Source: a virus
Length of the DNA: 64,000 nucleotides
Strand: one strand, 5' to 3'
Virus record (IMG/VR): IMGVR_UViG_3300033402_000312
The position numbers and the translations under genes are program-made. The notes beneath the pieces were generated by a model. The model did no database searches. It saw only the letters and a program-made list of their open reading frames with translations, and was not told the DNA's origin. Below, piece after piece: positions 1 to 64,000 of the stretch; position 1 is the stretch's first letter, and each line of letters begins with the position of its first letter.

Positions 1-270
1 ACCTTCTGGGAATTGACCCTCCAGACGACAAGCAGGCTACCGAACCGCTTGTTGATGAGGTTGAACCTCTTCTCCATCTTCGATTTGCGCATGTTGCTGG
101 AAGCGCATCCGCAGCTTCTTGTGCGGTTTTCTAAAAGGTGGTCTTCGCGGACGGTGCGCTCCTTGCTGCCGCAAAGGCAGTACACCCGCCACGTGGCGCG
201 GGAGCCGACAGGCTCTCCCCTGCCTACGACCGACAAAAGCCCGAAACGTTGCCCGGTGAGTTCTCTCATC
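1..270 (-). CDS. HNH-family endonuclease paralog, N-terminal part (continues beyond window start)
   Basis: Minus-strand translation from the ATG at 268-270 gives MRELTGQRFGLLSVVGR..WRVYCLCGSKERTV..NRTRSCGC. This is the same TGxxFGxLxV / WxCxCxCG / SCGC N-terminal motif as ORFs 1475-2044 and 22387-22992. No stop occurs before position 1. Confidence 0.5.
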
Positions 271-335
271 TACTTGAGGGAACGATAGTGGGTAACCGTG
301 GAACAACTAGCGAACGCTTTTGTTAGGGGAAGGAA

Positions 336-944
336 ATGTCCTACAATTTCATCGACCAGAATATCGTTTCGTCCTGCTTGATCCAAGCCCACACGGACGA
401 CAGCTTTTACAACCCCATCCCCAACCAGCACACCGGGTTTGCCTTTGACGGCAACCACTATACCCTCGGAGTGCAGGACAGCATAGCAAGCCCGTGGGTC
501 GCGAGTGGCGGGAACCTGCAAGCGACGTGGTGGACTGAGGCGCAGTCCGGCAACCCGTATCGCGGCGACCAGCAGAACTTCCCGACCTACGGCCTCGTCC
601 TGCTTTCCCCGGTCTCGTTGGTGATCCTAGACCAGAGCGTCCCGGTGTCCGTGGCCACGGCCCTTCCGCTGTGGATGCAGTTCATCCTTTCCGACAACAC
701 CATGCTGGCCAACGACTTCGACGGGGCCGTGCAGGGGTTCTCGCCCTCGTCCGTATGCTACGCGGACGGGATCATCTCCGTCACCTACACCCCCGACCCC
801 GGCAACCAGCCGGGCTATTCCCAATCGCAGCATCCGATCCTGACGCCCTACCCCGCCCCGTACCCGGTCGTCGGCGTGGACTCCAACATGGTTGTTTCGG
901 TTGATTTCGGGCAGGATTCAGCCTACCTTGACGTGGCAGTTTGA
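336..944 (+). CDS. hypothetical protein
   Basis: 202-aa ORF with coding-like composition, divergent from the minus-strand HNH gene. No motif recognised. Confidence 0.45.
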   Translation: MSYNFIDQNIVSSCLIQAHTDDSFYNPIPNQHTGFAFDGNHYTLGVQDSIASPWVASGGNLQATWWTEAQSGNPYRGDQQNFPTYGLVLLSPVSLVILDQSVPVSVATALPLWMQFILSDNTMLANDFDGAVQGFSPSSVCYADGIISVTYTPDPGNQPGYSQSQHPILTPYPAPYPVVGVDSNMVVSVDFGQDSAYLDVAV

Positions 945-971
945 AAGGTTTAGTCGTTTTCTAGCTAAATG

Positions 972-1496
972 TCAAAGACCGCCGTTGTCGGGATAGATCA
1001 GCGCCGCACGCTTGAGCCAGCTTGCAAGGTACGGTGCGTCGCCGGGGTTGGCTGCCGCCACCTCGCGATCCCACTCAGCGCGGGCGGAACGGAGATTGAC
1101 AGCAAGCGTTGGCTGATCGGCATTCTGGATCAAGGTTAGGGTAACGGGTCCGATCACGCCGTCCAACACGGTGCCGAGGAGCATCTGAAGCTCCTTCGCC
1201 GCCCGGCTCACCCCGCTGTTGATCCCAAAATCCAAGAGCACGCTGGCAAGACCATCATCGTTCACGGAGTCCAGACGGAGCGGGTACCAGTACTGGTTGA
1301 CGTAGATTTGCTCCGCCACGAAGAGAGCCAATGCCGTGTCGGCGGTATAAAAGCTCGCGGGAACCTCGGGATGCTCGTTGCTCGCGATTCCAAAACGCGT
1401 TTGACCAGCACCATCGTTCAGGGTCACGACGCGCCCGGACAAAGTTGAGTCCTCGAACTTTATTGCCCAAGCTATTATGCCGTTTTTGTCTGCCAT
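972..1496 (-). CDS. endolysin, GH108 lysozyme-like domain plus PG_binding_3-like C-terminus
   Basis: Motif GRVVTLNDGAGQTRFGIASNEHPE resembles the GH108 catalytic region. C-terminal LDGVIGPVTL resembles PG_binding_3. It lies in a lysis-like neighbourhood. Confidence 0.6.
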   Translation of the reverse strand: MADKNGIIAWAIKFEDSTLSGRVVTLNDGAGQTRFGIASNEHPEVPASFYTADTALALFVAEQIYVNQYWYPLRLDSVNDDGLASVLLDFGINSGVSRAAKELQMLLGTVLDGVIGPVTLTLIQNADQPTLAVNLRSARAEWDREVAAANPGDAPYLASWLKRAALIYPDNGGL

Positions 1497-2044
1497 GAGA
1501 GTTCTCCTCTACGTTGTAGCTCATATTTCAATTCTTCCGTGGAAAACCCTGATAGTGTCTTTCTTTTTCTACGATTGGCTATTTGCTCAGACCAAGTCAT
1601 CCACTTGACATTACCAGGCTCATAGTTTCCCTCATCCCCAAAACGCCCCAAAGTATAGGCAGCGACTTTACCGCTGGCAGTTTTTCCTTCTGGACGTTGA
1701 CCAAGTACGGCAAGGAAATGGTCAATTGATGTAAACAAGAACTTGATGCCTCGTCCGCCATAATCTTTGAAAGCTTTGTCATTCGGGTTTGTGCAACGGG
1801 CCTTGGCTGCATAGTAGACTTGAGCCTCCGGTGTGATAAATCCTCTTCGGGCTTGTCCGTGGTGCGTCCGCAAACAACCGCAACTCCGAGTCATACCTCG
1901 CCGAAGGTTACGTCCATTCACGGACAGTTCATTGCCACACTCACACCGGCACAACCAATAACTGTGTTTGTCAGCGCTTTGTACGCTAGGATCGTGCCGA
2001 AGCACAGTCAATTTGCCAAATACTTTTCCAGTCATCTCAACCAT
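1475..2044 (-). CDS. HNH homing endonuclease (paralog family)
   Basis: N-terminal TGKVFGKLTVL..WLCRCECG..RSCGC motif. C-terminal HNH_3-like GNYEPGNVKWMTWSEQIANR. Confidence 0.65.
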   Translation of the reverse strand: MVEMTGKVFGKLTVLRHDPSVQSADKHSYWLCRCECGNELSVNGRNLRRGMTRSCGCLRTHHGQARRGFITPEAQVYYAAKARCTNPNDKAFKDYGGRGIKFLFTSIDHFLAVLGQRPEGKTASGKVAAYTLGRFGDEGNYEPGNVKWMTWSEQIANRRKRKTLSGFSTEELKYELQRRGELSWQTKTA

Positions 2045-2123
2045 AAGTAATTAAACCCTTCGATTCATTGGGAAGCCCGGTTCAATGCTCCGCTACCTAA
2101 TACCTCAAAGTCAGTCCCTTCCG

Positions 2124-2162
2124 GGGTTGGGACGGACAAAAACTCCCGGTTGGCTGTATACT
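2124..2162 (+). promoter_or_regulatory. sigma70-like promoter CGGACA-N18-TATACT upstream of the secreted-protein moron
   Basis: CGGACA at 2133-2138, 18-nt spacer, TATACT at 2157-2162. A GGAGCGGAGG RBS and the ATG at 2179 follow. The same motif family occurs at 20560, 31009 and 45214. Confidence 0.5.
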
Positions 2163-2178
2163 TGGAGCGGAGGAATCT

Positions 2179-2754
2179 ATGAAAGTATCATTGACCTTAG
2201 TTTTAGGTTTTTTAATTTTTGGTGTTTTTCCTGTACGGGCACAAGATAAACCGGATTGCTCGACAAATTTAGATGTTAATAAACCATACAATCAACTTTT
2301 GTTGGGTTGTCCGCATTATCTCACCCCAAACAACATTGCTGGTAGTGCTTTGGAAACGGCACAATACGGCGGTCCTTTTCCTGATCTTAAGCAATGTAAA
2401 GCTGATTTGGCTTCTTGGGATCAAGAAGCTCAGGCTTGGCTTGAAAGAGAAAAAGCCAGAACCAAGAAAGGACCTCCTTATAACATGCACGATAATCCCA
2501 GGACTGAAGAACTACTTTCCATTGAGGAACTCTACCGTAGATCAGATGAAGCATCAAAGTGTGATGGTGTTCTTATTAGACAAGAAGAGAAGTTAGAACA
2601 TCCATCAGCCGCTGAGCTAATGTTCATTTACTATGACAGCTTGAAAATGGAACAGTTTTGTGCGTCTTTTCGTGGAGAACTGCTCGACCGGGCTTTTAAT
2701 GTTCTGGATAAACATCTTTTATTGCCCGAGTTCCGATCAGAGCAAGGCAACTAA
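2179..2754 (+). CDS. secreted protein of unknown function (moron, AT-richer island)
   Basis: N-terminal signal peptide MKVSLTLVLGFLIFGVFPVRAQ. Local GC is clearly lower than in flanking genes. It has its own promoter and sits on the opposite strand to the surrounding module. Confidence 0.6.
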   Translation: MKVSLTLVLGFLIFGVFPVRAQDKPDCSTNLDVNKPYNQLLLGCPHYLTPNNIAGSALETAQYGGPFPDLKQCKADLASWDQEAQAWLEREKARTKKGPPYNMHDNPRTEELLSIEELYRRSDEASKCDGVLIRQEEKLEHPSAAELMFIYYDSLKMEQFCASFRGELLDRAFNVLDKHLLLPEFRSEQGN

Positions 2755-2765
2755 CAAAACGTTCA

Positions 2766-3101
2766 TCATTTCGTGTACATCCTCCTGAGGTCGAGCAGGG
2801 AGTCGAGCACAGCCTCGATGGTTCCCTTGCCGAGCTTGGTGTCGTCGGCGATGAGCGCCACGACTGCACGACGGTTGAGTCCGCCGCCGTAAAGCCTCTT
2901 CACTGCGTCGCTGATGGAGACGATGGCGGTCGCGAGGACTTCCTTGGTGACCGGCACAACGTCCCCCTTGTACGCCTCGTGGCCCGGACGGATGCAGGCG
3001 TAGCTGCCCTCCTCGTCGTAGCACGCGGCGCACTCGACCTTGATGACCTTGTTCGTGACCCATTCTTTGACTGGAACCAGTTTTCGCTTCGCTGTCGCCA
3101 T
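2766..3101 (-). CDS. hypothetical protein
   Basis: 111-aa ORF. Its start overlaps the stop of the upstream ORF at 3101, suggesting translational coupling. Confidence 0.45.
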   Translation of the reverse strand: MATAKRKLVPVKEWVTNKVIKVECAACYDEEGSYACIRPGHEAYKGDVVPVTKEVLATAIVSISDAVKRLYGGGLNRRAVVALIADDTKLGKGTIEAVLDSLLDLRRMYTK

Positions 3102-3472
3102 TACGGCATCTCCGTTTGTTTCGGATGCTCCGGCTCTTGCTCCGGCTCCGAGTCATTGGCGGGGGCTTCTGTCGGCGGTGTCCCGGCGGCCGCCATCGCC
3201 CGGACTTGGGCGTCGTCAATGTGGGTTGCGTTCTTGGTGACAGCCTCCCACAGGTTGGCCATGCCTATGCCTTCCGAGGGGTGGGCGCGGTACGTCAGGA
3301 GGACGTGGACGAGGTACTCATGGAGGACGTCCGGCAATTGGATGATTTTCACAGAGCCTTCTCTGGCTCTAATACTGAGAGTTTCCCTACTGTAGCCGAT
3401 TGTCGGCAGTCTGCTCCTCGTCCATGGCTGTGCCGGGGGGCACAAGCTCGTCGCTAAGGGACGAGTACACAA
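3101..3472 (-). CDS. hypothetical protein (start uncertain, possibly internal ATG at 3262)
   Basis: ORF overlapping the RlpA-like gene by about 86 nt. Acidic C-terminal tail. Confidence 0.3.
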   Translation of the reverse strand: MCTRPLATSLCPPAQPWTRSRLPTIGYSRETLSIRAREGSVKIIQLPDVLHEYLVHVLLTYRAHPSEGIGMANLWEAVTKNATHIDDAQVRAMAAAGTPPTEAPANDSEPEQEPEHPKQTEMP

Positions 3473-3974
3473 GGTCGCAGGCGACGATGGGCTGGATCAT
3501 AACATGTGCGAGTCCCTCGTCCACGTAATCGAGTTCTTCAGCGACGGCCTGGCTTAAGTCCGCAATACGGTGCAGGCTGTGCGCCGGGCCGCGATCCGTG
3601 ACTTCCGCAACAGCGGTGAGTCCGTTGTCCAGATTCGTGATTCGAACCATGGTGCCGAGGGGCAGGTACCACAGGGCTACGGTTTTCTTACGGTAGTCGA
3701 ACCGCTCCCCGTTCGCCATTTTCCTTCCCTGCCAGTAACCTCTGCCGTAATAGGAGGCGGTGCCGAAGTACTGCATTTTCTCCTGGCAGACGTGCAAGTC
3801 ACACCAAACCAGCTTGACGGTGTGCGTGGTGCTTCGATGCTTCTTAGACGCAGTGCCAAATGAACTGGGGTTTCTATGAACCAAGTTCTTCTGCGCCGGG
3901 ATTAGATGAGCCGCTGCAAGCATTGGGGATGCAAACAACAGACCCACTACGAATAATGATCGTAGCTTCGTCAT
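3387..3974 (-). CDS. rlpA-like: RlpA-like double-psi beta-barrel (DPBB) lipoprotein / lytic transglycosylase-like
   Basis: Signal peptide, then GTASYYGRGYWQGRKMANGERFDYRKKTVALWYLPLGTMVRITNLDNGLTAVAEVTDRGP..IADLSQAVAEEL, which is the classic DPBB_1/RlpA signature. Confidence 0.75.
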   Translation of the reverse strand: MTKLRSLFVVGLLFASPMLAAAHLIPAQKNLVHRNPSSFGTASKKHRSTTHTVKLVWCDLHVCQEKMQYFGTASYYGRGYWQGRKMANGERFDYRKKTVALWYLPLGTMVRITNLDNGLTAVAEVTDRGPAHSLHRIADLSQAVAEELDYVDEGLAHVMIQPIVACDLVYSSLSDELVPPGTAMDEEQTADNRLQ

Positions 3975-4072
3975 GTCTAATGTTCTCTCCTTTGTCTTCA
4001 GTGTTTCACTTACTCCAAGCGGTTTGTTCTATAGAACCTCCTTGACCCGTTCGATTTCCTTAAAATACGAAA

Positions 4073-4171
4073 GGGGAGCATCCCGGCTCTGCTGGCTTAG
4101 ATGCTCCCCACTAGACACATAGTGCTAGAAAGTTGGAAAAGGGCAAGTTTTTAGGATTGCCCCTTTGTTTT
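4073..4171 (-). terminator. two hairpins with U-rich tails downstream of the large tail-fibre-like gene (second possibly bidirectional)
   Basis: GGGGAGCATC..GATGCTCCCC (4073-4109) is followed on the minus strand by TTTCGTATTTTA. AAAGGGCAA..TTGCCCCTTT (4138-4166) has T-runs on both strands. Confidence 0.4.
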
Positions 4172-4187
4172 CAACAGGTTATATAGG

Positions 4188-7100
4188 TTAAATCATAGAC
4201 GAAAAGCGGGTCGGAACATGTGGCTCATAAATAAAGGTCATGGTCTGGGTGCCCGCGTTGTAGGCAACGACGCGACCGATGCAGATGATCCAGCCCACCA
4301 AACCGGCTGGGGGACTCCCGCTCCCAGTCGTCAGCGAGGCATAGTCCTGCGTCAACCTGCCGTCCAAGCCTACGTACAGCAAGCCCCCCGGCGCGATCTG
4401 GTCGCTGGCAACGACAGGGGACAGGAAATACTGCTCGCCGTAATAGTCGGTGACTGTCACCGATTGCCCCTGCGTGCCAGAGGTCAATGTAACGCCGTCC
4501 GGGTTCGGCGCAAGGACAGCGCCGGACGGGTTGATGGCGTACAGCACCGAGCCGCTGGTCTCGGCAGCCGGGCCATAGTCCGTGTACGTGAATGTCGCGA
4601 ATGTCGCAGTGACCTGCGTCGGCGTGACGGCAGTGACCACGACAGCCTGCCCGTTGATGAAATCCGCAACGCCGACGCCGGTGAATACGATCAGGTCGCC
4701 GGATGTGAAGTTGCTCGCGTTGACTTGCACAATGACGGTCGAAGGCGCGATGACCTGCACATTGCTGACCGAGGGCACGGACGGGTCAAGCGGCGTCGCG
4801 TTGCCGTTCCGGTCGATCCTGATGGCTGTTAGCGCGGGGATGGTCGCTGCCGGGTACCATGCGGGCACGTCCAAGCCGTAGTTCCGGGTGTTGCCTTGTG
4901 TCGTTCCCGTATTGCCCCCTGTTGAAGAGGTCACTTGCGACAGGATCATGCTGAACGTGCTGCCCGGCTCGATGTCGGCGGTGCCGCTTGCCAAGTTGGT
5001 CGAGGCAAGCACCTCCACTGCGTCGCCCGCATGGAACGACTGGTTGAGGGTGATGTTGGTCGTGGTCGTACCGGCTGCCGTGGTCACGCTGGACTGCGTC
5101 GCGATGGGCGTCCCGTTCTGCGTCACCGTGACCGTGTAAGTCCCCGCCGAGGGGGCGTCCCACACGAACGTGCCGATGCCGTTGTAGGTTCCTGCCGCTT
5201 GGATGGTGAACAGGCCCGGAGCTAGGGCAGTGACATTGCCCGTGTAGTCGAAGTCCTGCGGAAATTCCAGCGCGTCGAATGACACCTGCGCATTGGTTCC
5301 GGGCGGCACCGGGGTGACCGTCGTGTACACGGAGACGTGGAACCCGATCTGCTGCGTGGCCTGGAGCAGGGCGTTGGCGTTCGCAAGGTTCTGCGCAATG
5401 GAGGCTTGCACGTTGTTCTTCCACACATTGATCGCGGCATAGCTGAGGTTGGTGCGCAGCATGGCAGTCTGCACGGGGATGGGCAGGGCTTGGATGTCCG
5501 GGCGAGACAGGAAAGCGACCGGGTCCAAGTCCATGTTGTTGATCCAGCCGCTCGTGTTGGCGTCCGGCTGGAAGCTGCTGGGCAGGACTGTGACAGGCTG
5601 GACGGGGATCGCCGGGAGCGGCGTGCCCGGAGTCCATGTGCGGCTTCGCGATGCCACGTCCTGAAGCAGCGAGTTGTATGCGGCCGGGTTTCCCAGGGGG
5701 TTGATTGCGCCGTTGAGAATCTCGGGATACGTCGCGGCGAACTGCACGAGATACGGGTCTTGGGCGAGGAAAACCGTCAAGTTCGCGAGGAAATCCCTCC
5801 AGAACTGGCTGAAGCGGTCAACCTGCGTCGCCAATGCGAACTGGTTGTATGTGTAGCGGCTCGCGAGCCGAGGCGACAGGTACGAGACGTCGGCTTGGAT
5901 GTCGGCTGACGCAAGCTCGATCACGATATTCATGTTCTGCTGGAACGAAGTCGGGAACGTGATCGGCACCGGGAACTCCGCCGTGCCCGTGCCAAGCGTC
6001 AGGCTGGTGACCGACGTGGAGATTGCCGTGGATTGGTAGTCAAGGTCTGACCCGGTCGCACCGCTCAGGTACGAGTTGTCTTGGTACGAGTCCCACTGCG
6101 GGTTGCGCGAGTAGCCAAGCAGGGAAGCCTCGACGTAGGAAAGCTGCCAAAGCAGGTGGTTAAGCTGGTTCGGCGCGAGGCTGGCGAATGTCTGGAGCAG
6201 AGGAATCTGCGGCGCGTTCGAGTAGATCGTGTTCGCCGGGGCGGTTTCCCATGCGGTTGCATCCGTGCCGGGGGCCACGTTTGTGCTGGCAGACAGGGCA
6301 AGCCATGCCCCGCCGTTGTGCGTGACCACGTCATTGGCGGCATACACAGTGGTGGTGTTCCATGTGCTCATCCAGAAGTAGTTCGTCAAGCCGAGCACGT
6401 CGTTCCACGGCACTGCGAGCGAGGTCACGGCGTCGAGCGAAGGCTGGATGTAGTTCGTGTAGGCTGTCTGGAAGTTCGGAATCCACACGCCGCCCCTGCC
6501 CTGCCGGTCAAGGTTGAGGTAGATCAGCCAAGCGGCGGTGAGCAGCGGGTCGAAGTTGGACGCAACGATGTTCCCGAGGTTGACGAAGCTGATCAAGTCC
6601 TTGCGAAGCTGGAGGTCGCGGAGCACAAGGTTCGGGTTGCCGTAGTCCGGGTCGCCGACGAAGACCGTGTTGCCGCGCAGCGCCGGGACGATGCTCACGA
6701 TGTAGTCGTCGAGCACGCTTGCCGGGGGCTGCCAGTTCGAGATGATGTAGTGCGGGTCGGGCATCGCGCCCCACATGTTCTGGAGCGGGTTGAACGCGGT
6801 GCTGAACACCGGGTCGGTGGCGTTCGCCTGCATGGCGGCAATAAACGCTGGGTCAACCAGGCTTTGGCTTGCGCCGACCACCGACCCGCTGAACGGCGGG
6901 GTATAGTAGCTCGCGGAGCCGAACGTCAACCCGCTGTAGGACGTCGTGGACAGCGGGTTCGTGGTGAGCATGCTCGACAGGGACGGCGAGGACGACGGGG
7001 GCGTTATGGGGCCGAGCGAGCATTGGCTGAAGGTGAAGTTGAAATTGAATGTGGTAAGGGACTTTTCCAGGGCGAACAGCGCCAAGGGGGAAAACAGGAA

Positions 7101-7628
7101 GCCGTTCCAGTTCCAAATCTGGTCGGGGAAGAGGTTCGGGATCGACGGCAGGCTCGGGATGCCCCAGTTGCAGATATTGTTCAGCAGGTTCGCTATCGAG
7201 TTCAATGCCGCCTGCACCATTCGGAGCAGGCTTTGCTCCATGGCAAGAATCGTGGCGATGTTGCCCTGTATCGCCTGCACAAGCTGCTGAAGCTCCTGCT
7301 GGAGGCGCTGCGCCGTCTGGAGGATGCTGATCGAGTCGGCGACGTACTTGGGCACGCGGCCCAGCTTGCCAAGCTGACCGTCCACGGCAAGGGAGTTCAT
7401 GTGCTCGTAGACGGTGATGTACTCGTTCAACAGGTTTTTCTTTTGGAGCAGCGAGTAGTTGGCGTCGGCGATGTTCTTTTCGAGCCAGCGGCCGCCCTCC
7501 ATCGCATCGTGGTAGATTTTTTCGACGGTCGGGTCGCCGAGCGGCTGCCAGCGCGTCACCGCGCCCTTAGCGCGTATGGGCCACAGCAACGCATTGGTTT
7601 CTGCTTGTGTGAGATTATTTGCCATGGC
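4188..7628 (-). CDS. large tail fibre / host-specificity-like structural protein (start may be 7703)
   Basis: About 1150-aa ORF rich in Thr/Ser/Gly/Asn beta-strand repeats typical of phage fibres. Probable start at MANNLTQAE at 7628, just after the GIY-YIG gene end. Confidence 0.5.
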   Translation of the reverse strand, partial: AMANNLTQAETNALLWPIRAKGAVTRWQPLGDPTVEKIYHDAMEGGRWLEKNIADANYSLLQKKNLLNEYITVYEHMNSLAVDGQLGKLGRVPKYVADSISILQTAQRLQQELQQLVQAIQGNIATILAMEQSLLRMVQAALNSIANLLNNICNWGIPSLPSIPNLFPDQIWNWNGFLFSPLALFALEKSLTTFNFNFTFSQCSLGPITPPSSSPSLSSMLTTNPLSTTSYSGLTFGSASYYTPPFSGSVVGASQSLVDPAFIAAMQANATDPVFSTAFNPLQNMWGAMPDPHYIISNWQPPASVLDDYIVSIVPALRGNTVFVGDPDYGNPNLVLRDLQLRKDLISFVNLGNIVASNFDPLLTAAWLIYLNLDRQGRGGVWIPNFQTAYTNYIQPSLDAVTSLAVPWNDVLGLTNYFWMSTWNTTTVYAANDVVTHNGGAWLALSASTNVAPGTDATAWETAPANTIYSNAPQIPLLQTFASLAPNQLNHLLWQLSYVEASLLGYSRNPQWDSYQDNSYLSGATGSDLDYQSTAISTSVTSLTLGTGTAEFPVPITFPTSFQQNMNIVIELASADIQADVSYLSPRLASRYTYNQFALATQVDRFSQFWRDFLANLTVFLAQDPYLVQFAATYPEILNGAINPLGNPAAYNSLLQDVASRSRTWTPGTPLPAIPVQPVTVLPSSFQPDANTSGWINNMDLDPVAFLSRPDIQALPIPVQTAMLRTNLSYAAINVWKNNVQASIAQNLANANALLQATQQIGFHVSVYTTVTPVPPGTNAQVSFDALEFPQDFDYTGNVTALAPGLFTIQAAGTYNGIGTFVWDAPSAGTYTVTVTQNGTPIATQSSVTTAAGTTTTNITLNQSFHAGDAVEVLASTNLASGTADIEPGSTFSMILSQVTSSTGGNTGTTQGNTRNYGLDVPAWYPAATIPALTAIRIDRNGNATPLDPSVPSVSNVQVIAPSTVIVQVNASNFTSGDLIVFTGVGVADFINGQAVVVTAVTPTQVTATFATFTYTDYGPAAETSGSVLYAINPSGAVLAPNPDGVTLTSGTQGQSVTVTDYYGEQYFLSPVVASDQIAPGGLLYVGLDGRLTQDYASLTTGSGSPPAGLVGWIICIGRVVAYNAGTQTMTFIYEPHVPTRFSSMI

Positions 7629-8382
7629 GTCTTTTCTCCCGTGCGCAGGCACCACACGAACGGCTGCAATACGTGTATCTTTTGATCTGAGAAAGGCGGA
7701 CACCCGGCTTTAGAGGGAGCGGTTTATCGCAATAGGCACATAGCTTGGGATTCTTAAGGTATGTTTTCCTAGCTATCTCAGACCGTTTTTGGGCAGCGGC
7801 TACATACTTAGCCTTGAACTCGATGTGCGCCAGCTTTGCTGCCTGTGCAGTCCTCTCGTGCTCTTCCGGTCTTAAGTACCGGGTGTTGTTTATTCTGGTT
7901 ACGGTGTTCAGAGCTTTTCTCGCCTCTTTCCAGCGTTGCAATTCTTTAGGATTGTTAAAACGCCGTTTTGCTGACTCAGAGCACTTCCTACGCACCTCGG
8001 GCTTGCCCATAGCGGCTTTCGTGGCAGCGGACAGTCGCGCTCTTCGTTCCTTGGAAAAATGTACCCCGCCGAGGGGCGACCAAGGGTCTTCGGCTATGTT
8101 GTATCCGAATTCACGATTGGCCGCTTGAAGTCTGCTTATCCATGCGTGCTCTCTAGCACGGAGCCAGAAAGAGTTTTTCACCCTTTCAAGAACTGCGAAC
8201 TCAAAGGCGAGTTCGCTGTGGAGATTGAACGAGGATTGAAAATGGACGTTCCTGTGCTTGCCTGCCCGAAGCGCCTGTACATGGCGGGTCTTTCGTTGAA
8301 CGACATCTCCAGAACTGCCGACGTATACCTTTCCGTTGACTGTGTTCAAGAAGACGTACACGCCTTGTGTTTTTGTCCTCAT
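7615..8382 (-). CDS. GIY-YIG homing endonuclease (free-standing, between tail genes)
   Basis: GVYVFLNTVNGKVYVGSSGDVVQRKTRH..NVHFQ is a GIY-YIG motif. The C-terminal basic NUMOD-like DNA-binding region is Cys-containing. Both ends overlap neighbouring structural genes. Confidence 0.8.
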   Translation of the reverse strand: MRTKTQGVYVFLNTVNGKVYVGSSGDVVQRKTRHVQALRAGKHRNVHFQSSFNLHSELAFEFAVLERVKNSFWLRAREHAWISRLQAANREFGYNIAEDPWSPLGGVHFSKERRARLSAATKAAMGKPEVRRKCSESAKRRFNNPKELQRWKEARKALNTVTRINNTRYLRPEEHERTAQAAKLAHIEFKAKYVAAAQKRSEIARKTYLKNPKLCAYCDKPLPLKPGVRLSQIKRYTYCSRSCGACAREKRRHGK

Positions 8383-10793
8383 GACGTGAAGTCTTCGTCG
8401 TTTTCGTCGGAGTAAGTCTCGTAAGCGCCGGGCTGGCTGTTGACCATGTCCCCGTAGGACTCGCGCGTGTCCCGCGCCAGCGAGGAACTGAGCTTCTTCT
8501 GCTGCGTCTCGACGTTGTCCGTCTTGACGATCTGGCGGCGGGTCGTGTACTCAAGCGTGGCGTCGCCCGAGCAGTAGTAGTTCAGGTTGCCGCGCTGGGT
8601 GATGTCGATGTCCCCGTCGATCATGAGGCGCAGCGCCTTTCCCTGCTTGTTCGCCTTGATCGTGATCTCGACGCCGCCTTCGAGCGCTGCCGTGATGGAG
8701 CGCCCTTGGTTGTCTGTGCCGAGGTCGAAGACGAGGCCGCCGTCCGTGTCAAGCAGGACGGACAGGTTCGAATCCGGGTTCGCGCCGACGCGCAGCAGGA
8801 TGTCCCTCACGGCATGCAAGTCGAGGGACTGGCCGTGCGAGTCCATCGGCGATCCGGGCTGCGATTGGCTCGTGACTGGGGTGCCAGACCAGACGTAGGG
8901 CGCTGTGAAGGTGGACGGCAGGATCGGCGAGCCTGCCTGCGTGAGGTCGTGGAACTGATAGACCGAGTCCCCTGCCCCGTAGTCCGCACGGTAGCTTTTC
9001 GAGTCTATGCGTGCGGCGTCGTCGATGCCGTACGGGTGCTTGCCGGGGCCGTCCGAGTAGCCGTTGTACAAGTGGCGGCGCTTGGCCGCGGGGTTTTTCG
9101 CGCCGAGGCGCAGCACGGTCCCGCCATCGAACGCACCGCGAAGCGAGATGCTTTCCGCGCCCGTCTTCACGGTAAGGCTGCCCGCGTCGCCGGGCTTGAG
9201 GGCCACGCCGCCTTGAGTCCAGAACTGTAGCGTGCGGTTCCCGACCAAGTCCTTCTGGCTCCTGATCTGCGTCTGCGTCACGCGACCGTCGCTGCGGTTC
9301 GGGTTGGGAACCGAGGCGTCGTCGGAGCCGAGGCGGAGCACAACCTGACCGAGCGCCGTGATGCCGAGGGATTCCTCCTCGTCGCGGTTCTTGCCGACCA
9401 CCACCTGCGCCGACCCGACAAGGTTCGCCTCAAGCGAGCGCCCCGCGCCGTACGGGTACTCGTACCCGCCTGTCGGCTGGAGCGGGATGTTTTCCTTGGG
9501 GAGCGTCGAGCCGACCTCCATCTGCACCAAGCCTTCCTTCGTGACGTTCAGGCGCGTCGTGTTCTGCTCGTAGGGGAAGCGGACCGCAAGGCACGACGCC
9601 GCAAGCCTAGCCTCGGCATGGTCTGTCGAATCAGCCACGGGGAGGTAGCCGGACTCGACGCTCGCCCCGAACTTGCCGAGGTACGGCATCTTCTGCGTGC
9701 CGATGAAAAGCTGCGGCTTCAGCACCATGCCGTAAGTGCTGGAATCGTAGAGGTTGTAGCCGATGAGCGTCCCCGCCGTGCGCTCCACGATGTACCCGCG
9801 ACGCTGCGGCGTGGCACCCTCGTTCAGGAGCGGGCCGACGGCCTTGACGCGGTCGTCGAACGGGTCGTCCCAGCCTTGGTTGATGGTGAAGGATTCGCTG
9901 TCGAAGGCGGGGACGGTGCCGTTGGCCGGGATCACGGTCGTCCGCGCCCACGGGTCTGCGGTCACACCGAGGATGGTGTCGAGCAGCGGGGTCTGCAAGA
10001 CCTCGTAGGGCACCGGGTAGTCGAGCGCGTATTCCTGCACAAGCTCCGTGTGCTCGCTGAACGGGATGACGTCGGGCTTGCCGCTGGCGTAGCGGTCGGA
10101 CGGCTGCGCCCCCGGCTGCAAGTAGACGATGTACTCGTTGGTGCCGTCCGGCAGGAGCGTCGGCACGATGTTCGAGGGCGTCAGGACGGTATTCGGGCTT
10201 GCCGGGCGGTTGACCGAGCCTTGGTACAAGACCCCGGCGTCGCTGTACGCAACGTTGCGCCCGGCGATCCGCGTCCACTGGCGCTTGTCTGAGTCCAGCT
10301 TGTCGCGGGACAAGTCCGCGCTCTGCCTGTCCCATGCGGCGTCCACCCTTTCGGAGAAACCGCCCGTGTACGACGAGGTTTTCTGACCGGGAAACGCTTT
10401 GCGGTACGACATGCGGTGGCGGTCGGAATAACCTTGAATTCGGTCGCCGCTCACGGCTCGGTTGGCGATGGCGTCGATGCCCCACAAAGCCTGCGCCTGC
10501 ACCCATGCGACCACCATCGGGAACTTGAAGCCGCCTTGAAAGTCGAAGTTGCAGGCGATGCCGAACGCGCCCTGCTCCGGCATGCTGATCTCCAACTCCT
10601 CGGTTGAGGAGGCGCTCGACGGAAAGATGTTGACCTCATTGTAGACGAGGTTGTCCTTCATGTCCCGGATGGTCAGGACGCGGCGCTCGTAGTCCACTGA
10701 CAGCACTTCGATGAGGTACAGTTCGTTCGCTATGCGCTGCTTCGTGCGGTCGAACGCAGGTTTGTAGTGCTGCGTGTTGCTTTTGACTGACAT
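8379..10793 (-). CDS. phage structural protein (tail/baseplate)
   Basis: 804-aa ORF in a contiguous minus-strand structural block. No catalytic motif. Confidence 0.45.
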   Translation of the reverse strand: MSVKSNTQHYKPAFDRTKQRIANELYLIEVLSVDYERRVLTIRDMKDNLVYNEVNIFPSSASSTEELEISMPEQGAFGIACNFDFQGGFKFPMVVAWVQAQALWGIDAIANRAVSGDRIQGYSDRHRMSYRKAFPGQKTSSYTGGFSERVDAAWDRQSADLSRDKLDSDKRQWTRIAGRNVAYSDAGVLYQGSVNRPASPNTVLTPSNIVPTLLPDGTNEYIVYLQPGAQPSDRYASGKPDVIPFSEHTELVQEYALDYPVPYEVLQTPLLDTILGVTADPWARTTVIPANGTVPAFDSESFTINQGWDDPFDDRVKAVGPLLNEGATPQRRGYIVERTAGTLIGYNLYDSSTYGMVLKPQLFIGTQKMPYLGKFGASVESGYLPVADSTDHAEARLAASCLAVRFPYEQNTTRLNVTKEGLVQMEVGSTLPKENIPLQPTGGYEYPYGAGRSLEANLVGSAQVVVGKNRDEEESLGITALGQVVLRLGSDDASVPNPNRSDGRVTQTQIRSQKDLVGNRTLQFWTQGGVALKPGDAGSLTVKTGAESISLRGAFDGGTVLRLGAKNPAAKRRHLYNGYSDGPGKHPYGIDDAARIDSKSYRADYGAGDSVYQFHDLTQAGSPILPSTFTAPYVWSGTPVTSQSQPGSPMDSHGQSLDLHAVRDILLRVGANPDSNLSVLLDTDGGLVFDLGTDNQGRSITAALEGGVEITIKANKQGKALRLMIDGDIDITQRGNLNYYCSGDATLEYTTRRQIVKTDNVETQQKKLSSSLARDTRESYGDMVNSQPGAYETYSDENDEDFTS

Positions 10794-10795
10794 CG

Positions 10796-13700
10796 TTATC
10801 CGTTACCCGGCGTGCTCTGATAGAGAGGCAATTGAACACCTGCCTGCCCCGTGTACCGCGATTGCACGACCGGCGTGTTGGCGACGAGCAACTCCTCTTG
10901 CACGGTCGGCGACGGCGATACGTTCCCGGAGACTAATACGTCAACAAGCTGCTGCGCCGCATTTTGGGTGCTCGCCAAAAGCTGCTGGGCGAACGCGTTC
11001 TCGGGCTGCGCGGCATTTAGCAGGTTCCTGTCGGCGAACGATCCCGCCTGCGATGGGTCGTAATGCAAGATAATGACCGTCGCGTCGGGCTGCGTCGAGT
11101 TGGTTTGCGAAGCATACTGGGTCGGCGAATTTGTTCCACTGCCCGCAGTTTGCTGGGCAGAAACATTGGTGGTGGTCGTTGAGGCAGCCGGAAGCGGTGC
11201 GACGCTGTACGTCCCCGTCAACGAGCCTCCGACCAAACGGTTCTGCTGGTTCAGCACGGAGACAAGCTGGCTTGACGGGTCGTTCGTCGCGGAGGGGGTG
11301 CCAAGCCCTGCAAACAGGAAGGCGTCTGTGTTCTGCAAGGTCTGCAAGTCTTGCAAGGTATCGTTGCCGTTGACGTCGGTCGGGGGCTGCACCCAGCCTT
11401 TCTCTGTGAATTCCTTGAGTGCCTTGTTCAAGGATACCCAGCGTCCCCACGGGAACGGCGCTATAAGCTCGTAGCCCTTGTCATCCGTGAACGGGATCAC
11501 CGAATCCGCGTGCGTCAGGACATCGCCGCACAGCGTTTTGATATAAGCCAAGTCCGCTGACCTGGACTGGGAATGTGCCTGATCTTTGCAAAAATACCCG
11601 TGCCCCGTCGCCGGGTCGATGGTGCCCTGCTGGGCATTGCCGTCGTTCTTGATGACGTACGTGGAGGTCGGGGTATCGAATTGGTTGCCTGTGTGGGAAG
11701 CCAAAATCGAGCTTTGCACCGAGTACACGCTCAATGCCGAAGGCGTGGGCTGGAACGACGAACCATCCGGTGATTTGATTGGTGTCGGGAGGGTTTGCGA
11801 GACGCCGACTGGATTGGAGGGGTTGGTATTGGTGTTGCTCACACCGCTGATAGTCCCGGCATTCAGCAAAGCAGCCTGCTGCGTAGTGACGACGGCACTG
11901 CTGGGCGACTGGCTTGGCAGCGTCGAAGAGTTGGTGGTGGTCTGCGTCCACTGGTAAACCAAGTTCGGCGCGGGTGTGTAGGCAGAAAAGGTTTGCTGTG
12001 AATTTCCTGACCCGGATGTTTGCAAGGTGTTGACGAGCACCCTGCGGCGGACAGAATCGCACGTGACCGTCATCGTCGCGGTGCCGCCAATGTCGAAGCT
12101 CAGCGAGATCGACTTGATGTAGGCGTACATATCCTTGTGCGGGATGTACACGGGGAAGCCGAGCTTGAGTTCCGGGCGCATCGGGATCGTGAACGTGTAC
12201 GTGCGGTAGCCACGGTTGGCGCGGGCGGTTTCGGCGGCTGCGTGCGCGAACAGGGTGGTTTGACCGCCGCCGTTGGCGATCCACGGCACCATGTACAGCG
12301 GCTCTTCGCGGAGACCGAACTTGGCAAGCTTGGTCACGTCGATGTACTCGCCGACGTAGTTGGCGACGTCCGCTGCTCCTTGGATCACAAGTCCTCTGCA
12401 AATGTTTCCGCAGACAGTGGTGCGCGTCCGGCGGATCGCGGCTTGGTCTTCGTTCTCCTGCTCTGTCAGGATTTCCGACAGGTAGACGACGAACGGGTTG
12501 TTGGTCTCGTAGATTTGCGTCGCTGGGTTGGTGAGGCTGTTATGCGGGCTGTTCGGGTTCGTTTGGGTCTGCGAAGTCCGCGTACCCAAGTTGGTCACGT
12601 CCAAGTTGTAAATGGGCGGCTTGATGATGATTTTGCCGTCTATGTCCTGGTACGCCTCGAAGTCCATCATCGCCACGACCTCGCGGATGAGGTCTAGCCG
12701 GTTGACGATGACGTCGTTTTTCAAGTCCATCGCGACGATATTCTTGAACGGGAGGTATACTGCGATATTCCCGTAGTATGTTGCGTTCTGCTCGGAGATT
12801 GTGGCTTCGTTTTGCGTTGAGTACTTCGAGACGGCGGCAGACTGGGTGTTCTTGTCTTTTTCGCCCCACTTCTGGCCCTTCTTCAAACATACATTATCGC
12901 CAAGGTTGTCCTTGTTCGGTCCGTAGATGTGGACGTCTTTCGTCATATTGGTGAGGATCGCCTGCCACTTCGCCATGTAGCCTTTCCGCACCGCCTGCCA
13001 GAACGGATTTACGCCAGAAGAGGAGTAGCCGCCCATGCTCTGGTTCCAGAGGTTTCCGAACTGGAAGCCGTCCGACCGCAGGGCATCGTTGAAGACCTGC
13101 TGGAGGATTTCGAAGCAGTTTCCACTGGCGTATATCGATTGGAAGGTCGTCAATTGCGCACCCGTGTGCGTCGCAGTGCTCGCGGACGGGTGGATGTTCG
13201 TCTGCATCTTTTCAAAAAGATACAGGATTCCTTGGCATTGGATACTGATCTCAAGCGTCTTGCCGTTGTCGTTGTATCCTATGTATGAAGTCACGCCCTT
13301 GAACACACGGCGGTATACGGTATCGCCTGTCCCTGCTGCCAAGTAATAGCCTTTGGCATACACTTGGATTTGCGCCATGGTCTGGAGCAGGTTGTTGCCC
13401 CCCGGCTGCTGATAGAGGTACTTCTGATAGTTCGGCACCTGAAGCCCAATGGTGCAATTTGGCACCAGAGAGTCCACGTCGTACGAGGCGCTAAACGACA
13501 CCACGTGATCGTTGAAGTTGACCAAGGTGCTTTGGTTGCCCGTCCTCGGGTCGTTGACGTACACGTTGATCATGTACGGCAGCCCGTCAATGAACACGAC
13601 CACGTCAGGGCAGGTTTTTATTATTTCCCTTTCTTGGACAGTTTGAGAAATGTTGCGGATCATGCCCGCCACCGAAGTGGACGTGGTCGGCGCGGTCGGT

Positions 13701-13867
13701 GGGGTCAGTTCCTCCGTGAGCAGCGAGGATGTGGTTTCGACAGTCGGCGGCGTCGTTGCCACCGTCACTGTTGTGCTGCCTGCGTTGTAAATGATGTCTT
13801 GCGGAGTAGCCATCAGGTTGTCTGACCTCCGTTGCCGATATTGAGCGGTGAGATCACGCCGTTCCAA
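10796..13867 (-). CDS. phage structural protein (large tail/baseplate component)
   Basis: 1023-aa ORF, Thr/Ser/Asn-rich, abutting neighbours. Confidence 0.45.
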   Translation of the reverse strand: MERRDLTAQYRQRRSDNLMATPQDIIYNAGSTTVTVATTPPTVETTSSLLTEELTPPTAPTTSTSVAGMIRNISQTVQEREIIKTCPDVVVFIDGLPYMINVYVNDPRTGNQSTLVNFNDHVVSFSASYDVDSLVPNCTIGLQVPNYQKYLYQQPGGNNLLQTMAQIQVYAKGYYLAAGTGDTVYRRVFKGVTSYIGYNDNGKTLEISIQCQGILYLFEKMQTNIHPSASTATHTGAQLTTFQSIYASGNCFEILQQVFNDALRSDGFQFGNLWNQSMGGYSSSGVNPFWQAVRKGYMAKWQAILTNMTKDVHIYGPNKDNLGDNVCLKKGQKWGEKDKNTQSAAVSKYSTQNEATISEQNATYYGNIAVYLPFKNIVAMDLKNDVIVNRLDLIREVVAMMDFEAYQDIDGKIIIKPPIYNLDVTNLGTRTSQTQTNPNSPHNSLTNPATQIYETNNPFVVYLSEILTEQENEDQAAIRRTRTTVCGNICRGLVIQGAADVANYVGEYIDVTKLAKFGLREEPLYMVPWIANGGGQTTLFAHAAAETARANRGYRTYTFTIPMRPELKLGFPVYIPHKDMYAYIKSISLSFDIGGTATMTVTCDSVRRRVLVNTLQTSGSGNSQQTFSAYTPAPNLVYQWTQTTTNSSTLPSQSPSSAVVTTQQAALLNAGTISGVSNTNTNPSNPVGVSQTLPTPIKSPDGSSFQPTPSALSVYSVQSSILASHTGNQFDTPTSTYVIKNDGNAQQGTIDPATGHGYFCKDQAHSQSRSADLAYIKTLCGDVLTHADSVIPFTDDKGYELIAPFPWGRWVSLNKALKEFTEKGWVQPPTDVNGNDTLQDLQTLQNTDAFLFAGLGTPSATNDPSSQLVSVLNQQNRLVGGSLTGTYSVAPLPAASTTTTNVSAQQTAGSGTNSPTQYASQTNSTQPDATVIILHYDPSQAGSFADRNLLNAAQPENAFAQQLLASTQNAAQQLVDVLVSGNVSPSPTVQEELLVANTPVVQSRYTGQAGVQLPLYQSTPGNG

Positions 13868-14985
13868 GTCCCGTTATTCGTGGGGGTGAAGTAGTTGATC
13901 ACCGGGTCTGAGTATGTCGTGTCGGCGGCAGTCGGATCGACAGACGAGTACGTGTTGGCGTCCTGCGCCGCCGCAACGGCTGGCGCGACAGGGCTATACT
14001 GCGCTGGCGGAACTAATCCGCTCGATACGCCTGGGGGCGGCGGCAATTCCGGCTGGATGTTGGGGGGAAGCGCCGCGACAGTAGTGCTGTAAGGGCTGCT
14101 TGCCGCCGCTTGCTGCGTTTGCTGCACCGCGAGGGCGGTCGTCTGCCACGCGCCATAACTGTGCCCACGCTTGATGTCGTTGTGGATCGTGTCCTTGTAC
14201 GGAGACCCCTGCCGGAAGCGCTCTTTCCACGCCACGAACGAAATCTGGAAGTTCATCAGGAACGGGGCCTCGGCAGCTTGGGAAAGAGTCAGGGAATCAA
14301 ACATCCCGTACCACATGAAGTTACCGACGATAAGCTCCACGTCGGCGTGCATCTTAATGATGCGGCGGTTGAAGTCCGCGCCGAGCGGCCCCTCGGCAGC
14401 CTGCTCACCCTCGAACCAGTAGCCGTTGTTCTCGAACACGACCTGAAGCTGCTCAAGGTTGCGGTAGGACTCCGTGAAATACTGGTACGCGTCCGTTGTG
14501 CCGAAGGCGAAATACTGTCCGGCAGTCTTCCCGGTAAGGTTGACCATGAAAGCATCCTCGCCCCACACGCCGATCTGCCAGCCAGACCGGGCGAAAGCCT
14601 GACCGTCGAGGGTTGTGCGGCTGACCACCACTTGGGACGGGTTGATCAGGAAGCGGTACACCGCTGGCATGCCGTCAGGCTGACCGTTGCCGCCCAGACC
14701 GCGATTGGGCAGGCGCACGACAACGTAGTCCACGTATGGCGAAAGGGCGGCGGTGATGTTGAAATCCTTGTCCGAAACTAGAGGCGTGTGCGGCGGCTGT
14801 TGACCGGATGCGAGGTACGCTGCCTCGAACTCTATGCTGGCATCCGTGGGGCTGATGGGAGACGGAATGATGCGCTTCTCCCCGCGAATAGGAAGCTGCT
14901 GGGGAGACACGTTGCCTTGGGTGCCCGCGTCGGGTCTCACGTCGCTGAGATTGTCGATGCTGTTGTTTTGGGTCGCCATAATCAA
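13813..14985 (-). CDS. phage structural protein
   Basis: 390-aa ORF overlapping the ends of adjacent structural genes. Confidence 0.45.
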   Translation of the reverse strand: MIMATQNNSIDNLSDVRPDAGTQGNVSPQQLPIRGEKRIIPSPISPTDASIEFEAAYLASGQQPPHTPLVSDKDFNITAALSPYVDYVVVRLPNRGLGGNGQPDGMPAVYRFLINPSQVVVSRTTLDGQAFARSGWQIGVWGEDAFMVNLTGKTAGQYFAFGTTDAYQYFTESYRNLEQLQVVFENNGYWFEGEQAAEGPLGADFNRRIIKMHADVELIVGNFMWYGMFDSLTLSQAAEAPFLMNFQISFVAWKERFRQGSPYKDTIHNDIKRGHSYGAWQTTALAVQQTQQAAASSPYSTTVAALPPNIQPELPPPPGVSSGLVPPAQYSPVAPAVAAAQDANTYSSVDPTAADTTYSDPVINYFTPTNNGTWNGVISPLNIGNGGQTT

Positions 14986-16490
14986 ACCTCAATGGAACGC
15001 GGCGGTGGAGTCAGCGGGGGAGGCGGAGGCGGCGGGGGAGGCGGTCCGGCGATGTTGCCTGTGATCGCCTGAAGCTGCGCCATCTGCTGCTGGACCTGCG
15101 CCTGAACGTTGGAGTAATACAGCGCCGTGTACGTCTTCTCCACTTGGAACGTGAAGCTGAATTTCCACTGGAACGGGATTTCGGCGTCCTGCGTCCAACT
15201 AAGGCTCTTGAAGTATCCGAGGTAGATATTGTTCCTGTACTTCATCGCCACGTACCCGCGAGTCATGACATCGTTGTTGCGTGCGTGCTGCTGGAAGCTC
15301 GTCGCCCCGACTTTCGACGACCACGCGGTGGGCGATTCTTGCTGCGTCTGCCCGATGAGACCGAGAGCGGTGCCGTTCGCGTAGCTGTTGGAGTAAAACC
15401 ACACGTTGCCGTTCATCTGGAACAGCTTGAGAAGCTCGACGAAGGCGTCCTGCGCGGCGACACGGAAGGTCTCCTGCGGGTTGTTCGCCTTTTGGATCGT
15501 TGAGAGACCGCTTGTCACAAGCTGCAAGGCGTCGTCCGGCAAGCCAGCCGTGCTCATGAAGTCTGTGATGCCGAACTGGTTCATGAACACCCCGGTGGTG
15601 CCCTGCCCGCTGATCAAGTCCGGCTCCATGCCCCACAGCGTGATGTGCATGCCCGTGCGGGACGGCGTGCGGTTGTACACGTGCTTGCTCGCAACCTCAA
15701 AGCTCGACATCGACGTGTTCAACTGGATTTCAACGGGCTGGTTGGTGGCTGGGTTCCGAAGCTGCTGGGTCGGGTCGTTCCGGTCAAGGTAGACCACAAA
15801 CGACACGGGCTGCACGCTAGCCCGGATGCGCGGGTTCCCGGTGACCAGCCCCGTGTCGGCGTACCACGCTGTGTTGCCGAGCGTGGGTTCCGGCACTTGC
15901 AGGACCGGTTCAACCGAAGATTGGTTGGTGATGTTGTTGAGACCTTGCGTTTGCTGGCTGATCAATTGACCATCGACGGCCGGGGTGCTCAATTGCCCGG
16001 TAGCGGTGGCAGCGCCGCTCGGGTCAAGCGTTGCCGAGTTGCGCAAAGCGATCAGGCTGGACACAGAATGGCTGCCCGCATTCGCGGCGATCTTGGAAAC
16101 GTTGTAAACAAAGCTTTGCACGGGGGCGAGCGGAGGGATGCCGTCGAACTGCTGCACCGTGGCGATTGATGTGGTGTAGGCGGCAAGGGCGAACGGGTAG
16201 TTCCCAGTGAACGCCTGCAAAAGCTCGGCAAGCCAAGCCACGCCAGCCTGGATGTTCCCGGTTTGCGTCGTGGCGTCGAAGCCCAGCGATGTCGCCCTGC
16301 TCTTGCTGATGCCCATGATGCCTACGCCGAACGGAGTAACTACCAAGCCGCCGTCAGAAAAGAACTGCTGCCCGCCCGAGGACACCTGCGCTATCGCGGA
16401 CGCGACAACGGCATCCACGCTGTACTGCGCGGCGAAGCTGTCGATCTGCGCCTGCACTGCGGATGGGAGTTGTATGGAGGTGGCTAGCAT
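14982..16490 (-). CDS. tail-associated lysin with SLT (lytic transglycosylase) domain and C-terminal poly-proline tail
   Basis: AQYSVDAVVASAIAQVSSGGQQ..GIMGI..NIQAGVAWLAELLQAF.GN..ALAAY matches the SLT domain. C-terminus is PPPPPPPPPPLTPPPRS. Confidence 0.7.
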   Translation of the reverse strand: MLATSIQLPSAVQAQIDSFAAQYSVDAVVASAIAQVSSGGQQFFSDGGLVVTPFGVGIMGISKSRATSLGFDATTQTGNIQAGVAWLAELLQAFTGNYPFALAAYTTSIATVQQFDGIPPLAPVQSFVYNVSKIAANAGSHSVSSLIALRNSATLDPSGAATATGQLSTPAVDGQLISQQTQGLNNITNQSSVEPVLQVPEPTLGNTAWYADTGLVTGNPRIRASVQPVSFVVYLDRNDPTQQLRNPATNQPVEIQLNTSMSSFEVASKHVYNRTPSRTGMHITLWGMEPDLISGQGTTGVFMNQFGITDFMSTAGLPDDALQLVTSGLSTIQKANNPQETFRVAAQDAFVELLKLFQMNGNVWFYSNSYANGTALGLIGQTQQESPTAWSSKVGATSFQQHARNNDVMTRGYVAMKYRNNIYLGYFKSLSWTQDAEIPFQWKFSFTFQVEKTYTALYYSNVQAQVQQQMAQLQAITGNIAGPPPPPPPPPPLTPPPRSIEV

Positions 16491-19400
16491 TTATGGTCCC
16501 TCATCGCCATATTCATATTCCGGCTGCGGTTGCACTGGCCCGCCTCTCGGGGTTTCATTCGAGTTACTTACGCTGTCTGGTGTGGTGTAGTTCTGTGTGC
16601 TGTTGGCGTTATAATAATTGTTGATGATGGTCTGGTTGGAAGTGGGGCCCGGTGCTGGAGCGGTTGACGAATAGGGATCATTGAACATATCAAATAGATC
16701 GCCGAATTTCTGTTCTGGTGTCTCTCCTGGTGTTTGCCCCGGTGCCGATGCTGGCAGGTTTTCTGCGATTGTTTTCTCAAGCTGTTCTTGATCGTCCGTA
16801 AACCCTGTGACAGCCGTGTCTCTGAGGTCCTCTATCGTTTTGTTGTTCGCTGCTATTTCGTCCTTTAATTCTTGGAACTTCTTTTCGCTTCCTGGTAGCA
16901 CGTGTCCTTGGCTGTCTACCAACTTTTTTTCTTCTTCTATTAGACCTTTGGTCTTATCCTCCAAGCTCTTTATGGCATCAGGAATCGCTTGTATATCTGA
17001 CTGAAGCTGTTTCCGTTCAGTGTCGAGGTCTTCCCCCCCAAGGCTACTTACCCATTTCGCAATTATTTCCACCGCCAACAGCATGTCATTGAATATCGGC
17101 TTAAAAACATTCTCCAAAATTTGCTCAATGGTCTGCGTCCTTGCCCCGATGTCCCCCGCCTGGTCGAGGGCGTCTTCCTGCGTTGCTATGCCAGAAGCTT
17201 GTTCCGCGTGCATCTTGCTAAGGAGTTGGTTTTGTGTGTCCCCGCTCCCGGCGATGATGTTTGCATTCTCCCCCAATAGTTTACCGGCTTCCTCTTGGTG
17301 CAGCACCATCTGTTCCGCAAGCGCGTTCTGGTCGTCAGCGTACTTTTCAAAGCCGTGGCGACCCAAGGTAGCAAGCCATTGCTTTCTTGTTAATCCGTCA
17401 GCAATCTCCTTGACCAATATCCGGTAGTCCCTCTTTTTTCCCGCAGGTGATTCAGTCAGGGCTTCCCGTACGCGGTTCTGTGCTTCCTGCAACAGCATCC
17501 TTCTGAGTTTCATGGGGTCAATGCCGAGCATTGCCGATTCCTGCATGATTTGGGCCATCTGCACCCCGGTGAGACGGCCCGTCATAAGGTCTGTAATCGT
17601 CGCCCCGGCCTTTCCCATAACCTCATTAAGATTGGCAAATGCTTCGTGTGCCAGTTGAGCAGGATCAGCACCATACAGCGCTTGACCGCCCGCACGCTCG
17701 AAAGCATCGCCTTGGATAGTCGAAAGGTGGAGAAGCTGGTCTTCCACCTTGCCCAGCGCATCAATGACTTGCTGCTGCCTAGCCCTGTCCTTGATGTTCA
17801 TCGCCTCTTGTCTCTTTTCGGCCACAAGGCGCTGCGCCTTGTCGATGTCCCCCGCCGCTATGGCTTCGGACATGTCCGGACCCAAAACGTCGATTTGGTC
17901 GCCTGCCAGATGCGCCCTGCCGATCTCCGCGTTCGCAGCGTCAACCGCGTTTTGGACGACCGCCCTTTCGGTGCCGATGGCTGTCGCCGTCAACTGCTTT
18001 GGCGCGACCATCTGGGAATAAATGGCTGCCGAAAGGTTGCCCAACGAAGGCTTATCCTGCGCGGTCGCAAAGGACTCCATCATATCCCTCAGCGACTCGG
18101 AACTGACCTCGCCGTAGCGGCTGAGTTCGCGCATCACGCCCGTGACTTCTTCGAGGGACTTGCTCATCCTGTCGAAGTGGCTGGACACCTCGTCGATGAT
18201 CTTGAGGTACTTAGTGGTGGAAATGCCTGCGGCTTGCGTGTCCTTGTTCAATTGGCCCATGAAGTCTTCGGAACTGGCGACTGTCTCGCGGTATTCTTGG
18301 AGCAGCTTGATAAGGTTCGCTGTGCCCTCCTCACCTGACAGTCCGGCTACGCGGCTGACGCCCATGACGACGCGCTGGAACTCACCCACGCTGCCCTGCA
18401 TGAACTCGCCCTCCGCTCCGGGGAGCTTGTTGGCGACCTCATCAGCGCCTTTCCCGAAAGAGTCAGCGACGTTGTACCCGGCGTTGGTCATGGCGGCTGC
18501 CAACGCCAAGTTGCGTTCGAAGGTTATTCCTAGCGCAAGGTTCTTTGTAGTGGCTGCGACGTTGGGAGTTAAGGCTGCGCGTGCTTGCTCGAACGCCGTG
18601 CCAGCGCCGACTCCCGGTCGGGTAAACAAGCCGCCCGCTCCGAGCTTCTTTTCAATATCCGCGTTCTGCGTAGCCCAAGTGTCAAAAACCTTGGCAAGAA
18701 GCTCGATTGCTGCAACAAGAATTATCAAAGGCCCCGAGAGAGCTTCCATTCCAGCTAACAATCCTTCGCTGCCCGCCTCGACGCCAGCCGCTATGCCCTC
18801 GGCAGCGCCTCCGCCCTCGGACATGGCAGCGGCATAGTCTGCCCCGGCTTCCTCGCCGCCCGCAATATTCTCTTCGCCTTTCATGAAATCGGCGTACCGT
18901 GCAGCCATCTTGGCTTGCTTGAATCCCATTTTTCCTGCAAGGACGTCACGTCCCCCCTTGGTGAGTTTGCCCCCCTTGTCAAAGAACTCCATGACCTCCC
19001 CGGTGTCCGGGTCAGTGCTGAGACCGCCCCGCCCAGCCATCCCTCTCATCTCCTCGATAGCGTCTTCGCGCCTTTTCTCCATGTGCTTTCTCGTGGCTGC
19101 TGCGCGAAGATCGCGGGACTCCTTGATCTTCTCCCTGACTTCCTCCATTTGCTCCAGCCTGCGCTCTATGGTGCGGCTCACGCCCCCGCCGATCCCCATC
19201 GCGCCAAGGATGCCTGTTATGCCCTTGAAGGCCGCGCCGCCCCGGCTGAGGTTGTGCATGGCTTTGACCAAATTGTTAGTGTTGCGGGCAGCTTCCCCGA
19301 TCACGTCCCTCATCCTTGAAAGCTGCTCTTCCGGTAGCTTGCCATCCCTCGCCATGTCCCTTAGGAGGTCCTTGACCTTGCCGAGGTTCTTTGTCATCTC

Positions 19401-19790
19401 CTTGGCTTCCTTGGAGTTTTCTTTTGCGTATTTCAAGGCGGTTTCATACAGCTTCTCAATCTCCATTAGCTCCTTGCGGGATTTCTTCGCGTCTTGGAGT
19501 TCCTTGCCGCTTAGGCTTTGGAGCTTCTTGCCCAATTCGACCCGTTTCCTGATTGCCGTTTCCATGTCTTCAGACATCTGAAGACCCTGCTTAAACTCGG
19601 CGTTCAGCTTAGCGGTTTGTTCTGTCGCCTCACGGAGGGCTTTTTCCGCCCCCTCAAGCCTCATGTTCACGTCGTCGAGGGTGCCTCTCATCTTGTCGAT
19701 CACGTTCGCCACGCCGGGGTCGAGGGGCGGATTTCCCCCGCCCCCGGAGGGAGGACCGCCTGCGCCTGCCGGGTTTGTAGGATCAGCCAT
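16491..19790 (-). CDS. tape measure protein (putative)
   Basis: 1099-aa, Ala/Gly/Glu/Lys-rich, extensive coiled-coil with internal hydrophobic segments. Positioned upstream of the tail lysin and baseplate genes. Confidence 0.6.
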   Translation of the reverse strand: MADPTNPAGAGGPPSGGGGNPPLDPGVANVIDKMRGTLDDVNMRLEGAEKALREATEQTAKLNAEFKQGLQMSEDMETAIRKRVELGKKLQSLSGKELQDAKKSRKELMEIEKLYETALKYAKENSKEAKEMTKNLGKVKDLLRDMARDGKLPEEQLSRMRDVIGEAARNTNNLVKAMHNLSRGGAAFKGITGILGAMGIGGGVSRTIERRLEQMEEVREKIKESRDLRAAATRKHMEKRREDAIEEMRGMAGRGGLSTDPDTGEVMEFFDKGGKLTKGGRDVLAGKMGFKQAKMAARYADFMKGEENIAGGEEAGADYAAAMSEGGGAAEGIAAGVEAGSEGLLAGMEALSGPLIILVAAIELLAKVFDTWATQNADIEKKLGAGGLFTRPGVGAGTAFEQARAALTPNVAATTKNLALGITFERNLALAAAMTNAGYNVADSFGKGADEVANKLPGAEGEFMQGSVGEFQRVVMGVSRVAGLSGEEGTANLIKLLQEYRETVASSEDFMGQLNKDTQAAGISTTKYLKIIDEVSSHFDRMSKSLEEVTGVMRELSRYGEVSSESLRDMMESFATAQDKPSLGNLSAAIYSQMVAPKQLTATAIGTERAVVQNAVDAANAEIGRAHLAGDQIDVLGPDMSEAIAAGDIDKAQRLVAEKRQEAMNIKDRARQQQVIDALGKVEDQLLHLSTIQGDAFERAGGQALYGADPAQLAHEAFANLNEVMGKAGATITDLMTGRLTGVQMAQIMQESAMLGIDPMKLRRMLLQEAQNRVREALTESPAGKKRDYRILVKEIADGLTRKQWLATLGRHGFEKYADDQNALAEQMVLHQEEAGKLLGENANIIAGSGDTQNQLLSKMHAEQASGIATQEDALDQAGDIGARTQTIEQILENVFKPIFNDMLLAVEIIAKWVSSLGGEDLDTERKQLQSDIQAIPDAIKSLEDKTKGLIEEEKKLVDSQGHVLPGSEKKFQELKDEIAANNKTIEDLRDTAVTGFTDDQEQLEKTIAENLPASAPGQTPGETPEQKFGDLFDMFNDPYSSTAPAPGPTSNQTIINNYYNANSTQNYTTPDSVSNSNETPRGGPVQPQPEYEYGDEGP

Positions 19791-19794
19791 TTAA

Positions 19795-20475
19795 TTATTT
19801 CGCCGCCTGTTGTTCCTCTTCGGGCTTCTCAGTCATTGTGTCGTACGCAGAAGCGACCTGTTCATCACGGATGGTTTGGAAGGACGTGTCCATTTGCTTG
19901 CGTGCCCGCTCGATGAGCCGGGCTTCGACCTCAGTCATCATGGCGCTCTGGGGAAATTCACTCTTGAGCCTATCCTCTATGTTCTGCGAATGGTTCATCA
20001 AAACTTTCCACAGCGACTCGACAAGCTCTTGCCCCCAAGTCATGATTGTGTTGCGCAGCACGACCTGCACGTCGCGCACCGCCCTGTTCGGGTCGGTCGG
20101 GTCGGGGACAAAGCGCTTTTCGACAGGGAGGTTGCGGATGTCGATGCCGTCGATCCAGGAGATCGCTCGGGATATAAGCTCGACCTTCACGCGCTTGATC
20201 CACAAATAGCCCTTGAACTCGTCGGCAGCCTGCACCGAAAGCATTTCTTCAGACGTTGGGATATTCGCGATCTTGATCCGAAGGTCCTTGCCTTTGGATT
20301 TCAGCGTGAGGATTTCCTCGAAGTCCTCGATGCCGAACCCCTTCAGCCCGGCTACGACATCGTCGAGCGACTTCGGCGCTGCCTGCTCCTCTGACGCCGG
20401 GGCAATTGCCTCAAGCTCGCCTTGTGCCTTTTGCGCTTCGTTCTGTTCGTTGCTCATTTGTCCCTTCCCTACCAA
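19795..20475 (-). CDS. hypothetical protein (possible tail assembly chaperone)
   Basis: Acidic 226-aa ORF immediately upstream of the tape measure gene. Confidence 0.4.
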   Translation of the reverse strand: MVGKGQMSNEQNEAQKAQGELEAIAPASEEQAAPKSLDDVVAGLKGFGIEDFEEILTLKSKGKDLRIKIANIPTSEEMLSVQAADEFKGYLWIKRVKVELISRAISWIDGIDIRNLPVEKRFVPDPTDPNRAVRDVQVVLRNTIMTWGQELVESLWKVLMNHSQNIEDRLKSEFPQSAMMTEVEARLIERARKQMDTSFQTIRDEQVASAYDTMTEKPEEEQQAAK

Positions 20476-20559
20476 GATAGTTTGCCAGCCCGAAAAGCCG
20501 GTTTTGCTGACTAATACCCGTTTCAGGGTTCATCTCCTGTATTTTCAAGGGCTTAAAGA

Positions 20560-20589
20560 TGGACTAATCGAGGAGTTAGCCTGTATACT
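20560..20589 (+). promoter_or_regulatory. sigma70-like promoter TGGACT-N18-TATACT
   Basis: TGGACT at 20560-20565, 18-nt spacer, TATACT at 20584-20589. A GAGGAAA RBS and the ATG at 20609 follow. Confidence 0.5.
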
Positions 20590-20608
20590 ACAAGTAGAGG
20601 AAACGGCA

Positions 20609-21286
20609 ATGCACATCATCCAAGAGATTCGAGAGGCAATCGGATGGGTCGTAAAGCAGGTGCTCCTGATCGCCGGGGTCGTTGTCGTGGTTACGATAGC
20701 CCCCATTATCCTTGCTGTGCTTCCACAAGTGCTCATCATCGACAATCCCCATGGTGATTTCTCCGGTCTGGGTCAGCTTTTCTTCTGGGCAACCCCCCTC
20801 TCGGTCTTCCTGTGGATGGCTTTCCTGTGGGGGTTCCTCAGCAGGTGGGCGATGGAACGCAGAGGCATGGGCACATCGGAGTGGCGTGACGCCAACGGCG
20901 GTTTTATTGGCGTGCAGGTCAAATCCACAGGCTACGCGATTCTAGGATTCTTCGGCTCGTTCGCATGCGAGTTTCTATTCATATTCATATTCAGAATCGT
21001 ACCCTACAGTATGTTCAACGGCGCATTCCGGTATTCGTTATGGTTCGCGCTGTTCCCGTTTGCGGCGTACACCCCGGTCATCCTGCTCCTACTCAAGCAT
21101 CGCAGCGAAAGCAAACTGTTTGTTAGCCCTGACCAGTGGGCAGCCTACCTTGAACAAAGACGTGTGCAAGCTGAGAGACAGGCAGCACGCGACGAAGCAT
21201 GGGAACAGATGACGCACAGAGACGAATCCGAATTGCTAGAAGGCATCGACAAGCAAATCGCTCGCATGAAGCGGAGTCCCATCTAA
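20609..21286 (+). CDS. integral membrane protein (4 predicted TM helices), moron in tail module
   Basis: Internal ATG at 20609 of track ORF 20213-21286, preceded by the promoter motif. Hydrophobic helices include VLLIAGVVVVVTIAPIILAVLPQVLII and LFFWATPLSVFLWMAFLWGFL. Opposite strand to neighbours. Confidence 0.55.
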   Translation: MHIIQEIREAIGWVVKQVLLIAGVVVVVTIAPIILAVLPQVLIIDNPHGDFSGLGQLFFWATPLSVFLWMAFLWGFLSRWAMERRGMGTSEWRDANGGFIGVQVKSTGYAILGFFGSFACEFLFIFIFRIVPYSMFNGAFRYSLWFALFPFAAYTPVILLLLKHRSESKLFVSPDQWAAYLEQRRVQAERQAARDEAWEQMTHRDESELLEGIDKQIARMKRSPI

Positions 21287-21289
21287 GCG

Positions 21290-22390
21290 TCACCTATATT
21301 TCTTAATCTTGTTCAGTTGCCGCACAGTCGGGTCTACCTCGTAGGCGCTGCGCGTCTTGACTGCCGTAGGCTTCGGCTTCTGCCCCTTGGCGAGAGCCGC
21401 CTGACGCTCCCTGACTTCCTTTTCGGTCAGAATTTGCATGTTTTGCTGGTACACGCCCGCCGACGCAATTCCGCGCTTCTTGCGGGCTTCCTCGATCTGC
21501 TTCTGCCGCTCCTCTGATTCAGCGACCATCTGCTTCGACCAAGCCTCCATGACCCGCTCGTGCTTGTCGCCTTCCATCATGCCCTTCAGTTCGCGCCGCA
21601 AGTCCTCTAGCGAGTCGCCGGGATGCCCCCACCCGTCGTTCACGTCCACCGCCTTTTGCACACGGACGATCTGCTCCCACATGTAGTTCGAGCCTGTCTC
21701 AAGCTGGCGTGCAACACTCTTTAGCTCGTTTGCCACCGGGTCGGCACGCCTCCCCGCCCACGGGCGCACGATGAACAGGGCGTTCATGCTGTCCTCCAGC
21801 CTCTTCTTCGCCTGTTCGCGGTAGGAGCACAGCGCCGCCCACATGCGGGCATGGTCCGGGGGTGCTATGATGGTGATCGCCTTGCCGTCCGGCATGCTGA
21901 TGGTTTTGCTGCTGAAAGACGTCAACTGCTCGCCCTTGCCGTACCACAAGACCTCGGACGACTGCGTTGTCACGTAAGCGTTCAGGTAGGGGTACAGGGA
22001 CAGGTCGTAGTCGCTCATCTGCTTTACGACATCGACAAGGCTCTTGATCTCCTCCGATTGCATCGCTTCAATCTGATCCCGCGTGAATGACGTGGCGTAC
22101 TGCAAGGTCAGGGCGACATAGTCGTTCGGGTCGCGCACCCAGCGCTTGAGCATGTTGCGCTCCTGAAAATGCACCCCGCGCACCCACCCCGCCTGCTTGC
22201 CGTCCGCAAGGAGCGGTCTGATGCGAGCGCCAACCTCGATAAGCTCTTCGCAATTTTCCGTGATCTCCCTCTTGACCCGCTCGACGTCCTTGGCCGGGGC
22301 TGGGCGCAGGCGGCCGTCACTGATCTGACGCATGAGGTCCATGCCGACGGACGCGTCTCGGCCCCTGGTGAACTTGGTCATATATGTCAC
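21290..22390 (-). CDS. hypothetical structural protein
   Basis: 366-aa ORF in the minus-strand block, upstream of the chaperone/tape-measure genes. Confidence 0.4.
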   Translation of the reverse strand: MTYMTKFTRGRDASVGMDLMRQISDGRLRPAPAKDVERVKREITENCEELIEVGARIRPLLADGKQAGWVRGVHFQERNMLKRWVRDPNDYVALTLQYATSFTRDQIEAMQSEEIKSLVDVVKQMSDYDLSLYPYLNAYVTTQSSEVLWYGKGEQLTSFSSKTISMPDGKAITIIAPPDHARMWAALCSYREQAKKRLEDSMNALFIVRPWAGRRADPVANELKSVARQLETGSNYMWEQIVRVQKAVDVNDGWGHPGDSLEDLRRELKGMMEGDKHERVMEAWSKQMVAESEERQKQIEEARKKRGIASAGVYQQNMQILTEKEVRERQAALAKGQKPKPTAVKTRSAYEVDPTVRQLNKIKKYR

Positions 22391-22992
22391 AGCACCATCT
22401 CAGCAAAACTCAACTGATATGCACCTGCTCGGCGTAGCCAAGCCTTGAACTCCTCGTAAGGCATGTTTCGTTTGGCGTACTGGCACAGCTTGCAGCAGGG
22501 CACAACATTGTTCGGCACATACCCCACAGCATTGTCCATGCGATCAATCCCATTGTAGGTGAAACTGCCGTGATGTCGTTGTCTAGCCATAATAGTGGAA
22601 GGTCCTATTCCGCAATAGTGGCAGTCGGACTGAGTGAGAAGGTCGAACTGTTCATCGGAAAGCGCCCATTCGCGCCCACATAGCTCGGCATCATGCTTGT
22701 ACCTACCTAAAACTGCATTCCGCTGAGATAGCCCAAAAGGTAGACTGACTTTTTCCCGTTGCCAACAGCCACAGCTTTGAGCAAGTCCAGCCCGTAGACT
22801 ATACCCATGGCTGATCTGCTCTTTACCCGGAGAGCAATCACATTCGCATACCCATCTCAGGCCGTGTTGTCCCTGGTTACTGGGCGCTTGTCGTAAAACA
22901 GTTAATCTGCCAAATTTTTGACCTGTCAAATCAATTCTAGTCGGCACTTTTCCCGCCTCCGGTCCCCCGCTTGATAGGCGGCATGGTTCCAA
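22387..22992 (-). CDS. HNH homing endonuclease (paralog family)
   Basis: TGQKFGRLTVL..WVCECDCS..QSCGC N-terminal motif. C-terminal DRMDNAVGYVPNNVVPCCKLCQYAK is an HNH motif. Confidence 0.7.
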   Translation of the reverse strand: MEPCRLSSGGPEAGKVPTRIDLTGQKFGRLTVLRQAPSNQGQHGLRWVCECDCSPGKEQISHGYSLRAGLAQSCGCWQREKVSLPFGLSQRNAVLGRYKHDAELCGREWALSDEQFDLLTQSDCHYCGIGPSTIMARQRHHGSFTYNGIDRMDNAVGYVPNNVVPCCKLCQYAKRNMPYEEFKAWLRRAGAYQLSFAEMVL

Positions 22993-23488
22993 ATATGCCT
23001 TCGTCGGATGTCGCTTTCGTTGCCCCGCGCATCTTGGAATTCTTCGCCATTTGGCGTTCCAGTTCCAGTTGCTCCTGAAGCTCCCGCTTCCCGAACTTCA
23101 ATTCCATCTCGCGCTCGACCCTGTCCATGATCCGGTCGCGCTGCTCCTCGACCTCCTCCATGCGCTTTACCAGCTTTCCCGGCTCCAAGGCTCTGTAAAG
23201 CCCCATGGTCGAGAAACGGATCGGGATGGGAAAATTGCCTTTGTACAGGATGAAAACGCGTTGCACGACCGCCTCCGGCAAGGGGCGCAGCACCTTCATG
23301 GCTTCCTCGGGCGATTCAACCTTGAGACCGGAAACCTCAACGAGAGCGTGGGACAAGATGCGACGCAAGCGGTTTTCGCCCTTCGAAAACTTGACAGAGG
23401 TCTCCTCCCGCCAAGAAAGTTGGCGGAAGCGAAAGGTGTATTTGAGTATTTTTACCTCGACGGTTTCCATGTCACTGAAGGTTCGCAT
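22937..23488 (-). CDS. hypothetical protein
   Basis: 183-aa ORF with a basic/acidic coiled-coil C-terminus. First gene of the minus-strand block. Confidence 0.4.
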   Translation of the reverse strand: MRTFSDMETVEVKILKYTFRFRQLSWREETSVKFSKGENRLRRILSHALVEVSGLKVESPEEAMKVLRPLPEAVVQRVFILYKGNFPIPIRFSTMGLYRALEPGKLVKRMEEVEEQRDRIMDRVEREMELKFGKRELQEQLELERQMAKNSKMRGATKATSDEGIFGTMPPIKRGTGGGKSAD

Positions 23489-23570
23489 AACCCATTCAGG
23501 AGGAAATACCGTCGCGGGTGGTATTAGCCGTGTGTTGCACGTCTCCGGGTTGCTCCGAGCAGACGTTTAA

Positions 23571-23606
23571 GGGCGAGGCGCTAGACCTCTAGCTAGCGCC
23601 CCGCCC
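23571..23606. promoter_or_regulatory. near-perfect 14-bp inverted repeat in divergent intergenic region (operator-like)
   Basis: GGGCGAGGCGCTAG (23571-23584) versus CTAGCGCCCCGCCC (23593-23606), with one mismatch. The central ACCTCTAG contains a CTAG palindrome. Confidence 0.4.
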
Positions 23607-23620
23607 GATCTAGGGGGATT

Positions 23621-26600
23621 TTGCCCACTTCCGACAATTCGCAAGCCAACGAGATTCACAGCTACCTGTCCCGGCTTTTCAAGCCCGGAGAACTGATCGA
23701 GTACCGCGCCCTGCTTTGGGGCGGGGGCGGTCGCGGGCTGTACTTCACGGATTTGGATCGCTTGGCGGAAGTCGTTGCCAAGCTTGACCAAGACTCCCGC
23801 GTCCAATCCAGCTACGTGGTCATCAACCCGCTGAAAGGACGCCTCATCCGCGAGCGCGAATTGGCAGTGAACCCGACCGACGAGCAGGTGGAGCAAGTCA
23901 TCGCCGGCCCGGGGGGACAGACAGCCAGCAACGACGACATCGACATCCTGCGGTGGATGTTCATCGACGTGGACACCGTACGCGCTCCGGGCTTCGAGAA
24001 GGAGCCTGCCACGAACGAGGAGAAAGCGCGGTCGAAAGCCGTAGCTGTACGCGTGCTCCAATTCCTGAAGGAAAGAGGGTGGCCTCAGCCCATTGTCTGC
24101 GATTCGGGCAACGGCTGGCACCTTTTGTTCCTCATCAACCTTCAGAACACGCCGACGAACTTCCACAACGAGGCGGATTGCCTCAAGGCGCTGAAGGCAA
24201 AGTTCGACTGCGAAGACGCCAACATCGACGCGAGCGTGTTCAACCCAGCCCGCCTCACCCGCGCCTACGGCAGCACCACGCGCAAGGGCACCAACACGCC
24301 AGAACGCCCGTACAGGCGCAACAAGATGCTGGACTCCCGGCAGCCTGTCGGCGACGTCACGCTGGAAATGCTCCTCAACTTGGCTGTAGACTCGCCCGGC
24401 TACAGTAAGGGAGGCGGCGACCTGCCCGAGCTTGCGCAGGGCTTCAAGCCGTACGACTTCATCGACCATTACGTGAAACAGGGAGCCTTCGAAATCGAAG
24501 GCGAGAAGGAATGGCAGGGCAACCCCATCCTCGCCACCAACTACTGCCTTTTCGCAGGGCGCAAGCACTCCGGTGACGAATTCAAGTCAGGGTTCGTGAT
24601 CGGAGACACCTTCGGGTACAGATGTTTTTCGGATGACTGCGAAGGTCTCGGTCTTAGGGACGCCCAGCGCATCTTGGACGAGATAACGAACGAGGATGGC
24701 TCGAAAAAGTACATTCCTTTCGGTCAACCCATCTTCGAGATGGACCGCATCGCAATCGAGCAGAATTTCGCCAAGATGCTGGCTGACGGGGATATAGTAT
24801 TGGCCTCCGAAGCGGAAATCGCTGAAAACCAAAAGAAGCAGGACAAAGTGGATGAGGCTATGGTGTCCACGAAGCCTGCTCAAGAGCCAGAAAAACCTGA
24901 GGAGCAAGCAGCTTTAGGCGTGCCTGTCGAAGCCCCAAGCCCTGAGCCGAAAGACGACATGCCCAAGTGGGTAAAGGGCGAAAAAGCATTGGACGATCTC
25001 GGAATAATCGTCAACAACTTGGCGACCGATGTCCTGCGCATCGTGTTCCATCACCCCACGGAGGTGTGGGAGGACGGGTTTCTGCTCTACATGAAGCGCA
25101 TCAAGACAAAGCTGGGCTTCAACAAAAAATGGAAAAAACCCGAGGACGGTGAGGCTGCGCAGCAGACCCTCAAGATGCCCATCGGGGAGACGATGAAGCT
25201 GCTCATCAAATTCGCCGAGGCGCACAAGCGCCTGCCCGACAAAGCGACGTTCGCGCACTTCCTCAACGTATCCACCGACCCCGAGGTCATGAAAGACACT
25301 TATAAGGGAGAGGTCGTAGCTTGGGTCAACGACCTTGAAGAGCTTCCAGCCAGCATGTTCGACATGACAGCACAAGCGTTCTTGGACAGGCTCGACATCC
25401 GCGCCGAGATCGACGCATGGCGCGAGTCTTTCAGCCATTTCTTGCTAGAAGAGCACGACATCATCGGCGCACGCATGATGCTTCGCAAGCACTTCAACAT
25501 CAGCACGACGCAGGATTCTGTGTTCGAGCAGGGCGCATGGCAGGAGCGCACCGATGCGATCTACGCTTCCTTCGAAAAGAACGTCCTCGGCGTGGGCGAC
25601 GAGCGCAAGTTCAGGCTGGGTTTCCCGTCCATCGACAACTCGGGCATGAACATCGGGCTTGACGGCGACTGCGCCATCTGCCTGTGCGGCCCGGCCTCGA
25701 ACCGCAAGACCACGGCGGCGCTGTCCATCGCCATGAACTTTGCGATCATCGGGAAGAATGGTCTGTTCTTCGCGGGCGAGCACCAGTGCATGAAGGTGCT
25801 CAAGCGCCTCACGCTCCAGCTTTCGCATTTTTTCAAGGACGACCCGGAGATCGGGCACATCCCCGGTCTCCCCAAGTGGGAGGGGCTGCGCCGCACGGCA
25901 ACCGAGGAGGATTTGGTAAAGGTCAAGAAGCTCTTGCTGAGGCTCAAGTCCGGCGAACAGGTGCCCGGCTTCATCGAACCGCAAAATATCGATGCCGTGA
26001 CGCGGGGGGAGGAAGACAAAGTCGGCGCTCTCCTGCAATACGCCGAGGCGACATTCCCGAAGTACCAGTGGGAGTTCATCGTCATCGACCCGCTTGACAC
26101 CATCATGCCCCCGGAGATCACAGGCGTGAAGGGCGGCCCGAGCAATTGGAAGGTATGCTCCGGCATCATAGACAGGCTGTTTGACTTCAGCCGCAACGCA
26201 TTCGGCGGCAAAGGCTGCATGGTGATCGTCACCGCGCAGTTCGGCTCCGACGCCCGGCGCGACATCGAAAAGATTCAGCAGAAGAACTCGGGCGTCGAAA
26301 ACTTCGACGATGAGCTTGAGTCTATCCTCAAGCGCGACGGTCTTATTCAGTACTTCACGACCATCGGTCAGCGGTTCGACCTGTGCTTGGGCATCGCGAC
26401 GCGGACCAAGGACGGGAACGACGGTTTGATCGTTCGAGGCCGTGACCGTGAGGGTGGAGTGTTCAATGCTTGCTATTTCGAGGTCAACGCCGACACCAAC
26501 TACATGCGGGAGAAAAAGAAGGAGTACAAAATGCTCGATAAGGAGCAGGCAAAGGAAGCCATGGAGGCGGCTGCGCAGGTGGAGCGGTCGTTCGACCCGG

Positions 26601-26623
26601 CGCTGGCTGAGGAGGCACAGTGA
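23621..26623 (+). CDS. primase-polymerase (AEP/PrimPol domain) fused to a RecA/DnaB-like helicase-like domain
   Basis: TTG start. N-terminal FIDVD and CDSGNGWHLLF match the AEP DxD and sGxGxH motifs. C-terminal P-loop-like CGPASNRKTTAALSIA and a hhhhD Walker-B-like FIVIDPLD. Confidence 0.65.
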   Translation: MPTSDNSQANEIHSYLSRLFKPGELIEYRALLWGGGGRGLYFTDLDRLAEVVAKLDQDSRVQSSYVVINPLKGRLIRERELAVNPTDEQVEQVIAGPGGQTASNDDIDILRWMFIDVDTVRAPGFEKEPATNEEKARSKAVAVRVLQFLKERGWPQPIVCDSGNGWHLLFLINLQNTPTNFHNEADCLKALKAKFDCEDANIDASVFNPARLTRAYGSTTRKGTNTPERPYRRNKMLDSRQPVGDVTLEMLLNLAVDSPGYSKGGGDLPELAQGFKPYDFIDHYVKQGAFEIEGEKEWQGNPILATNYCLFAGRKHSGDEFKSGFVIGDTFGYRCFSDDCEGLGLRDAQRILDEITNEDGSKKYIPFGQPIFEMDRIAIEQNFAKMLADGDIVLASEAEIAENQKKQDKVDEAMVSTKPAQEPEKPEEQAALGVPVEAPSPEPKDDMPKWVKGEKALDDLGIIVNNLATDVLRIVFHHPTEVWEDGFLLYMKRIKTKLGFNKKWKKPEDGEAAQQTLKMPIGETMKLLIKFAEAHKRLPDKATFAHFLNVSTDPEVMKDTYKGEVVAWVNDLEELPASMFDMTAQAFLDRLDIRAEIDAWRESFSHFLLEEHDIIGARMMLRKHFNISTTQDSVFEQGAWQERTDAIYASFEKNVLGVGDERKFRLGFPSIDNSGMNIGLDGDCAICLCGPASNRKTTAALSIAMNFAIIGKNGLFFAGEHQCMKVLKRLTLQLSHFFKDDPEIGHIPGLPKWEGLRRTATEEDLVKVKKLLLRLKSGEQVPGFIEPQNIDAVTRGEEDKVGALLQYAEATFPKYQWEFIVIDPLDTIMPPEITGVKGGPSNWKVCSGIIDRLFDFSRNAFGGKGCMVIVTAQFGSDARRDIEKIQQKNSGVENFDDELESILKRDGLIQYFTTIGQRFDLCLGIATRTKDGNDGLIVRGRDREGGVFNACYFEVNADTNYMREKKKEYKMLDKEQAKEAMEAAAQVERSFDPALAEEAQ

Positions 26624-27201
26624 GCGCTGAGACAGGTTTTACGGCTATCCGAAACGGCATCTTGGAGCATGTGGAGGAAAGCAGCTTCTGTCTTCGAAGC
26701 TACGGACTCTACATGTATTTACACCAAAGAAAGCGTTGGCTGTCTGGGGTGGTCTGGACTAACGCTGCATCCATCGCCACCAGCTTCGGGGAAAAGAAGA
26801 CCACGGTGCAGTCTTTGATGCGGAATCTGCGCAGCAAAGGGTACATCCAGTACCCACGCGGCTTCGGCAAGAAAGGCAACTACCCCGTGCTGCTTATCAA
26901 TGATCAGCCAAGGCACGGTGTGCTGAAGGGATACAGCCTAAGTGGCTTCACTGACACTACTTGCACCCACGTGTACTACGAGCCTCTGAACGGACAGCAC
27001 ACTGAGGCTGTGCTGAGGATGTGCTCAGGATGGGGGCACGATAGGCTCACGTTGGGCGGAGTATGTGCTCTCGTTGTGCCTTTACTAGATATAAGACAGT
27101 CAAGACTGTGGAATAAGGAAGAAGAAGACCAAGATTCACAAGGCGGGCCCGAACCCGAAAGCCAAACCCTTGAAGCCCAAGTCAAGAAAGCAGGAGCCTA
27201 A
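26620..27201 (+). CDS. hypothetical protein, possible winged-helix DNA-binding protein
   Basis: GVVWTNAASIATSFGEKKTTVQSLMRNLRSKGYIQ is helix-turn-helix-like. Start overlaps the upstream stop. Confidence 0.4.
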   Translation: MSAETGFTAIRNGILEHVEESSFCLRSYGLYMYLHQRKRWLSGVVWTNAASIATSFGEKKTTVQSLMRNLRSKGYIQYPRGFGKKGNYPVLLINDQPRHGVLKGYSLSGFTDTTCTHVYYEPLNGQHTEAVLRMCSGWGHDRLTLGGVCALVVPLLDIRQSRLWNKEEEDQDSQGGPEPESQTLEAQVKKAGA

Positions 27202-27917
27202 TGCTACGTTTCCTCAAAAAAGCTCTTTGGCCCATCACCCTCGATGAGTGGGGAACAATGTCCGAGGAAGCGCAAGCGGAGGTATACAAGAAAAAAGGCA
27301 TCCGCACGGATATTGACGCTGCACAGCCGCCCAAGCCCCGATCCCGACGCACTTTCGCGTCGAAGCCGCAACCCCAAACGCAGCCAAAGCAGCAGACCCA
27401 GAAAGAGCCGAAGCAAAAAACTGAAGAGACGATTTCACGGCGAGTAGGCAAGCTGCGCAACTGGAACGAGGCAGTCACGACTAAGGAGGGGGGCATTATC
27501 CCCGGCTCGCGGCTTCGCGACTGCATCATTTTCCTGCTCGACGTCAGAAAAGACCCGTGGTACACGATGCGTCTGACCAGAGGTTTTGTGATGCGCAACG
27601 CGGCGAAAATCGACGCGGATGTGCCGGAAGATGCAAACCTTTACACTGCTGAGAATCCTCTCTTGGGAATGAGGCGCATAAGGACGGAAGACTATGAGGT
27701 GATGATCTCGACCATCGAGCGTCAACCGTCAACTGAGGAGGAGCGCGTGATCATCAGGGAGAAGTTTGGCGTGACTTCGTCCACGATCTCGTACCTCGCG
27801 AAAAAAGACTGCGAAAAATGCAAAGGCGCGGGGCTTTACGAGGTATCGTCCTACCCCAACGACCCGGTCTACAGGCGTTTGACCGAGTCTGTCGAGTGCG
27901 GTTGCAGCTATGAGTGA
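27201..27917 (+). CDS. hypothetical protein with C-terminal CxxC..CxC zinc-ribbon-like motif
   Basis: 238-aa ORF. Lys/Gln/Pro-rich linker. CEKCKGAG..VECGCSYE. Confidence 0.45.
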   Translation: MLRFLKKALWPITLDEWGTMSEEAQAEVYKKKGIRTDIDAAQPPKPRSRRTFASKPQPQTQPKQQTQKEPKQKTEETISRRVGKLRNWNEAVTTKEGGIIPGSRLRDCIIFLLDVRKDPWYTMRLTRGFVMRNAAKIDADVPEDANLYTAENPLLGMRRIRTEDYEVMISTIERQPSTEEERVIIREKFGVTSSTISYLAKKDCEKCKGAGLYEVSSYPNDPVYRRLTESVECGCSYE

Positions 27918-28108
27918 TTTTCGAGCACCAAAAGTTTTTCCCTAATTTTCTCACCCTAACTTTCTCATGCTTCGATAATCCCAGGAAGATAGTGAAAAAT
28001 TTTTCGGCGGCGGAAATCGCAAACTAAAAATTTCGCCGTTGCGCGTTTCTTAATTGTCGCCAAAAGAGTATTACACACTGTTCCCATTCAAAGAGAGAAT
28101 CGGTTTTC

Positions 28109-30025
28109 ATGGTCAGCAAAGCCAATGACATTTCCCCTTACCAAGCCTTCATTGCTAAAAGCCGCTATGCGAGATGGATAGAGGACAAACAACGCAGAGA
28201 AAACTGGGACGAGACTGTCCAACGCTATGTGGATTTCTTCGCCCCGCGCATTCCGAAGTCCGACCGCGAGCAGGTCTCGAACGAGATAGAGAAGGCGGTC
28301 TTCAGCATGGACGTCATGCCGTCCATGCGTGCGATAATGACCGCAGGCCCGGCGCTGGAAAAAGACAACGCTGCGGGCTACAACTGTGCTTACATCGCGA
28401 TTGACGACCCTCGCGCCTTCGACGAGGCAATTTACCTTTCGATGTGCGGTACCGGCGTCGGCTTTTCTGTCGAGCGCCAGTACGTCAACCAAATGCCAGT
28501 AATAGCGGAAAATTTCTTTCCTGTTGAAACCTGCATCAAGGTGAGGGATTCCAAGGTCGGCTGGTCGAGCGCCTTGCGTCAGCTTATCCAGCTTTTGTAC
28601 AGCGGCGATGTTCCCACATGGGACTTGAGCGCCATTCGCCCCGCAGGCACTGTTTTGAAGACAATGGGGGGACGCGCTTCCGGTCCAGAGCCGCTTGACC
28701 GCCTTTTTCGCTTCGCTATCGAGCTTTTCAAGCGTGCTGCCGGGCGCAAGCTCAACTCCATCGAGTGCCATGACTTGATGTGCATGATCGGCGACGTTGT
28801 CGTGGTGGGCGGCGTGCGCAGGTCAGCGATGCTCTCGCTCTCCAACCTGTCTGACGACCGCATGAGGAACGCCAAGAACGGGCAGTGGTGGGACGAAAAG
28901 GCAGGCGGCGCTCCGTGGCGCAGGCTGGCAAACAACTCCGTGGCGTACACCGAGAAGCCCGACCCTGAAATCTTCATCAGGGAATTCCTGACGCTCATCG
29001 AGTCGAAGTCCGGCGAGCGCGGCATCTTCAACCGCGTCGCAGCGACCAACTCGGCGAAGAAGACGGGACGCCGCAAGTGGGAAGGCATTGAATTTGGGAC
29101 CAACCCGTGCGGTGAGATCAACCTGCGCTCGAAGGGCTTCTGCAACCTGTCCGAGGTCGTCGTCCGCCCGCACGACACAAAGCACAGCATCAAGAAGAAG
29201 CTCAGGATCGCAACCATCATCGGCTGCCTTCAGGCTACCCTCACGAACTTCCGCTACCTCCGCAGGGAATGGCAGAGGAACGCCGAGGAGGAATGCCTGC
29301 TGGGCGTGTCCCTGACGGGGATCATGGACAACCCGCTGATGTACACGAACGGCCCCGAGCTTGCCTCCATGCTCGACGAGCTTCGAGAGTACTCGATCTC
29401 AGTCGCCAAGGAGTGGTCGGAGAAACTGGGCATCAACATGCCAGCGGCGATCACCTGCATCAAGCCGTCCGGCACCGTGTCCCAGCTTGTGGACTGCTCG
29501 CCCGGAATCCACACGCGCTACTCCCGCTGGATCAAGCGCGGTACCCAGGAAGACCGCAAGAGTCCGATCAACGCCTTCCTGAAAACGACGGGCTGGCCCT
29601 CCGAGCCGGAGCTTAACAAGCCGAACGACAGCGACCTGTTCTATTTCGCGCTGGAGTCGCCTGCGGTGAGCAAGACGCGTAACGACTTGACGGCGCTGGA
29701 GCAACTTGAGGTCTATAAGACCTATAAGCTGCATTGGACGGAGCACAACCCCTCCTGCACCATTTACGTGAAGGAGTCGGAGTGGACTTGCGTGCTCGAC
29801 TGGTGCTTCAGGAACTTTGACCTCATCGGCGGGGTCAGTTTCCTGCCCTACGACAACGGTGTTTACCGCCAAGCCCCGTTCTCTGAAATCACAGAAGACG
29901 AGTACAAGGCGCTGTTGAAAAAACAGCCAGCCATAGACTGGTCGCGGCTGCCTGAGTTTGAGAAAGAAGACATGACTACGGCCATCAGGGAATTGGCTTG
30001 CAGCGCAGGCGGCTGTGCAATATGA
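28109..30025 (+). CDS. nrdJ: ribonucleotide reductase, class II (adenosylcobalamin-dependent, monomeric RTPR-like)
   Basis: N-terminal SRYARWIEDKQRRENWDETVQRYV matches the class II RNR signature. The thiyl-radical motif TNPCGEINL is present. 638 aa, preceded by a 200-nt AT-rich intergenic region. Confidence 0.8.
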   Translation: MVSKANDISPYQAFIAKSRYARWIEDKQRRENWDETVQRYVDFFAPRIPKSDREQVSNEIEKAVFSMDVMPSMRAIMTAGPALEKDNAAGYNCAYIAIDDPRAFDEAIYLSMCGTGVGFSVERQYVNQMPVIAENFFPVETCIKVRDSKVGWSSALRQLIQLLYSGDVPTWDLSAIRPAGTVLKTMGGRASGPEPLDRLFRFAIELFKRAAGRKLNSIECHDLMCMIGDVVVVGGVRRSAMLSLSNLSDDRMRNAKNGQWWDEKAGGAPWRRLANNSVAYTEKPDPEIFIREFLTLIESKSGERGIFNRVAATNSAKKTGRRKWEGIEFGTNPCGEINLRSKGFCNLSEVVVRPHDTKHSIKKKLRIATIIGCLQATLTNFRYLRREWQRNAEEECLLGVSLTGIMDNPLMYTNGPELASMLDELREYSISVAKEWSEKLGINMPAAITCIKPSGTVSQLVDCSPGIHTRYSRWIKRGTQEDRKSPINAFLKTTGWPSEPELNKPNDSDLFYFALESPAVSKTRNDLTALEQLEVYKTYKLHWTEHNPSCTIYVKESEWTCVLDWCFRNFDLIGGVSFLPYDNGVYRQAPFSEITEDEYKALLKKQPAIDWSRLPEFEKEDMTTAIRELACSAGGCAI

Positions 30026-30195
30026 ACATATTTTGTTGAGTTGTGCCGAAACGTCAGTAACAATAACGGGGGATAAACGCCATCGAAATCAAGCTAAAAT
30101 TCAAGATCACGCTGGCGTCCGGCGAGCAGACCGAGCAGGAAATCTCCCTCCCCGCGGACCCCAATAGGGCATTTGACCTCCAGGCGAAGCTGCTC

Positions 30196-30360
30196 ATGCA
30201 GCAGATGTTCGCCCAGTACGCGCAGGTCGGCATACTGCGCCAGCCGGAGCCTGGCACCTTCGTGCTCCTGTGCCCCAGCCAGATCGCCCTGGTCGAGTGC
30301 TCCCTGCCGTCTATCATCATCGCGGACGAGATTGAAGTCCCAAAAGTCTCCCTTGATTGA
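30196..30360 (+). CDS. small hypothetical protein (open frame extends upstream to 30067 without canonical start)
   Basis: ATG at 30196 gives 54 aa. The frame is open and coding-like from 30067. The stop overlaps the TTG/ATG region of the next gene (TTGATTGA). Confidence 0.25.
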   Translation: MQQMFAQYAQVGILRQPEPGTFVLLCPSQIALVECSLPSIIIADEIEVPKVSLD

Positions 30361-30374
30361 TTCGTCCCGCTAAT

Positions 30375-30707
30375 ATGCCTGAGCGCTATAATTGGGATCG
30401 TGAGGTCGTTCAGACCTACAAACTGACCTGCAAGGACTTTGAACACACCGGGGTGGAATGCTGTGACATTTGCCACGACCACGACCTTTCTGACATGGAG
30501 CTTCGCCTTGTGAAGATCGACGGTGTCAACGCCCTGCTTTGCTGCTCAATGGTCGCGTTCTTTTACCCGAAAGACCCCAGCAAGGGGTTGTCCCCCGAGG
30601 AAAAGCTTTTGTTGGCGATCTTCGGCGAGAAGCCGGTCCACCCCGCTGCCGAGAAGTACGTTGACCCGAGCATAAACGACCCGGACGGCGACGAGTTCAG
30701 CGACTAG
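30375..30707 (+). CDS. hypothetical Cys-rich protein (alternative TTG start at 30357)
   Basis: MPERYNWDREV..ECCDICHDHD. 110 aa. Confidence 0.45.
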   Translation: MPERYNWDREVVQTYKLTCKDFEHTGVECCDICHDHDLSDMELRLVKIDGVNALLCCSMVAFFYPKDPSKGLSPEEKLLLAIFGEKPVHPAAEKYVDPSINDPDGDEFSD

Positions 30708-30734
30708 GCAACCCCTTTTCATGGAGGTGCGACC

Positions 30735-30983
30735 ATGAGAGACAAAAAGCTCCTGACCCCGCATGAAGCAGAGATTGACAGGCTCCTCCAGATCATGGCT
30801 GTCCTGATCGACAAGTTGGGCGGCGAGGTCGTCCTTAACCGGCGCGACATCGAGTTGTTTTTTGACATCCCCGTGACAAGCCGGGTGATCTCGCCGGATT
30901 ATATCCTGTTTCGTGTCAACTACCCAGACGAGTTGGCTGAGGGCGAAATAGGTCTGCCCGACAAGGAAACCCCCCAAACGTAA
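30735..30983 (+). CDS. hypothetical protein
   Basis: 82-aa ORF with GGAGGTG RBS. Confidence 0.4.
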   Translation: MRDKKLLTPHEAEIDRLLQIMAVLIDKLGGEVVLNRRDIELFFDIPVTSRVISPDYILFRVNYPDELAEGEIGLPDKETPQT

Positions 30984-31008
30984 GGAAAACAAGAGGAAGA
31001 GTCGTTTC

Positions 31009-31038
31009 TGGCCAAAACCCGCCTGCCGCCTGTATACT
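31009..31038 (+). promoter_or_regulatory. sigma70-like promoter TGGCCA-N18-TATACT, probably giving a leaderless or near-leaderless transcript
   Basis: TGGCCA at 31009-31014, TATACT at 31033-31038. The ATG is at 31045, only 7 nt after the -10 element. Confidence 0.45.
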
Positions 31039-31044
31039 ACGGAC

Positions 31045-31680
31045 ATGGCGATCCCGGCGACGGACAAGATCACCGCGACCTTTCCGAAGAAGCACGTTTC
31101 TGCCTCCTTCCCCAACGGCGACCGCTTCGCCGCGTCCCTGCGCACCATCGAAACCGGAGTCCAAGCCGGAAGAATCTGGAACCAAGAATTCATCGCGGCG
31201 AAACACTGGGTCGCCAACGGCTGCGAGCACGCGCAGCATGTTTCTGCCCACGACGCACGTGGTCGTCGGCGCGACACGCCTTACTACGATTGCCGCGACA
31301 ACATCGGGTACGCTTTCTGCATGAACCAAGCCGCGAAGATGAGCCGCAACCTCAAGAAGCTCCAAAAACGTTCTCCCGACGCGATCACTCCCGGCATCGC
31401 CGAGTATATTGAAACGCTCGACCAGATCGACGCCGTGTGGAAGTGGCTCCAATCCGTGAAGCCGATCATCGTGAAGGGCCGCAAGCCAGCCGAGAACCCG
31501 AAGCCGGTTGACTTGACCAATACCGGGCACTGCGCGGTCTGCGAGAGGCTTTGGAAGCTGGATGGAGCGCGTCGCCAAGCGTTTCGTCGTCCACCACGGC
31601 TTCAAGATCAGCGACGGCACGGGGTGCTATTTCGGATACCGCGAGGGGAAGTGCTTTGGCACCGGGTACCAGCCCTATGA
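31045..31680 (+). CDS. hypothetical Cys/His-containing protein (3' end possibly continues in +1 frame into 31562-31978)
   Basis: Protein-like up to ..TGHCAVCERLWKLDG, then an Arg/Pro-rich junk-like tail. The overlapping +1 frame becomes protein-like from MERVAKRFVVHHGF. Confidence 0.4.
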   Translation: MAIPATDKITATFPKKHVSASFPNGDRFAASLRTIETGVQAGRIWNQEFIAAKHWVANGCEHAQHVSAHDARGRRRDTPYYDCRDNIGYAFCMNQAAKMSRNLKKLQKRSPDAITPGIAEYIETLDQIDAVWKWLQSVKPIIVKGRKPAENPKPVDLTNTGHCAVCERLWKLDGARRQAFRRPPRLQDQRRHGVLFRIPRGEVLWHRVPAL

Positions 31681-31978
31681 GCTTTCCAACCGGGCGAACA
31701 TCGAGTACAAGTGTTTCCTTCAGCAGAGACTTAAGGATGCCGAAAAGCGCCTCGCCGACCTGAAAGCCAGCGTGCCGGACACGCTGTTGGTTATGGAATA
31801 CAAAAAAGGCGTTGCCAATCCCGTCCCGGTCGAGTATGCTCGTGGCACTAAGAAGTACGAGGACGAACGCCAACATCTTGTCTGGCAGGCTGAGTCCGAA
31901 ATTCGCTGGTTGAACGAGCAGATTCCTTACCAACAGGTTCGCATCGACACGTGGCGCTTGCAGGCTTTGCCTGACTAG
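31562..31978 (+). CDS. hypothetical protein (or C-terminal part of a frameshifted 31045 gene)
   Basis: 138-aa ORF MERVAKRFVVHHGFKISDGTGCYFGYREGKCFGTGYQPY.. Overlaps the previous ORF by 119 nt. Confidence 0.4.
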   Translation: MERVAKRFVVHHGFKISDGTGCYFGYREGKCFGTGYQPYELSNRANIEYKCFLQQRLKDAEKRLADLKASVPDTLLVMEYKKGVANPVPVEYARGTKKYEDERQHLVWQAESEIRWLNEQIPYQQVRIDTWRLQALPD

Positions 31979-31983
31979 GGGGC

Positions 31984-32613
31984 ATGGTGATTGCTTCGGA
32001 TGTCCGGCTTAAGAAGAAAGTTTACGACTCCCCCGAGGAGTTGCGGCTCGTCCACCGAGCCAAGAGAGGCGACAAAACCGCTTTTGAAGCGCTTTATGTC
32101 GCGCATCACAGGCATGTGGTCGTCACCATCACCGGGTACGTCAAGGACATCGAGGCTGCCGAGTGGATCGCAAACAAGGCGCTGACGAACGTCTGGAAAG
32201 CGCTGCCAAAGTTCAGGGAGCGGTCGAAGTTCAGCACATGGATAACGCGCATCGCGATCAACGAGGCGCAGATGCACTTGCGCTCCGAAAAGAGGAGGCA
32301 ACGCGAAGTGTCGCTTGACGCCCTGCTTTCCGGGGATGAGAATTCTTCCGATGCAAGCTATGCCCAACGCTGGTTGGCGATTCGAGACCTTAAACTCGAA
32401 GGCATCGCTGATCGTCAGCTTCTCGAACGGGCCATGGGGCAAATCCCAGAGCAGTTCCGCAAGCTTCTCCGCCTCCGCCTCTGGGAAGGGCTTTCGCTGG
32501 ACGAAATCCGGGCAAGGGTGGGCGGGTCTGAGCCAGTCAGCATATCGGCTGTGAAATCCCGCATCCTGCGAGGACGCAACCTGCTCATCAGGAAAGTCGG
32601 GCAAATATCATAA
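31984..32613 (+). CDS. ECF-type RNA polymerase sigma factor (sigma-70 regions 2 and 4)
   Basis: Region 2: FEALYVAHHRHVVVTITGYV..AEWIANKALTNVWKALPKFRERSKFSTWITRIAINEAQMHLR. Region 4: LLRLRLWEGLSLDEIRARVGGSEPVSISAVKSRILRGRNLL. Confidence 0.85.
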   Translation: MVIASDVRLKKKVYDSPEELRLVHRAKRGDKTAFEALYVAHHRHVVVTITGYVKDIEAAEWIANKALTNVWKALPKFRERSKFSTWITRIAINEAQMHLRSEKRRQREVSLDALLSGDENSSDASYAQRWLAIRDLKLEGIADRQLLERAMGQIPEQFRKLLRLRLWEGLSLDEIRARVGGSEPVSISAVKSRILRGRNLLIRKVGQIS

Positions 32614-32631
32614 CGAGAGGGGGACAGTGCT

Positions 32632-32964
32632 TTGAGCTTCGACAGTTTTAACGAGGAAGAGATCGGCGGGCGGGAAGTCATCGGCAATGAGCCGCTCAAT
32701 TTTCACCTAAGGATCACGGCCCCCTTCGTCGATTTGCTGAACGAGTTGCCCGAGTTCCGCAACTTTTCCACCGGGGAGCTTTTCAATCTCCTCCCGAAGA
32801 AGTATCATAAGCTCGTGCCGCCAATCGGCGAGGATTTGCAGATTCGCGAGGCGGCATACCAGCGGGAAGAGCGCATGGCACGCGCCGTCATAGTGGGCAT
32901 GCTGGCAAAGGGGGAACAGATCGAGCGGTATCAGGCGCAGAGGTTCTTAGAGCGCTTAAGGTGA
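32632..32964 (+). CDS. hypothetical protein immediately downstream of the ECF sigma gene
   Basis: 110-aa ORF with TTG start. No ZAS motif. Position is compatible with a sigma regulator but this is unproven. Confidence 0.35.
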   Translation: MSFDSFNEEEIGGREVIGNEPLNFHLRITAPFVDLLNELPEFRNFSTGELFNLLPKKYHKLVPPIGEDLQIREAAYQREERMARAVIVGMLAKGEQIERYQAQRFLERLR

Positions 32965-33016
32965 TCCAGTTTTTGCGGCAGTAATGAAGTAGAATGGTTG
33001 TAGCCAAGGAGGCGAA

Positions 33017-33436
33017 ATGGGCGTGCCATTCGAGAAGTTTGAAGTGCATGAGTCGGACAGAAACTGGGATTTTGTCGTGCGATGTTTCCCTTATGACGCT
33101 GAGCACACGAACACGTGGCGGCAAGAGGAAAAGCAGCGTTTTATCAAACGCGCCATCCAGCATGAAATCGAGCGGGGGCACGCCGCTTCGCGAGTTTGCA
33201 AAGTTTTATGCCTTGATCCTGACGGTATTTGGCGTCCAATTCAGTTCTCTGAGATTCGTAAGGGTGATCGTTTTACCTTGGATGACGGTCGAGGCAAAGA
33301 AGACGGTACAACGACCCATACGGCCACTTCTGATGCTTATTTCTTTTCTCACATCCAGTTGGATACGGGGGAAATCATTGAAGTTGCAGGCAATTATGCC
33401 GTTGAAGTAGCGGGTGGTTATTTCTTCGAGAAATAG
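33017..33436 (+). CDS. hypothetical protein
   Basis: 139-aa ORF with AAGGAGG RBS. Confidence 0.5.
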   Translation: MGVPFEKFEVHESDRNWDFVVRCFPYDAEHTNTWRQEEKQRFIKRAIQHEIERGHAASRVCKVLCLDPDGIWRPIQFSEIRKGDRFTLDDGRGKEDGTTTHTATSDAYFFSHIQLDTGEIIEVAGNYAVEVAGGYFFEK

Positions 33437-33465
33437 GGAAATACAACGATTTCTAAAAATTCCCC

Positions 33466-33494
33466 TTGACAACCAGCGGCATTTTTGCGAATAT
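33466..33494 (+). promoter_or_regulatory. strong sigma70-like promoter (TTGACA-N17-GAATAT) upstream of the leader ORF and tRNA array
   Basis: Perfect -35 TTGACA at 33466-33471, 17-nt spacer, AT-rich -10 GAATATAG at 33489-33496. Confidence 0.55.
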
Positions 33495-33513
33495 AGGGTA
33501 TTAGGATAGAGAC

Positions 33514-33648
33514 ATGAGCTTCCTCAAGACCAACTCGGCAGCCGTAACCGCCCAAGGCGGGCGCGTAGCCGTGTGCGCGGGTACGGTCGCCGCTGAAGCG
33601 GCGGCAAACGAGGGAGATACCATGTCCCTTGGAGGGTTTGGCGAGTAA
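33514..33648 (+). CDS. 44-codon leader ORF rich in Ala/Val/Gly/Glu/Asp/Cys codons (putative attenuator leader peptide)
   Basis: MSFLKTNSAAVTAQGGRVAVCAGTVAAEAAANEGDTMSLGGFGE. An AGGA RBS lies 8 nt upstream. It uses all four GCN and all four GGN codons, GTA x2, GTG, GTC, GAA, GAG, GAT and TGC. Confidence 0.4.
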   Translation: MSFLKTNSAAVTAQGGRVAVCAGTVAAEAAANEGDTMSLGGFGE

Positions 33649-33710
33649 AGAGAGTCCAAACCAAAGATTCCAAGGGACGAACTGCAAGGCGGTTCGTCCC
33701 TTTTGCTTTT
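33625..33710 (+). terminator. rho-independent terminator with overlapping alternative antiterminator pairing (attenuator-like)
   Basis: Terminator: GGGACGAAC (33674-33682), 9-nt loop, GTTCGTCCC (33692-33700), then TTTTGCTTTT. Alternative 9-bp pairing TCCCTTGGA (33625-33633, inside the leader ORF) with TCCAAGGGA (33669-33677). This overlaps the terminator 5' arm by 4 nt. Confidence 0.5.
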
Positions 33711-33711
33711 T

Positions 33712-33787
33712 ACGCGGGTAGCTCAGCGGCAGCAGCGTCTCTCTTACAAGGAGAAGGTCGTGGGTTCAATCCCCACCCCGCGTACCA
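33712..33787 (+). tRNA. tRNA-Val (anticodon TAC)
   Basis: Acceptor ACGCGGG/CCCGCGT. Anticodon arm TCTCT-CTTACAA-GGAGA. T arm GTGGG-TTCAATC-CCCAC. CCA encoded. Confidence 0.7.
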
Positions 33788-33789
33788 GT

Positions 33790-33864
33790 GGGCCGGTAGC
33801 ATAATTGGGAATGCGCTTCCCTTGCAAGGAAGGAGAAGGGGTTCGAATCCCCCCGTGTCCACCA
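33790..33864 (+). pseudogene. tRNA-like sequence with Ala (TGC) anticodon arm but poorly paired acceptor stem (possible pseudo-tRNA)
   Basis: D arm GCAT-AATTGGGA-ATGC. Anticodon arm CTTCC-CTTGCAA-GGAAG. T loop TTCGAAT. The acceptor GGGCCGG versus CGTGTCC has two internal mismatches. Confidence 0.35.
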
Positions 33865-33955
33865 AGATCGTGCCGCCCCGGACGGCGGTAGCAGCCGGAG
33901 CCGAAAGGCTGCGGTGTTGGAGCGTCAGGCTCCTTGGGCATCCGGGCAAAAATTT

Positions 33956-34033
33956 GGAGACGTGGAGGAGTCTGGAGTCCTCGGGTCCCTGTCACGGACC
34001 AGATCGCGGGTCCAAATCCCGTCGTCTCCGCCA
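33956..34033 (+). tRNA. tRNA-Asp (GTC)
   Basis: Acceptor GGAGACG/CGTCTCC. Anticodon arm GGTCC-CTGTCAC-GGACC. T arm GCGGG-TCCAAAT-CCCGT. CCA encoded. Confidence 0.7.
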
Positions 34034-34130
34034 AGTTGGGCAACCTCGCCCCGGCAGAATGGCAGCGGCGCTGCGCGGAAGCCGGAGACAAGCGCCGGGT
34101 GCACGACCGGAGACCCAAGCGCGTTCTGTA

Positions 34131-34205
34131 AGTCGCGTAGCCAAGCGGGAAGGCGGACGCCTGCAAAGCGTCTAATCACGGGTTCGACTCCCGTCGCGAC
34201 TTCCA
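34131..34205 (+). tRNA. tRNA-Cys (GCA)
   Basis: Acceptor AGTCGCG/CGCGACT. Anticodon arm GACGC-CTGCAAA-GCGTC. T arm ACGGG-TTCGACT-CCCGT. Confidence 0.7.
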
Positions 34206-34221
34206 AGCCCGGAAAGAGACC

Positions 34222-34434
34222 GTGAGGATTCTCTACGACGAGCAGCGGCACCTGATAGCGGTCCCGTACAGCGTGGGGAACCTCCACAGGGCGGCGCGGC
34301 AACTCGGCATCAAGCGCTGCTGGTTCCACAAAGACCACTATGACGTGCCTAAGCGGATGATGGCGCGGATGCCGGAGACGGTGGCAGAAAAAGTTTCGCC
34401 GCGAGAAATAGCGAGGATCGTGCGCGGCAAGTAA
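34222..34434 (+). CDS. DUF4031-like small protein embedded in the tRNA array
   Basis: ..LHRAARQLGIKRCWFHKDHYDVPKRMMARM.. matches the DUF4031 pattern (gv.r.Wfq..HYDi). Confidence 0.55.
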   Translation: MRILYDEQRHLIAVPYSVGNLHRAARQLGIKRCWFHKDHYDVPKRMMARMPETVAEKVSPREIARIVRGK

Positions 34435-34438
34435 GTTC

Positions 34439-34513
34439 GGCACGTTCGCCAAATGGGAAGGCGGCGGTCTGCAAAACCGCGATACGAGGGTCCGATTCCC
34501 TCACGTGCCTCCA
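34439..34513 (+). tRNA. tRNA-Cys (GCA), second copy
   Basis: Acceptor GGCACGT/ACGTGCC. Anticodon arm GCGGT-CTGCAAA-ACCGC. T arm GAGGG-TCCGATT-CCCTC. Confidence 0.65.
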
Positions 34514-34519
34514 AGGTTT

Positions 34520-34890
34520 GTACTGAGCGGGACAATCGCCGCCGCGCAGATATACGCCTTTGCTTGGAACCGTGGGGAAACCCGCCGAACCAAGTCCGGC
34601 GTTGAGCGCGGGGGAGGAAAGTCCGGGCACCACAGAGCAGCGCACCAGCTAACGGCTGGGCATCGGGTCGAAAGACCGGATGACGAATAGGGCAACAGAG
34701 ACGAGCCGCTTGAGTGCGGGTGAAACGGGCAACCTCTGCGTGGTGCAATCTCAAATAGGCCGTGAGACCCTGCTCGGGTCGTTACCAAGCGGCGGGTTGA
34801 GAGCTTGAGGCGTGCAGCGATGCACGTCCTAGACGAATGATTGTCGGGCACCCTCGGGTGCTCACAGAACCCGGCTTATACGCTCAGTAC
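34520..34890 (+). ncRNA. rnpB: RNase P RNA, bacterial type A (compact)
   Basis: P1 GTACTGAGCG (5') pairs with CGCTCAGTAC (3'). Universally conserved P4 strands GGAGGAAAGTCCGGGC and ACAGAACCCGGCTTA are present. GCAACAGAGA, GGGTGAAACGGG, CAAATAGG and CTAGACGAATGATTGTC are collinear with E. coli M1 RNA. Confidence 0.9.
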
Positions 34891-34899
34891 AAAGGTTTC

Positions 34900-34973
34900 G
34901 CGGGAGTAGCTCAATGGCAGAGTGCCAGTCTTCCAAACTGGCGACGCGGGTTCGATTCCCGTCTCCCGCTCCA
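34900..34973 (+). tRNA. tRNA-Gly (TCC)
   Basis: Acceptor GCGGGAG/CTCCCGC. Anticodon arm CCAGT-CTTCCAA-ACTGG. T arm GCGGG-TTCGATT-CCCGT. Confidence 0.75.
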
Positions 34974-35041
34974 AGCTTGAGCCACCGGAGTCGCCTTAGC
35001 GGCTCCGAGAGACGCCAAGCGTCTCGCGTGGCTCTCAATTC

Positions 35042-35117
35042 GGGCGTGTAGCTCATCTGGGAGAGCGCTTCGATGGCATCGAAGAGGCGGCAGGTCCGAC
35101 TCCTGTCACGTCCACCA
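35042..35117 (+). tRNA. tRNA-Ala (GGC)
   Basis: Acceptor GGGCGTG/CACGTCC with a G3-U70 pair. Anticodon arm CTTCG-ATGGCAT-CGAAG. Confidence 0.7.
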
Positions 35118-35223
35118 AGAACTGAACGTTGCGAAGGCTTGACTCCTTGGCGGGTTTAGGGCGAAGGGTGCCATTCGTCGCAGCGTCAGTAAAGACAGGG
35201 TAGCCCATCCCGTCGCCCTGTAC

Positions 35224-35300
35224 GGGCCTGTAGCTCATTTTGGGAGAGCGTTCCCCTCGCACGGGAAAGGCGGCGAGTTCGAATCTCGTCAGGTCCACCA
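35224..35300 (+). tRNA. tRNA-Ala (CGC)
   Basis: Acceptor GGGCCTG/CAGGTCC with G3-U70. Anticodon arm TTCCC-CTCGCAC-GGGAA. T loop TTCGAAT. Confidence 0.7.
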
Positions 35301-35311
35301 AGTTTTGCAGT

Positions 35312-35389
35312 GCGCCGTTAGCTCAGCCTGGAGTGAGCGCTTCCTTGACATGGAAGAGGTCGGAGGTTCAAATCCTCCACGGCGCACCA
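35312..35389 (+). tRNA. tRNA-Val (GAC)
   Basis: Acceptor GCGCCGT/ACGGCGC. Anticodon arm CTTCC-TTGACAT-GGAAG. T arm GGAGG-TTCAAAT-CCTCC. Confidence 0.7.
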
Positions 35390-35529
35390 AAATTCATGCC
35401 GGAGGCGGAGAGATACCCGCAAAAACTCTCCGGCTCCAGTTCGGGGCTGCTTTTGTTTGATACACCCGCTGTAGGGTTAACTTATGTGATATTGCAGCCC
35501 CTGTTTTTCAGCGTCTCCGGGGGATTGAT

Positions 35530-35706
35530 ATGGGCTACAAGACGACGCAACGCATCACTCGGGACAGGGCGCTGTCGATCCTGATGCAGGAGCTTCCGCA
35601 GATGCCGAACGATGTGCTGGCGGATTTGCTGGATCGCGTCGCCGACTCGGGGCAAAGCAAGGTCGTCTCGAAGTTCGACGATTTCGTTGTGTCGGAGGTA
35701 CAATAA
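35530..35706 (+). CDS. small hypothetical protein (58 aa) inside the tRNA array
   Basis: MGYKTTQRITRDRALSILMQELPQMPNDVLADLLDRVADSGQSKVVSKFDDFVVSEVQ. GGGGGA RBS 6 nt upstream. Below the track length cutoff. Confidence 0.4.
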   Translation: MGYKTTQRITRDRALSILMQELPQMPNDVLADLLDRVADSGQSKVVSKFDDFVVSEVQ

Positions 35707-35709
35707 AGC

Positions 35710-35784
35710 GGCGCATTCGTCTAGTGGCTAGGATGGAAGCCCTTCAAGCTTCAGAAAGGGGATCGAAACCCCTATGCGCTACCA
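35710..35784 (+). tRNA. tRNA-Glu (TTC)
   Basis: Acceptor GGCGCAT/ATGCGCT. Glu-type D arm TTCGTCTAGTGGCTAGGA. Anticodon arm GAAGC-CCTTCAA-GCTTC (C at position 33). Confidence 0.6.
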
Positions 35785-35978
35785 GATTCGATCCTTGGCG
35801 GGACAAGCCAGGCAAGCTAAGGACAGGCAGACATGGAGTGTGGGAAGCTCCCGCCCGGTCAAGGCGTCGTTTTAAGTCCAAGACGTTGCCAAAAATTCGC
35901 TGCGGTGTATGGGACGGATACTTCATCATTGCCACAACGGCGACAGAAAAGAGCCGTTCCGGGTTGTTCCCAGCGATT

Positions 35979-36054
35979 GCGCGGTTAGCTCAGCGGCTAG
36001 AGCGCTCGCTTCACACGCGAGAGGCCGAAGGTCCGATCCCTTCACCGCGCACCA
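35979..36054 (+). tRNA. tRNA-Val (CAC)
   Basis: Acceptor GCGCGGT/ACCGCGC. Anticodon arm CTCGC-TTCACAC-GCGAG. T arm GAAGG-TCCGATC-CCTTC. Confidence 0.7.
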
Positions 36055-36102
36055 AAATACGTGTTAACGGAACTATCTGTTCCATCCGTAGAGGTAGTAC
36101 TT

Positions 36103-36417
36103 ATGAAGATCGGAAGCGCAAAGGTAGAAGGATTTGAAGCCAAAACCATCATAGCTGTCAGTCCACAAGAGAAAGCAGCACTTGGTCTCTTGAGTCGAAC
36201 CTCGGTGAAGTACCTTGGGGAAGTTTTGGAAACTGTCGCTTCGTATGAGGTGCCTGTAGCTACTACCGACATGGGTGGTGAAACTGTACAAGTGTTGGTT
36301 GAAAACTCAGACCTTGAGTTGCTTGATTGTCTTCATCGCTTGTTGAAGAGCGGAAATGCTGTTTGTAAGTGGGTTGAAAATGGACTTCTTGTAAACTTGC
36401 GAACAGGTATCGTGTAA
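36103..36417 (+). CDS. hypothetical protein (low-GC insert in tRNA array)
   Basis: Internal ATG of track ORF 36061-36417 with GAGGTAG RBS. Local GC is lower than surroundings. Confidence 0.45.
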   Translation: MKIGSAKVEGFEAKTIIAVSPQEKAALGLLSRTSVKYLGEVLETVASYEVPVATTDMGGETVQVLVENSDLELLDCLHRLLKSGNAVCKWVENGLLVNLRTGIV

Positions 36418-36424
36418 AGAGTTT

Positions 36425-36498
36425 GCGGCGTTGGTATAGTGGTAGCACGGGACCTTGCCAAGGTCCGGGCGCGGGTTCGATTCCCGCACGCCGCTCCA
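36425..36498 (+). tRNA. tRNA-Gly (GCC)
   Basis: Acceptor GCGGCGT/ACGCCGC. Anticodon arm GGACC-TTGCCAA-GGTCC. T arm GCGGG-TTCGATT-CCCGC. Confidence 0.75.
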
Positions 36499-36519
36499 AG
36501 TTTGTGATATAATGAGTGG

Positions 36520-36915
36520 ATGAAGGACACCACCAAGGTCGGCAACCTGACGCTTGCAAAGCTACTCGTTGCCTTAACAGAGAGGGGTAAGATCGTATTG
36601 ACGCCTTTCGGTGAGGGTGGTCGCTACGATCTGATGATCGACGAAGGGGAAAAAGTCCTCCGTGTACAGTGCAAGACGGGAAAGTTAATGAAGGATTGCA
36701 TCGTTTTCAACAACTATTCCCAGTCAGCAGCAGGCACGAAGAAGTATGGTACAAGCATAGATGCCTACGGCGTTTACTGTCCGCAGAACGGCAAAATATA
36801 CCTCGTTCCGGCAAGTGAGTGTCTCGGCTACAAGACTCGGCTTCTTATAGAACCGACTGAGGATGCTAGGAAGAAAAGAAAAAACATTCGGTTGGCGATA
36901 CAGTATGAAATTTAA
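36520..36915 (+). CDS. PD-(D/E)XK nuclease, Hjc/archaeal Holliday-junction-resolvase-like (possible homing endonuclease)
   Basis: LVALTERGKIVLTPFGEGGRYDLMIDEGEKVLRVQCKTGK fits the Hjc pattern (G..V.R..GS.G.PDlia..g.k.l.iEvK). Low-GC insert between two tRNA-Gly genes. Confidence 0.45.
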   Translation: MKDTTKVGNLTLAKLLVALTERGKIVLTPFGEGGRYDLMIDEGEKVLRVQCKTGKLMKDCIVFNNYSQSAAGTKKYGTSIDAYGVYCPQNGKIYLVPASECLGYKTRLLIEPTEDARKKRKNIRLAIQYEI

Positions 36916-36989
36916 GCGGGCGTCGTACAATGGCAGTATAGAGGCTTCCCAAGCCTCGGACGTGGGTCCGATTCCCATCGCCCGCTCCA
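36916..36989 (+). tRNA. tRNA-Gly (CCC)
   Basis: Acceptor GCGGGCG/CGCCCGC. Anticodon arm GAGGC-TTCCCAA-GCCTC. T arm GTGGG-TCCGATT-CCCAT. Confidence 0.7.
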
Positions 36990-37002
36990 AGATCGGAGAG
37001 GC

Positions 37003-37164
37003 ATGAACCGAGAAACGGACACCGAGGAAAATAAGCTTCCGGCGACGGTGAGCACAGATTTATTGTTGGAGATGGTCCGCAAGCTGGAAAGCCGGGTGCG
37101 TGCCCTCGAAGAAAAGTCGGAGGACTTGGATCACCGAACCGTTGGTCTGGTGCGCCTTGGGTGA
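37003..37164 (+). CDS. small hypothetical protein (53 aa, coiled-coil-like)
   Basis: GGAGAGG RBS. MNRETDTEENKLPATVSTDLLLEMVRKLESRVRALEEKSEDLDHRTVGLVRLG. Confidence 0.3.
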   Translation: MNRETDTEENKLPATVSTDLLLEMVRKLESRVRALEEKSEDLDHRTVGLVRLG

Positions 37165-37169
37165 CCGGG

Positions 37170-37325
37170 ATGCCTAAGCTGCGCAAGAAGACGAAGGGCA
37201 TCAAGTTTCGCATCGTTCATGTTCAGTACGATGCCACCGGCGAGCACAAGATGGTGGTGCTTGTGAGGGGGGAGAGAATCCCCAAGGGCTGGCACAAAGC
37301 AAGAAACAAGATTTCGGGCGTGTAG
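37170..37325 (+). CDS. small basic hypothetical protein (51 aa); its stop lies inside the next tRNA
   Basis: MPKLRKKTKGIKFRIVHVQYDATGEHKMVVLVRGERIPKGWHKARNKISGV. The stop TAG is within the 5' end of tRNA-Ala. Confidence 0.25.
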   Translation: MPKLRKKTKGIKFRIVHVQYDATGEHKMVVLVRGERIPKGWHKARNKISGV

Positions 37326-37391
37326 CTCAACTGGGAGAGCGTCGCATTTGCAATGCGGAGGCAGCAGGTTCGACCCCTGTCACGTCCACCA
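37316..37391 (+). tRNA. tRNA-Ala (TGC)
   Basis: Acceptor GGGCGTG/CACGTCC with G3-U70. Anticodon arm TCGCA-TTTGCAA-TGCGG. T arm GCAGG-TTCGACC-CCTGT. Confidence 0.7.
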
Positions 37392-37396
37392 ATTTT

Positions 37397-37471
37397 GGCG
37401 CTATGGTCTAGGGGCCTAGGACGCGACCCCCTCAAGGTCGAAACACGGGTTCGAATCCCGTTAGCGCTGCC
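37397..37471 (+). tRNA. tRNA-Glu (CTC)
   Basis: Acceptor GGCGCTA/TAGCGCT. Glu-type D arm. Anticodon arm CGACC-CCCTCAA-GGTCG. T loop TTCGAAT. Confidence 0.6.
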
Positions 37472-37476
37472 AAACT

Positions 37477-37908
37477 TCAACTTCCCACTTTATTGTCCGT
37501 CCCGGCCCACACGAATTCGTCCAGGGGGAAGTGCGCCCGGCATGTGCAGCAAAACGTTCCCCCGTAAAAACCGGGGTCGCGGGCGTAGGTCTCCGCGAGC
37601 GCCAATCCCATCGTGGTGTCTGTGCGGCAAATCAGATGCGTGTACGTTCTGCGGACGGGCCGCACGAAGCCTTTTGCGCGTTCCTCCGGGCAAAGCGCGA
37701 CGTAGCCTTTTTGCATCCCGGTCGCGGGGTCAATCTCCCGGTGGTCAGGGGTGACCGGCGAACCGTCCGTCATGCACTGTTTGGTTCTGTCCACGGGGGG
37801 CACTATATTCTCAGCCTCGGGCTGAGCCTCGGCGCAAAGCCCAGTCTCGGGGTCGCACTCCCGTCCGGGGTGCTCCAGCTTGCACTTTTCGCAGAGTTTT
37901 GTCGCCAT
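37477..37908 (-). CDS. Cys-rich hypothetical protein (zinc-binding?)
   Basis: 143 aa on the minus strand. MATKLCEKCKLEHPGRECD..GGTFCCTCRAHFPLDEFVWAGT. Confidence 0.45.
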   Translation of the reverse strand: MATKLCEKCKLEHPGRECDPETGLCAEAQPEAENIVPPVDRTKQCMTDGSPVTPDHREIDPATGMQKGYVALCPEERAKGFVRPVRRTYTHLICRTDTTMGLALAETYARDPGFYGGTFCCTCRAHFPLDEFVWAGTDNKVGS

Positions 37909-37933
37909 GTCTCTATGATACTACTGAGTTTCG

Positions 37934-38167
37934 CTAGAAGCGGCTGATCCAGCGACGCCCGAGGCGTCCCGCCTTCTTAGCAACCCGGACAGCCGTCCTG
38001 CCCGCCTTGGGGCAATCAGCAATGTACAGCGAGCAGCGCGGAAGCTCGCCGCCCTGCGGGCCCGCGCCGAAGTACTTCCCCGGTCTCCCGCAGCCGTACC
38101 GGCAAAGGGGCTGCTCTGGGTCAGGCTCCGTGTCTTCCGGGAATGCTGTTTGGAACTTGTCTTCCAT
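37934..38167 (-). CDS. small Cys-containing hypothetical protein
   Basis: 77 aa. LCRYGCGRPGKYFGAG..CSLYIADCPKAG. Confidence 0.35.
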   Translation of the reverse strand: MEDKFQTAFPEDTEPDPEQPLCRYGCGRPGKYFGAGPQGGELPRCSLYIADCPKAGRTAVRVAKKAGRLGRRWISRF

Positions 38168-38199
38168 ACTAAAGGATTTTATAGTATTGAAGGTGTAGC

Positions 38200-38877
38200 A
38201 TGCCCCGAGTAGTTCTTATCGCCGACACCCACGGTCTCCACGACAGGATGACGCAGCCTGTCCCCGAGGGGGACTTGCTGATCCACGCCGGGGACTTTAC
38301 GAACGTGGGACGCGTGAACGAAGTCGTCGCCGCTGGCGTATGGCTCCGCAAGCTTGGGAAGAGGTTCCCTGCCGGGGTCGTGATCGTCGCGGGCAACCAC
38401 GACTGGATGTTTGAGAAGAACCGATTTATGGCAGTACAATTGTTGAATCAAGGTCTGCTTGGTAATGAACGCGTTCCCGAAATCATCTACCTTGAGGATA
38501 GCGGGGTTGAGATAAAAGGCCTCAAGATATACGGAAGCCCTTGGCAGCCGTCTTTCATGAACTGGGCGTTCAACCTCGACCGTGGCGAGCCGCTCCGCAG
38601 AAAGTGGGACTTGATCCCCGAGGGCTTGGACATCCTGGTCACGCACGGGCCGCCGATGGGAATCCTCGACCAGACCAACCCGGTTCTCGGCACCGAGCAC
38701 GTTGGGTGCGAGGAACTCATCAAGGCGGTCAAGCGGGCGAAGCCGAAAGTCCACGTCTTCGGCCATATCCACGGGGGCTACGGCAGGGCGCAATACCAGA
38801 ACACGCTGTTCATCAACGCCGCGATCTGCGACGAGGCGTACAAGCCTTGGCGGGAGCCTGTCGTCATTGATTTATGA
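38200..38877 (+). CDS. metallophosphoesterase (calcineurin-like)
   Basis: ADTHG, GDFTNVG, GNHD, THGPP and GHIHGGYG are the MPP motifs. Confidence 0.85.
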   Translation: MPRVVLIADTHGLHDRMTQPVPEGDLLIHAGDFTNVGRVNEVVAAGVWLRKLGKRFPAGVVIVAGNHDWMFEKNRFMAVQLLNQGLLGNERVPEIIYLEDSGVEIKGLKIYGSPWQPSFMNWAFNLDRGEPLRRKWDLIPEGLDILVTHGPPMGILDQTNPVLGTEHVGCEELIKAVKRAKPKVHVFGHIHGGYGRAQYQNTLFINAAICDEAYKPWREPVVIDL

Positions 38878-38887
38878 TAGACCTATT

Positions 38888-39061
38888 ATGAGACACATGT
38901 GCCAAGCCTACGATGACGGTGTCCATCAATGCGAGGAGCCTGCCGTTAACTTCATTGAGATAGCCGATGACATGGACGCGCCGCTTGACACCACTGTTTG
39001 GTGGATGTGCGCCCGGCACTGGGACAAATGGCAGAAAGAGAGCCAAGAGAATGAAAGGTAA
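38888..39061 (+). CDS. small protein with CARHWD motif (paralog of the 57309-57548 product)
   Basis: MRHMCQAYDDGVHQCEEPAVNFIEIADDMDAPLDTTVWWMCARHWDKWQKESQENER. Shares EPAV(N/D)F..AD...... (M/L)CARHWD with the ORF ending at 57548. Confidence 0.4.
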   Translation: MRHMCQAYDDGVHQCEEPAVNFIEIADDMDAPLDTTVWWMCARHWDKWQKESQENER

Positions 39062-39314
39062 CCCGCAGATTGCTGCCATAGCCTTCCTCGTGAAGAAGTT
39101 CGGCGAGAGGATTCCGGGAGGGTACGAGGTGCGCGTGACGGCTCTTGATTTGCACGAGATGTCGCCGCATGGCATATTCCAGGAAGTGCCCGACATCAAC
39201 GGCAAGGGGGTGCGCTGGCAGTACTTCCCGAACGTCACCATCGACCTCAAACCGGGCGATTGGAAGGAGTCTGCGCCGGACGATAAGACGCTGCCGGAGA
39301 AGACCGACAAGTGA
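39051..39314 (+). CDS. hypothetical protein
   Basis: Internal ATG of track ORF 38967-39314, overlapping the previous stop. Confidence 0.4.
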   Translation: MKGNPQIAAIAFLVKKFGERIPGGYEVRVTALDLHEMSPHGIFQEVPDINGKGVRWQYFPNVTIDLKPGDWKESAPDDKTLPEKTDK

Positions 39315-39901
39315 TTGACCCTTACGATTTGACGAAGCCTTGGGACAAAGTGCGCCTCCAGGAGTGGTTCGTCTTCGGCGTGTGTGTGCCGGGCAAGAGC
39401 GCCCGGCAGACCGCCGAAAAGGTCGAGGCGATGCTGGAGGACATGCGGGGCGTCACCCACAAGGCGCTCCCTGGCGCAGAGTACAGGAAGAACACGCCGT
39501 TCGGCTGCATCCGCACGGCGATGGCTTTCGGCAAGCTAGGCTGGTACCTCCGCAAGCACAGGCTCGGGCAGTACAGGCGCATCGGCAGGGCGCTGCGCGG
39601 CATGGTCTGGATCGACCCGGCGACCGCGACGCTGGAGGAGCTTGAGGCGATCCACGGCGTCGGCGCGAAGACCGCCCGGATGCTCCTGCTCTACACCCGC
39701 CCGGATCAGGAGATGATTCCGTTGGACACGCATGTGCTGAAATGGCTCCGCGCCCACGGCTACGACGCCCCGAAAAGCACCCCGCCCCCCGGCAAGAAGT
39801 ACCGCGAGCTTGAGGCTGCTTTCATCCGCGAAGGCAGGAAGCGCGGGCTGACCGCTAAGGAGTGGGACAAGGAGGTATGGCAGCGGTCCGCCAAAGGCTG
39901 A
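39311..39901 (+). CDS. HhH-GPD superfamily DNA glycosylase-like protein
   Basis: LEELEAIHGVGAKTARMLLLYTRPDQEMIPLDTHVLKWLRAHGY is a helix-hairpin-helix GPD motif. The DTHV motif is present. Confidence 0.6.
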   Translation: MIDPYDLTKPWDKVRLQEWFVFGVCVPGKSARQTAEKVEAMLEDMRGVTHKALPGAEYRKNTPFGCIRTAMAFGKLGWYLRKHRLGQYRRIGRALRGMVWIDPATATLEELEAIHGVGAKTARMLLLYTRPDQEMIPLDTHVLKWLRAHGYDAPKSTPPPGKKYRELEAAFIREGRKRGLTAKEWDKEVWQRSAKG

Positions 39902-40323
39902 TGTTCATCCTAGTGCTGCTGCTCCGCCTCCTGTGGCAATTGCATCCGTCCCTGCTGACCTGCGCCCTGTTTTGGGTCTTCGTCGCGGAATACTGGTACA
40001 TCGTCCCCACCGACTGCAAGATCAACTGGTGGTCTAGGTCGCTGACGCTGGCTGGCATGTTCATGAACGCCGTCGTCACCCTCGCCAACAATGGCAGGAT
40101 GCCGTACCTCGGCGGCGGTCGTCCCCGCTCCATCTGGGTTGCGGGGACCGGCAAGCGCTTGCTGTTCCTTTGCGACCGCTTCGACGGCTTCAGCATAGGC
40201 GACTTCTTCATCATCGGCGGGATTGCCGCCGCCTTCCTGTTTTGGCTGTACCGCATCCCCGCTGGCAACGAGCGAACCGGGATGCTTTTATCCGGCGAGC
40301 GGACATCGAAGAAAATCCCCTAA
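39901..40323 (+). CDS. membrane protein (about 4 TM)
   Basis: ATG overlaps the upstream stop (ATGA). Hydrophobic segments MFILVLLLRLLW, LTLAGMFMNAVVTLA and FFIIGGIAAAFLFWLY. Confidence 0.45.
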   Translation: MFILVLLLRLLWQLHPSLLTCALFWVFVAEYWYIVPTDCKINWWSRSLTLAGMFMNAVVTLANNGRMPYLGGGRPRSIWVAGTGKRLLFLCDRFDGFSIGDFFIIGGIAAAFLFWLYRIPAGNERTGMLLSGERTSKKIP

Positions 40324-40389
40324 ATTCAGCGTTTTCCAACAGCAAATAGGTTCCGCGACTTCGGTTTCCTTCCATTAGAGGAGAAGCCT

Positions 40390-40950
40390 GTGCCAACCGC
40401 CTTGCCCATCCCAAAGCTCGCGGCGACCCCGATGATCCCATCGCGGTTCAAGAATGGGCTTCTCCAGCCCAATCCCGGCAAGGCAAGGCTCATGGCCGAC
40501 CTCCGCGACGCCTACGCCGAGATTGCCGGAGAATGGGAAGAGTCGGGCGACCCCAAGGAACTGTACCAGTTCGCCGAGCCGAAGACGCGGGAGCTTCTCC
40601 TCGGGACGGAAGAGGACGCCAACGCCATCCACGATTTCGACACCGCCTCCATGTACGCGCACAGCGGCAACTGGAAGATGGCGAGCCAATACCTTGGCTA
40701 CGCGCTGAGGAAGGTCGCCGAGAAGATCGAAAAGCTGGGCTACGGGTACGATGTGTCCGGGGAAGTCCAAATGGGCGGCGGCACAAGCGGGGAAGGGCGG
40801 CACCTTTGGGACACAGGCAACTCCCCGAAGCACGACCACACCCAAAACAACCCGTCCGCAATGTCGCTCGACGCCGAGGCTGAATCCGATTACCCCGAGC
40901 TTGCCGAGTTCAAGCACAAGCGAGTCCACTGGCCCCCGAGGACAAGGTAA
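40390..40950 (+). CDS. hypothetical protein
   Basis: 186-aa ORF. No motif recognised. Confidence 0.45.
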   Translation: MPTALPIPKLAATPMIPSRFKNGLLQPNPGKARLMADLRDAYAEIAGEWEESGDPKELYQFAEPKTRELLLGTEEDANAIHDFDTASMYAHSGNWKMASQYLGYALRKVAEKIEKLGYGYDVSGEVQMGGGTSGEGRHLWDTGNSPKHDHTQNNPSAMSLDAEAESDYPELAEFKHKRVHWPPRTR

Positions 40951-40952
40951 AA

Positions 40953-43412
40953 ATGGCTCCGGTTCAAGTATGCATTTTTAATCCAACCACCACCCTCATC
41001 GACCAAGTGACGGCTGCGTCCACCGGGCCGGGCGTCGCCGGGCAGCCGGTAGTGCTCAACCCGCTGGGTCTCATCGACCCGACTCTCCTTGGGCAGGGCG
41101 TCATCGCGACGGCTGGGCAGAACCTCAGCGCCGGGAATCTCGTCGGCCTGTACAACCAGGCCGGGACGCTCCACATGCAGCTTGCCTTCGCCGCTGGCAG
41201 CGGAACCGCGCCGTCCGGCGCAATGTACCCGGTGCCTGCTGCGGGCTTCGTCTCCTCCCAAGTTTTCACGGGGTTCACGGGGGAGGTGTCGTTCAGCGGC
41301 ACGTTCGTGTACATCGACGGAAACAGCGAGTTCAGCCCTAGCGACATCGGCACCATCGTGTTTCTGTCCGCCGTCACGCCGGGCGGCGTGACCAAGACTC
41401 CCCCGACCAGCGGGTCGCCTCCCATCGGCCCGCTTTCCCAGTCGGTCGGCTACGTCGTGGGCTTCGCCACGCCGAACAAGGTTTCCATCGCCTTTAGCGC
41501 GGCGTTCCTTGACTTCACCCAGATCAACGGCATCCTTCCGATCACCAAGGGCGGCACCGGGGCTACGACAGGAATACAAGCCTTGGCCAACCTGATCGGC
41601 GAGTTGCCCTCGGCTTTCCTTTACGTTGACGGCAGCCGGACGGACGCGTACACCCCGGACGGCACGCAACTTTTGCCGTTCAAATCCATCATGGCGGCGG
41701 TCAATCGGGTCATAGCGAACGGCAACAATGCCACGGTTCCCTATACGATTTCCGTGGCTCCGGGGACTTACGCGGAAACGATTGATGTGGGGAATGCTGC
41801 CTTGTACAGCCTTGTTTTTACGGGCTACGGGGAGGCGGGCCCCATTTCCGCAAGCGCTGGGGCGACCGTGCTTGCGGGTGTCCGCGTCGCCCCCGCATCC
41901 GGGAACTCCCTGCAAAGCACCGCGAACAACACGCAGCTAGCCACCCTTCAGTTCAGCGGGTTCCTGTTCGCGAATCCTATTGACTTGACGTGCCCCACCA
42001 ACAACGGGGGATTCGGCAGCAGTGTAGTTTCCTTTAGCAATTGCCACTTCGAGGACAACGGCTCGTCCCCTACTTTTACCTTCAACAACATCGGCAATCT
42101 GTTGTTCTCCAATTCCGCTGTGGGCGGCCCCCCGGCTAACAACACGACGACTGTGGCTTTAACAAACATTTTGGGTGCCCTGTGGATAGGCAGCGACATG
42201 AATGGCGGAACCCTCACTGTCCTGACTGATATAACTCAACCTGTCCCCGTGAGCTTTCCTCCTTTTGAGGGCACGGAATTATTGATCTCAGGGTGGGCAT
42301 GCAATCCTGGAACTGTGACTATCTCGGGCGTTGGCTCAGTCGTCATCGTCAATCAAGGCTCGTTGGGCAGTTCTGGCGGCACAATCACAGTGGGTTCCGG
42401 GGCGTTTTTATTCATGGAAGCCGGTTCTGAGCTTGCCTCGAACGTAACGGTGGATTCCGGGGGGACGCTCGAAGGCAACGGGGTTCTGGACGGGACTCTG
42501 ACGGTAAACGGCACCTATACACCGACCGGGGTGCTTTACGCGGCGGGGGTTGTATTGACGTCGATCACCTCCAACGGCGGGGGCATCACCATCGAAGACA
42601 CTGCCGGTGGTGGCGTCGTCATCGACGACACAGGTGGGGGGACGATCAGCATTGCGCCTACGTCGGAAAAAGCCGCTTTCGGTAGCTACTCCACTCCGCC
42701 AGTTGCCGGGCAAGTAGTCATCGGGGCTTCCTCGGGCGGTCTCAGTGGTTTCAGTCAACTTACACTAGAAACAAGGGGTGCCCTTGGTTCTGCAACAATC
42801 AATCTTGGCGGTGTGGGCCTCTTTGCCTTAGCATCAGGTCAGAACCTTTCGATAGACCATTCGGTGGCGATAGGACCGGTGGGCGTGTTAGGCGGCTCCA
42901 TATCCTTTTTTGGCTCTCCTCAAGTCAATCACGTTGCATCAATCGGCGTCTCTGCCACCGCTGGCAACCCCAGCCAGATCAACCTGCCTACCGCCACAGG
43001 GTCGGCGGGCACATTCCTGATGACGGACGGCGGAAACCCGCAGCAGACCTCATGGGATTCTCTGCTGACCGACAACGGCACGACCCTCTCTTACACGGGC
43101 AGCGGCGGCTTCGTAGCTGAATCGCTGACCATCGAGGGACACTTCAACAGCAACAACACTACGGATTTCTCTGGCACAGCTACGATCCCCGGCTCGCCTC
43201 CATCCGCTTCGGTGACTGTCTCCTTTGGTTCCGCTTTTACGGGCACGGCCCCCCCTTTGGTGGTTGTGACGCCAACGAGCGACCCCACGGCAACGGGGGC
43301 GTATTGGGTTGTAGTCAGCGGCGGCCCCGGGAATTGGACAGGATTCACCATTCACGTGCATGCTGCGGGAGCCATTTCCTTTAACTATATCGTGATAGGA
43401 AACGGCTCGTAG
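40953..43412 (+). CDS. tail fibre / receptor-binding-like protein (beta-helix, Gly/Thr/Ser-rich)
   Basis: 819 aa. PITKGGTGATTGIQAL matches the common phage tail-fibre KGGTGAT motif. Long stretches of G/T/S/N/V repeats. Confidence 0.5.
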   Translation: MAPVQVCIFNPTTTLIDQVTAASTGPGVAGQPVVLNPLGLIDPTLLGQGVIATAGQNLSAGNLVGLYNQAGTLHMQLAFAAGSGTAPSGAMYPVPAAGFVSSQVFTGFTGEVSFSGTFVYIDGNSEFSPSDIGTIVFLSAVTPGGVTKTPPTSGSPPIGPLSQSVGYVVGFATPNKVSIAFSAAFLDFTQINGILPITKGGTGATTGIQALANLIGELPSAFLYVDGSRTDAYTPDGTQLLPFKSIMAAVNRVIANGNNATVPYTISVAPGTYAETIDVGNAALYSLVFTGYGEAGPISASAGATVLAGVRVAPASGNSLQSTANNTQLATLQFSGFLFANPIDLTCPTNNGGFGSSVVSFSNCHFEDNGSSPTFTFNNIGNLLFSNSAVGGPPANNTTTVALTNILGALWIGSDMNGGTLTVLTDITQPVPVSFPPFEGTELLISGWACNPGTVTISGVGSVVIVNQGSLGSSGGTITVGSGAFLFMEAGSELASNVTVDSGGTLEGNGVLDGTLTVNGTYTPTGVLYAAGVVLTSITSNGGGITIEDTAGGGVVIDDTGGGTISIAPTSEKAAFGSYSTPPVAGQVVIGASSGGLSGFSQLTLETRGALGSATINLGGVGLFALASGQNLSIDHSVAIGPVGVLGGSISFFGSPQVNHVASIGVSATAGNPSQINLPTATGSAGTFLMTDGGNPQQTSWDSLLTDNGTTLSYTGSGGFVAESLTIEGHFNSNNTTDFSGTATIPGSPPSASVTVSFGSAFTGTAPPLVVVTPTSDPTATGAYWVVVSGGPGNWTGFTIHVHAAGAISFNYIVIGNGS

Positions 43413-43444
43413 TTCAATTTTCAAAACCTGTTGTATCTAGCTAG

Positions 43445-45187
43445 ATGTTTCTGCTCCCCTCCCTGTATACTAAGGCTGGAGGGAACGTGGCAGACGCAGC
43501 CAAAAACCCTGTCCAGACCGAGCCAGCCAAAAACCTCGCCTTCGAGCGCTCGAACAACCTGCGCGACCATTTCCCCTTTGCCGAGGTTCGCGGCAACCAA
43601 AACCCCACGCTTGACAAGCTGGCAAAATGGGTTTCTTCTCCCCAAAAATTCTTCCTGTTGGAGGGTCCGACCGGATTCGGAAAATCGCCCGTGGACATCG
43701 CCTGCGCGTCGCACGCAAAGACGTTGCCGAGCTACGGCGAGTTCAAGCCGGGCGCGTACATTTTGACGCCGCAGAAGACCCTTGCCGAGCAGTACATGAG
43801 GGACTTCGCCTCGATGGGGCTGGTGGAACTCAAAGGCCGCGCCAACTACCGCTGCGACAAGTGGAGCCAGATCACAGGCGAGGAAGTGGATTGCGAGATC
43901 GGCGCATCCCTCAACGAGTCCTCCGGCTTGGAAGAAACGTGCAGGTTCTGCCCGTACCGCGCCGCCAAGAGCGCCTTCATGGACGCCCCGTTCGGCACGA
44001 CGAATTTCGCGTACTTCCTGAACGAAACGAACCATGCCGGGCAGCTTCCCAACCGCAACATGCTGATCTTGGACGAGGGGCACAACACCGAAGACCATAT
44101 CCTTTCGCTGACCGACACCGAGCTTAACCAGCGGCGCTGCGACGAGTACGGGGCGGGGAAGCTGCCTGTCTTCCATGCCGGGGACAACGAGAGAGTCCTG
44201 ATATGGCTCGACGACGTGTTCGTCCCCGCCGCAATCGCCTACGGGAGCAGGCTGGCGAAGTCCTTCCGCGAAGCCCGCGACGAGGAGCGCATCAAAGTCA
44301 TCCGCAAGCAGAAAGCGCTCGACAACTACCTGTCGCGCATCAACATGTTTCGCAACGCGGCTGACCCCGGCGAGTGGTTCGCGTGGTCTGACTGGCAGGA
44401 AAACAAGAATACCGGCAAATTCCACGGCACGGGCGACCTGTTCATCAAGCCGCTGACCGCCCGGCTGTTCGCTGACGACTTGCTTTTCTCGAAGGCGCAG
44501 AAGGTGCTGATTACTTCCGCGACTATCCTCGACTTCAAGACGTTCATGCGCAACCTCGACATCGCCGAGCGCGACGCGCAGATTCTCGCGGTCGATTCCG
44601 AGTTCCCGGTCGAGAACCGCCCGATATTCTACCGCCCGGTCGGCAGCATGTCGTACAGGAACATCGACGCCACCCTGCCTTTGATGGCGGTAGAAATCGA
44701 GGCGCTGCTCACGCGGTACATGGCGAAGAAGGGCATCATCCACACGAACTCCTACAAGGTGAACCAGTACATCACGCGCTACCTGATGAGCACGGGCCAT
44801 GCGCACCGCATCATCACGCACGACAGTTCAAAGGGCGCACGCGAGGCGGCGCAGAACCGGCACTTGACCTCAAAGGAGCCGACCATCCTATGCTCGCCCT
44901 CCATGACCGAGGGGCTGGACTTGAAAGAGGATTTGAGCCGCCTCCAGATCGTCTGCAAGGTTCCGTACCCTGCGCTCGACCCGTACACCCGCGCACGCAT
45001 GAACCGCGACCGCCGCTGGTACTCTTGGCAGACTGCGCTCAAGCTGGAGCAGGGCACAGGGCGCAGCGTCCGCAGCAAGACCGACCGCGCCCACACCTAT
45101 GTCCTTGACTCCGATTTCTCCGACTTCATCCAGAAAAACAACCGCATAATGTCGAAGTGGTGGCTGGACTCCATAATTTGGAGGTAA
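43445..45187 (+). CDS. DinG/XPD-like Fe-S DNA helicase (likely start GTG 43487)
   Basis: Walker A LEGPTGFGKS. DEGH box LILDEGHN. Four-Cys Fe-S module C..C..C..C (NYRCDKW..CEIG..CRFCPY). C-terminal Helicase_C_2-like GTGRSVRSKTDRAHTYVLD. A promoter-like TGTATACT plus GGAGGGAAC RBS precede the GTG. Confidence 0.8.
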   Translation: MFLLPSLYTKAGGNVADAAKNPVQTEPAKNLAFERSNNLRDHFPFAEVRGNQNPTLDKLAKWVSSPQKFFLLEGPTGFGKSPVDIACASHAKTLPSYGEFKPGAYILTPQKTLAEQYMRDFASMGLVELKGRANYRCDKWSQITGEEVDCEIGASLNESSGLEETCRFCPYRAAKSAFMDAPFGTTNFAYFLNETNHAGQLPNRNMLILDEGHNTEDHILSLTDTELNQRRCDEYGAGKLPVFHAGDNERVLIWLDDVFVPAAIAYGSRLAKSFREARDEERIKVIRKQKALDNYLSRINMFRNAADPGEWFAWSDWQENKNTGKFHGTGDLFIKPLTARLFADDLLFSKAQKVLITSATILDFKTFMRNLDIAERDAQILAVDSEFPVENRPIFYRPVGSMSYRNIDATLPLMAVEIEALLTRYMAKKGIIHTNSYKVNQYITRYLMSTGHAHRIITHDSSKGAREAAQNRHLTSKEPTILCSPSMTEGLDLKEDLSRLQIVCKVPYPALDPYTRARMNRDRRWYSWQTALKLEQGTGRSVRSKTDRAHTYVLDSDFSDFIQKNNRIMSKWWLDSIIWR

Positions 45188-45213
45188 GTTGTTGAAAAAC
45201 AGGCACTTGCTGG

Positions 45214-45243
45214 TGGACAAAATCGTGCCCACGGCTGTATACT
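45214..45243 (+). promoter_or_regulatory. sigma70-like promoter TGGACA-N18-TATACT
   Basis: TGGACA at 45214-45219, TATACT at 45238-45243. GGAGGGAAC RBS and the ATG at 45264 follow. Confidence 0.5.
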
Positions 45244-45263
45244 AAGGCTGGATGGAGGGAACA

Positions 45264-45920
45264 ATGAACTTCGGACCGATCAAAACTTTCGACAGGCAGA
45301 ACCTGAAAGACCTGCGCAACGATTTCGATCAAGCAGTCGCCGGTTTGGCGAAGAAGTATGGCATCGCCATCAGCCTCGGCAATATCCGCTTCGATGCTGC
45401 GAAAGCGACCTCCAAGGTTGAGTTCGTCGTCACTACCCCCGGCACTGCCAATCCCCGCGAAGCCCTCATGGCGGCAGATTTCTCGCGCTACGCCGAGTCC
45501 TTTGGACTCAAGCCCGAGCAGTATGGTGAGACCTTCACGTTCGGATTCGGACGCAAACGCAATACCTACAAGCTGGTCGGCTTGAAGCCGCGCTCTCCCA
45601 AGCGTCCGATTGTGGGAACCAGCCTCCGCGACGGCAAGGATTACATCTTTCCCGAGTCCGCCATCGCCAGCTTGCAGAGCGCGGAACACAAGAAACTCTA
45701 CGGCATCACGACCCCGACCCCAACCGCCTTGGGCATGTGCTCAAATGACAACGCCTATGACGCGAAGTTCAAACCCATCGGCAAGTGCAACCGCCCTGCA
45801 ACCACGACCCGCAAGAGCGGGTTCAGCCGGGACGCCCGGATGCAGCCCTTCTGCGACCAGTGCGCCCAGTTGATCGATGAATCCCGCGCCGAAATGGCAG
45901 CGGAAGGAAGGGCGTCCTGA
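45264..45920 (+). CDS. hypothetical protein (track start 45252)
   Basis: MNFGPIKTFDR.. The C-terminus has a CxxC (FCDQCAQL). Confidence 0.45.
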   Translation: MNFGPIKTFDRQNLKDLRNDFDQAVAGLAKKYGIAISLGNIRFDAAKATSKVEFVVTTPGTANPREALMAADFSRYAESFGLKPEQYGETFTFGFGRKRNTYKLVGLKPRSPKRPIVGTSLRDGKDYIFPESAIASLQSAEHKKLYGITTPTPTALGMCSNDNAYDAKFKPIGKCNRPATTTRKSGFSRDARMQPFCDQCAQLIDESRAEMAAEGRAS

Positions 45921-46063
45921 TGAACGCAGCTTCGGGGGGTTTTCTTTATGTCGGTTTCTGCATCAGCCTGCTTGTGGTATACGGCGTGATGAGGCTCATG
46001 GCGACAAAGCGCTACGCTAGGGAAGATCGGGCCAAGAAGCAACAAGCCTCGAAAGGGTAACCA

Positions 46064-46306
46064 ATGTTCGACACGACCACCCGTTGGGAAAAGATGGACG
46101 CAAGCGCAAGCACGGCGAAATACCTGTGCAGCGGCGCGTACACGCTGTGGAGCCGCCTGATGAACGGCGAGCAGTTCTTTACCGTTCTGCCGAGGGACGC
46201 GGAACCGATCAACGGACTGACGTTCGGTCACCACAGCATTGCTGACGCCTTAAAAGCGGAAAGATTGATGTTTGAGGACTCCGAAGACACAGAGGATGTG
46301 CTGTAA
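46064..46306 (+). CDS. hypothetical protein
   Basis: 80-aa ORF. Confidence 0.35.
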   Translation: MFDTTTRWEKMDASASTAKYLCSGAYTLWSRLMNGEQFFTVLPRDAEPINGLTFGHHSIADALKAERLMFEDSEDTEDVL

Positions 46307-46618
46307 ATGGGACACGCCTCGTCAAGCTATTGGCTCCAAGTTTCCGAATTCGCGGGGACGTACGACAACCCCTACAAGCCAGGGGGCAGGGGCATCAAGT
46401 ACACGAAGTGGAAGACCATCGACGGGCGTTGGGCTGGCATCGGAGGAATTAAGGAAGCCAAGGTAATGTGGCTGGAGCACTACCGGCAGCGCGACTTGGC
46501 GAAGATCACTAAGCTTCGAGTTCGCTACAGGGGCAAGACTGTGATCGACCATCAGGGGCACGTGTACGAGCAACGCAAGAACGGCATGCACTTCGTGGAG
46601 GACTTGCTTGATTTGTGA
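46307..46618 (+). CDS. hypothetical protein
   Basis: 103-aa ORF abutting its neighbour. Confidence 0.4.
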   Translation: MGHASSSYWLQVSEFAGTYDNPYKPGGRGIKYTKWKTIDGRWAGIGGIKEAKVMWLEHYRQRDLAKITKLRVRYRGKTVIDHQGHVYEQRKNGMHFVEDLLDL

Positions 46619-46651
46619 GACCCGATGCTTGAACTGCGGTAAGACGCTGAC

Positions 46652-47014
46652 TTGAAGTCGGCGACTTTCGCCAGTTCCGTTGCCGGGAAAGTAGCGCCTG
46701 CCGTATTAAAGGTCATGCTGACCCACCGCCAGCGCAAGCGGCTCCCTAAGCCCAAGGACATAGCCATGATGTGGCGGGCACTCCAAGGCTCCGTGCCCAT
46801 GCATACGCAGCCGTACCACGGTCTGCGCGAATCATACCGGGGGGTCGTCAACTACAGGATTGCATCCAATTTTCAAGGCATTGAGTGGTCTGTTGACACC
46901 TATAGGGATAACTGGTACGTTGTCACGGTCAAGGATTTTACTGTCCCGTGCCCGTCCGTTCCGTCTGTAATCGGACATTTACGGAAGATGCTAGGCTTAC
47001 GGGCATCTAAGTAG
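46652..47014 (+). CDS. hypothetical protein
   Basis: 120-aa ORF. Confidence 0.4.
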   Translation: MKSATFASSVAGKVAPAVLKVMLTHRQRKRLPKPKDIAMMWRALQGSVPMHTQPYHGLRESYRGVVNYRIASNFQGIEWSVDTYRDNWYVVTVKDFTVPCPSVPSVIGHLRKMLGLRASK

Positions 47015-47016
47015 GC

Positions 47017-47637
47017 ATGTTTTATACGGTTTACAAAACGACAAACCTCATCAACGGCAAATACTACTTTGGAGTTCACCGGACGGAAGACCCTTACGAT
47101 GGCTATCTTGGTTCTGGCAAAATTATTCTGAAAGCAGTAGTGAAATACGGAAAGCAAGCATTCAAAAAAGATGTCTTGTTTATCTATCCGTACGCCGAAC
47201 AAGCGTTCTCCAAAGAAAAAGAACTTGTCTCCGCTTTTAAGATCGATCCATTTTGCTACAATCTCAGGGATGGAGGCGCTGGTGAGTTCAAACGTCCTCC
47301 TACTTCGGAGGAGACAAGAGCTAAGTTGCGGGCGTCTCACAAAGGCAAGACGCTTCCATTGACACAACGTCAGAAGATCGGTCATTCTCAAGAAGGAAGG
47401 ACTGTTTCTGAAGAGATTCGCCAGAAAATAAGAAAGTCTTTGGAAGGACGAAAGCGCCCACCAGAGGTCGGCAGGAAAACAGCCGCAAGTCTTCGAGCGA
47501 GGACTAAATACATCCAGCGCATTTGCCCTGAATGTGGCATCCAATTCACTACGAGAGCAGCTAAGACAGTGGCGCGAACATTCTGCTCCAAGTCCTGTTC
47601 CGGTAAGTACGCCCGCCGACGTCGGGGAGTGCGTTGA
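47017..47637 (+). CDS. GIY-YIG homing endonuclease (low-GC insert)
   Basis: MFYTVYKTTNLINGKYYFGVHRTE..YLGSGKIILKAVVKYG is a GIY-YIG motif. The basic C-terminal domain has CPECG..CSKSC. Confidence 0.8.
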   Translation: MFYTVYKTTNLINGKYYFGVHRTEDPYDGYLGSGKIILKAVVKYGKQAFKKDVLFIYPYAEQAFSKEKELVSAFKIDPFCYNLRDGGAGEFKRPPTSEETRAKLRASHKGKTLPLTQRQKIGHSQEGRTVSEEIRQKIRKSLEGRKRPPEVGRKTAASLRARTKYIQRICPECGIQFTTRAAKTVARTFCSKSCSGKYARRRRGVR

Positions 47638-48230
47638 TGGTCGGGAAGACGAAAAAGCGAAAGCTGAAGCACGTCGTCCCGGTCAACTCCAAGGAAGAAC
47701 TGGCGAAGGTGCTCGCGATCCAGAAAGCCGTGTCCGACCGGGCGCGGATCGAGCTTGCAACTGCCTCCTCGTCCGCACCGGCCGGGTTCGTCGAGTCCGC
47801 CGCGAGAACGCTGGAGAAGTACGCACGCTACCCCACGCTGACGGAATACCAGTATGTCCCGCACCTCGCGGACGGCGAGAAGTGGGGCGCGACGTTCGGC
47901 GTCGCCGCGCTTGTCGGCGCTCTGGTGCTTGACCATGCCCGCAGGCTGATGGGCGTCCGGTCGGATTTGCGCTTGGAATACATCCGCTTCCTCGACGCCC
48001 TCGCCGAGCCGGGCAAGGGCAGCGTCAACATGAACATGCCCACGACCCGCGTGTTCGCAATATTGTCCGAGGCCTACGGGATCGTCTGGTCGAGCGGCGA
48101 CTCCCTGTCGCTTACGGTGGCCGGGAAGCGGGTGTACCTGCACATGCTGGACGCCGTGAAGTTCGTGGAGGAGGCCGCTTCGGCAGCCCAGAAATTCAGG
48201 GAATCCGGGGAATCGGGTATTTCGTTGTAA
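47634..48230 (+). CDS. hypothetical protein
   Basis: 198-aa ORF overlapping both neighbours by 4 nt. Confidence 0.45.
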   Translation: MMVGKTKKRKLKHVVPVNSKEELAKVLAIQKAVSDRARIELATASSSAPAGFVESAARTLEKYARYPTLTEYQYVPHLADGEKWGATFGVAALVGALVLDHARRLMGVRSDLRLEYIRFLDALAEPGKGSVNMNMPTTRVFAILSEAYGIVWSSGDSLSLTVAGKRVYLHMLDAVKFVEEAASAAQKFRESGESGISL

Positions 48231-48730
48231 TGCACAGAATTTACCTCGCTGCCCCCTTCGAGTGGATAGACCGCATGAAGGCCTATGCGGAGCAGCTTCG
48301 CGCCCTCGGCTTCGAGGTCATGTCCCGCTGGCTGGACGAGCAGGATAGGGGCGGCGACACCGACCTCACCGACGCGGACGGCGGCACCCAGCTTGACAAG
48401 ACCGAGCTTGCGATCTCGTTCGCAGTGCGCGACATCCGCAACATCCTCAGCGCGGACACCGTCATCGAATTCAATCCCGGCAAGGCCCTCATACGCAACA
48501 CACGCTTAGCCGAGTTCGGCGGGGCGCTGTTCCTCGGCAAACAGTGCATAGTGATCGGCCCGGAGAACCCGAAGCACAAGAACCGCATCGACACCGTCTT
48601 TGTTTTTCTCGACGAAGGCTCCATCCCGGCAGACTTGGCAACCGCAGGAATAAAACCCGTCAAGCACTACGATACGTGGGAGGATTTCCTTGGGTTTGCC
48701 GCGACGGAGGCTGCGAGGAAAATTCCATAG
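48230..48730 (+). CDS. nucleoside 2-deoxyribosyltransferase-like protein
   Basis: N-terminal RIYLAAPFEW resembles the (K/R)IYLAGPFF start of the NDT/Rcl family. 166 aa. Confidence 0.45.
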   Translation: MHRIYLAAPFEWIDRMKAYAEQLRALGFEVMSRWLDEQDRGGDTDLTDADGGTQLDKTELAISFAVRDIRNILSADTVIEFNPGKALIRNTRLAEFGGALFLGKQCIVIGPENPKHKNRIDTVFVFLDEGSIPADLATAGIKPVKHYDTWEDFLGFAATEAARKIP

Positions 48731-48741
48731 GAGGCACTTCC

Positions 48742-48984
48742 ATGGCACTTGACACGACGAACGTTAAATCGATCCTTACCAGCAAGACGTTTTACGGCGC
48801 TGTACTGGCCTTGATCTCGGTTGTCGCACCGCACCTGTATCAACACATACTGGCGGCGTTTGGCGTGAACGACCCCAACCAGATAGCCAACATGATTGTC
48901 GGCACGCTGGGTTCGATCCTTGCAATTTATGGTCGTTTTGTTGCAACGCAGACTGTGACACTGACTGGTGCCCCCAAGAAGTAG
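48742..48984 (+). CDS. small membrane protein (2 TM, holin-like topology)
   Basis: Internal ATG with AGGAGGCAC RBS. MALDTTNVKSILTSKTFYGAVLALISVV..IANMIVGTLGSILAIYGRFVA. Confidence 0.45.
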   Translation: MALDTTNVKSILTSKTFYGAVLALISVVAPHLYQHILAAFGVNDPNQIANMIVGTLGSILAIYGRFVATQTVTLTGAPKK

Positions 48985-49014
48985 GGGGCTTCCGCATTTG
49001 CGGTATCATACTCT

Positions 49015-49815
49015 GTGGCTGAGACTCTCACGGAGTACCCGACCGTCCCGCTCCTGCTTGAGCGGGCACCGAAAAAACACAACATCCTGATCGGCAACGA
49101 CCCTGCCCAGATACGTTTTGCCGAGCAGTTCCTGTCCATGCACCATGGCGTCCCGGTCAGGCATGAGCAGGTGCCTGCGGTCGGCGACGAAATGCTGCTA
49201 GGCAAGGACGGGACGAGGCTCTACCTGGTGGATGTCGTCCAGCAGGTCGATCTGTCCCCGGCCGTCAAATCCAAGACCGGGATATGGTCGCTCGACCTGA
49301 TCGAAAAGGGAAGCGCGGGGATCAACGCCATCATCCGGCACGCAGCCAAGCTGCTTGGCATCGCGAAGCCGCCGAAGGATGTCGTGGCAAAAATCGGCTA
49401 CGAGCTTGTCAGGGACAGCGACCCGTTCAGCAGGCGCTACCTCTTGACCGACATCCGCGCCGCCGTCTGGCATGCGGCCTGGCTCTTGTCCGGCCCGGCG
49501 GAGAAAAGACTCCCGTGGATCGCCCCGTGGGAAAACTGGATGACATGGCTTCCCCGAGGCGCAGACCCGCGCTACCGCCTCAACACCCTGTACCGCGAGC
49601 TTGTGATGTGGACGTTCGCCTCCACCGGGGACGAGCGTGGCTTTCGCAAGACCGGGGGAAGCTGGGATTCCAAGCGGTTCCAAAAGCTGGCGGCGCTCCA
49701 GTTGCCGAGGGATAAAGTCTACGACACCCTCGCGCTGCTTTCGGCTTGGCGGGCGCATGGATACGACCCCTACGTGTGCGCAATCCGCATCTCTAAAATA
49801 TGGGAAATCAGATAA
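49015..49815 (+). CDS. hypothetical protein
   Basis: 266-aa ORF. Confidence 0.45.
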   Translation: MAETLTEYPTVPLLLERAPKKHNILIGNDPAQIRFAEQFLSMHHGVPVRHEQVPAVGDEMLLGKDGTRLYLVDVVQQVDLSPAVKSKTGIWSLDLIEKGSAGINAIIRHAAKLLGIAKPPKDVVAKIGYELVRDSDPFSRRYLLTDIRAAVWHAAWLLSGPAEKRLPWIAPWENWMTWLPRGADPRYRLNTLYRELVMWTFASTGDERGFRKTGGSWDSKRFQKLAALQLPRDKVYDTLALLSAWRAHGYDPYVCAIRISKIWEIR

Positions 49816-49878
49816 AACCTGCCCCCCTTTTCCCTTTGTTTCCGCAAGAACGCGGTATTACAGGATCAGAGGGGAACA

Positions 49879-50226
49879 ATGTCAACAGGAAAATCCAAGG
49901 CTGGCCGCGAAGATTTGGTCGGGCGGGTGCAGACGGCTCTCGATTTGACCACCAAGAAGGAAGCCGAGAACATCGTGGACACGGTGATCGAGGCCCTTGA
50001 GGCAACCTTGCTGGCGAACCTGACCACCGATAAGTTTTCGCTCAAGCTAAATTCTTTTGGGAAATTCACAGTCCGCCACAAACCCGGTATCTATCGGAAG
50101 ATACCCTTCACCGGGGAAACGAAGATGACGAGCGCGAAGCGCAAGGTCAAGTTCGTGACGCTCGGCGAGCTTCGGAAGAAGGAAGCGGTATCCCAGACAC
50201 CTGAAACCCAAAACGGAGAAAACTGA
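49879..50226 (+). CDS. HU/IHF family DNA-binding protein
   Basis: LVGRVQTALDLTKKEAENIVDTVIEAL..LNSFGKFTVRHKPGIYRKIPFTGETKMTSAKRKVKFVTLGELRK fits the HU fold signature (GFG.F..R..R.GRNP.TGE...A...V.F). Confidence 0.8.
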   Translation: MSTGKSKAGREDLVGRVQTALDLTTKKEAENIVDTVIEALEATLLANLTTDKFSLKLNSFGKFTVRHKPGIYRKIPFTGETKMTSAKRKVKFVTLGELRKKEAVSQTPETQNGEN

Positions 50227-50230
50227 CACC

Positions 50231-51115
50231 ATGCCGATGCAAATGCAATTCGACGACGAATTCGAAAACATCCCGGTAACACCCAAAACCACGGCACCGC
50301 AAAGCGCCGCAGCCGCAGCGCCAGCCCCAGCAGCGAGCGCACCGCCGAGGCAGCCGCCAGCCAAGGCGACGGCCGCAGCCGTCGAGGAAGACTCCCCGAA
50401 AGGTACGACCGTGGATGACAATGAAAACCTTTCGACCGATTTCGACGACGAAAAAGTCTACGCCCGGCCCGGACAACTCAACCAGATTCGCCCAGACAAG
50501 GGGAAGGCAGTCCGCTTCGCCTTTGTCCCGAAGGAGTGGATCGCCCCGCAAACCGCCAAGTCCCACTTCGTGGAAATGACGAAGGACGGCAAGCCTTTCA
50601 AGATTCGCGTGCGCTGCCTCACCCCGATGGGCAACGAGGCTGAGTGGGCTTACTGCTGCACGGCCTTGGAAAAGGATGGCGATGTCGTGGTTGCGGCGCT
50701 AGTCATCCACTACACCAACGCCAACCCAGTTACGGGCAAGTATGACAAGGACTCCAAGGGGAACTTCCCGCCCATTGAGTTCGAGATCGGCTTCGTGCGC
50801 CTGTCCAGCTTTAACATGCGCCAGATCAAGAAGCTTCCCGATGAGGACAAAACCCCCTTTGACATCGACATCGTGATGACCAATGCTGACAGCCGGGCTT
50901 TCGGGTACGAGTTCAACCGCAAGTCCAACACCCCGCGTTGGACGCTTGATCCCGAGGTCGCAGCGAAGGTCAAGACGGCGGCGCAACGCTTCCTCGACGG
51001 CAAGGCGCTCCGGTCTAAGCTCGGTCAAAAACTGAACGAGATCGAGTGGAGGGCCTTGCTGTCCGGCAAGAAGATCGGGTCTGACTCGACTTTGGGTAAC
51101 GTGGAAGAGTTGTGA
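50231..51115 (+). CDS. hypothetical protein with Ala/Pro-rich disordered N-terminus
   Basis: 294 aa. Located in the recombination neighbourhood. Could be an ssDNA-binding or annealing protein but no motif was recognised. Confidence 0.4.
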   Translation: MPMQMQFDDEFENIPVTPKTTAPQSAAAAAPAPAASAPPRQPPAKATAAAVEEDSPKGTTVDDNENLSTDFDDEKVYARPGQLNQIRPDKGKAVRFAFVPKEWIAPQTAKSHFVEMTKDGKPFKIRVRCLTPMGNEAEWAYCCTALEKDGDVVVAALVIHYTNANPVTGKYDKDSKGNFPPIEFEIGFVRLSSFNMRQIKKLPDEDKTPFDIDIVMTNADSRAFGYEFNRKSNTPRWTLDPEVAAKVKTAAQRFLDGKALRSKLGQKLNEIEWRALLSGKKIGSDSTLGNVEEL

Positions 51116-51229
51116 AGTCTGGAAACCCTTAACCCTCCAGTGAGTATCAATTCACTGGGGGGTTTTGTTTTATCTTATCAGCAAACGAGTTGAGTCGCCA
51201 CGGCTGTAAAGCCGATAGCACTCATTCAA

Positions 51230-51454
51230 ATGAAGGGGAGTGACGAAATGGAAGCAAAACACCTAGAGCAGTGGCAACTAAATGTAGTCGGGGAACAGCA
51301 AGCTCTGGCGGATAAGGTGAGCAACCTGTACAAGTTCATCGCAACTGACAAATTCAAACCCCTTGACGTAGAGGAGCAGGTTCGATTGAAGCTTCAAGGC
51401 GAGTACATGCGGCTCTATTTGGATGTGCTCGATAGACGCATGGCAGCATGGTAG
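51230..51454 (+). CDS. small hypothetical protein
   Basis: 74 aa. Confidence 0.4.
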   Translation: MKGSDEMEAKHLEQWQLNVVGEQQALADKVSNLYKFIATDKFKPLDVEEQVRLKLQGEYMRLYLDVLDRRMAAW

Positions 51455-51471
51455 CACAAGCGTGAATAGCC

Positions 51472-52221
51472 ATGCTTATTTGCGGAATTGACTTCGAGAC
51501 CACGGGTCTCAATATCCCGACCATCGGCGTGACCGAGGTTGGGCTGGTTCTTTGGGATACCGACCTCCACGCACCGATCAAACTGTTCGGCACACTGGTT
51601 GATCCCGGCTCGTACGCGGTGTGGGAGCCAGGAGCCGAAGAGGTCAACAACCTCACCCCGGAGCTTTGCGACAAGTACGGCATGGAGGACGAGAAAGCGC
51701 TCAAGTACGTGCTCTCGTGGTACGGCAGTGCTGACGTGGCATGCGCCCACAACGGCAACTTTTTTGACCGGCCGCTTTTAGACAAGTGGGCCGAGAGGTA
51801 CGGTTTCGACTCTCAGAGAAATAAATTGTGGATCGACACCTTTATTGACATCGAGCGGCCGAAGAAAGGCAGCGGTCGCCTCGGATACATGGCGGCAGAC
51901 CACGGCTTCCTCAACCCATTCCCCCATCGCGCCATGTTCGACGTCATGACCATGATGACGATCCTGATGGCACCGGACGTGTCGAAAGCACCCCCCAAGT
52001 ACGACTTGAATGCGATTCAAGAGATCGCGAAATCTCCCACACGGGTAGTGAAGGCCGTGGTTTCCTTCGAAAAGAAGGAACTGGCGAAGGCGCGAGGCTA
52101 CCGTGGAATTTATGAAAACGGAAACTTCGTGCGCTGGGAGCTTGAAATCAAGGAATGCAACCTTGAGAAAGAGCGCGAGGCGGCTCGTCTTGCCGGATTC
52201 GAGATAGAGGTTATTCGATAA
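51472..52221 (+). CDS. DnaQ-like 3'-5' exonuclease (DEDDh)
   Basis: Exo I GIDFETTGL. Exo II AHNGNFFDRPLL. Exo III HRAMFDVMT. Confidence 0.85.
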   Translation: MLICGIDFETTGLNIPTIGVTEVGLVLWDTDLHAPIKLFGTLVDPGSYAVWEPGAEEVNNLTPELCDKYGMEDEKALKYVLSWYGSADVACAHNGNFFDRPLLDKWAERYGFDSQRNKLWIDTFIDIERPKKGSGRLGYMAADHGFLNPFPHRAMFDVMTMMTILMAPDVSKAPPKYDLNAIQEIAKSPTRVVKAVVSFEKKELAKARGYRGIYENGNFVRWELEIKECNLEKEREAARLAGFEIEVIR

Positions 52222-52364
52222 ACGGATCAGATCAATCCACCATTTGAATTTGCCAGTTTAGCTTAGAAAATCGGCTTCGAATTCCTTAATCAAGACTTCA
52301 ACGGACCGGTGTGCTCGGGGGGCAGTGACCCGCTCGTGGATGTCTGTTCAATTTCGAGGCAAAG

Positions 52365-53045
52365 GTGCAGATCGTGTATAAATTAACCTTGGTTTTCGTT
52401 CTATTCTTTGGTCTAGCATCTTGCAATGCAAAACTTGCAAAAGCAGGCATTGAAAGCGGCCCAGACACAGCGATAAAAGCGGCGCATCTTTTGGAAGAAG
52501 AAACAATCACAAACGATAGCACATGTTCTGCAACCGCTATCGGTCCGCACGCTCTGCTTACAGCAAGCCATTGCGAGCTACCGACTAATATGATTGCTGT
52601 TGACGGGGTCGAATACCACGTCAAAGACACCATCCGCGACGACTACGACCACACCATATATCTGTTGGCTGGACCGGCATTTATGGACATCGCGCCGATT
52701 GGCGGCAGCGGGCATGTTGGGGAGTCCATCTTTATTGTCGGAAACCCAAACGGGTTGCAGCATATTTTTCGGCGTGGAAGCGTAGCGGGATACATGCCGG
52801 TGTCTTTTTGGGAGGGGGAAGACGGCGACGGCATGGTGCTTTATGACATCAACGGGTTTTTCGGCGATTCAGGCGCGGCAGTTTTCGACGAATCAGGAAA
52901 TATAATCGGAGTCATCTCCCTGCTGCATATTGAAAATAAAAACGACGAAAGCAGCAGCCCGGAGTTTCGCTTGTTTGGCGGGTTTCCGCTTTCATTTACT
53001 CCGGGACAGCTTGCTGAAGCCAGGAACTTTGTCCCGAAGGATTAG
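52365..53045 (+). CDS. trypsin-like serine protease lipoprotein (moron, AT-richer island)
   Basis: Lipobox LASC after the signal peptide. LTASHC is a His motif and GDSGAAVFD is a GDSGGP-like Ser motif. Confidence 0.7.
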   Translation: MQIVYKLTLVFVLFFGLASCNAKLAKAGIESGPDTAIKAAHLLEEETITNDSTCSATAIGPHALLTASHCELPTNMIAVDGVEYHVKDTIRDDYDHTIYLLAGPAFMDIAPIGGSGHVGESIFIVGNPNGLQHIFRRGSVAGYMPVSFWEGEDGDGMVLYDINGFFGDSGAAVFDESGNIIGVISLLHIENKNDESSSPEFRLFGGFPLSFTPGQLAEARNFVPKD

Positions 53046-53093
53046 CCTCCCGCCTGGCTGAGCCGTTTCCCTTGCAATCGGGTATTAGGGGGT

Positions 53094-54011
53094 ATGCCCC
53101 GCGCAGCAAAGGCGAAAGAGCCTACGCCCCTTTCCGTCCCCGACCCGAATCCGTGCATCAAGCGCTGGGTCATCCTTGGTCTTGACCCATCCGTGTCGCG
53201 GACCGGGTTCGCGCTGCTCGACGTCCGCCCTGCCCTCGCCCGTACGCCCGAGGAAAGCCCCTGCTCCGATGCGATCTGGCTCGCGGCGGGTTCCGCCAAG
53301 CCTGACAAGATCGACGATCCTCTGCTCGACGCACGCTCCACGGTGTGGATTCGCGCCAAAGCGGTCGCGTTGTACCTCCGGGAGGTGGTCAAGTCCGTCG
53401 CCCCCCCAAAGGAGAACGCAGACCCGGCGTCGATGGGCGCTGGGAAACTGGACGGAGGGATGCTCAAAAATTCCGACGTCGGTCTCATCATTTCAATGGA
53501 GTACCCGACACCCCAAAACGATTACCTTTGGTCGATAAACAGGATCATCAACCTTGTCGTGTTCGACGACAGCGAAGTCACCGAAACGTTCGGCGAAGTC
53601 AGGATCATGCTGACCAATGCGAGCACGCTGCGCTCGCTGATGGGGCTGACGCAGAGAGGCAATACGAACAAGGGCGAGAACATTGTCAAGGCGTACGAGT
53701 TTATCGACAGGTCGCGGTTTCCGCAGCTTGATTCCGACGCCTGTGACGCGATCCTCCTGTGCATGATGGCACGGCATGCGGCCTCTGTCATGCTGGGCAC
53801 CAAGGAGGAGGTGCCGGGGCGCTTCATGAACACCTTGTGCAACGCCATGCGGGAAACCAAGGGGAAGGGCCGCAACGCCCGCGTCCGCACCAAGGGACTG
53901 CTGCACCGGACGGAATACTGGTACAGGTACGAACGCCGGAGCTACGCTGTCGCTGTCAAGGATGCGTCGAACCCCAAGAAAAACCTAAGTCGCGTCAATT
54001 TCAGTATCTAA
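53094..54011 (+). CDS. RuvC-like Holliday junction resolvase
   Basis: N-terminal ILGLDPSVSRTGFALLD resembles RuvC ILGIDPG..TG.A. The later DACDAILLCMM resembles the RuvC aDAlAiAl helix. Confidence 0.55.
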   Translation: MPRAAKAKEPTPLSVPDPNPCIKRWVILGLDPSVSRTGFALLDVRPALARTPEESPCSDAIWLAAGSAKPDKIDDPLLDARSTVWIRAKAVALYLREVVKSVAPPKENADPASMGAGKLDGGMLKNSDVGLIISMEYPTPQNDYLWSINRIINLVVFDDSEVTETFGEVRIMLTNASTLRSLMGLTQRGNTNKGENIVKAYEFIDRSRFPQLDSDACDAILLCMMARHAASVMLGTKEEVPGRFMNTLCNAMRETKGKGRNARVRTKGLLHRTEYWYRYERRSYAVAVKDASNPKKNLSRVNFSI

Positions 54012-54067
54012 GTAGAGAGTCGCAAGCCACGACCCAAGGGTCACAAGGCACTGACTCTGGAGAATGC

Positions 54068-55345
54068 ATGCCAAAAGCCACGCAGAAGTCTGCCTCGTCG
54101 TCCACCAGGGATTTGACGGTCGCGCAGCGCAGGGAGTTGTTCCTTTCTTCCCGCAAGGAAGAGAAGCCGGATTACCAAGTTCTCACAGCCGATTTTGTGG
54201 ACGATCTCGTCCCGTACGGCCTGATCACGTTCGACTACGTGCTCGGGCTGGGCGGCATCAAGCGCCACGGGTTCGTGTCCCAGGTGCACGGCGACGAGGG
54301 CGTCGGCAAATCCACGCTGGCTTACCAAATCGCCGCGAACTACCAGCAGTACACAGGCGAGCCGCTGGGCGTGTTCGACTTCGAGGGCACCGGCACCCCC
54401 GCCTATATCGAAAAGATCGGCTGCGACACGGAAATGGTGAAGTTCATCCAACCGGACTGCATGGAAGACGCGGTGAACGACACGCTCGACCTGATCGACC
54501 AAGGCTGCCGCTTCTTTATCTACGACTCGATCCCATGGATCAACATGCTGGTGGACCGCAAGGACATCAAGAGCGGCAAGGCGTTCAAAGCCAACTATGG
54601 CAAGCACGCGCAAACCATGGACAAGTTCTTCAAGACTCTGCATCCTTACATCAAGCGTGCTGACGGCCACATGCTCATGGTCAACCAGACCCGCTCCCGC
54701 ATCGACGACTCGACGGAGGCGAAGTGGGCAAACGATTACAGCTATACCAACAGGACTTACGTGCTGCCGGGCGGTCGCATCTGCCGCTTCACGCCGTCCA
54801 CGATGATTGAGATGCGCATGGTCAAGGAGGTTAAGCCGTTCGACCCCGGCAAAACGGGCGACGGGCCGGACAAAGACCCGTGGATCATCGAGCCAGCCAC
54901 CCCGGCTACCGAAGGTCACCCGTGCGTCAACCGCGTGCGCGTGCGTTCGCTCAAGAACAAGGTCACCGGGGCTGGGTTCCGCGAGGGGTTCATCTGGGTC
55001 CGTCCGGCGACGCACCCGACGCCGGGCATCGACAACCTTATGAGCGTCCGCGAGCTTGCCCGCGAATACGGGCTGATCGCTAACAAGGGCGCGAAGTGGT
55101 ACGTCGGCAAGTCGTTCGACGACGCCATCGCGACGTACCCGAACAAGGACGCGGGCGTTGAGGATTTGGTTGTGAACCGCAACCCTGAGGTGCATGCCAA
55201 GCTGAATGCGCTTCTCGCCAAGGAGATCGCGGCGGACACGACAGGCAGGTTCGCGACGGTCGTCACCAAGGAAGAAATCGACATGATCGAAGGCGACGAC
55301 TTGGCTCTGGTCGGGAAGGGGTTCGACACCGAGGAGGCTGAGTAG
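54068..55345 (+). CDS. RecA/UvsX-like recombinase
   Basis: GLITFDYVLGLGGIKRHGFVSQVHGDEGVGKSTLAYQIAAN is a RecA Walker A region. Internal ATG of track ORF 53759-55345 with a GGAG RBS. Confidence 0.8.
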   Translation: MPKATQKSASSSTRDLTVAQRRELFLSSRKEEKPDYQVLTADFVDDLVPYGLITFDYVLGLGGIKRHGFVSQVHGDEGVGKSTLAYQIAANYQQYTGEPLGVFDFEGTGTPAYIEKIGCDTEMVKFIQPDCMEDAVNDTLDLIDQGCRFFIYDSIPWINMLVDRKDIKSGKAFKANYGKHAQTMDKFFKTLHPYIKRADGHMLMVNQTRSRIDDSTEAKWANDYSYTNRTYVLPGGRICRFTPSTMIEMRMVKEVKPFDPGKTGDGPDKDPWIIEPATPATEGHPCVNRVRVRSLKNKVTGAGFREGFIWVRPATHPTPGIDNLMSVRELAREYGLIANKGAKWYVGKSFDDAIATYPNKDAGVEDLVVNRNPEVHAKLNALLAKEIAADTTGRFATVVTKEEIDMIEGDDLALVGKGFDTEEAE

Positions 55346-55346
55346 C

Positions 55347-55544
55347 TTGATGAAGACCCAACTGCTGTGCCCAAACTGTAAAGGCAAAGGTCACGTGTTC
55401 AATCCCGTGGACGCTATTTGTATGACAATCCTAGGTCCTTTACTCTCTTTGGTGGAGAGAAACAACGCCAACGGTCTGACAAGAGAGCAATGTCCCGTTT
55501 GCGGGGGCAACGGCATTATCACATTGGAGAGATGGGATGGCTAA
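55347..55544 (+). CDS. small zinc-ribbon protein
   Basis: CPNCKGKG..CPVCGGNG. Confidence 0.4.
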   Translation: MMKTQLLCPNCKGKGHVFNPVDAICMTILGPLLSLVERNNANGLTREQCPVCGGNGIITLERWDG

Positions 55545-55737
55545 GACTTTCCAGTTCGCGGCGCGTAAGGGCGACGCGATAAAGCTTTTCGAGACGGAAG
55601 AAGAAGCCTTCAAGTATGCCGATGAGAACACCGCCGTCGCGAGGTACTCCACAACCAACGGTCGGGACTTCGACTTCGTCGAGATCGCGGGCATCAAGAC
55701 CGACGCCGGGATTGTCACAAGAATTCTGGAATCATGA
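55537..55737 (+). CDS. small hypothetical protein
   Basis: 66 aa, overlapping neighbours. Confidence 0.35.
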   Translation: MAKTFQFAARKGDAIKLFETEEEAFKYADENTAVARYSTTNGRDFDFVEIAGIKTDAGIVTRILES

Positions 55738-56006
55738 GCGGCCGATGTTGCGAGTCATTGGCCTTAACGCTTGCGGGGATTGTTGGTAAGCATTGCAGCG
55801 CGGTCTTGGCGACCGATATTCTGGTACGCGACGGTTTCCTAACCGAAGAACCGGGCGGGAATTATGCAGCAAACCTCATCACGGTGAAAGAGGCTTGCCG
55901 CAGATACATCGAGGCGAAAAGTGATGCCCCCAACCAAGAATGCTCGAACGCCATTGTAGTTAGCTACTTCGCTTACCTCGAAGACGTCACACGCAATCTC
56001 AACTGA
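55734..56006 (+). CDS. small hypothetical protein
   Basis: 90 aa. Confidence 0.35.
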   Translation: MSGRCCESLALTLAGIVGKHCSAVLATDILVRDGFLTEEPGGNYAANLITVKEACRRYIEAKSDAPNQECSNAIVVSYFAYLEDVTRNLN

Positions 56007-56023
56007 ATCAGTATTAGTCCTTC

Positions 56024-57301
56024 GTGCGGCTTTCCGGCAAAAACTTCCAAAGCTGGGCCGAGTTTGACGCGGAGATCGACGGGCTAACCGTGGTCACTGG
56101 GCCGTCGGACGTCGGCAAAAGCGCCTTGTTCCGCGCCTTGAAGGGCGTTCTGCGTAACGAGCTACCCGTCGAATGGGTGCGCAACGGTCAGGACGAGCCA
56201 ATGGGGGTGACCGTCGAAGTCGGCAGCCACAGGATTTCCGCCGAGCGCAAACGCAAAGGATCAACCACATACGTCATCGATGGGCAGGACTTCGCCAAGC
56301 TTGACAAGGCGGTCCCGGAGCAAATCAAAGACTTGAAGTTCGGGGAGGTCGTCATCGGCGACTTCGACTTCGACCCGATCTTCGGCAGGCAGAACAGCGC
56401 TCAGTTCCTCATCGACCCGCTGACCTACAAACCGACCGAGGTGAACGCGATCCTCGGAGCGTTCGGCGGCACGGAGAAATTAGAACATGGAAAGAAGGAA
56501 GCCAATCTTCGCAAGACGCAGAAAGACACGGAAGCCCGCGCCATTGCCGCGCAAATCCGCGACGCCGAAGAGCGCCGCGCCAAGCTCACCAGCATGCAGC
56601 TTGCCGGTGACCAAACAGCCTGCGCCCTGATAGACCTTGAGAGGGACATTCGCGGACTAGAATCCGGGGCCCACTGGCTTGCCGAGGCTGCCCGGTATCG
56701 TCAGGAAATCGTCAGGTATCGTCAGATTTTGGACGCTTTCGTCCTGCCCGACATCGCGGGGCTGGAGCAGGAATACCGGCTGGCACGCTTTGCGGAGCAG
56801 GCAGCGGAGTCCAACGCCTACGCCAGATGGCTTGCCAAGCCCGTTGCGATGCTTTCCAGCGCCTCGGCGTTCTGGGACGACATCGGACGCCTGCGGTACG
56901 AGATCGCGGCTTTGGAAAGCGCCCAGAAGGCGGGGGAATACGCAAGCTGGCTCCACGATACGTCGCTACAGCTTCAAGCCGTCCCGATGGTCTGGGTTGA
57001 GGTCAGGCGTGTCTGGAACGAGATCGTAGCCTTGGAAATCGCCGTGGAAGCGGGAAGCCATGTCGTGTCCACGGACAAGCTTAAGTCGTCCCTTTCGGGT
57101 GTTGACGCGACCTTTAACGGGGCAGCCTTGCTCTGGAACAGTATTAGGCGGCTGGAAGCCCTCAGTGCGCTGCTGGGGGAACTCAAGGGTTCGGCAGAGA
57201 AACTCTCCGGGGTCGAAGCGGAACTCTCAGCGGCGCAGGCTGAGCTTCAGAAGGGGCTTTGCCCGAAGTGCGGCAGGCCCTTGGCGCACCAGTGCGTATG
57301 A
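56024..57301 (+). CDS. SbcC/Rad50-like ATPase, N-terminal half plus coiled coil ending in a CxxC zinc-hook-like motif
   Basis: GTG start. RLSGKNFQSWAEFDAEIDGLTVVTGPSDVGKSALFRAL is the SMC/SbcC N-terminal Walker A. A long coiled coil ends in LCPKCGRPLAHQC. No C-terminal ATPase lobe. Confidence 0.6.
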   Translation: MRLSGKNFQSWAEFDAEIDGLTVVTGPSDVGKSALFRALKGVLRNELPVEWVRNGQDEPMGVTVEVGSHRISAERKRKGSTTYVIDGQDFAKLDKAVPEQIKDLKFGEVVIGDFDFDPIFGRQNSAQFLIDPLTYKPTEVNAILGAFGGTEKLEHGKKEANLRKTQKDTEARAIAAQIRDAEERRAKLTSMQLAGDQTACALIDLERDIRGLESGAHWLAEAARYRQEIVRYRQILDAFVLPDIAGLEQEYRLARFAEQAAESNAYARWLAKPVAMLSSASAFWDDIGRLRYEIAALESAQKAGEYASWLHDTSLQLQAVPMVWVEVRRVWNEIVALEIAVEAGSHVVSTDKLKSSLSGVDATFNGAALLWNSIRRLEALSALLGELKGSAEKLSGVEAELSAAQAELQKGLCPKCGRPLAHQCV

Positions 57302-57308
57302 GACATGC

Positions 57309-57548
57309 TTGCAATGCCAAGTCACTGACACTTACGCTGCGGTAATTTGGCCGTTCTTTAGCGAAGGTGCTTGGAGTAGCAAGTTGCCGTGCGGAGAACC
57401 AGCCGTGGATTTTCATAGTGAAGCGGATTTTCACGGTAATATACGTCGGGTCTACTTGTGCGCAAGGCACTGGGATGAGTACCAACGATGGTTGTGGAAA
57501 AAGCTGAATGAGCATCAACGGGAGTTGTGGAAGGAAATAAATGCCTGA
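57309..57548 (+). CDS. small protein with CARHWD motif (paralog of 38888-39061); TTG start inferred
   Basis: ..LPCGEPAVDFHSEADFHGNIRRVYLCARHWDEYQRWLWKKL.. Confidence 0.3.
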   Translation: MQCQVTDTYAAVIWPFFSEGAWSSKLPCGEPAVDFHSEADFHGNIRRVYLCARHWDEYQRWLWKKLNEHQRELWKEINA

Positions 57549-57840
57549 AGTCACGCAGGAAACGCTGAAGGAAATCCAAGCCCGAGTCAAAAAGCTCCAA
57601 GGCACCCGCGACGAGATCATCGGGACTTTCAAGGTTCAGGAGTCGAAAAGGGACGAGGCTTATGATAAGCTAAGAGAGTTGGGGATCGAGAACCCGGAGA
57701 AAATGTCCTCCAAGGAACTCCAGGCCCTAGCCGACCAGAAGCGGACCGAGCTTGCGGAAAAGATCGCCGCCCTTATCGAGCAGCTTGCGCAGGGTGAAAA
57801 GTTGATCGAGCAATACCGGGAATTACAACAGGAGAATTGA
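57541..57840 (+). CDS. coiled-coil protein
   Basis: 99 aa, heptad-rich. Confidence 0.45.
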   Translation: MPEVTQETLKEIQARVKKLQGTRDEIIGTFKVQESKRDEAYDKLRELGIENPEKMSSKELQALADQKRTELAEKIAALIEQLAQGEKLIEQYRELQQEN

Positions 57841-57841
57841 C

Positions 57842-58465
57842 ATGCCAACAGCAACAGTCCCAATGTCCCACCCAGCCGTGGCCGGGAAGAACCCAGACGG
57901 CACGTGGTCTGTTCGCATCCAGCACACCGTCGAGGGTTCTGTCACCACGGTGGATTTCACGAACACGCTCTTCGCCGAGGTTCTGGCGAAAGCCTACGCC
58001 GACATGCTGAACGGCAAGGCTGTCTTCGAAGCGGGAATCGGCAAGCTTGCATCCAATCTCGGACCAACAATCGCCGACGCCAAGGCGGACGTGATAGATG
58101 TAATCGTGGACGCGGAAAACGAAGCCAAAAAGCTCATTAACGCGGCGAAGATTGAAGCCGGGAAGATCGAGGCCGACGCCGTCGCGCTGGGCAAGTCCGC
58201 CTCGGCGGAAGCGGAGACGCTGAAGACCGAAGCGGCGAAACTTTTGGATGCCGCGAAGACTGAAGCCGAGAAGCTCCTGAGCGAAGCCCGCGCCGAGGCC
58301 GCCAAGCTTCTGCATGCGGCAGCCGCGAAAGTCCAGCCGCCTCCGGCAACCCCGGCTGAGACACCGAAGCCGACGACAGCATCTGTGAAAGTTCAACCGC
58401 CCCCGACGCCCCCGGCTGAAACACCGAAGCCAGCGGCCCCAAAGACGGTCGTCGAGGACGAGTGA
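57842..58465 (+). CDS. coiled-coil protein with tandem Pro-rich C-terminal repeats
   Basis: KVQPPPATPAETPKPTTAS / KVQPPPTPPAETPKPAAP repeat. Confidence 0.45.
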   Translation: MPTATVPMSHPAVAGKNPDGTWSVRIQHTVEGSVTTVDFTNTLFAEVLAKAYADMLNGKAVFEAGIGKLASNLGPTIADAKADVIDVIVDAENEAKKLINAAKIEAGKIEADAVALGKSASAEAETLKTEAAKLLDAAKTEAEKLLSEARAEAAKLLHAAAAKVQPPPATPAETPKPTTASVKVQPPPTPPAETPKPAAPKTVVEDE

Positions 58466-58659
58466 CAAGTTCGCGGTGCGGCGTGGATGGCGACACGCAC
58501 CCTTAATGAAGCAGGGTTAATAGACGACGGTGGTTTTCGGTTACTGTAGGAACCGTGGCCGTAGACCCTGCACGGCACCCGAGTTCGAATCCGGGCACCG
58601 CGATTTCCAAGTTTTTCCTGCAAATTCCAGTATTCCATTGGGTGGAATACTTCGGGAAA

Positions 58660-59067
58660 ATGGTTTACCTGGCTTCTCCGTACACGCATACCGACAAGAG
58701 CGTGCGGGCGAGCCGTTTTCTTGCAGTGATAAAAGCCTGCGGGTGGCTGATGACCAACGCCTCCCATGTACAGATGTTCTATTCCCCCATCGCCCACACG
58801 CATCCCATCGCCGAAATTTGTGTCTTGCCGGGAAATTGGGAGTTCTGGGAAGCCTGCGACAAGGCTATGCTTTCGCGCTGCTCCGAGATTTGGGTGTTCT
58901 GTCTTTCTGGTTGGACTAAGTCTACTGGCGTGAATGCGGAGCGGAAGATCGCCACAGAATACGGGCTGCCGTGCAAGTTCGTGATCCCGCAGCCGGACGG
59001 CTCTTACGTAATCTCTAATACGGAGCCAGAAGATGCCGAACTCGAAATGCCCGCAGCAGCAGTCTGA
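58660..59067 (+). CDS. DUF1937-like protein (nucleoside 2-deoxyribosyltransferase-like fold)
   Basis: MVYLASPYTHTDKSVRASRF..SPIAHTHPIA matches the DUF1937 start (M.IYLASPYSH..). Confidence 0.5.
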   Translation: MVYLASPYTHTDKSVRASRFLAVIKACGWLMTNASHVQMFYSPIAHTHPIAEICVLPGNWEFWEACDKAMLSRCSEIWVFCLSGWTKSTGVNAERKIATEYGLPCKFVIPQPDGSYVISNTEPEDAELEMPAAAV

Positions 59068-59111
59068 CGAGCGCTGCGTACATCGGTTAAACCTGCGTAT
59101 TAGTCATCAAA

Positions 59112-60119
59112 ATGAAGATAAAGCTCGATGACCCCAAGGACCGAGTCAATTTGGTCTGGACGACGGACTGGCACTTCAGCGACATCCCGCCCGGCCGCCG
59201 GAGGGACGACTACCGCCTAGCCCTGCTTGACAAGCTCGCGTTCGTGCGCGGGCTTGCGGAGAAGCTCCATGGGGCGGCGCTTTGCGGCGGCGACGTGTTC
59301 CACCACAAGAAGCCCCACCATTTCGGCAACAGCCTGCGCCTCATCATCGAGCTTATCGGGTCGCTTCGGCGTTTCCCGCAGGAGAAGGTCTTCGGGGCGG
59401 TCGGCAACCACGACATTTCGTTCGACCGCATGGACTCCCTGCCCCGCCAGCCGCTGGGCTTGCTCATTGAGGTGGGCGCGTACCATGACCTGAACCGGGA
59501 GCCGGTGGTCTTCGTCAACCAAGGCGAAAGCGCGAGGGTTTCAGTTGAAACCTTCCCTTATGCCGAGGGGGAGGAGACCCTCCAGAACATCCTGAACGCG
59601 GGGCCCCGCATGCCCGGCGTAACCCATAGGATCGGCATTGTCCACGCCTACGGGCACCCCGGCAACGCGGCAGATATGTTCGGGACGCGCACCATAGGAT
59701 ACAATGAGCTTGGGGGCAACGATTTCGACATCCTGCTCTGGGGGCACGACCATTCCCGCCACGGGGTTGACGAGGCCGGCAAGACGACGCATGTCAACCT
59801 CGGCAGCATGGCGCGGGCGGCTTTCCAGTACGACGAGCTTGACCGCCCCGTGGTGGCAGCCGTCCTGTCCTTCCAGCCGGACGGAAGCTGGCAGTACGGC
59901 GAGAAGCCGATCCCGGTCAAGCCGCTTGAGCAGGTCTTCGCGGCGGCCGACAAGGGCGTCGAGCAAGTCTCCAAGTCCGAGGAGATCATGTCCTTCTTCG
60001 CGGGGATGGACGAGGCTGTTTCGGGGATCGAGGTCAGCGACCCCCGCGCTGTCATCCACGAGCTATGCGGCGGCGACAAAAAACTGGAAGAGCTAGTCTT
60101 GGAGGTTTGCGACCTGTGA
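59112..60119 (+). CDS. Mre11/SbcD-like nuclease (metallophosphoesterase)
   Basis: TTDWHF, GDVFH, GNHD, HAYGHPG and GHDH motifs. Confidence 0.75.
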   Translation: MKIKLDDPKDRVNLVWTTDWHFSDIPPGRRRDDYRLALLDKLAFVRGLAEKLHGAALCGGDVFHHKKPHHFGNSLRLIIELIGSLRRFPQEKVFGAVGNHDISFDRMDSLPRQPLGLLIEVGAYHDLNREPVVFVNQGESARVSVETFPYAEGEETLQNILNAGPRMPGVTHRIGIVHAYGHPGNAADMFGTRTIGYNELGGNDFDILLWGHDHSRHGVDEAGKTTHVNLGSMARAAFQYDELDRPVVAAVLSFQPDGSWQYGEKPIPVKPLEQVFAAADKGVEQVSKSEEIMSFFAGMDEAVSGIEVSDPRAVIHELCGGDKKLEELVLEVCDL

Positions 60120-60364
60120 GCGAGCAGCCTTGTAAGACGGACGATTTTATTAGTGTTTTTTGCTACTCGTGCAAGGAGTGGCTTTACGTAGAGAAGTTAC
60201 TTACGCCGGAGGAAGTCTTTCAGAATCCAGATATAAAGCAGGTAGACCTGATTCACAAAATAAAATTTTGCCCGTTATGCGGAGGCAAAGATGTTTACAC
60301 GCAGCCTAAATCAGATGAGGTCTTGGAGCCTCTGAACAGCCTAGACGGGGAATATGGAAGATAA
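60116..60364 (+). CDS. small zinc-ribbon protein (GTG start overlapping upstream stop)
   Basis: CYSCKEW..CPLCGG. Low-GC. Confidence 0.4.
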   Translation: MSEQPCKTDDFISVFCYSCKEWLYVEKLLTPEEVFQNPDIKQVDLIHKIKFCPLCGGKDVYTQPKSDEVLEPLNSLDGEYGR

Positions 60365-60686
60365 CTTGAAAGGCGAATACCAACATGGCATCTGGTGCTC
60401 CGGCAGCAGGCAGCATCCCCGCGTGCCGGGTCATTCCTGCTCCTGCCACTCCTGCGACCTGTTCTACAACCGCCTCGACGTCCTGCGGCACGACGGAGAC
60501 CAAATTAAGCGCACCATCCGGGTGGCTATGTGCCCTGGCTGCCACAAGCGCACCGAGTTCCCGTTTACCAGCGAGTACCTCCCGAAGGAGGTTCTCTGCA
60601 TTGAGTGCAGCGTGTGGGCACCAGTTGAGGAATTCTCTTGGGACGGCAAGGACTTCGCTAAGCTCCTGCCTGAGTTTGAACGGTGA
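60354..60686 (+). CDS. Cys-rich hypothetical protein
   Basis: Multiple CxxC pairs: CSCHSC, CPGCH, CIEC. Confidence 0.45.
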   Translation: MEDNLKGEYQHGIWCSGSRQHPRVPGHSCSCHSCDLFYNRLDVLRHDGDQIKRTIRVAMCPGCHKRTEFPFTSEYLPKEVLCIECSVWAPVEEFSWDGKDFAKLLPEFER

Positions 60687-60844
60687 AAATCCATTTTGCT
60701 CTACTCTGGTTCTCGTTGGCGGCGGTTTCGTTTGTCTTCTGGAAGCAGACCGGGGATTTGTGGTGGGTGCTCGCGGCTTCCGCGTTCAGCGTTGCCTCGA
60801 TCAGGGAGACCCTGCTGCTGATGAAAGGGATGAAACGACAATGA
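60683..60844 (+). CDS. small membrane peptide (GTG start)
   Basis: MKIHFALLWFSLAAVSFVFWKQTGDLWWVLAASAFSVASI.. Start and stop are coupled to neighbours (GTGA, ATGA). Confidence 0.3.
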   Translation: MKIHFALLWFSLAAVSFVFWKQTGDLWWVLAASAFSVASIRETLLLMKGMKRQ

Positions 60845-61059
60845 GCCGTGCGGGAGAAACGGAGGGATGGAGCAAGCTCGAAAAGCGGGTTTATAAGCTG
60901 CTTCGGCGTGTGCTCTACGCCTATATCGGCATCCGCGACTACGAACATCGCACCGGCGGCGTCTACAAGCTTAACGACAGCACCCACAATCCCAATCTCC
61001 ACATTGAGGCGCTCCTAGCGCTCTACGAACTGAAGCTGATCCTCCGGGGACGTTCTTGA
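60841..61059 (+). CDS. small hypothetical protein
   Basis: 72 aa, overlapping the previous stop. Confidence 0.35.
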   Translation: MSRAGETEGWSKLEKRVYKLLRRVLYAYIGIRDYEHRTGGVYKLNDSTHNPNLHIEALLALYELKLILRGRS

Positions 61060-61100
61060 CACCGCCTCGTCCCCACCGTACCCTTGTATACAACAGTTAA

Positions 61101-61448
61101 ATGACGGCGACCCCAAAAGCGGCACCCGATAGAATCTACCTGTTCTGCTATGGCACCTTGAGGCGCGGCGAGCCGGGCCACGAACTGATGTCCAACGCAA
61201 CCTTTGTCGGCACGGTCATGAAGACCAACCTCCGCTGGATCGGGGAAGCCGAGTATCCTTCCTGCATCGAGACCTCCGATGCAACCGACTTCGTGGTGGG
61301 GGAAATATGGGACATCTCCGTGTCCGACCTCCCGATTATCAACGAGTACGAAGGCGATAACTACAGGCTTGTGAAGCTGCGGGACTCCAACCTGTACGCT
61401 TACCTCCTAAAAGAGGACAACGCCGACAAGTACGTTGAAATAATCTAA
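61101..61448 (+). CDS. gamma-glutamyl cyclotransferase (GGCT/AIG2-like)
   Basis: IYLFCYGTLRRGEPGHELM..IGEAEYP..VVGEIWDIS..INEYEGDNYR fits the AIG2/GGCT pattern. Confidence 0.7.
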   Translation: MTATPKAAPDRIYLFCYGTLRRGEPGHELMSNATFVGTVMKTNLRWIGEAEYPSCIETSDATDFVVGEIWDISVSDLPIINEYEGDNYRLVKLRDSNLYAYLLKEDNADKYVEII

Positions 61449-61451
61449 GCC

Positions 61452-61760
61452 ATGCAAAGCCTGTCATCCCCGCCGAGCTTGACATTTCCGTTCCGGCTAG
61501 CAGACGGAACAGACTCCCGCTTGGTCGCTAAAGAGTTGTCCCAAATGCAAAACGAGGTCAGCGGCTGGTGGGGGCGGGCTGTGGACTATAGCCTTGATGC
61601 TGAGATAAGCATGACCCTCGAAAAGTGGCGGCAAAGGCTTGACCCGCTTGTGCCCGGCATTCAGTTCACAAAAACGTTCGAGGGCGGCTGGCTGCGAATC
61701 ATCGGCTACGTCGCCGCCCCACGATACGTGTTGGTTATCCGATCCAAGCTGCCTTTTTAA
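61452..61760 (+). CDS. hypothetical protein
   Basis: 102 aa. Confidence 0.4.
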   Translation: MQSLSSPPSLTFPFRLADGTDSRLVAKELSQMQNEVSGWWGRAVDYSLDAEISMTLEKWRQRLDPLVPGIQFTKTFEGGWLRIIGYVAAPRYVLVIRSKLPF

Positions 61761-62284
61761 TTCTGAGCGTACCTGTCGAAATCGGGCCCGAGACCTGCAC
61801 GGATGGCGAAGTCATGGAGTTGCTGGGAAGAAACCGGGGACGAGATAGACGGCGTGCCAAGGGTCGTGCCTCCAAGCTCGCTTTCGATGATGTCCACAGC
61901 GGCGATGACTGCTGCTACGATAAGCTGCACCTTGGCTTGCGTCGCCGGGCTAAGCAGGCGTAGCTCAGCAAGCTCGGTTGGGCTGGTCAACCCCCCGGCA
62001 AACGCGTTGAAGCAGGTCAGGAAGGCCGACTTGGTGCCGGTCGGTGCAGCGGCGATGCATGTGTTAAGCTGCGTATGCAGCGTGAGGCCTAGATTGACGA
62101 AGTTGTTGTAGATGGCCTGATCCGGGGCAGGCACAATGCCCGCGTCGGCTTGTGCAACAGCCAGGATCGTGCCGAGCACATTCGAGGTGTTTTGTGCGTC
62201 ATGTAGATAGTTGCACCCGGCGAGCGACAGCGACATCGCCACGACAAGGATTAAACTTAGGGCAGACGACAGTTTGCGAATCAT
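61757..62284 (-). CDS. lipoprotein of unknown function (minus-strand moron)
   Basis: Signal peptide with lipobox LAGC. Ala/Thr-rich helical protein. Opposite strand to all neighbours. Confidence 0.55.
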   Translation of the reverse strand: MIRKLSSALSLILVVAMSLSLAGCNYLHDAQNTSNVLGTILAVAQADAGIVPAPDQAIYNNFVNLGLTLHTQLNTCIAAAPTGTKSAFLTCFNAFAGGLTSPTELAELRLLSPATQAKVQLIVAAVIAAVDIIESELGGTTLGTPSISSPVSSQQLHDFAIRAGLGPDFDRYAQN

Positions 62285-62378
62285 GGATGCTCCTCCTGAT
62301 ACATAATACTGAAAGACAAATTTTTCGCAGATTTTCCAGGCTTCTAGGCCAGAGCCGTTTCTTTGGTATCATTGGGAA

Positions 62379-62999
62379 ATGAACATACTTACGAAACCCA
62401 ACGTTTGGTTCACCAGCGACTACCACATTTTTCACGTGAATATCCTCAGGCTCGGCGACGGGCGACCCTTCGCCGACGTGGGGGAAATGCACGCGGCGAT
62501 AGCCGACCGCCACAACGCGGTCGTGAAGCCCGGCGACCGGGTCTTCAACCTCGGGGACTTCGCCCTCAAATGCACGTGGGAGCAAGCCTACGTCTTTCGC
62601 CAGCGGCTCGTGGGTCAGCAGCACTTCCTCTTCGGCAACCACGACAACGTTGCTTGGGAGATGATCCGAAACGTGCCGGACTGCTTCGTGCGGTCGTGGG
62701 GCGACCCGGACTCCCCCGGAGCGCACGTCCTCAGGCTCAAGGGCTACGACGTCCCGAAGATCACGCTGTGCCACTTCGCCATGCGCACGTTTCCCTCGTC
62801 CCACAAGGGGGGCTGGCAGCTTTACGGGCACTCGCACAGCCAGTTGCCGGAAGAGCCGACTTGGCTCGCGTTCGACATAGGCGTGGATTGCTGGGATTAC
62901 CGCCCGGTCAGTATTGAAGAAGTGGCGCAGAAGATGAAAGCTAAGATTCCCGCTTGGGAAAAATGGCGTGCGACCTTGCCGGAAGGAAGAATGGAATAA
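62379..62999 (+). CDS. metallophosphoesterase (calcineurin-like)
   Basis: WFTSDYHIFH, LGDF, GNHD and YGHSH motifs. Confidence 0.8.
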   Translation: MNILTKPNVWFTSDYHIFHVNILRLGDGRPFADVGEMHAAIADRHNAVVKPGDRVFNLGDFALKCTWEQAYVFRQRLVGQQHFLFGNHDNVAWEMIRNVPDCFVRSWGDPDSPGAHVLRLKGYDVPKITLCHFAMRTFPSSHKGGWQLYGHSHSQLPEEPTWLAFDIGVDCWDYRPVSIEEVAQKMKAKIPAWEKWRATLPEGRME

Positions 63000-63343
63000 T
63001 GTCAGAAGTTTTCGATGAAAAAGGCGGGCAGCCGCTGCCCATCACTACCAGGAAGAGCGTGGATGTGGCTATGGAAGTAGCGGAAGAGTTAAAGAGTCGA
63101 GGCTTGGGCGATGTCGCCGACGACGTCGAAGCTCGCATCCGTATCGGGGAGCGCAAATACGGCAAGAGGCTTCAATCCTACAACGGCAGGGATGCCGTCA
63201 AGGACTTGTATGACGAGGTTCTCGACGCTTTGAATTATTCTAAGCAGCTTGAGATAGAGGGCAAGGACGACGGTTCCTTCTTCAAGCGACTTGTCGCTTT
63301 GGCCGCAACTGTCAAGTTGCGGCTGGACAACCCCGCGCAATGA
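62999..63343 (+). CDS. hypothetical protein
   Basis: Internal ATG overlapping the upstream TAA. 114 aa. Confidence 0.4.
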   Translation: MSEVFDEKGGQPLPITTRKSVDVAMEVAEELKSRGLGDVADDVEARIRIGERKYGKRLQSYNGRDAVKDLYDEVLDALNYSKQLEIEGKDDGSFFKRLVALAATVKLRLDNPAQ

Positions 63344-63436
63344 GCGACGAGGTCGCATTCTTTCTGCTCTACGGGGGAACGATGCTCGGCGTCGTGCTGC
63401 TGACTTTCTTTCTGAGCCGAAGGGAAAAACGGTGAT

Positions 63437-64000
63437 GCTGCACGCGCAAGCATTGGGGGTGCTCCAGATGAACGAGATGTACGAGGCGGCAGCGAAGCAT
63501 TTCGCCGAGCGCGTCAATGCCATATTTGTTTCAGAGCAGACGCTCGAAGCCGCGTTCAAGCTCCTCTACCCCGGCCTGCCCTTCGACCGCACCGATCACT
63601 GGGCGCATGTCTTCGAGACCTTGCTTAACGAGGCGTGGGACGCCAAGGGTCCGGTCGTCAAGGGCAACCCGACTGCCATCGACCGCCTGCACATCATCCG
63701 GGCGTTGCACCCGCTGCTCGACTACAACCTGTTCACGCAGGCGCTCCTCAACCTCCAAGGCTACACGGGCGTGTTCTACCTGACCGGGGACGCGCAAAAG
63801 GAAATCGACCGCCTGAAGCAGGACTGGGCGGCAAAGCAGCGGAAGTCCGACCCGTTCGCGCCGAAGGCCAGGATGGTCAAGCAAGCCGAGGCGGCGACGG
63901 AGGAGCAGAGGGAGTTCAACAACGTCCTGTCCACGCTTCGGGCGCTGCGCATCATCACGCAGTTCACGCCGCAGATCAGCTTCAGGGTCAGTCCGAAAAA
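63437..64000 (+). CDS. hypothetical protein, partial (continues beyond window end)
   Basis: Open frame from ATG 63437 (GTG 63434) to the window edge. MLHAQALGVLQMNEMYEAAAKHFAERV.. Confidence 0.4.

What the first reader, a model, noticed from the sequence alone, without database searches (positions are those of the whole stretch)
34520..34890. Complete RNase P RNA gene embedded in a phage tRNA array
A 371-nt element carries the P1 helix and all universally conserved P4 and catalytic-core sequences of bacterial type-A RNase P RNA, collinear with E. coli M1 RNA. It is flanked directly by tRNA-Cys (6 nt upstream) and tRNA-Gly (9 nt downstream). Phage genomes commonly carry tRNAs and sometimes tmRNA. 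To my knowledge a phage-borne rnpB is rare or undescribed. It would supply the 5'-processing ribozyme for the phage's own polycistronic tRNA transcript.
Basis: seen in the sequence. Interest (0 to 1): 0.8.

Follow-up and report, generated by a model that had tools for sequence, protein, structure and literature searches.

The report
Phage-encoded RNase P ribozyme gene
A large soil phage carries its own copy of the RNase P ribozyme, the RNA enzyme that trims transfer RNAs, wedged between two of its tRNA genes; related phages keep it in the same place, and I found no paper that describes this.

Summary
Window 34517-34893 (+) is a full-length bacterial class-A RNase P RNA (Rfam RF00010, 186.6 bits against a cut-off of 100, E 1e-58). 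It lies 3-6 nt after tRNA-Cys and 6-9 nt before tRNA-Gly, inside a 15-tRNA array. The catalytic core and the substrate-binding elements are all present. P13/P14 are missing, P12 is only 4 bp, P3 is extended by 58 nt, and there is an extra P19-like hairpin.

The window is phage DNA. It holds a tail module and a replication module, both syntenic with the cultured jumbo phage Tunturi_5. At least 19 independent viral or metagenome contigs carry the same Cys-RNaseP-Gly arrangement, several of them in the same protein-gene backbone. Across 15 distinct sequences, 97.8% of the cells (one sequence at one base pair) form a pair, and 39 of 79 pairs show compensatory changes. The RNA is therefore under selection for its structure.

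The lineage's signature 18-mer occurs in no rnpB among 185,579 species-representative genomes. Other phage lineages carry RNase P RNAs in different tRNA neighbourhoods. These include unannotated 221-nt forms without an S-domain in cultured Microbacterium phages.

The most likely function is a working ribozyme, co-transcribed with the phage tRNAs, that uses the host RnpA protein. That function is untested. No literature describing it was found.

The parts
34517..34893 (+). RNase P RNA gene (bacterial class A, reduced S-domain), 377 nt including the extended P1
   Evidence: RF00010 match at 34524-34890, 186.6 bits, E 1e-58, full model. Hand-mapped structure. Covariation over 15 lineage members. 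MFE z = -5.18.
34517..34529 (+). P1 5' strand; pairs with 34881-34893
   Evidence: 13 bp. 9 of the 13 pairs show double (compensatory) changes in the lineage.
34548..34605 (+). 58-nt extension of P3: three stacked sub-helices capped by a GAAA loop
   Evidence: Shown as a 50-nt insertion relative to the Rfam consensus. Recovered in the MFE fold. Absent from most relatives; L114 and L107 have different P3 extensions.
34619..34627 (+). P4 5' strand, AAG-U-CCGGG, with the bulged U; pairs with 34870-34877 (CCCGGCUU)
   Evidence: Read from the sequence. 8 pairs are 100% paired in the lineage, with one G-C to A-U compensatory change in L129.
34635..34639 (+). P6 pseudoknot 5' strand (GAGCA in J5/7); pairs with the L17 loop at 34771-34775 (UGCUC)
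   Evidence: Three covarying states in the lineage: GAGCA/UGCUC, GAACA/UGUUC and AAGCA/UGCUU.
34640..34741 (+). Specificity domain: P7, P8, P9 (GAAA loop), P10, P11, J11/12, a 4-bp P12 (34706-34719) and J12/13. P13/P14 are deleted at 34725/34726.
   Evidence: cmscan alignment shows 43 model positions aligned to 0 nt. Helices are supported by covariation.
34749..34802 (+). P15-P16-P17 with the L15 GGU (34795-34797), the element that pairs with the 3'-RCCA of a pre-tRNA
   Evidence: All 15 tRNAs of the array encode CCA.
34809..34828 (+). P18, 8 bp with a GCGA (GNRA) tetraloop
   Evidence: 5 of 8 pairs show double changes.
34846..34863 (+). Extra P19-like hairpin between P2-3' and P4-3'
   Evidence: Length and sequence vary among relatives, and it is absent in L004 and L031.
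34439..34513 (+). tRNA-Cys(gca), CCA encoded, immediately upstream
   Evidence: The same neighbour is found in 19 related loci.
34900..34973 (+). tRNA-Gly(tcc), CCA encoded, immediately downstream. RNase P cleavage at its 5' end would release the 3' end of the ribozyme.
   Evidence: The same neighbour is found in related loci. The cleavage step is inferred.
33712..37472 (+). Array of 15 tRNA genes, all on the + strand, all decoding GNN codons or Cys
   Evidence: The same gene order is seen in L004 and L001.
33672..33702 (+). Terminator-like hairpin (14-bp stem followed by a T run), 10 nt before the first tRNA
   Evidence: This is a consensus scan only.
16491..19790 (-). Tape-measure protein homologue (phage tail module). 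Context showing that the window is phage DNA.
   Evidence: The only tblastn hit in the phage collection is the Tunturi_5 tape-measure protein. The adjacent lytic tail protein with an SLT domain is at 14982-16490.
28109..32613 (+). Class II ribonucleotide reductase through the sigma factor: the conserved backbone upstream of the array
   Evidence: 67-87% amino-acid identity, in the same order, in L002, L127, L115, L119 and L004.
38200..45187 (+). Phosphoesterase, HhH protein, 819-aa protein and helicase: the conserved backbone downstream of the array
   Evidence: 52-79% identity, in the same order, in L004, L134, L031, L107 and L093.

Best explanation
The element is a functional RNase P RNA gene inherited vertically in a lineage of large (about 100 to 460 kb) soil or peat phages. 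It is transcribed as part of the phage's polycistronic tRNA precursor. It is freed by the ordinary tRNA end-processing steps: 3' trimming of tRNA-Cys, and RNase P cleavage at the 5' end of tRNA-Gly, first by the host enzyme and later by itself. It then assembles with the host's RnpA protein and cleaves the 5' leaders of the phage tRNAs. This raises or safeguards RNase P capacity during infection.

Shown:
- Identity as a class-A RNase P RNA with an intact catalytic core and intact substrate-binding elements.
- Selection on its structure.
- A fixed position between two tRNAs, with no room for a promoter of its own.
- Location inside a phage genome.

Inferred:
- Co-transcription with the tRNAs.
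- The processing route.
- Use of host RnpA.
- Catalytic activity.
- The benefit to the phage.
For: Full-length RF00010 hit, 186.6 bits, E 1e-58.

All core elements are present: P4 with the bulged U, J3/4, J5/15 GCAA, J18/2, J2/4, L15 GGU, GNRA loops on L9 and L18, and the J11/12 and J12/13 strands.

Fifteen distinct lineage sequences are 75-88% identical to the window. They keep 97.8% of 1176 cells (one sequence at one pair) paired, against 32-42% when the 3' partners are slid by 1-3 columns. 39 of 79 pairs show changes on both sides, and 0 of 500 shuffles reach the observed values. The P6 pseudoknot covaries in three states, and P4 shows one compensatory change.

Spacers to the flanking tRNAs are 0-3 nt upstream and 5-11 nt downstream in most members. 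All genes are on the same strand. All 15 tRNAs encode CCA, which matches the GGU in L15.

The Cys-RNaseP-Gly(tcc) arrangement occurs in 19 loci from IMG/VR and metagenomes, set in a conserved backbone of RNR, sigma factor, array, phosphoesterase and helicase.

Phage identity rests on the tape-measure and lytic tail proteins and a replication module syntenic with Tunturi_5. The exact helicase protein is found on contigs in the 0.2-1 Mb size class.

At least five other phage lineages carry RNase P RNAs abutting tRNAs.
Against: There are no expression or activity data.

P13/P14 are missing and P12 is minimal, which in other RNAs weakens S-domain stability.

No rnpA homologue was found in the window or in 1.17 Mb of related loci. 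The enzyme must therefore depend on a host protein whose compatibility is unknown. The rest of the phage genome was not available to search.

The closest cultured relative, Tunturi_5, has about 41 tRNAs. No RNase P RNA was found in the 141.6 kb of its genome examined: covariance-model scan of 71.6 kb, including its tRNA arrays, and a P4-motif search of the rest. The gene is therefore dispensable for this kind of phage.

The promoter and terminator scans are inconclusive. A terminator-like hairpin lies just before the array, and no clear sigma-70 promoter was found.
Confidence: 0.77

Rival explanations
1. The RNA is a working ribozyme but does not use host RnpA. It either works with an unidentified phage-encoded protein cofactor or has become largely protein-independent. 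The lineage-specific P3 and P19-like expansions would serve as the new binding or stabilising elements.
For: No rnpA was found in the window or in related loci. The P3 and P19-like hairpins are variable and lineage-specific. Many ORFs of unknown function surround the array.
Against: The regions that contact RnpA in bacterial holoenzymes (P2-P4, J18/2, J2/4; established structural knowledge) are conserved here. The P3 and P19 extras are absent in close relatives such as L004 and L031, so they cannot be essential. Most of the phage genome was not searched.
Confidence: 0.1
2. The RNA is a decoy. It titrates host RnpA or pre-tRNAs to shut down host tRNA maturation and does not cleave anything itself. 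A similar role was once proposed for the orthopoxvirus RNase P-like RNA.
For: The S-domain is reduced, with no P13/P14 and a short P12. A viral RNase P-like RNA without activity exists as a precedent (PMC3001073).
Against: A decoy would not need the full catalytic core, the L15 GGU, the P6 pseudoknot and the S-domain T-loop-binding strands. All of these are kept and covary. Its position among the phage's own CCA-encoding tRNAs fits a processing role better than a blocking role.
Confidence: 0.06
3. The gene is a passenger: a host rnpB captured together with tRNA genes, carried along without benefit, and possibly decaying.
For: Phages do pick up host tRNA genes. Tunturi_5 does without the gene in the parts of its genome examined. 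Other phage lineages carry progressively degraded-looking versions.
Against: The lineage has diverged to 75-88% identity while keeping 97.8% of cells paired, through 108 double-changed cells. The flanking tRNAs and protein genes are the same across contigs from many samples. The signature 18-mer is absent from every rnpB in 185,579 species-representative genomes. The lineage profile scores its members at 287-312 bits and every other RNase P RNA in hand at 94 bits or less.
Confidence: 0.04
4. The stretch is bacterial chromosomal DNA, either the flank of a prophage or an assembly chimera, so the RNase P RNA is simply the host's.
For: Some 'phage' records do contain bacterial rnpB. The Microcystis phage MaAM05 hit sits among fabI, engB, mtgA and glyS. 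Many IMG/VR hits without nearby tRNAs look host-like.
Against: The gene lies in the middle of the window, with phage tail genes on one side and phage replication genes on the other. No bacterial housekeeping gene was detected among 40 ORFs scanned against PHROGs and/or Pfam, 30 larger ones across the window and 10 small ones at the array. Independent assemblies from many samples give an identical arrangement.
Confidence: 0.02

Closest known systems
Bacterial class-A RNase P RNA (Rfam RF00010; E. coli M1 RNA, rnpB)
   Same: Same family by covariance model. Same order of helices: P1-P12, P15-P18 and the P4/P6 pseudoknots. Same conserved core strands, the L15 GGU and the GNRA loops L9 and L18.
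   Different: Encoded by a phage rather than a cell. Embedded between tRNA genes with 3-9 nt spacers, whereas E. coli rnpB is a stand-alone gene, as the K-12 annotation shows. Lacks P13/P14, has a 4-bp P12, a 58-nt P3 extension and a P19-like hairpin. Only 55% identical to M1 RNA.
Diverged RNase P RNAs of Candidate Phyla Radiation bacteria (Lui et al. 2021, PMC8172020)
   Same: Class-A RNAs that have lost peripheral helices. That paper states that loss of P13, P14 and P18 is not unusual.
   Different: Those are the sole cellular rnpB genes of small-genome bacteria. This one is an extra, virus-borne copy that keeps P12 and P18.
Yeast mitochondrial RPM1 (RNase P RNA gene lying between tRNA-fMet and tRNA-Pro and co-transcribed with them). 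From my own knowledge, not checked here.
   Same: An RNase P RNA gene flanked by tRNA genes in one transcript, so that tRNA-processing enzymes, including RNase P itself, release it. This is the processing route I infer here.
   Different: An organellar, highly A+U-rich and strongly reduced RNA. Its protein partner (Rpm2) is unrelated to RnpA. It is not a virus gene.
Phage-encoded tRNA arrays and tmRNAs of large and huge phages (e.g. Al-Shayeb et al. 2020, PMC7162821)
   Same: Translation-support RNA genes carried by large phages, clustered and on one strand. Several related loci here also carry tmRNA next to the arrays.
   Different: That paper annotated RNA genes only with tRNAscan-SE and ARAGORN and does not mention RNase P. 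A catalytic RNA that processes the other RNAs is a different kind of cargo.
Orthopoxvirus (camelpox) RNase P-like RNA (cited in PMC3001073)
   Same: The only virus-encoded RNase P-related RNA I found in the literature.
   Different: That RNA has only some structural resemblance and showed no pre-tRNA cleavage in vitro. The phage RNA is a bona fide full-length family member with an intact core.
Minimal RNase P RNAs without a specificity domain (archaeal type T of Pyrobaculum). From my own knowledge.
   Same: Relevant to the 207-243-nt forms seen in other phages (A3Wally, L083, L044, L003), which lack most or all of the S-domain or lack P15-P17.
   Different: The window's RNA is not of this kind. 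Its S-domain (P7-P12) is present and covaries.

Membership tests
Bacterial RNase P RNA class A (RF00010) | Full-length covariance-model match above the curated gathering score | tested here: met
   186.6 bits against 100, E 1e-58, model positions 1-367 of 367.
Bacterial RNase P RNA class A (RF00010) | P4 pseudoknot with a bulged U, formed by GAGGAAAGUCCGGG and ACAGAACCCGGCUUA | tested here: met
   Both strands are present at 34619-34627 and 34870-34877. 8 pairs are 100% paired in 15 sequences, with one G-C to A-U compensatory change.
Bacterial RNase P RNA class A (RF00010) | Catalytic-domain helices P1, P2, P3, P5, P15 and P18 in the canonical order | tested here: met
   All are present. Covariation is seen in P1 (9 of 13 pairs), P2, P5, P15 and P18 (5 of 8 pairs).
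Bacterial RNase P RNA class A (RF00010) | P6 pseudoknot between J5/7 and the P17 loop (a class-A feature) | tested here: met
   GAGCA pairs with UGCUC in the window. Three covarying states occur in the lineage; 13 of 15 sequences have a perfect 5-mer match.
Bacterial RNase P RNA class A (RF00010) | GGU in the P15/P16 internal loop, pairing with the 3'-RCCA of substrates | tested here: met
   GGU at 34795-34797 is invariant in the lineage. All 15 neighbouring tRNAs encode CCA. The interaction itself is inferred.
Bacterial RNase P RNA class A (RF00010) | Specificity domain with P7-P12 and the conserved J11/12 and J12/13 strands | tested here: met
   Present, with covariation in P7, P8, P9, P11 and P12. 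P12 is only 4 bp.
Bacterial RNase P RNA class A (RF00010) | P13 and P14 (typical of class A but not part of the minimal consensus) | tested here: not met
   43 model positions align to 0 nt at 34725/34726. They are absent in all 15 lineage members. PMC8172020 calls their loss 'not unusual' in bacteria, so this does not exclude membership.
Bacterial RNase P RNA class A (RF00010) | Better fit to class A than to class B or the archaeal and nuclear models of the same clan | tested here: met
   cmscan keeps only the best clan member, and that is RF00010.
Bacterial RNase P RNA class A (RF00010) | Endonucleolytic removal of pre-tRNA 5' leaders | not testable with these tools
   Needs a cleavage assay or a complementation test.
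Bacterial RNase P RNA class A (RF00010) | Holoenzyme formation with the RnpA protein | not testable with these tools
   No rnpA homologue in the window or in 1.17 Mb of related loci.
Phage-borne gene (as opposed to host DNA) | Phage structural and replication genes on both sides in one contiguous sequence | tested here: met
   Tape-measure homologue and lytic tail protein lie at 14982-19790. RNR, sigma factor, helicase, UvsX-like and SbcCD-like genes lie at 28109-60119. Synteny with Tunturi_5.
Phage-borne gene (as opposed to host DNA) | Same locus in independent related phage contigs | tested here: met
   19 loci have Cys-RNaseP-Gly(tcc). The flanking proteins are 52-87% identical and in the same order. 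Contigs reach 463 kb.
Phage-borne gene (as opposed to host DNA) | No matching cellular rnpB | tested here: met
   The lineage's 18-mer has 24 matches in 185,579 species-representative genomes, none in an RNase P RNA. This tests only for exact sharing of the 18-mer and is not a phylogeny.
Minimal RNase P RNA lacking the specificity domain (type-T-like) | Absence of P7-P12 | tested here: not met
   The S-domain is present in the window RNA. The definition applies only to other phage RNAs seen in passing.

The most novel reading that the evidence does not exclude
Phage-encoded RNase P ribozymes are an unrecognised and widespread class of viral auxiliary RNA genes. Several lineages of large phages each carry a functional RNase P RNA embedded in their tRNA arrays. 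This would make maturation of the phage tRNA pool independent of the supply of host rnpB RNA. In phages the RNA has been pared down repeatedly. The window's form has lost P13/P14. The 207-243-nt forms have lost the whole specificity domain or P15-P17. One of those forms sits unannotated in cultured Microbacterium phages, where it can be tested directly.
Probability: 0.5. Interest if true: 0.85.

Novelty: new variant of a known kind. Interest (0 to 1): 0.78.

Why it matters
RNase P is treated as a universal cellular enzyme. Since the classic T4 work, phage tRNA precursors have been understood to rely on the host's enzyme (review PMC11143913). A phage that brings its own RNase P ribozyme would extend viral takeover of translation one step further back, to RNA processing. 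Apart from self-splicing introns, it would be the first trans-acting catalytic RNA gene I know of in a virus genome.

The phage copies also form a natural deletion series of a well-studied ribozyme: no P13/P14, no P18, no S-domain, or no P15-P17. This bears on the long-standing question of how small a bacterial-type RNase P RNA can be and still work in vivo.

There is a practical point as well. These genes are missed by standard phage annotation, which uses only tRNAscan-SE and ARAGORN. The reduced forms also fall below Rfam's gathering score.

Tried and rejected
1. Close relatives among 50,697 deposited phage genomes. blastn with the array found only tRNA similarity. blastn with the RNA found short core matches in unverified or bacterial-looking records. 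Microcystis phage MaAM05 was rejected because its hit lies among bacterial housekeeping genes.

2. The search for related loci with the 1000-aa protein at 23621-26623 returned nothing.

3. Tunturi_5, the closest cultured relative, was examined over 141.6 kb of its 308.7-kb genome. A covariance-model scan covered 71.6 kb, including its roughly 41 tRNAs. A P4-motif and tRNA search covered all 141.6 kb. No RNase P RNA was found. Regions 1-117080 and 258656-308711 were not examined, and one fetch failed on the length limit.

4. rnpA was sought with a three-sequence HMM and with phmmer in the window and in 1.17 Mb of loci. There were no hits.

5. Pfam scans of ten small ORFs in and next to the array found only a PD-(D/E)XK endonuclease and an HhH motif.

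6. The promoter and terminator scan did not define the transcription unit.

7. A phylogeny against bacterial rnpB, especially from Acidobacteriota, could not be made. The nhmmer comparison with the roughly 50 other RNase P RNAs in hand is only a rough substitute.

8. A covariance model of my own was not built, because a model of about 370 nt exceeds the calibration limit. I used MAFFT with a hand-specified structure instead. P17, P6, P12 loops, P3 and P19 are out of register in that alignment, so they were checked separately or left out.

9. Ten literature searches found nothing on phage RNase P RNA. Subscription-only papers were not covered.
Full report
**1. The observation**

A covariance-model scan of the whole 64-kb window against Rfam gives one RNase P match. 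It is RF00010 (bacterial class A) at 34524-34890 on the + strand, at 186.6 bits against a gathering score of 100, with E 1e-58, and it covers the whole model. The only other hits are 15 tRNAs, all on the + strand between 33712 and 37472. tRNA-Cys(gca) ends at 34513 and tRNA-Gly(tcc) starts at 34900. P1 can be extended by three more pairs, which gives a 377-nt RNA at 34517-34893. The RNA folds far better than shuffled sequence, with z = -5.18.

**2. Anatomy**

I mapped the cmscan alignment onto the sequence by hand.

The elements that are present:
- P1, 13 bp.
- P2.
- P3, with a 58-nt extension made of three stacked sub-helices and a GAAA loop (34548-34605).
- The P4 pseudoknot, AAG-U-CCGGG with CCCGGCUU, including the bulged U.
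- P5 and P7.
- P8.
- P9, with a GAAA loop.
- P10 and P11.
- J11/12 (ACAGAGA).
- A 4-bp P12.
- J12/13 (GGUGAAA).
- P15, P16 and P17, with the GGU at 34795-34797.
- The P6 pseudoknot, GAGCA at 34635-34639 pairing with UGCUC at 34771-34775.
- P18, with a GCGA loop.
- J18/2 and J2/4.

An extra P19-like hairpin lies at 34846-34863. P13 and P14 are absent: 43 model positions align to nothing. 'Complete' is therefore correct for the catalytic core and for every element known to contact the substrate, but the specificity domain is trimmed. All 15 tRNAs of the array encode 3'-CCA, which is what the GGU element pairs with in class-A enzymes (established knowledge).

**3. Is it phage DNA?**

Yes. The evidence comes from both halves of the window and from the source contigs.

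- Left half, minus strand. It holds a lipoprotein-like gene, several large ORFs with no known family, a lytic tail protein with an SLT domain (14982-16490), and a 1099-aa protein. The only match of that protein in 50,697 phage records is the tape-measure protein of Tunturiibacter phage Tunturi_5. Tunturi_5 has the same gene order in its tail module.
- Right half, plus strand. It holds a DnaD-like loader, a class II RNR, a sigma factor, the tRNA array, a phosphoesterase, a helicase (44% identical to that of Tunturi_5), a DNA polymerase exonuclease subunit, a UvsX-like recombinase and SbcC/SbcD-like nucleases. This also parallels Tunturi_5.
- No bacterial housekeeping gene appeared among the 40 ORFs scanned against PHROGs and/or Pfam: 30 larger ones across the window and 10 small ones at the array.
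- The exact helicase protein occurs on contigs up to the 0.2-1 Mb size class in soil or peat assemblies.

**4. Relatives**

Scanning IMG/VR for the P4 strand with its 3' neighbours gave four viral contigs. All four carry an RF00010 match inside a tRNA array. An 18-mer specific to this lineage, spanning the 3' strands of P16 and P15, recovered 7 viral and 44 metagenome stretches.

Every stretch with RNase P architecture and both flanks available (19 loci) has the RNA between tRNA-Cys(gca) and tRNA-Gly(tcc). Spacers are 0-3 nt and mostly 5-11 nt. One locus with only its upstream flank held, L129, has tRNA-Phe upstream instead. The remaining stretches are chance matches without RNase P features.

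The protein genes on both sides are conserved in sequence and order in these loci: RNR 80-87%, sigma factor 48-71%, phosphoesterase 69-75% and helicase 52-79% identity. One of the loci is on a 463-kb contig.

The same 18-mer matches 24 places in one genome from each of 185,579 bacterial and archaeal species. None of them is an RNase P RNA. A profile of the lineage scores its members at 287-312 bits. Every other RNase P RNA I had, including E. coli M1, scores at most 94 bits. The window RNA is 75-88% identical to its relatives and 55% identical to M1 RNA.

**5. Selection on structure**

I tested my hand-specified structure on a MAFFT alignment of 15 distinct lineage sequences. The structure has 79 pairs, covering P1-P5, P7-P12, P15, P16 and P18, with P4 written as a pseudoknot.

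- 97.8% of 1176 cells (one sequence at one pair) form a standard pair, against 32-42% when the 3' partners are slid by 1-3 columns.
- 39 pairs, and 108 cells, have changes on both sides.
- None of 500 shuffles reaches the observed pairing, double-change counts or covariation score.
- P4 has one G-C to A-U exchange.
- P6, which MAFFT did not align, shows three covarying states.

The structure was derived from one of the aligned sequences, and the sequences are related to one another. Both facts inflate the percentage paired. The number of pairs with compensatory changes is the measure least affected by this, and it is high. This rules out a decaying pseudogene.

**6. How it most likely works**

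The gene shares a strand with the tRNAs and is separated from them by a few nucleotides. A promoter of its own would have to lie inside tRNA-Cys, so co-transcription is the natural inference.

The mature RNA would be released by the same reactions that release the tRNAs. 3' processing of tRNA-Cys defines its 5' end. RNase P cleavage at the 5' end of tRNA-Gly defines its 3' end, leaving 6-9 extra nt. The host enzyme would make the first cuts, and the phage enzyme could then sustain the process. As far as I recall, the yeast mitochondrial RPM1 gene, flanked by two tRNA genes, is matured in this way.

No rnpA homologue is present in the window or near any related locus. The partner protein is therefore probably the host's RnpA.

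The likely benefit is more 5'-processing capacity when a large phage tRNA set is expressed, or capacity that persists when host RNA synthesis is shut off. That part is conjecture. Tunturi_5 has about 41 tRNAs. I found no RNase P RNA in the 141.6 kb of its genome that I examined: a covariance-model scan of 71.6 kb including its tRNA arrays, and a P4-motif search of the rest. The gene is therefore an accessory and not a necessity.

The rival explanations are an unknown phage cofactor, a decoy, a passenger gene and host DNA. They are weighed in their own section. Together I give them about 0.2.

**7. The wider picture**

A plain scan of IMG/VR for GAGGAAAGTCCGGGC gave 83 stretches. In about 19 of them the motif lies inside a tRNA array. 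These carry RF00010 matches from 300 bits down to 57 bits, on contigs from about 20 kb to 463 kb, most of them over 100 kb.

At least six different tRNA neighbourhoods occur, which points to several independent lineages or acquisitions:
- Cys-P-Gly(tcc)
- Thr-P-Gly(gcc)
- Leu-P-Arg
- Trp-P
- Arg-P-Leu
- Arg-P-Arg

Some of the RNAs are drastically reduced:
- L003 (207 nt) lacks P12-P14 and P15-P17.
- L044 (243 nt) and L083 (221 nt) keep the catalytic domain with its GGU, but they lack P18, and their whole specificity domain is replaced by 55-86 nt of unrelated sequence.

The 221-nt form is also present, unannotated, in cultured Microbacterium phage A3Wally. It exactly fills the gap between two annotated tRNAs (72 bits, E 5e-20, below Rfam's cut-off). 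Three sister phages carry it at about 91% identity. Apart from these, a blastn search of the deposited phage genomes with ten phage RNase P RNAs found only unverified or bacterial-looking records.

**8. Comparison with what is known, and novelty**

As a molecule, this is a member of a well-known family. The one class-A feature it fails, P13/P14, is a variable element whose loss is described as not unusual in bacteria (PMC8172020).

What is new is the carrier and the setting. I found no description of a phage-encoded RNase P RNA in any of the following:
- ten full-text searches of about 8 million open-access papers and preprints;
- two jumbo-phage reviews;
- the huge-phage survey, which annotated RNAs only with tRNAscan-SE and ARAGORN;
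- a 2024 RNase P review.

The only viral precedent I found is the orthopoxvirus RNase P-like RNA, which is inactive. Subscription-only literature was not searched, so 'undescribed' remains provisional. I file the finding as a new variant of a known kind.

**9. Verdict**

- Confidence that this is a selected, functional, phage-borne RNase P RNA that serves tRNA maturation: about 0.77.
- Interest: 0.78. The window's RNA is structurally conservative, but it opens onto a recurrent and apparently overlooked class of viral ribozyme genes, for which an experimentally tractable cultured example exists.

Noticed in passing
L086:2991-3211 (Microbacterium phage A3Wally MZ150783.1, 93852-94072); also L083:2248-2468 and L044:5635-5877: Unannotated RNase P-like RNAs of 221-243 nt that fill the gap between two tRNA genes. 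They keep P1-P5, P4 and P15-P17 with the GGU, but lack P18. The whole specificity domain is replaced by 55-86 nt of unrelated sequence. They score below Rfam's gathering score (72-85 bits). The 221-nt form is also in cultured phages Zooman and Big4 and one further record, at about 91% identity.
   Followed up: partly
L003:10596-10802 (IMG/VR contig of 190,723 bp): A 207-nt RNase P RNA (118.5 bits) after tRNA-Asp. It keeps P8, P9 and P18 but lacks P12-P14 and the whole P15-P17 arm, including the CCA-binding loop.
   Followed up: partly
L026, L080, L081, L075, L056, L038, L059 (IMG/VR contigs from about 24 kb to 369 kb, most over 110 kb): Near-canonical class-A RNase P RNAs (253-300 bits) that abut tRNAs by 0-2 nt, in tRNA neighbourhoods different from the window's: Thr-P-Gly, Leu-P-Arg and Trp-P. 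This suggests several independent phage lineages or acquisitions.
   Followed up: partly
window 33712-37472: All 15 tRNAs decode codons that start with G (Val x3, Ala x4, Asp, Glu x2, Gly x3) or decode Cys (x2). Together they cover every GNN family. All 15 encode 3'-CCA. The second tRNA-Cys, separated by a 233-nt spacer, is absent from relative L004.
   Followed up: no
window 36520-36915 (+): An ORF for a PD-(D/E)XK endonuclease (PF11645, E 6e-25) sits between tRNA-Gly(gcc) and tRNA-Gly(ccc). The relatives have these tRNAs tightly packed, so this looks like a mobile insertion. Other long spacers in the array (35389-35710, 36054-36425, 36989-37316) remain unexplained.
   Followed up: no
window 33672-33702 (+): A strong terminator-like hairpin (14-bp stem, 8 G-C pairs, followed by a T run) ends 10 nt before the first tRNA of the array. 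No clear sigma-70 promoter lies between them.
   Followed up: no
L087:461-757 and L163:22660-47244 (Tunturiibacter phage Tunturi_5, PP885688.1): The record's feature table, as returned, lists no RNA genes in these stretches. They nevertheless contain a permuted tmRNA (86.4 bits) and about 41 tRNAs. No RNase P RNA was found in the 141.6 kb examined (covariance-model scan of 71.6 kb, P4-motif search of the rest).
   Followed up: partly
L084 (Microcystis phage MaAM05, MW495066.1, about 111-119 kb): An rnpB-like match lies among fabI, engB, mtgA and glyS. This part of the deposited 'phage genome' looks like bacterial DNA.
   Followed up: no
L041:3325-3528 (IMG/VR contig of 201,951 bp): A group I intron match (68.4 bits) lies about 3 kb from a 298-nt RNase P RNA that has no tRNAs in the held stretch.
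   Followed up: no
L044:1-209, L051:1-43, L081:1759-1834: tmRNA matches lie directly next to the tRNA arrays that hold the reduced RNase P RNAs. tRNAs, tmRNA and RNase P RNA therefore travel together in some phages.
   Followed up: no
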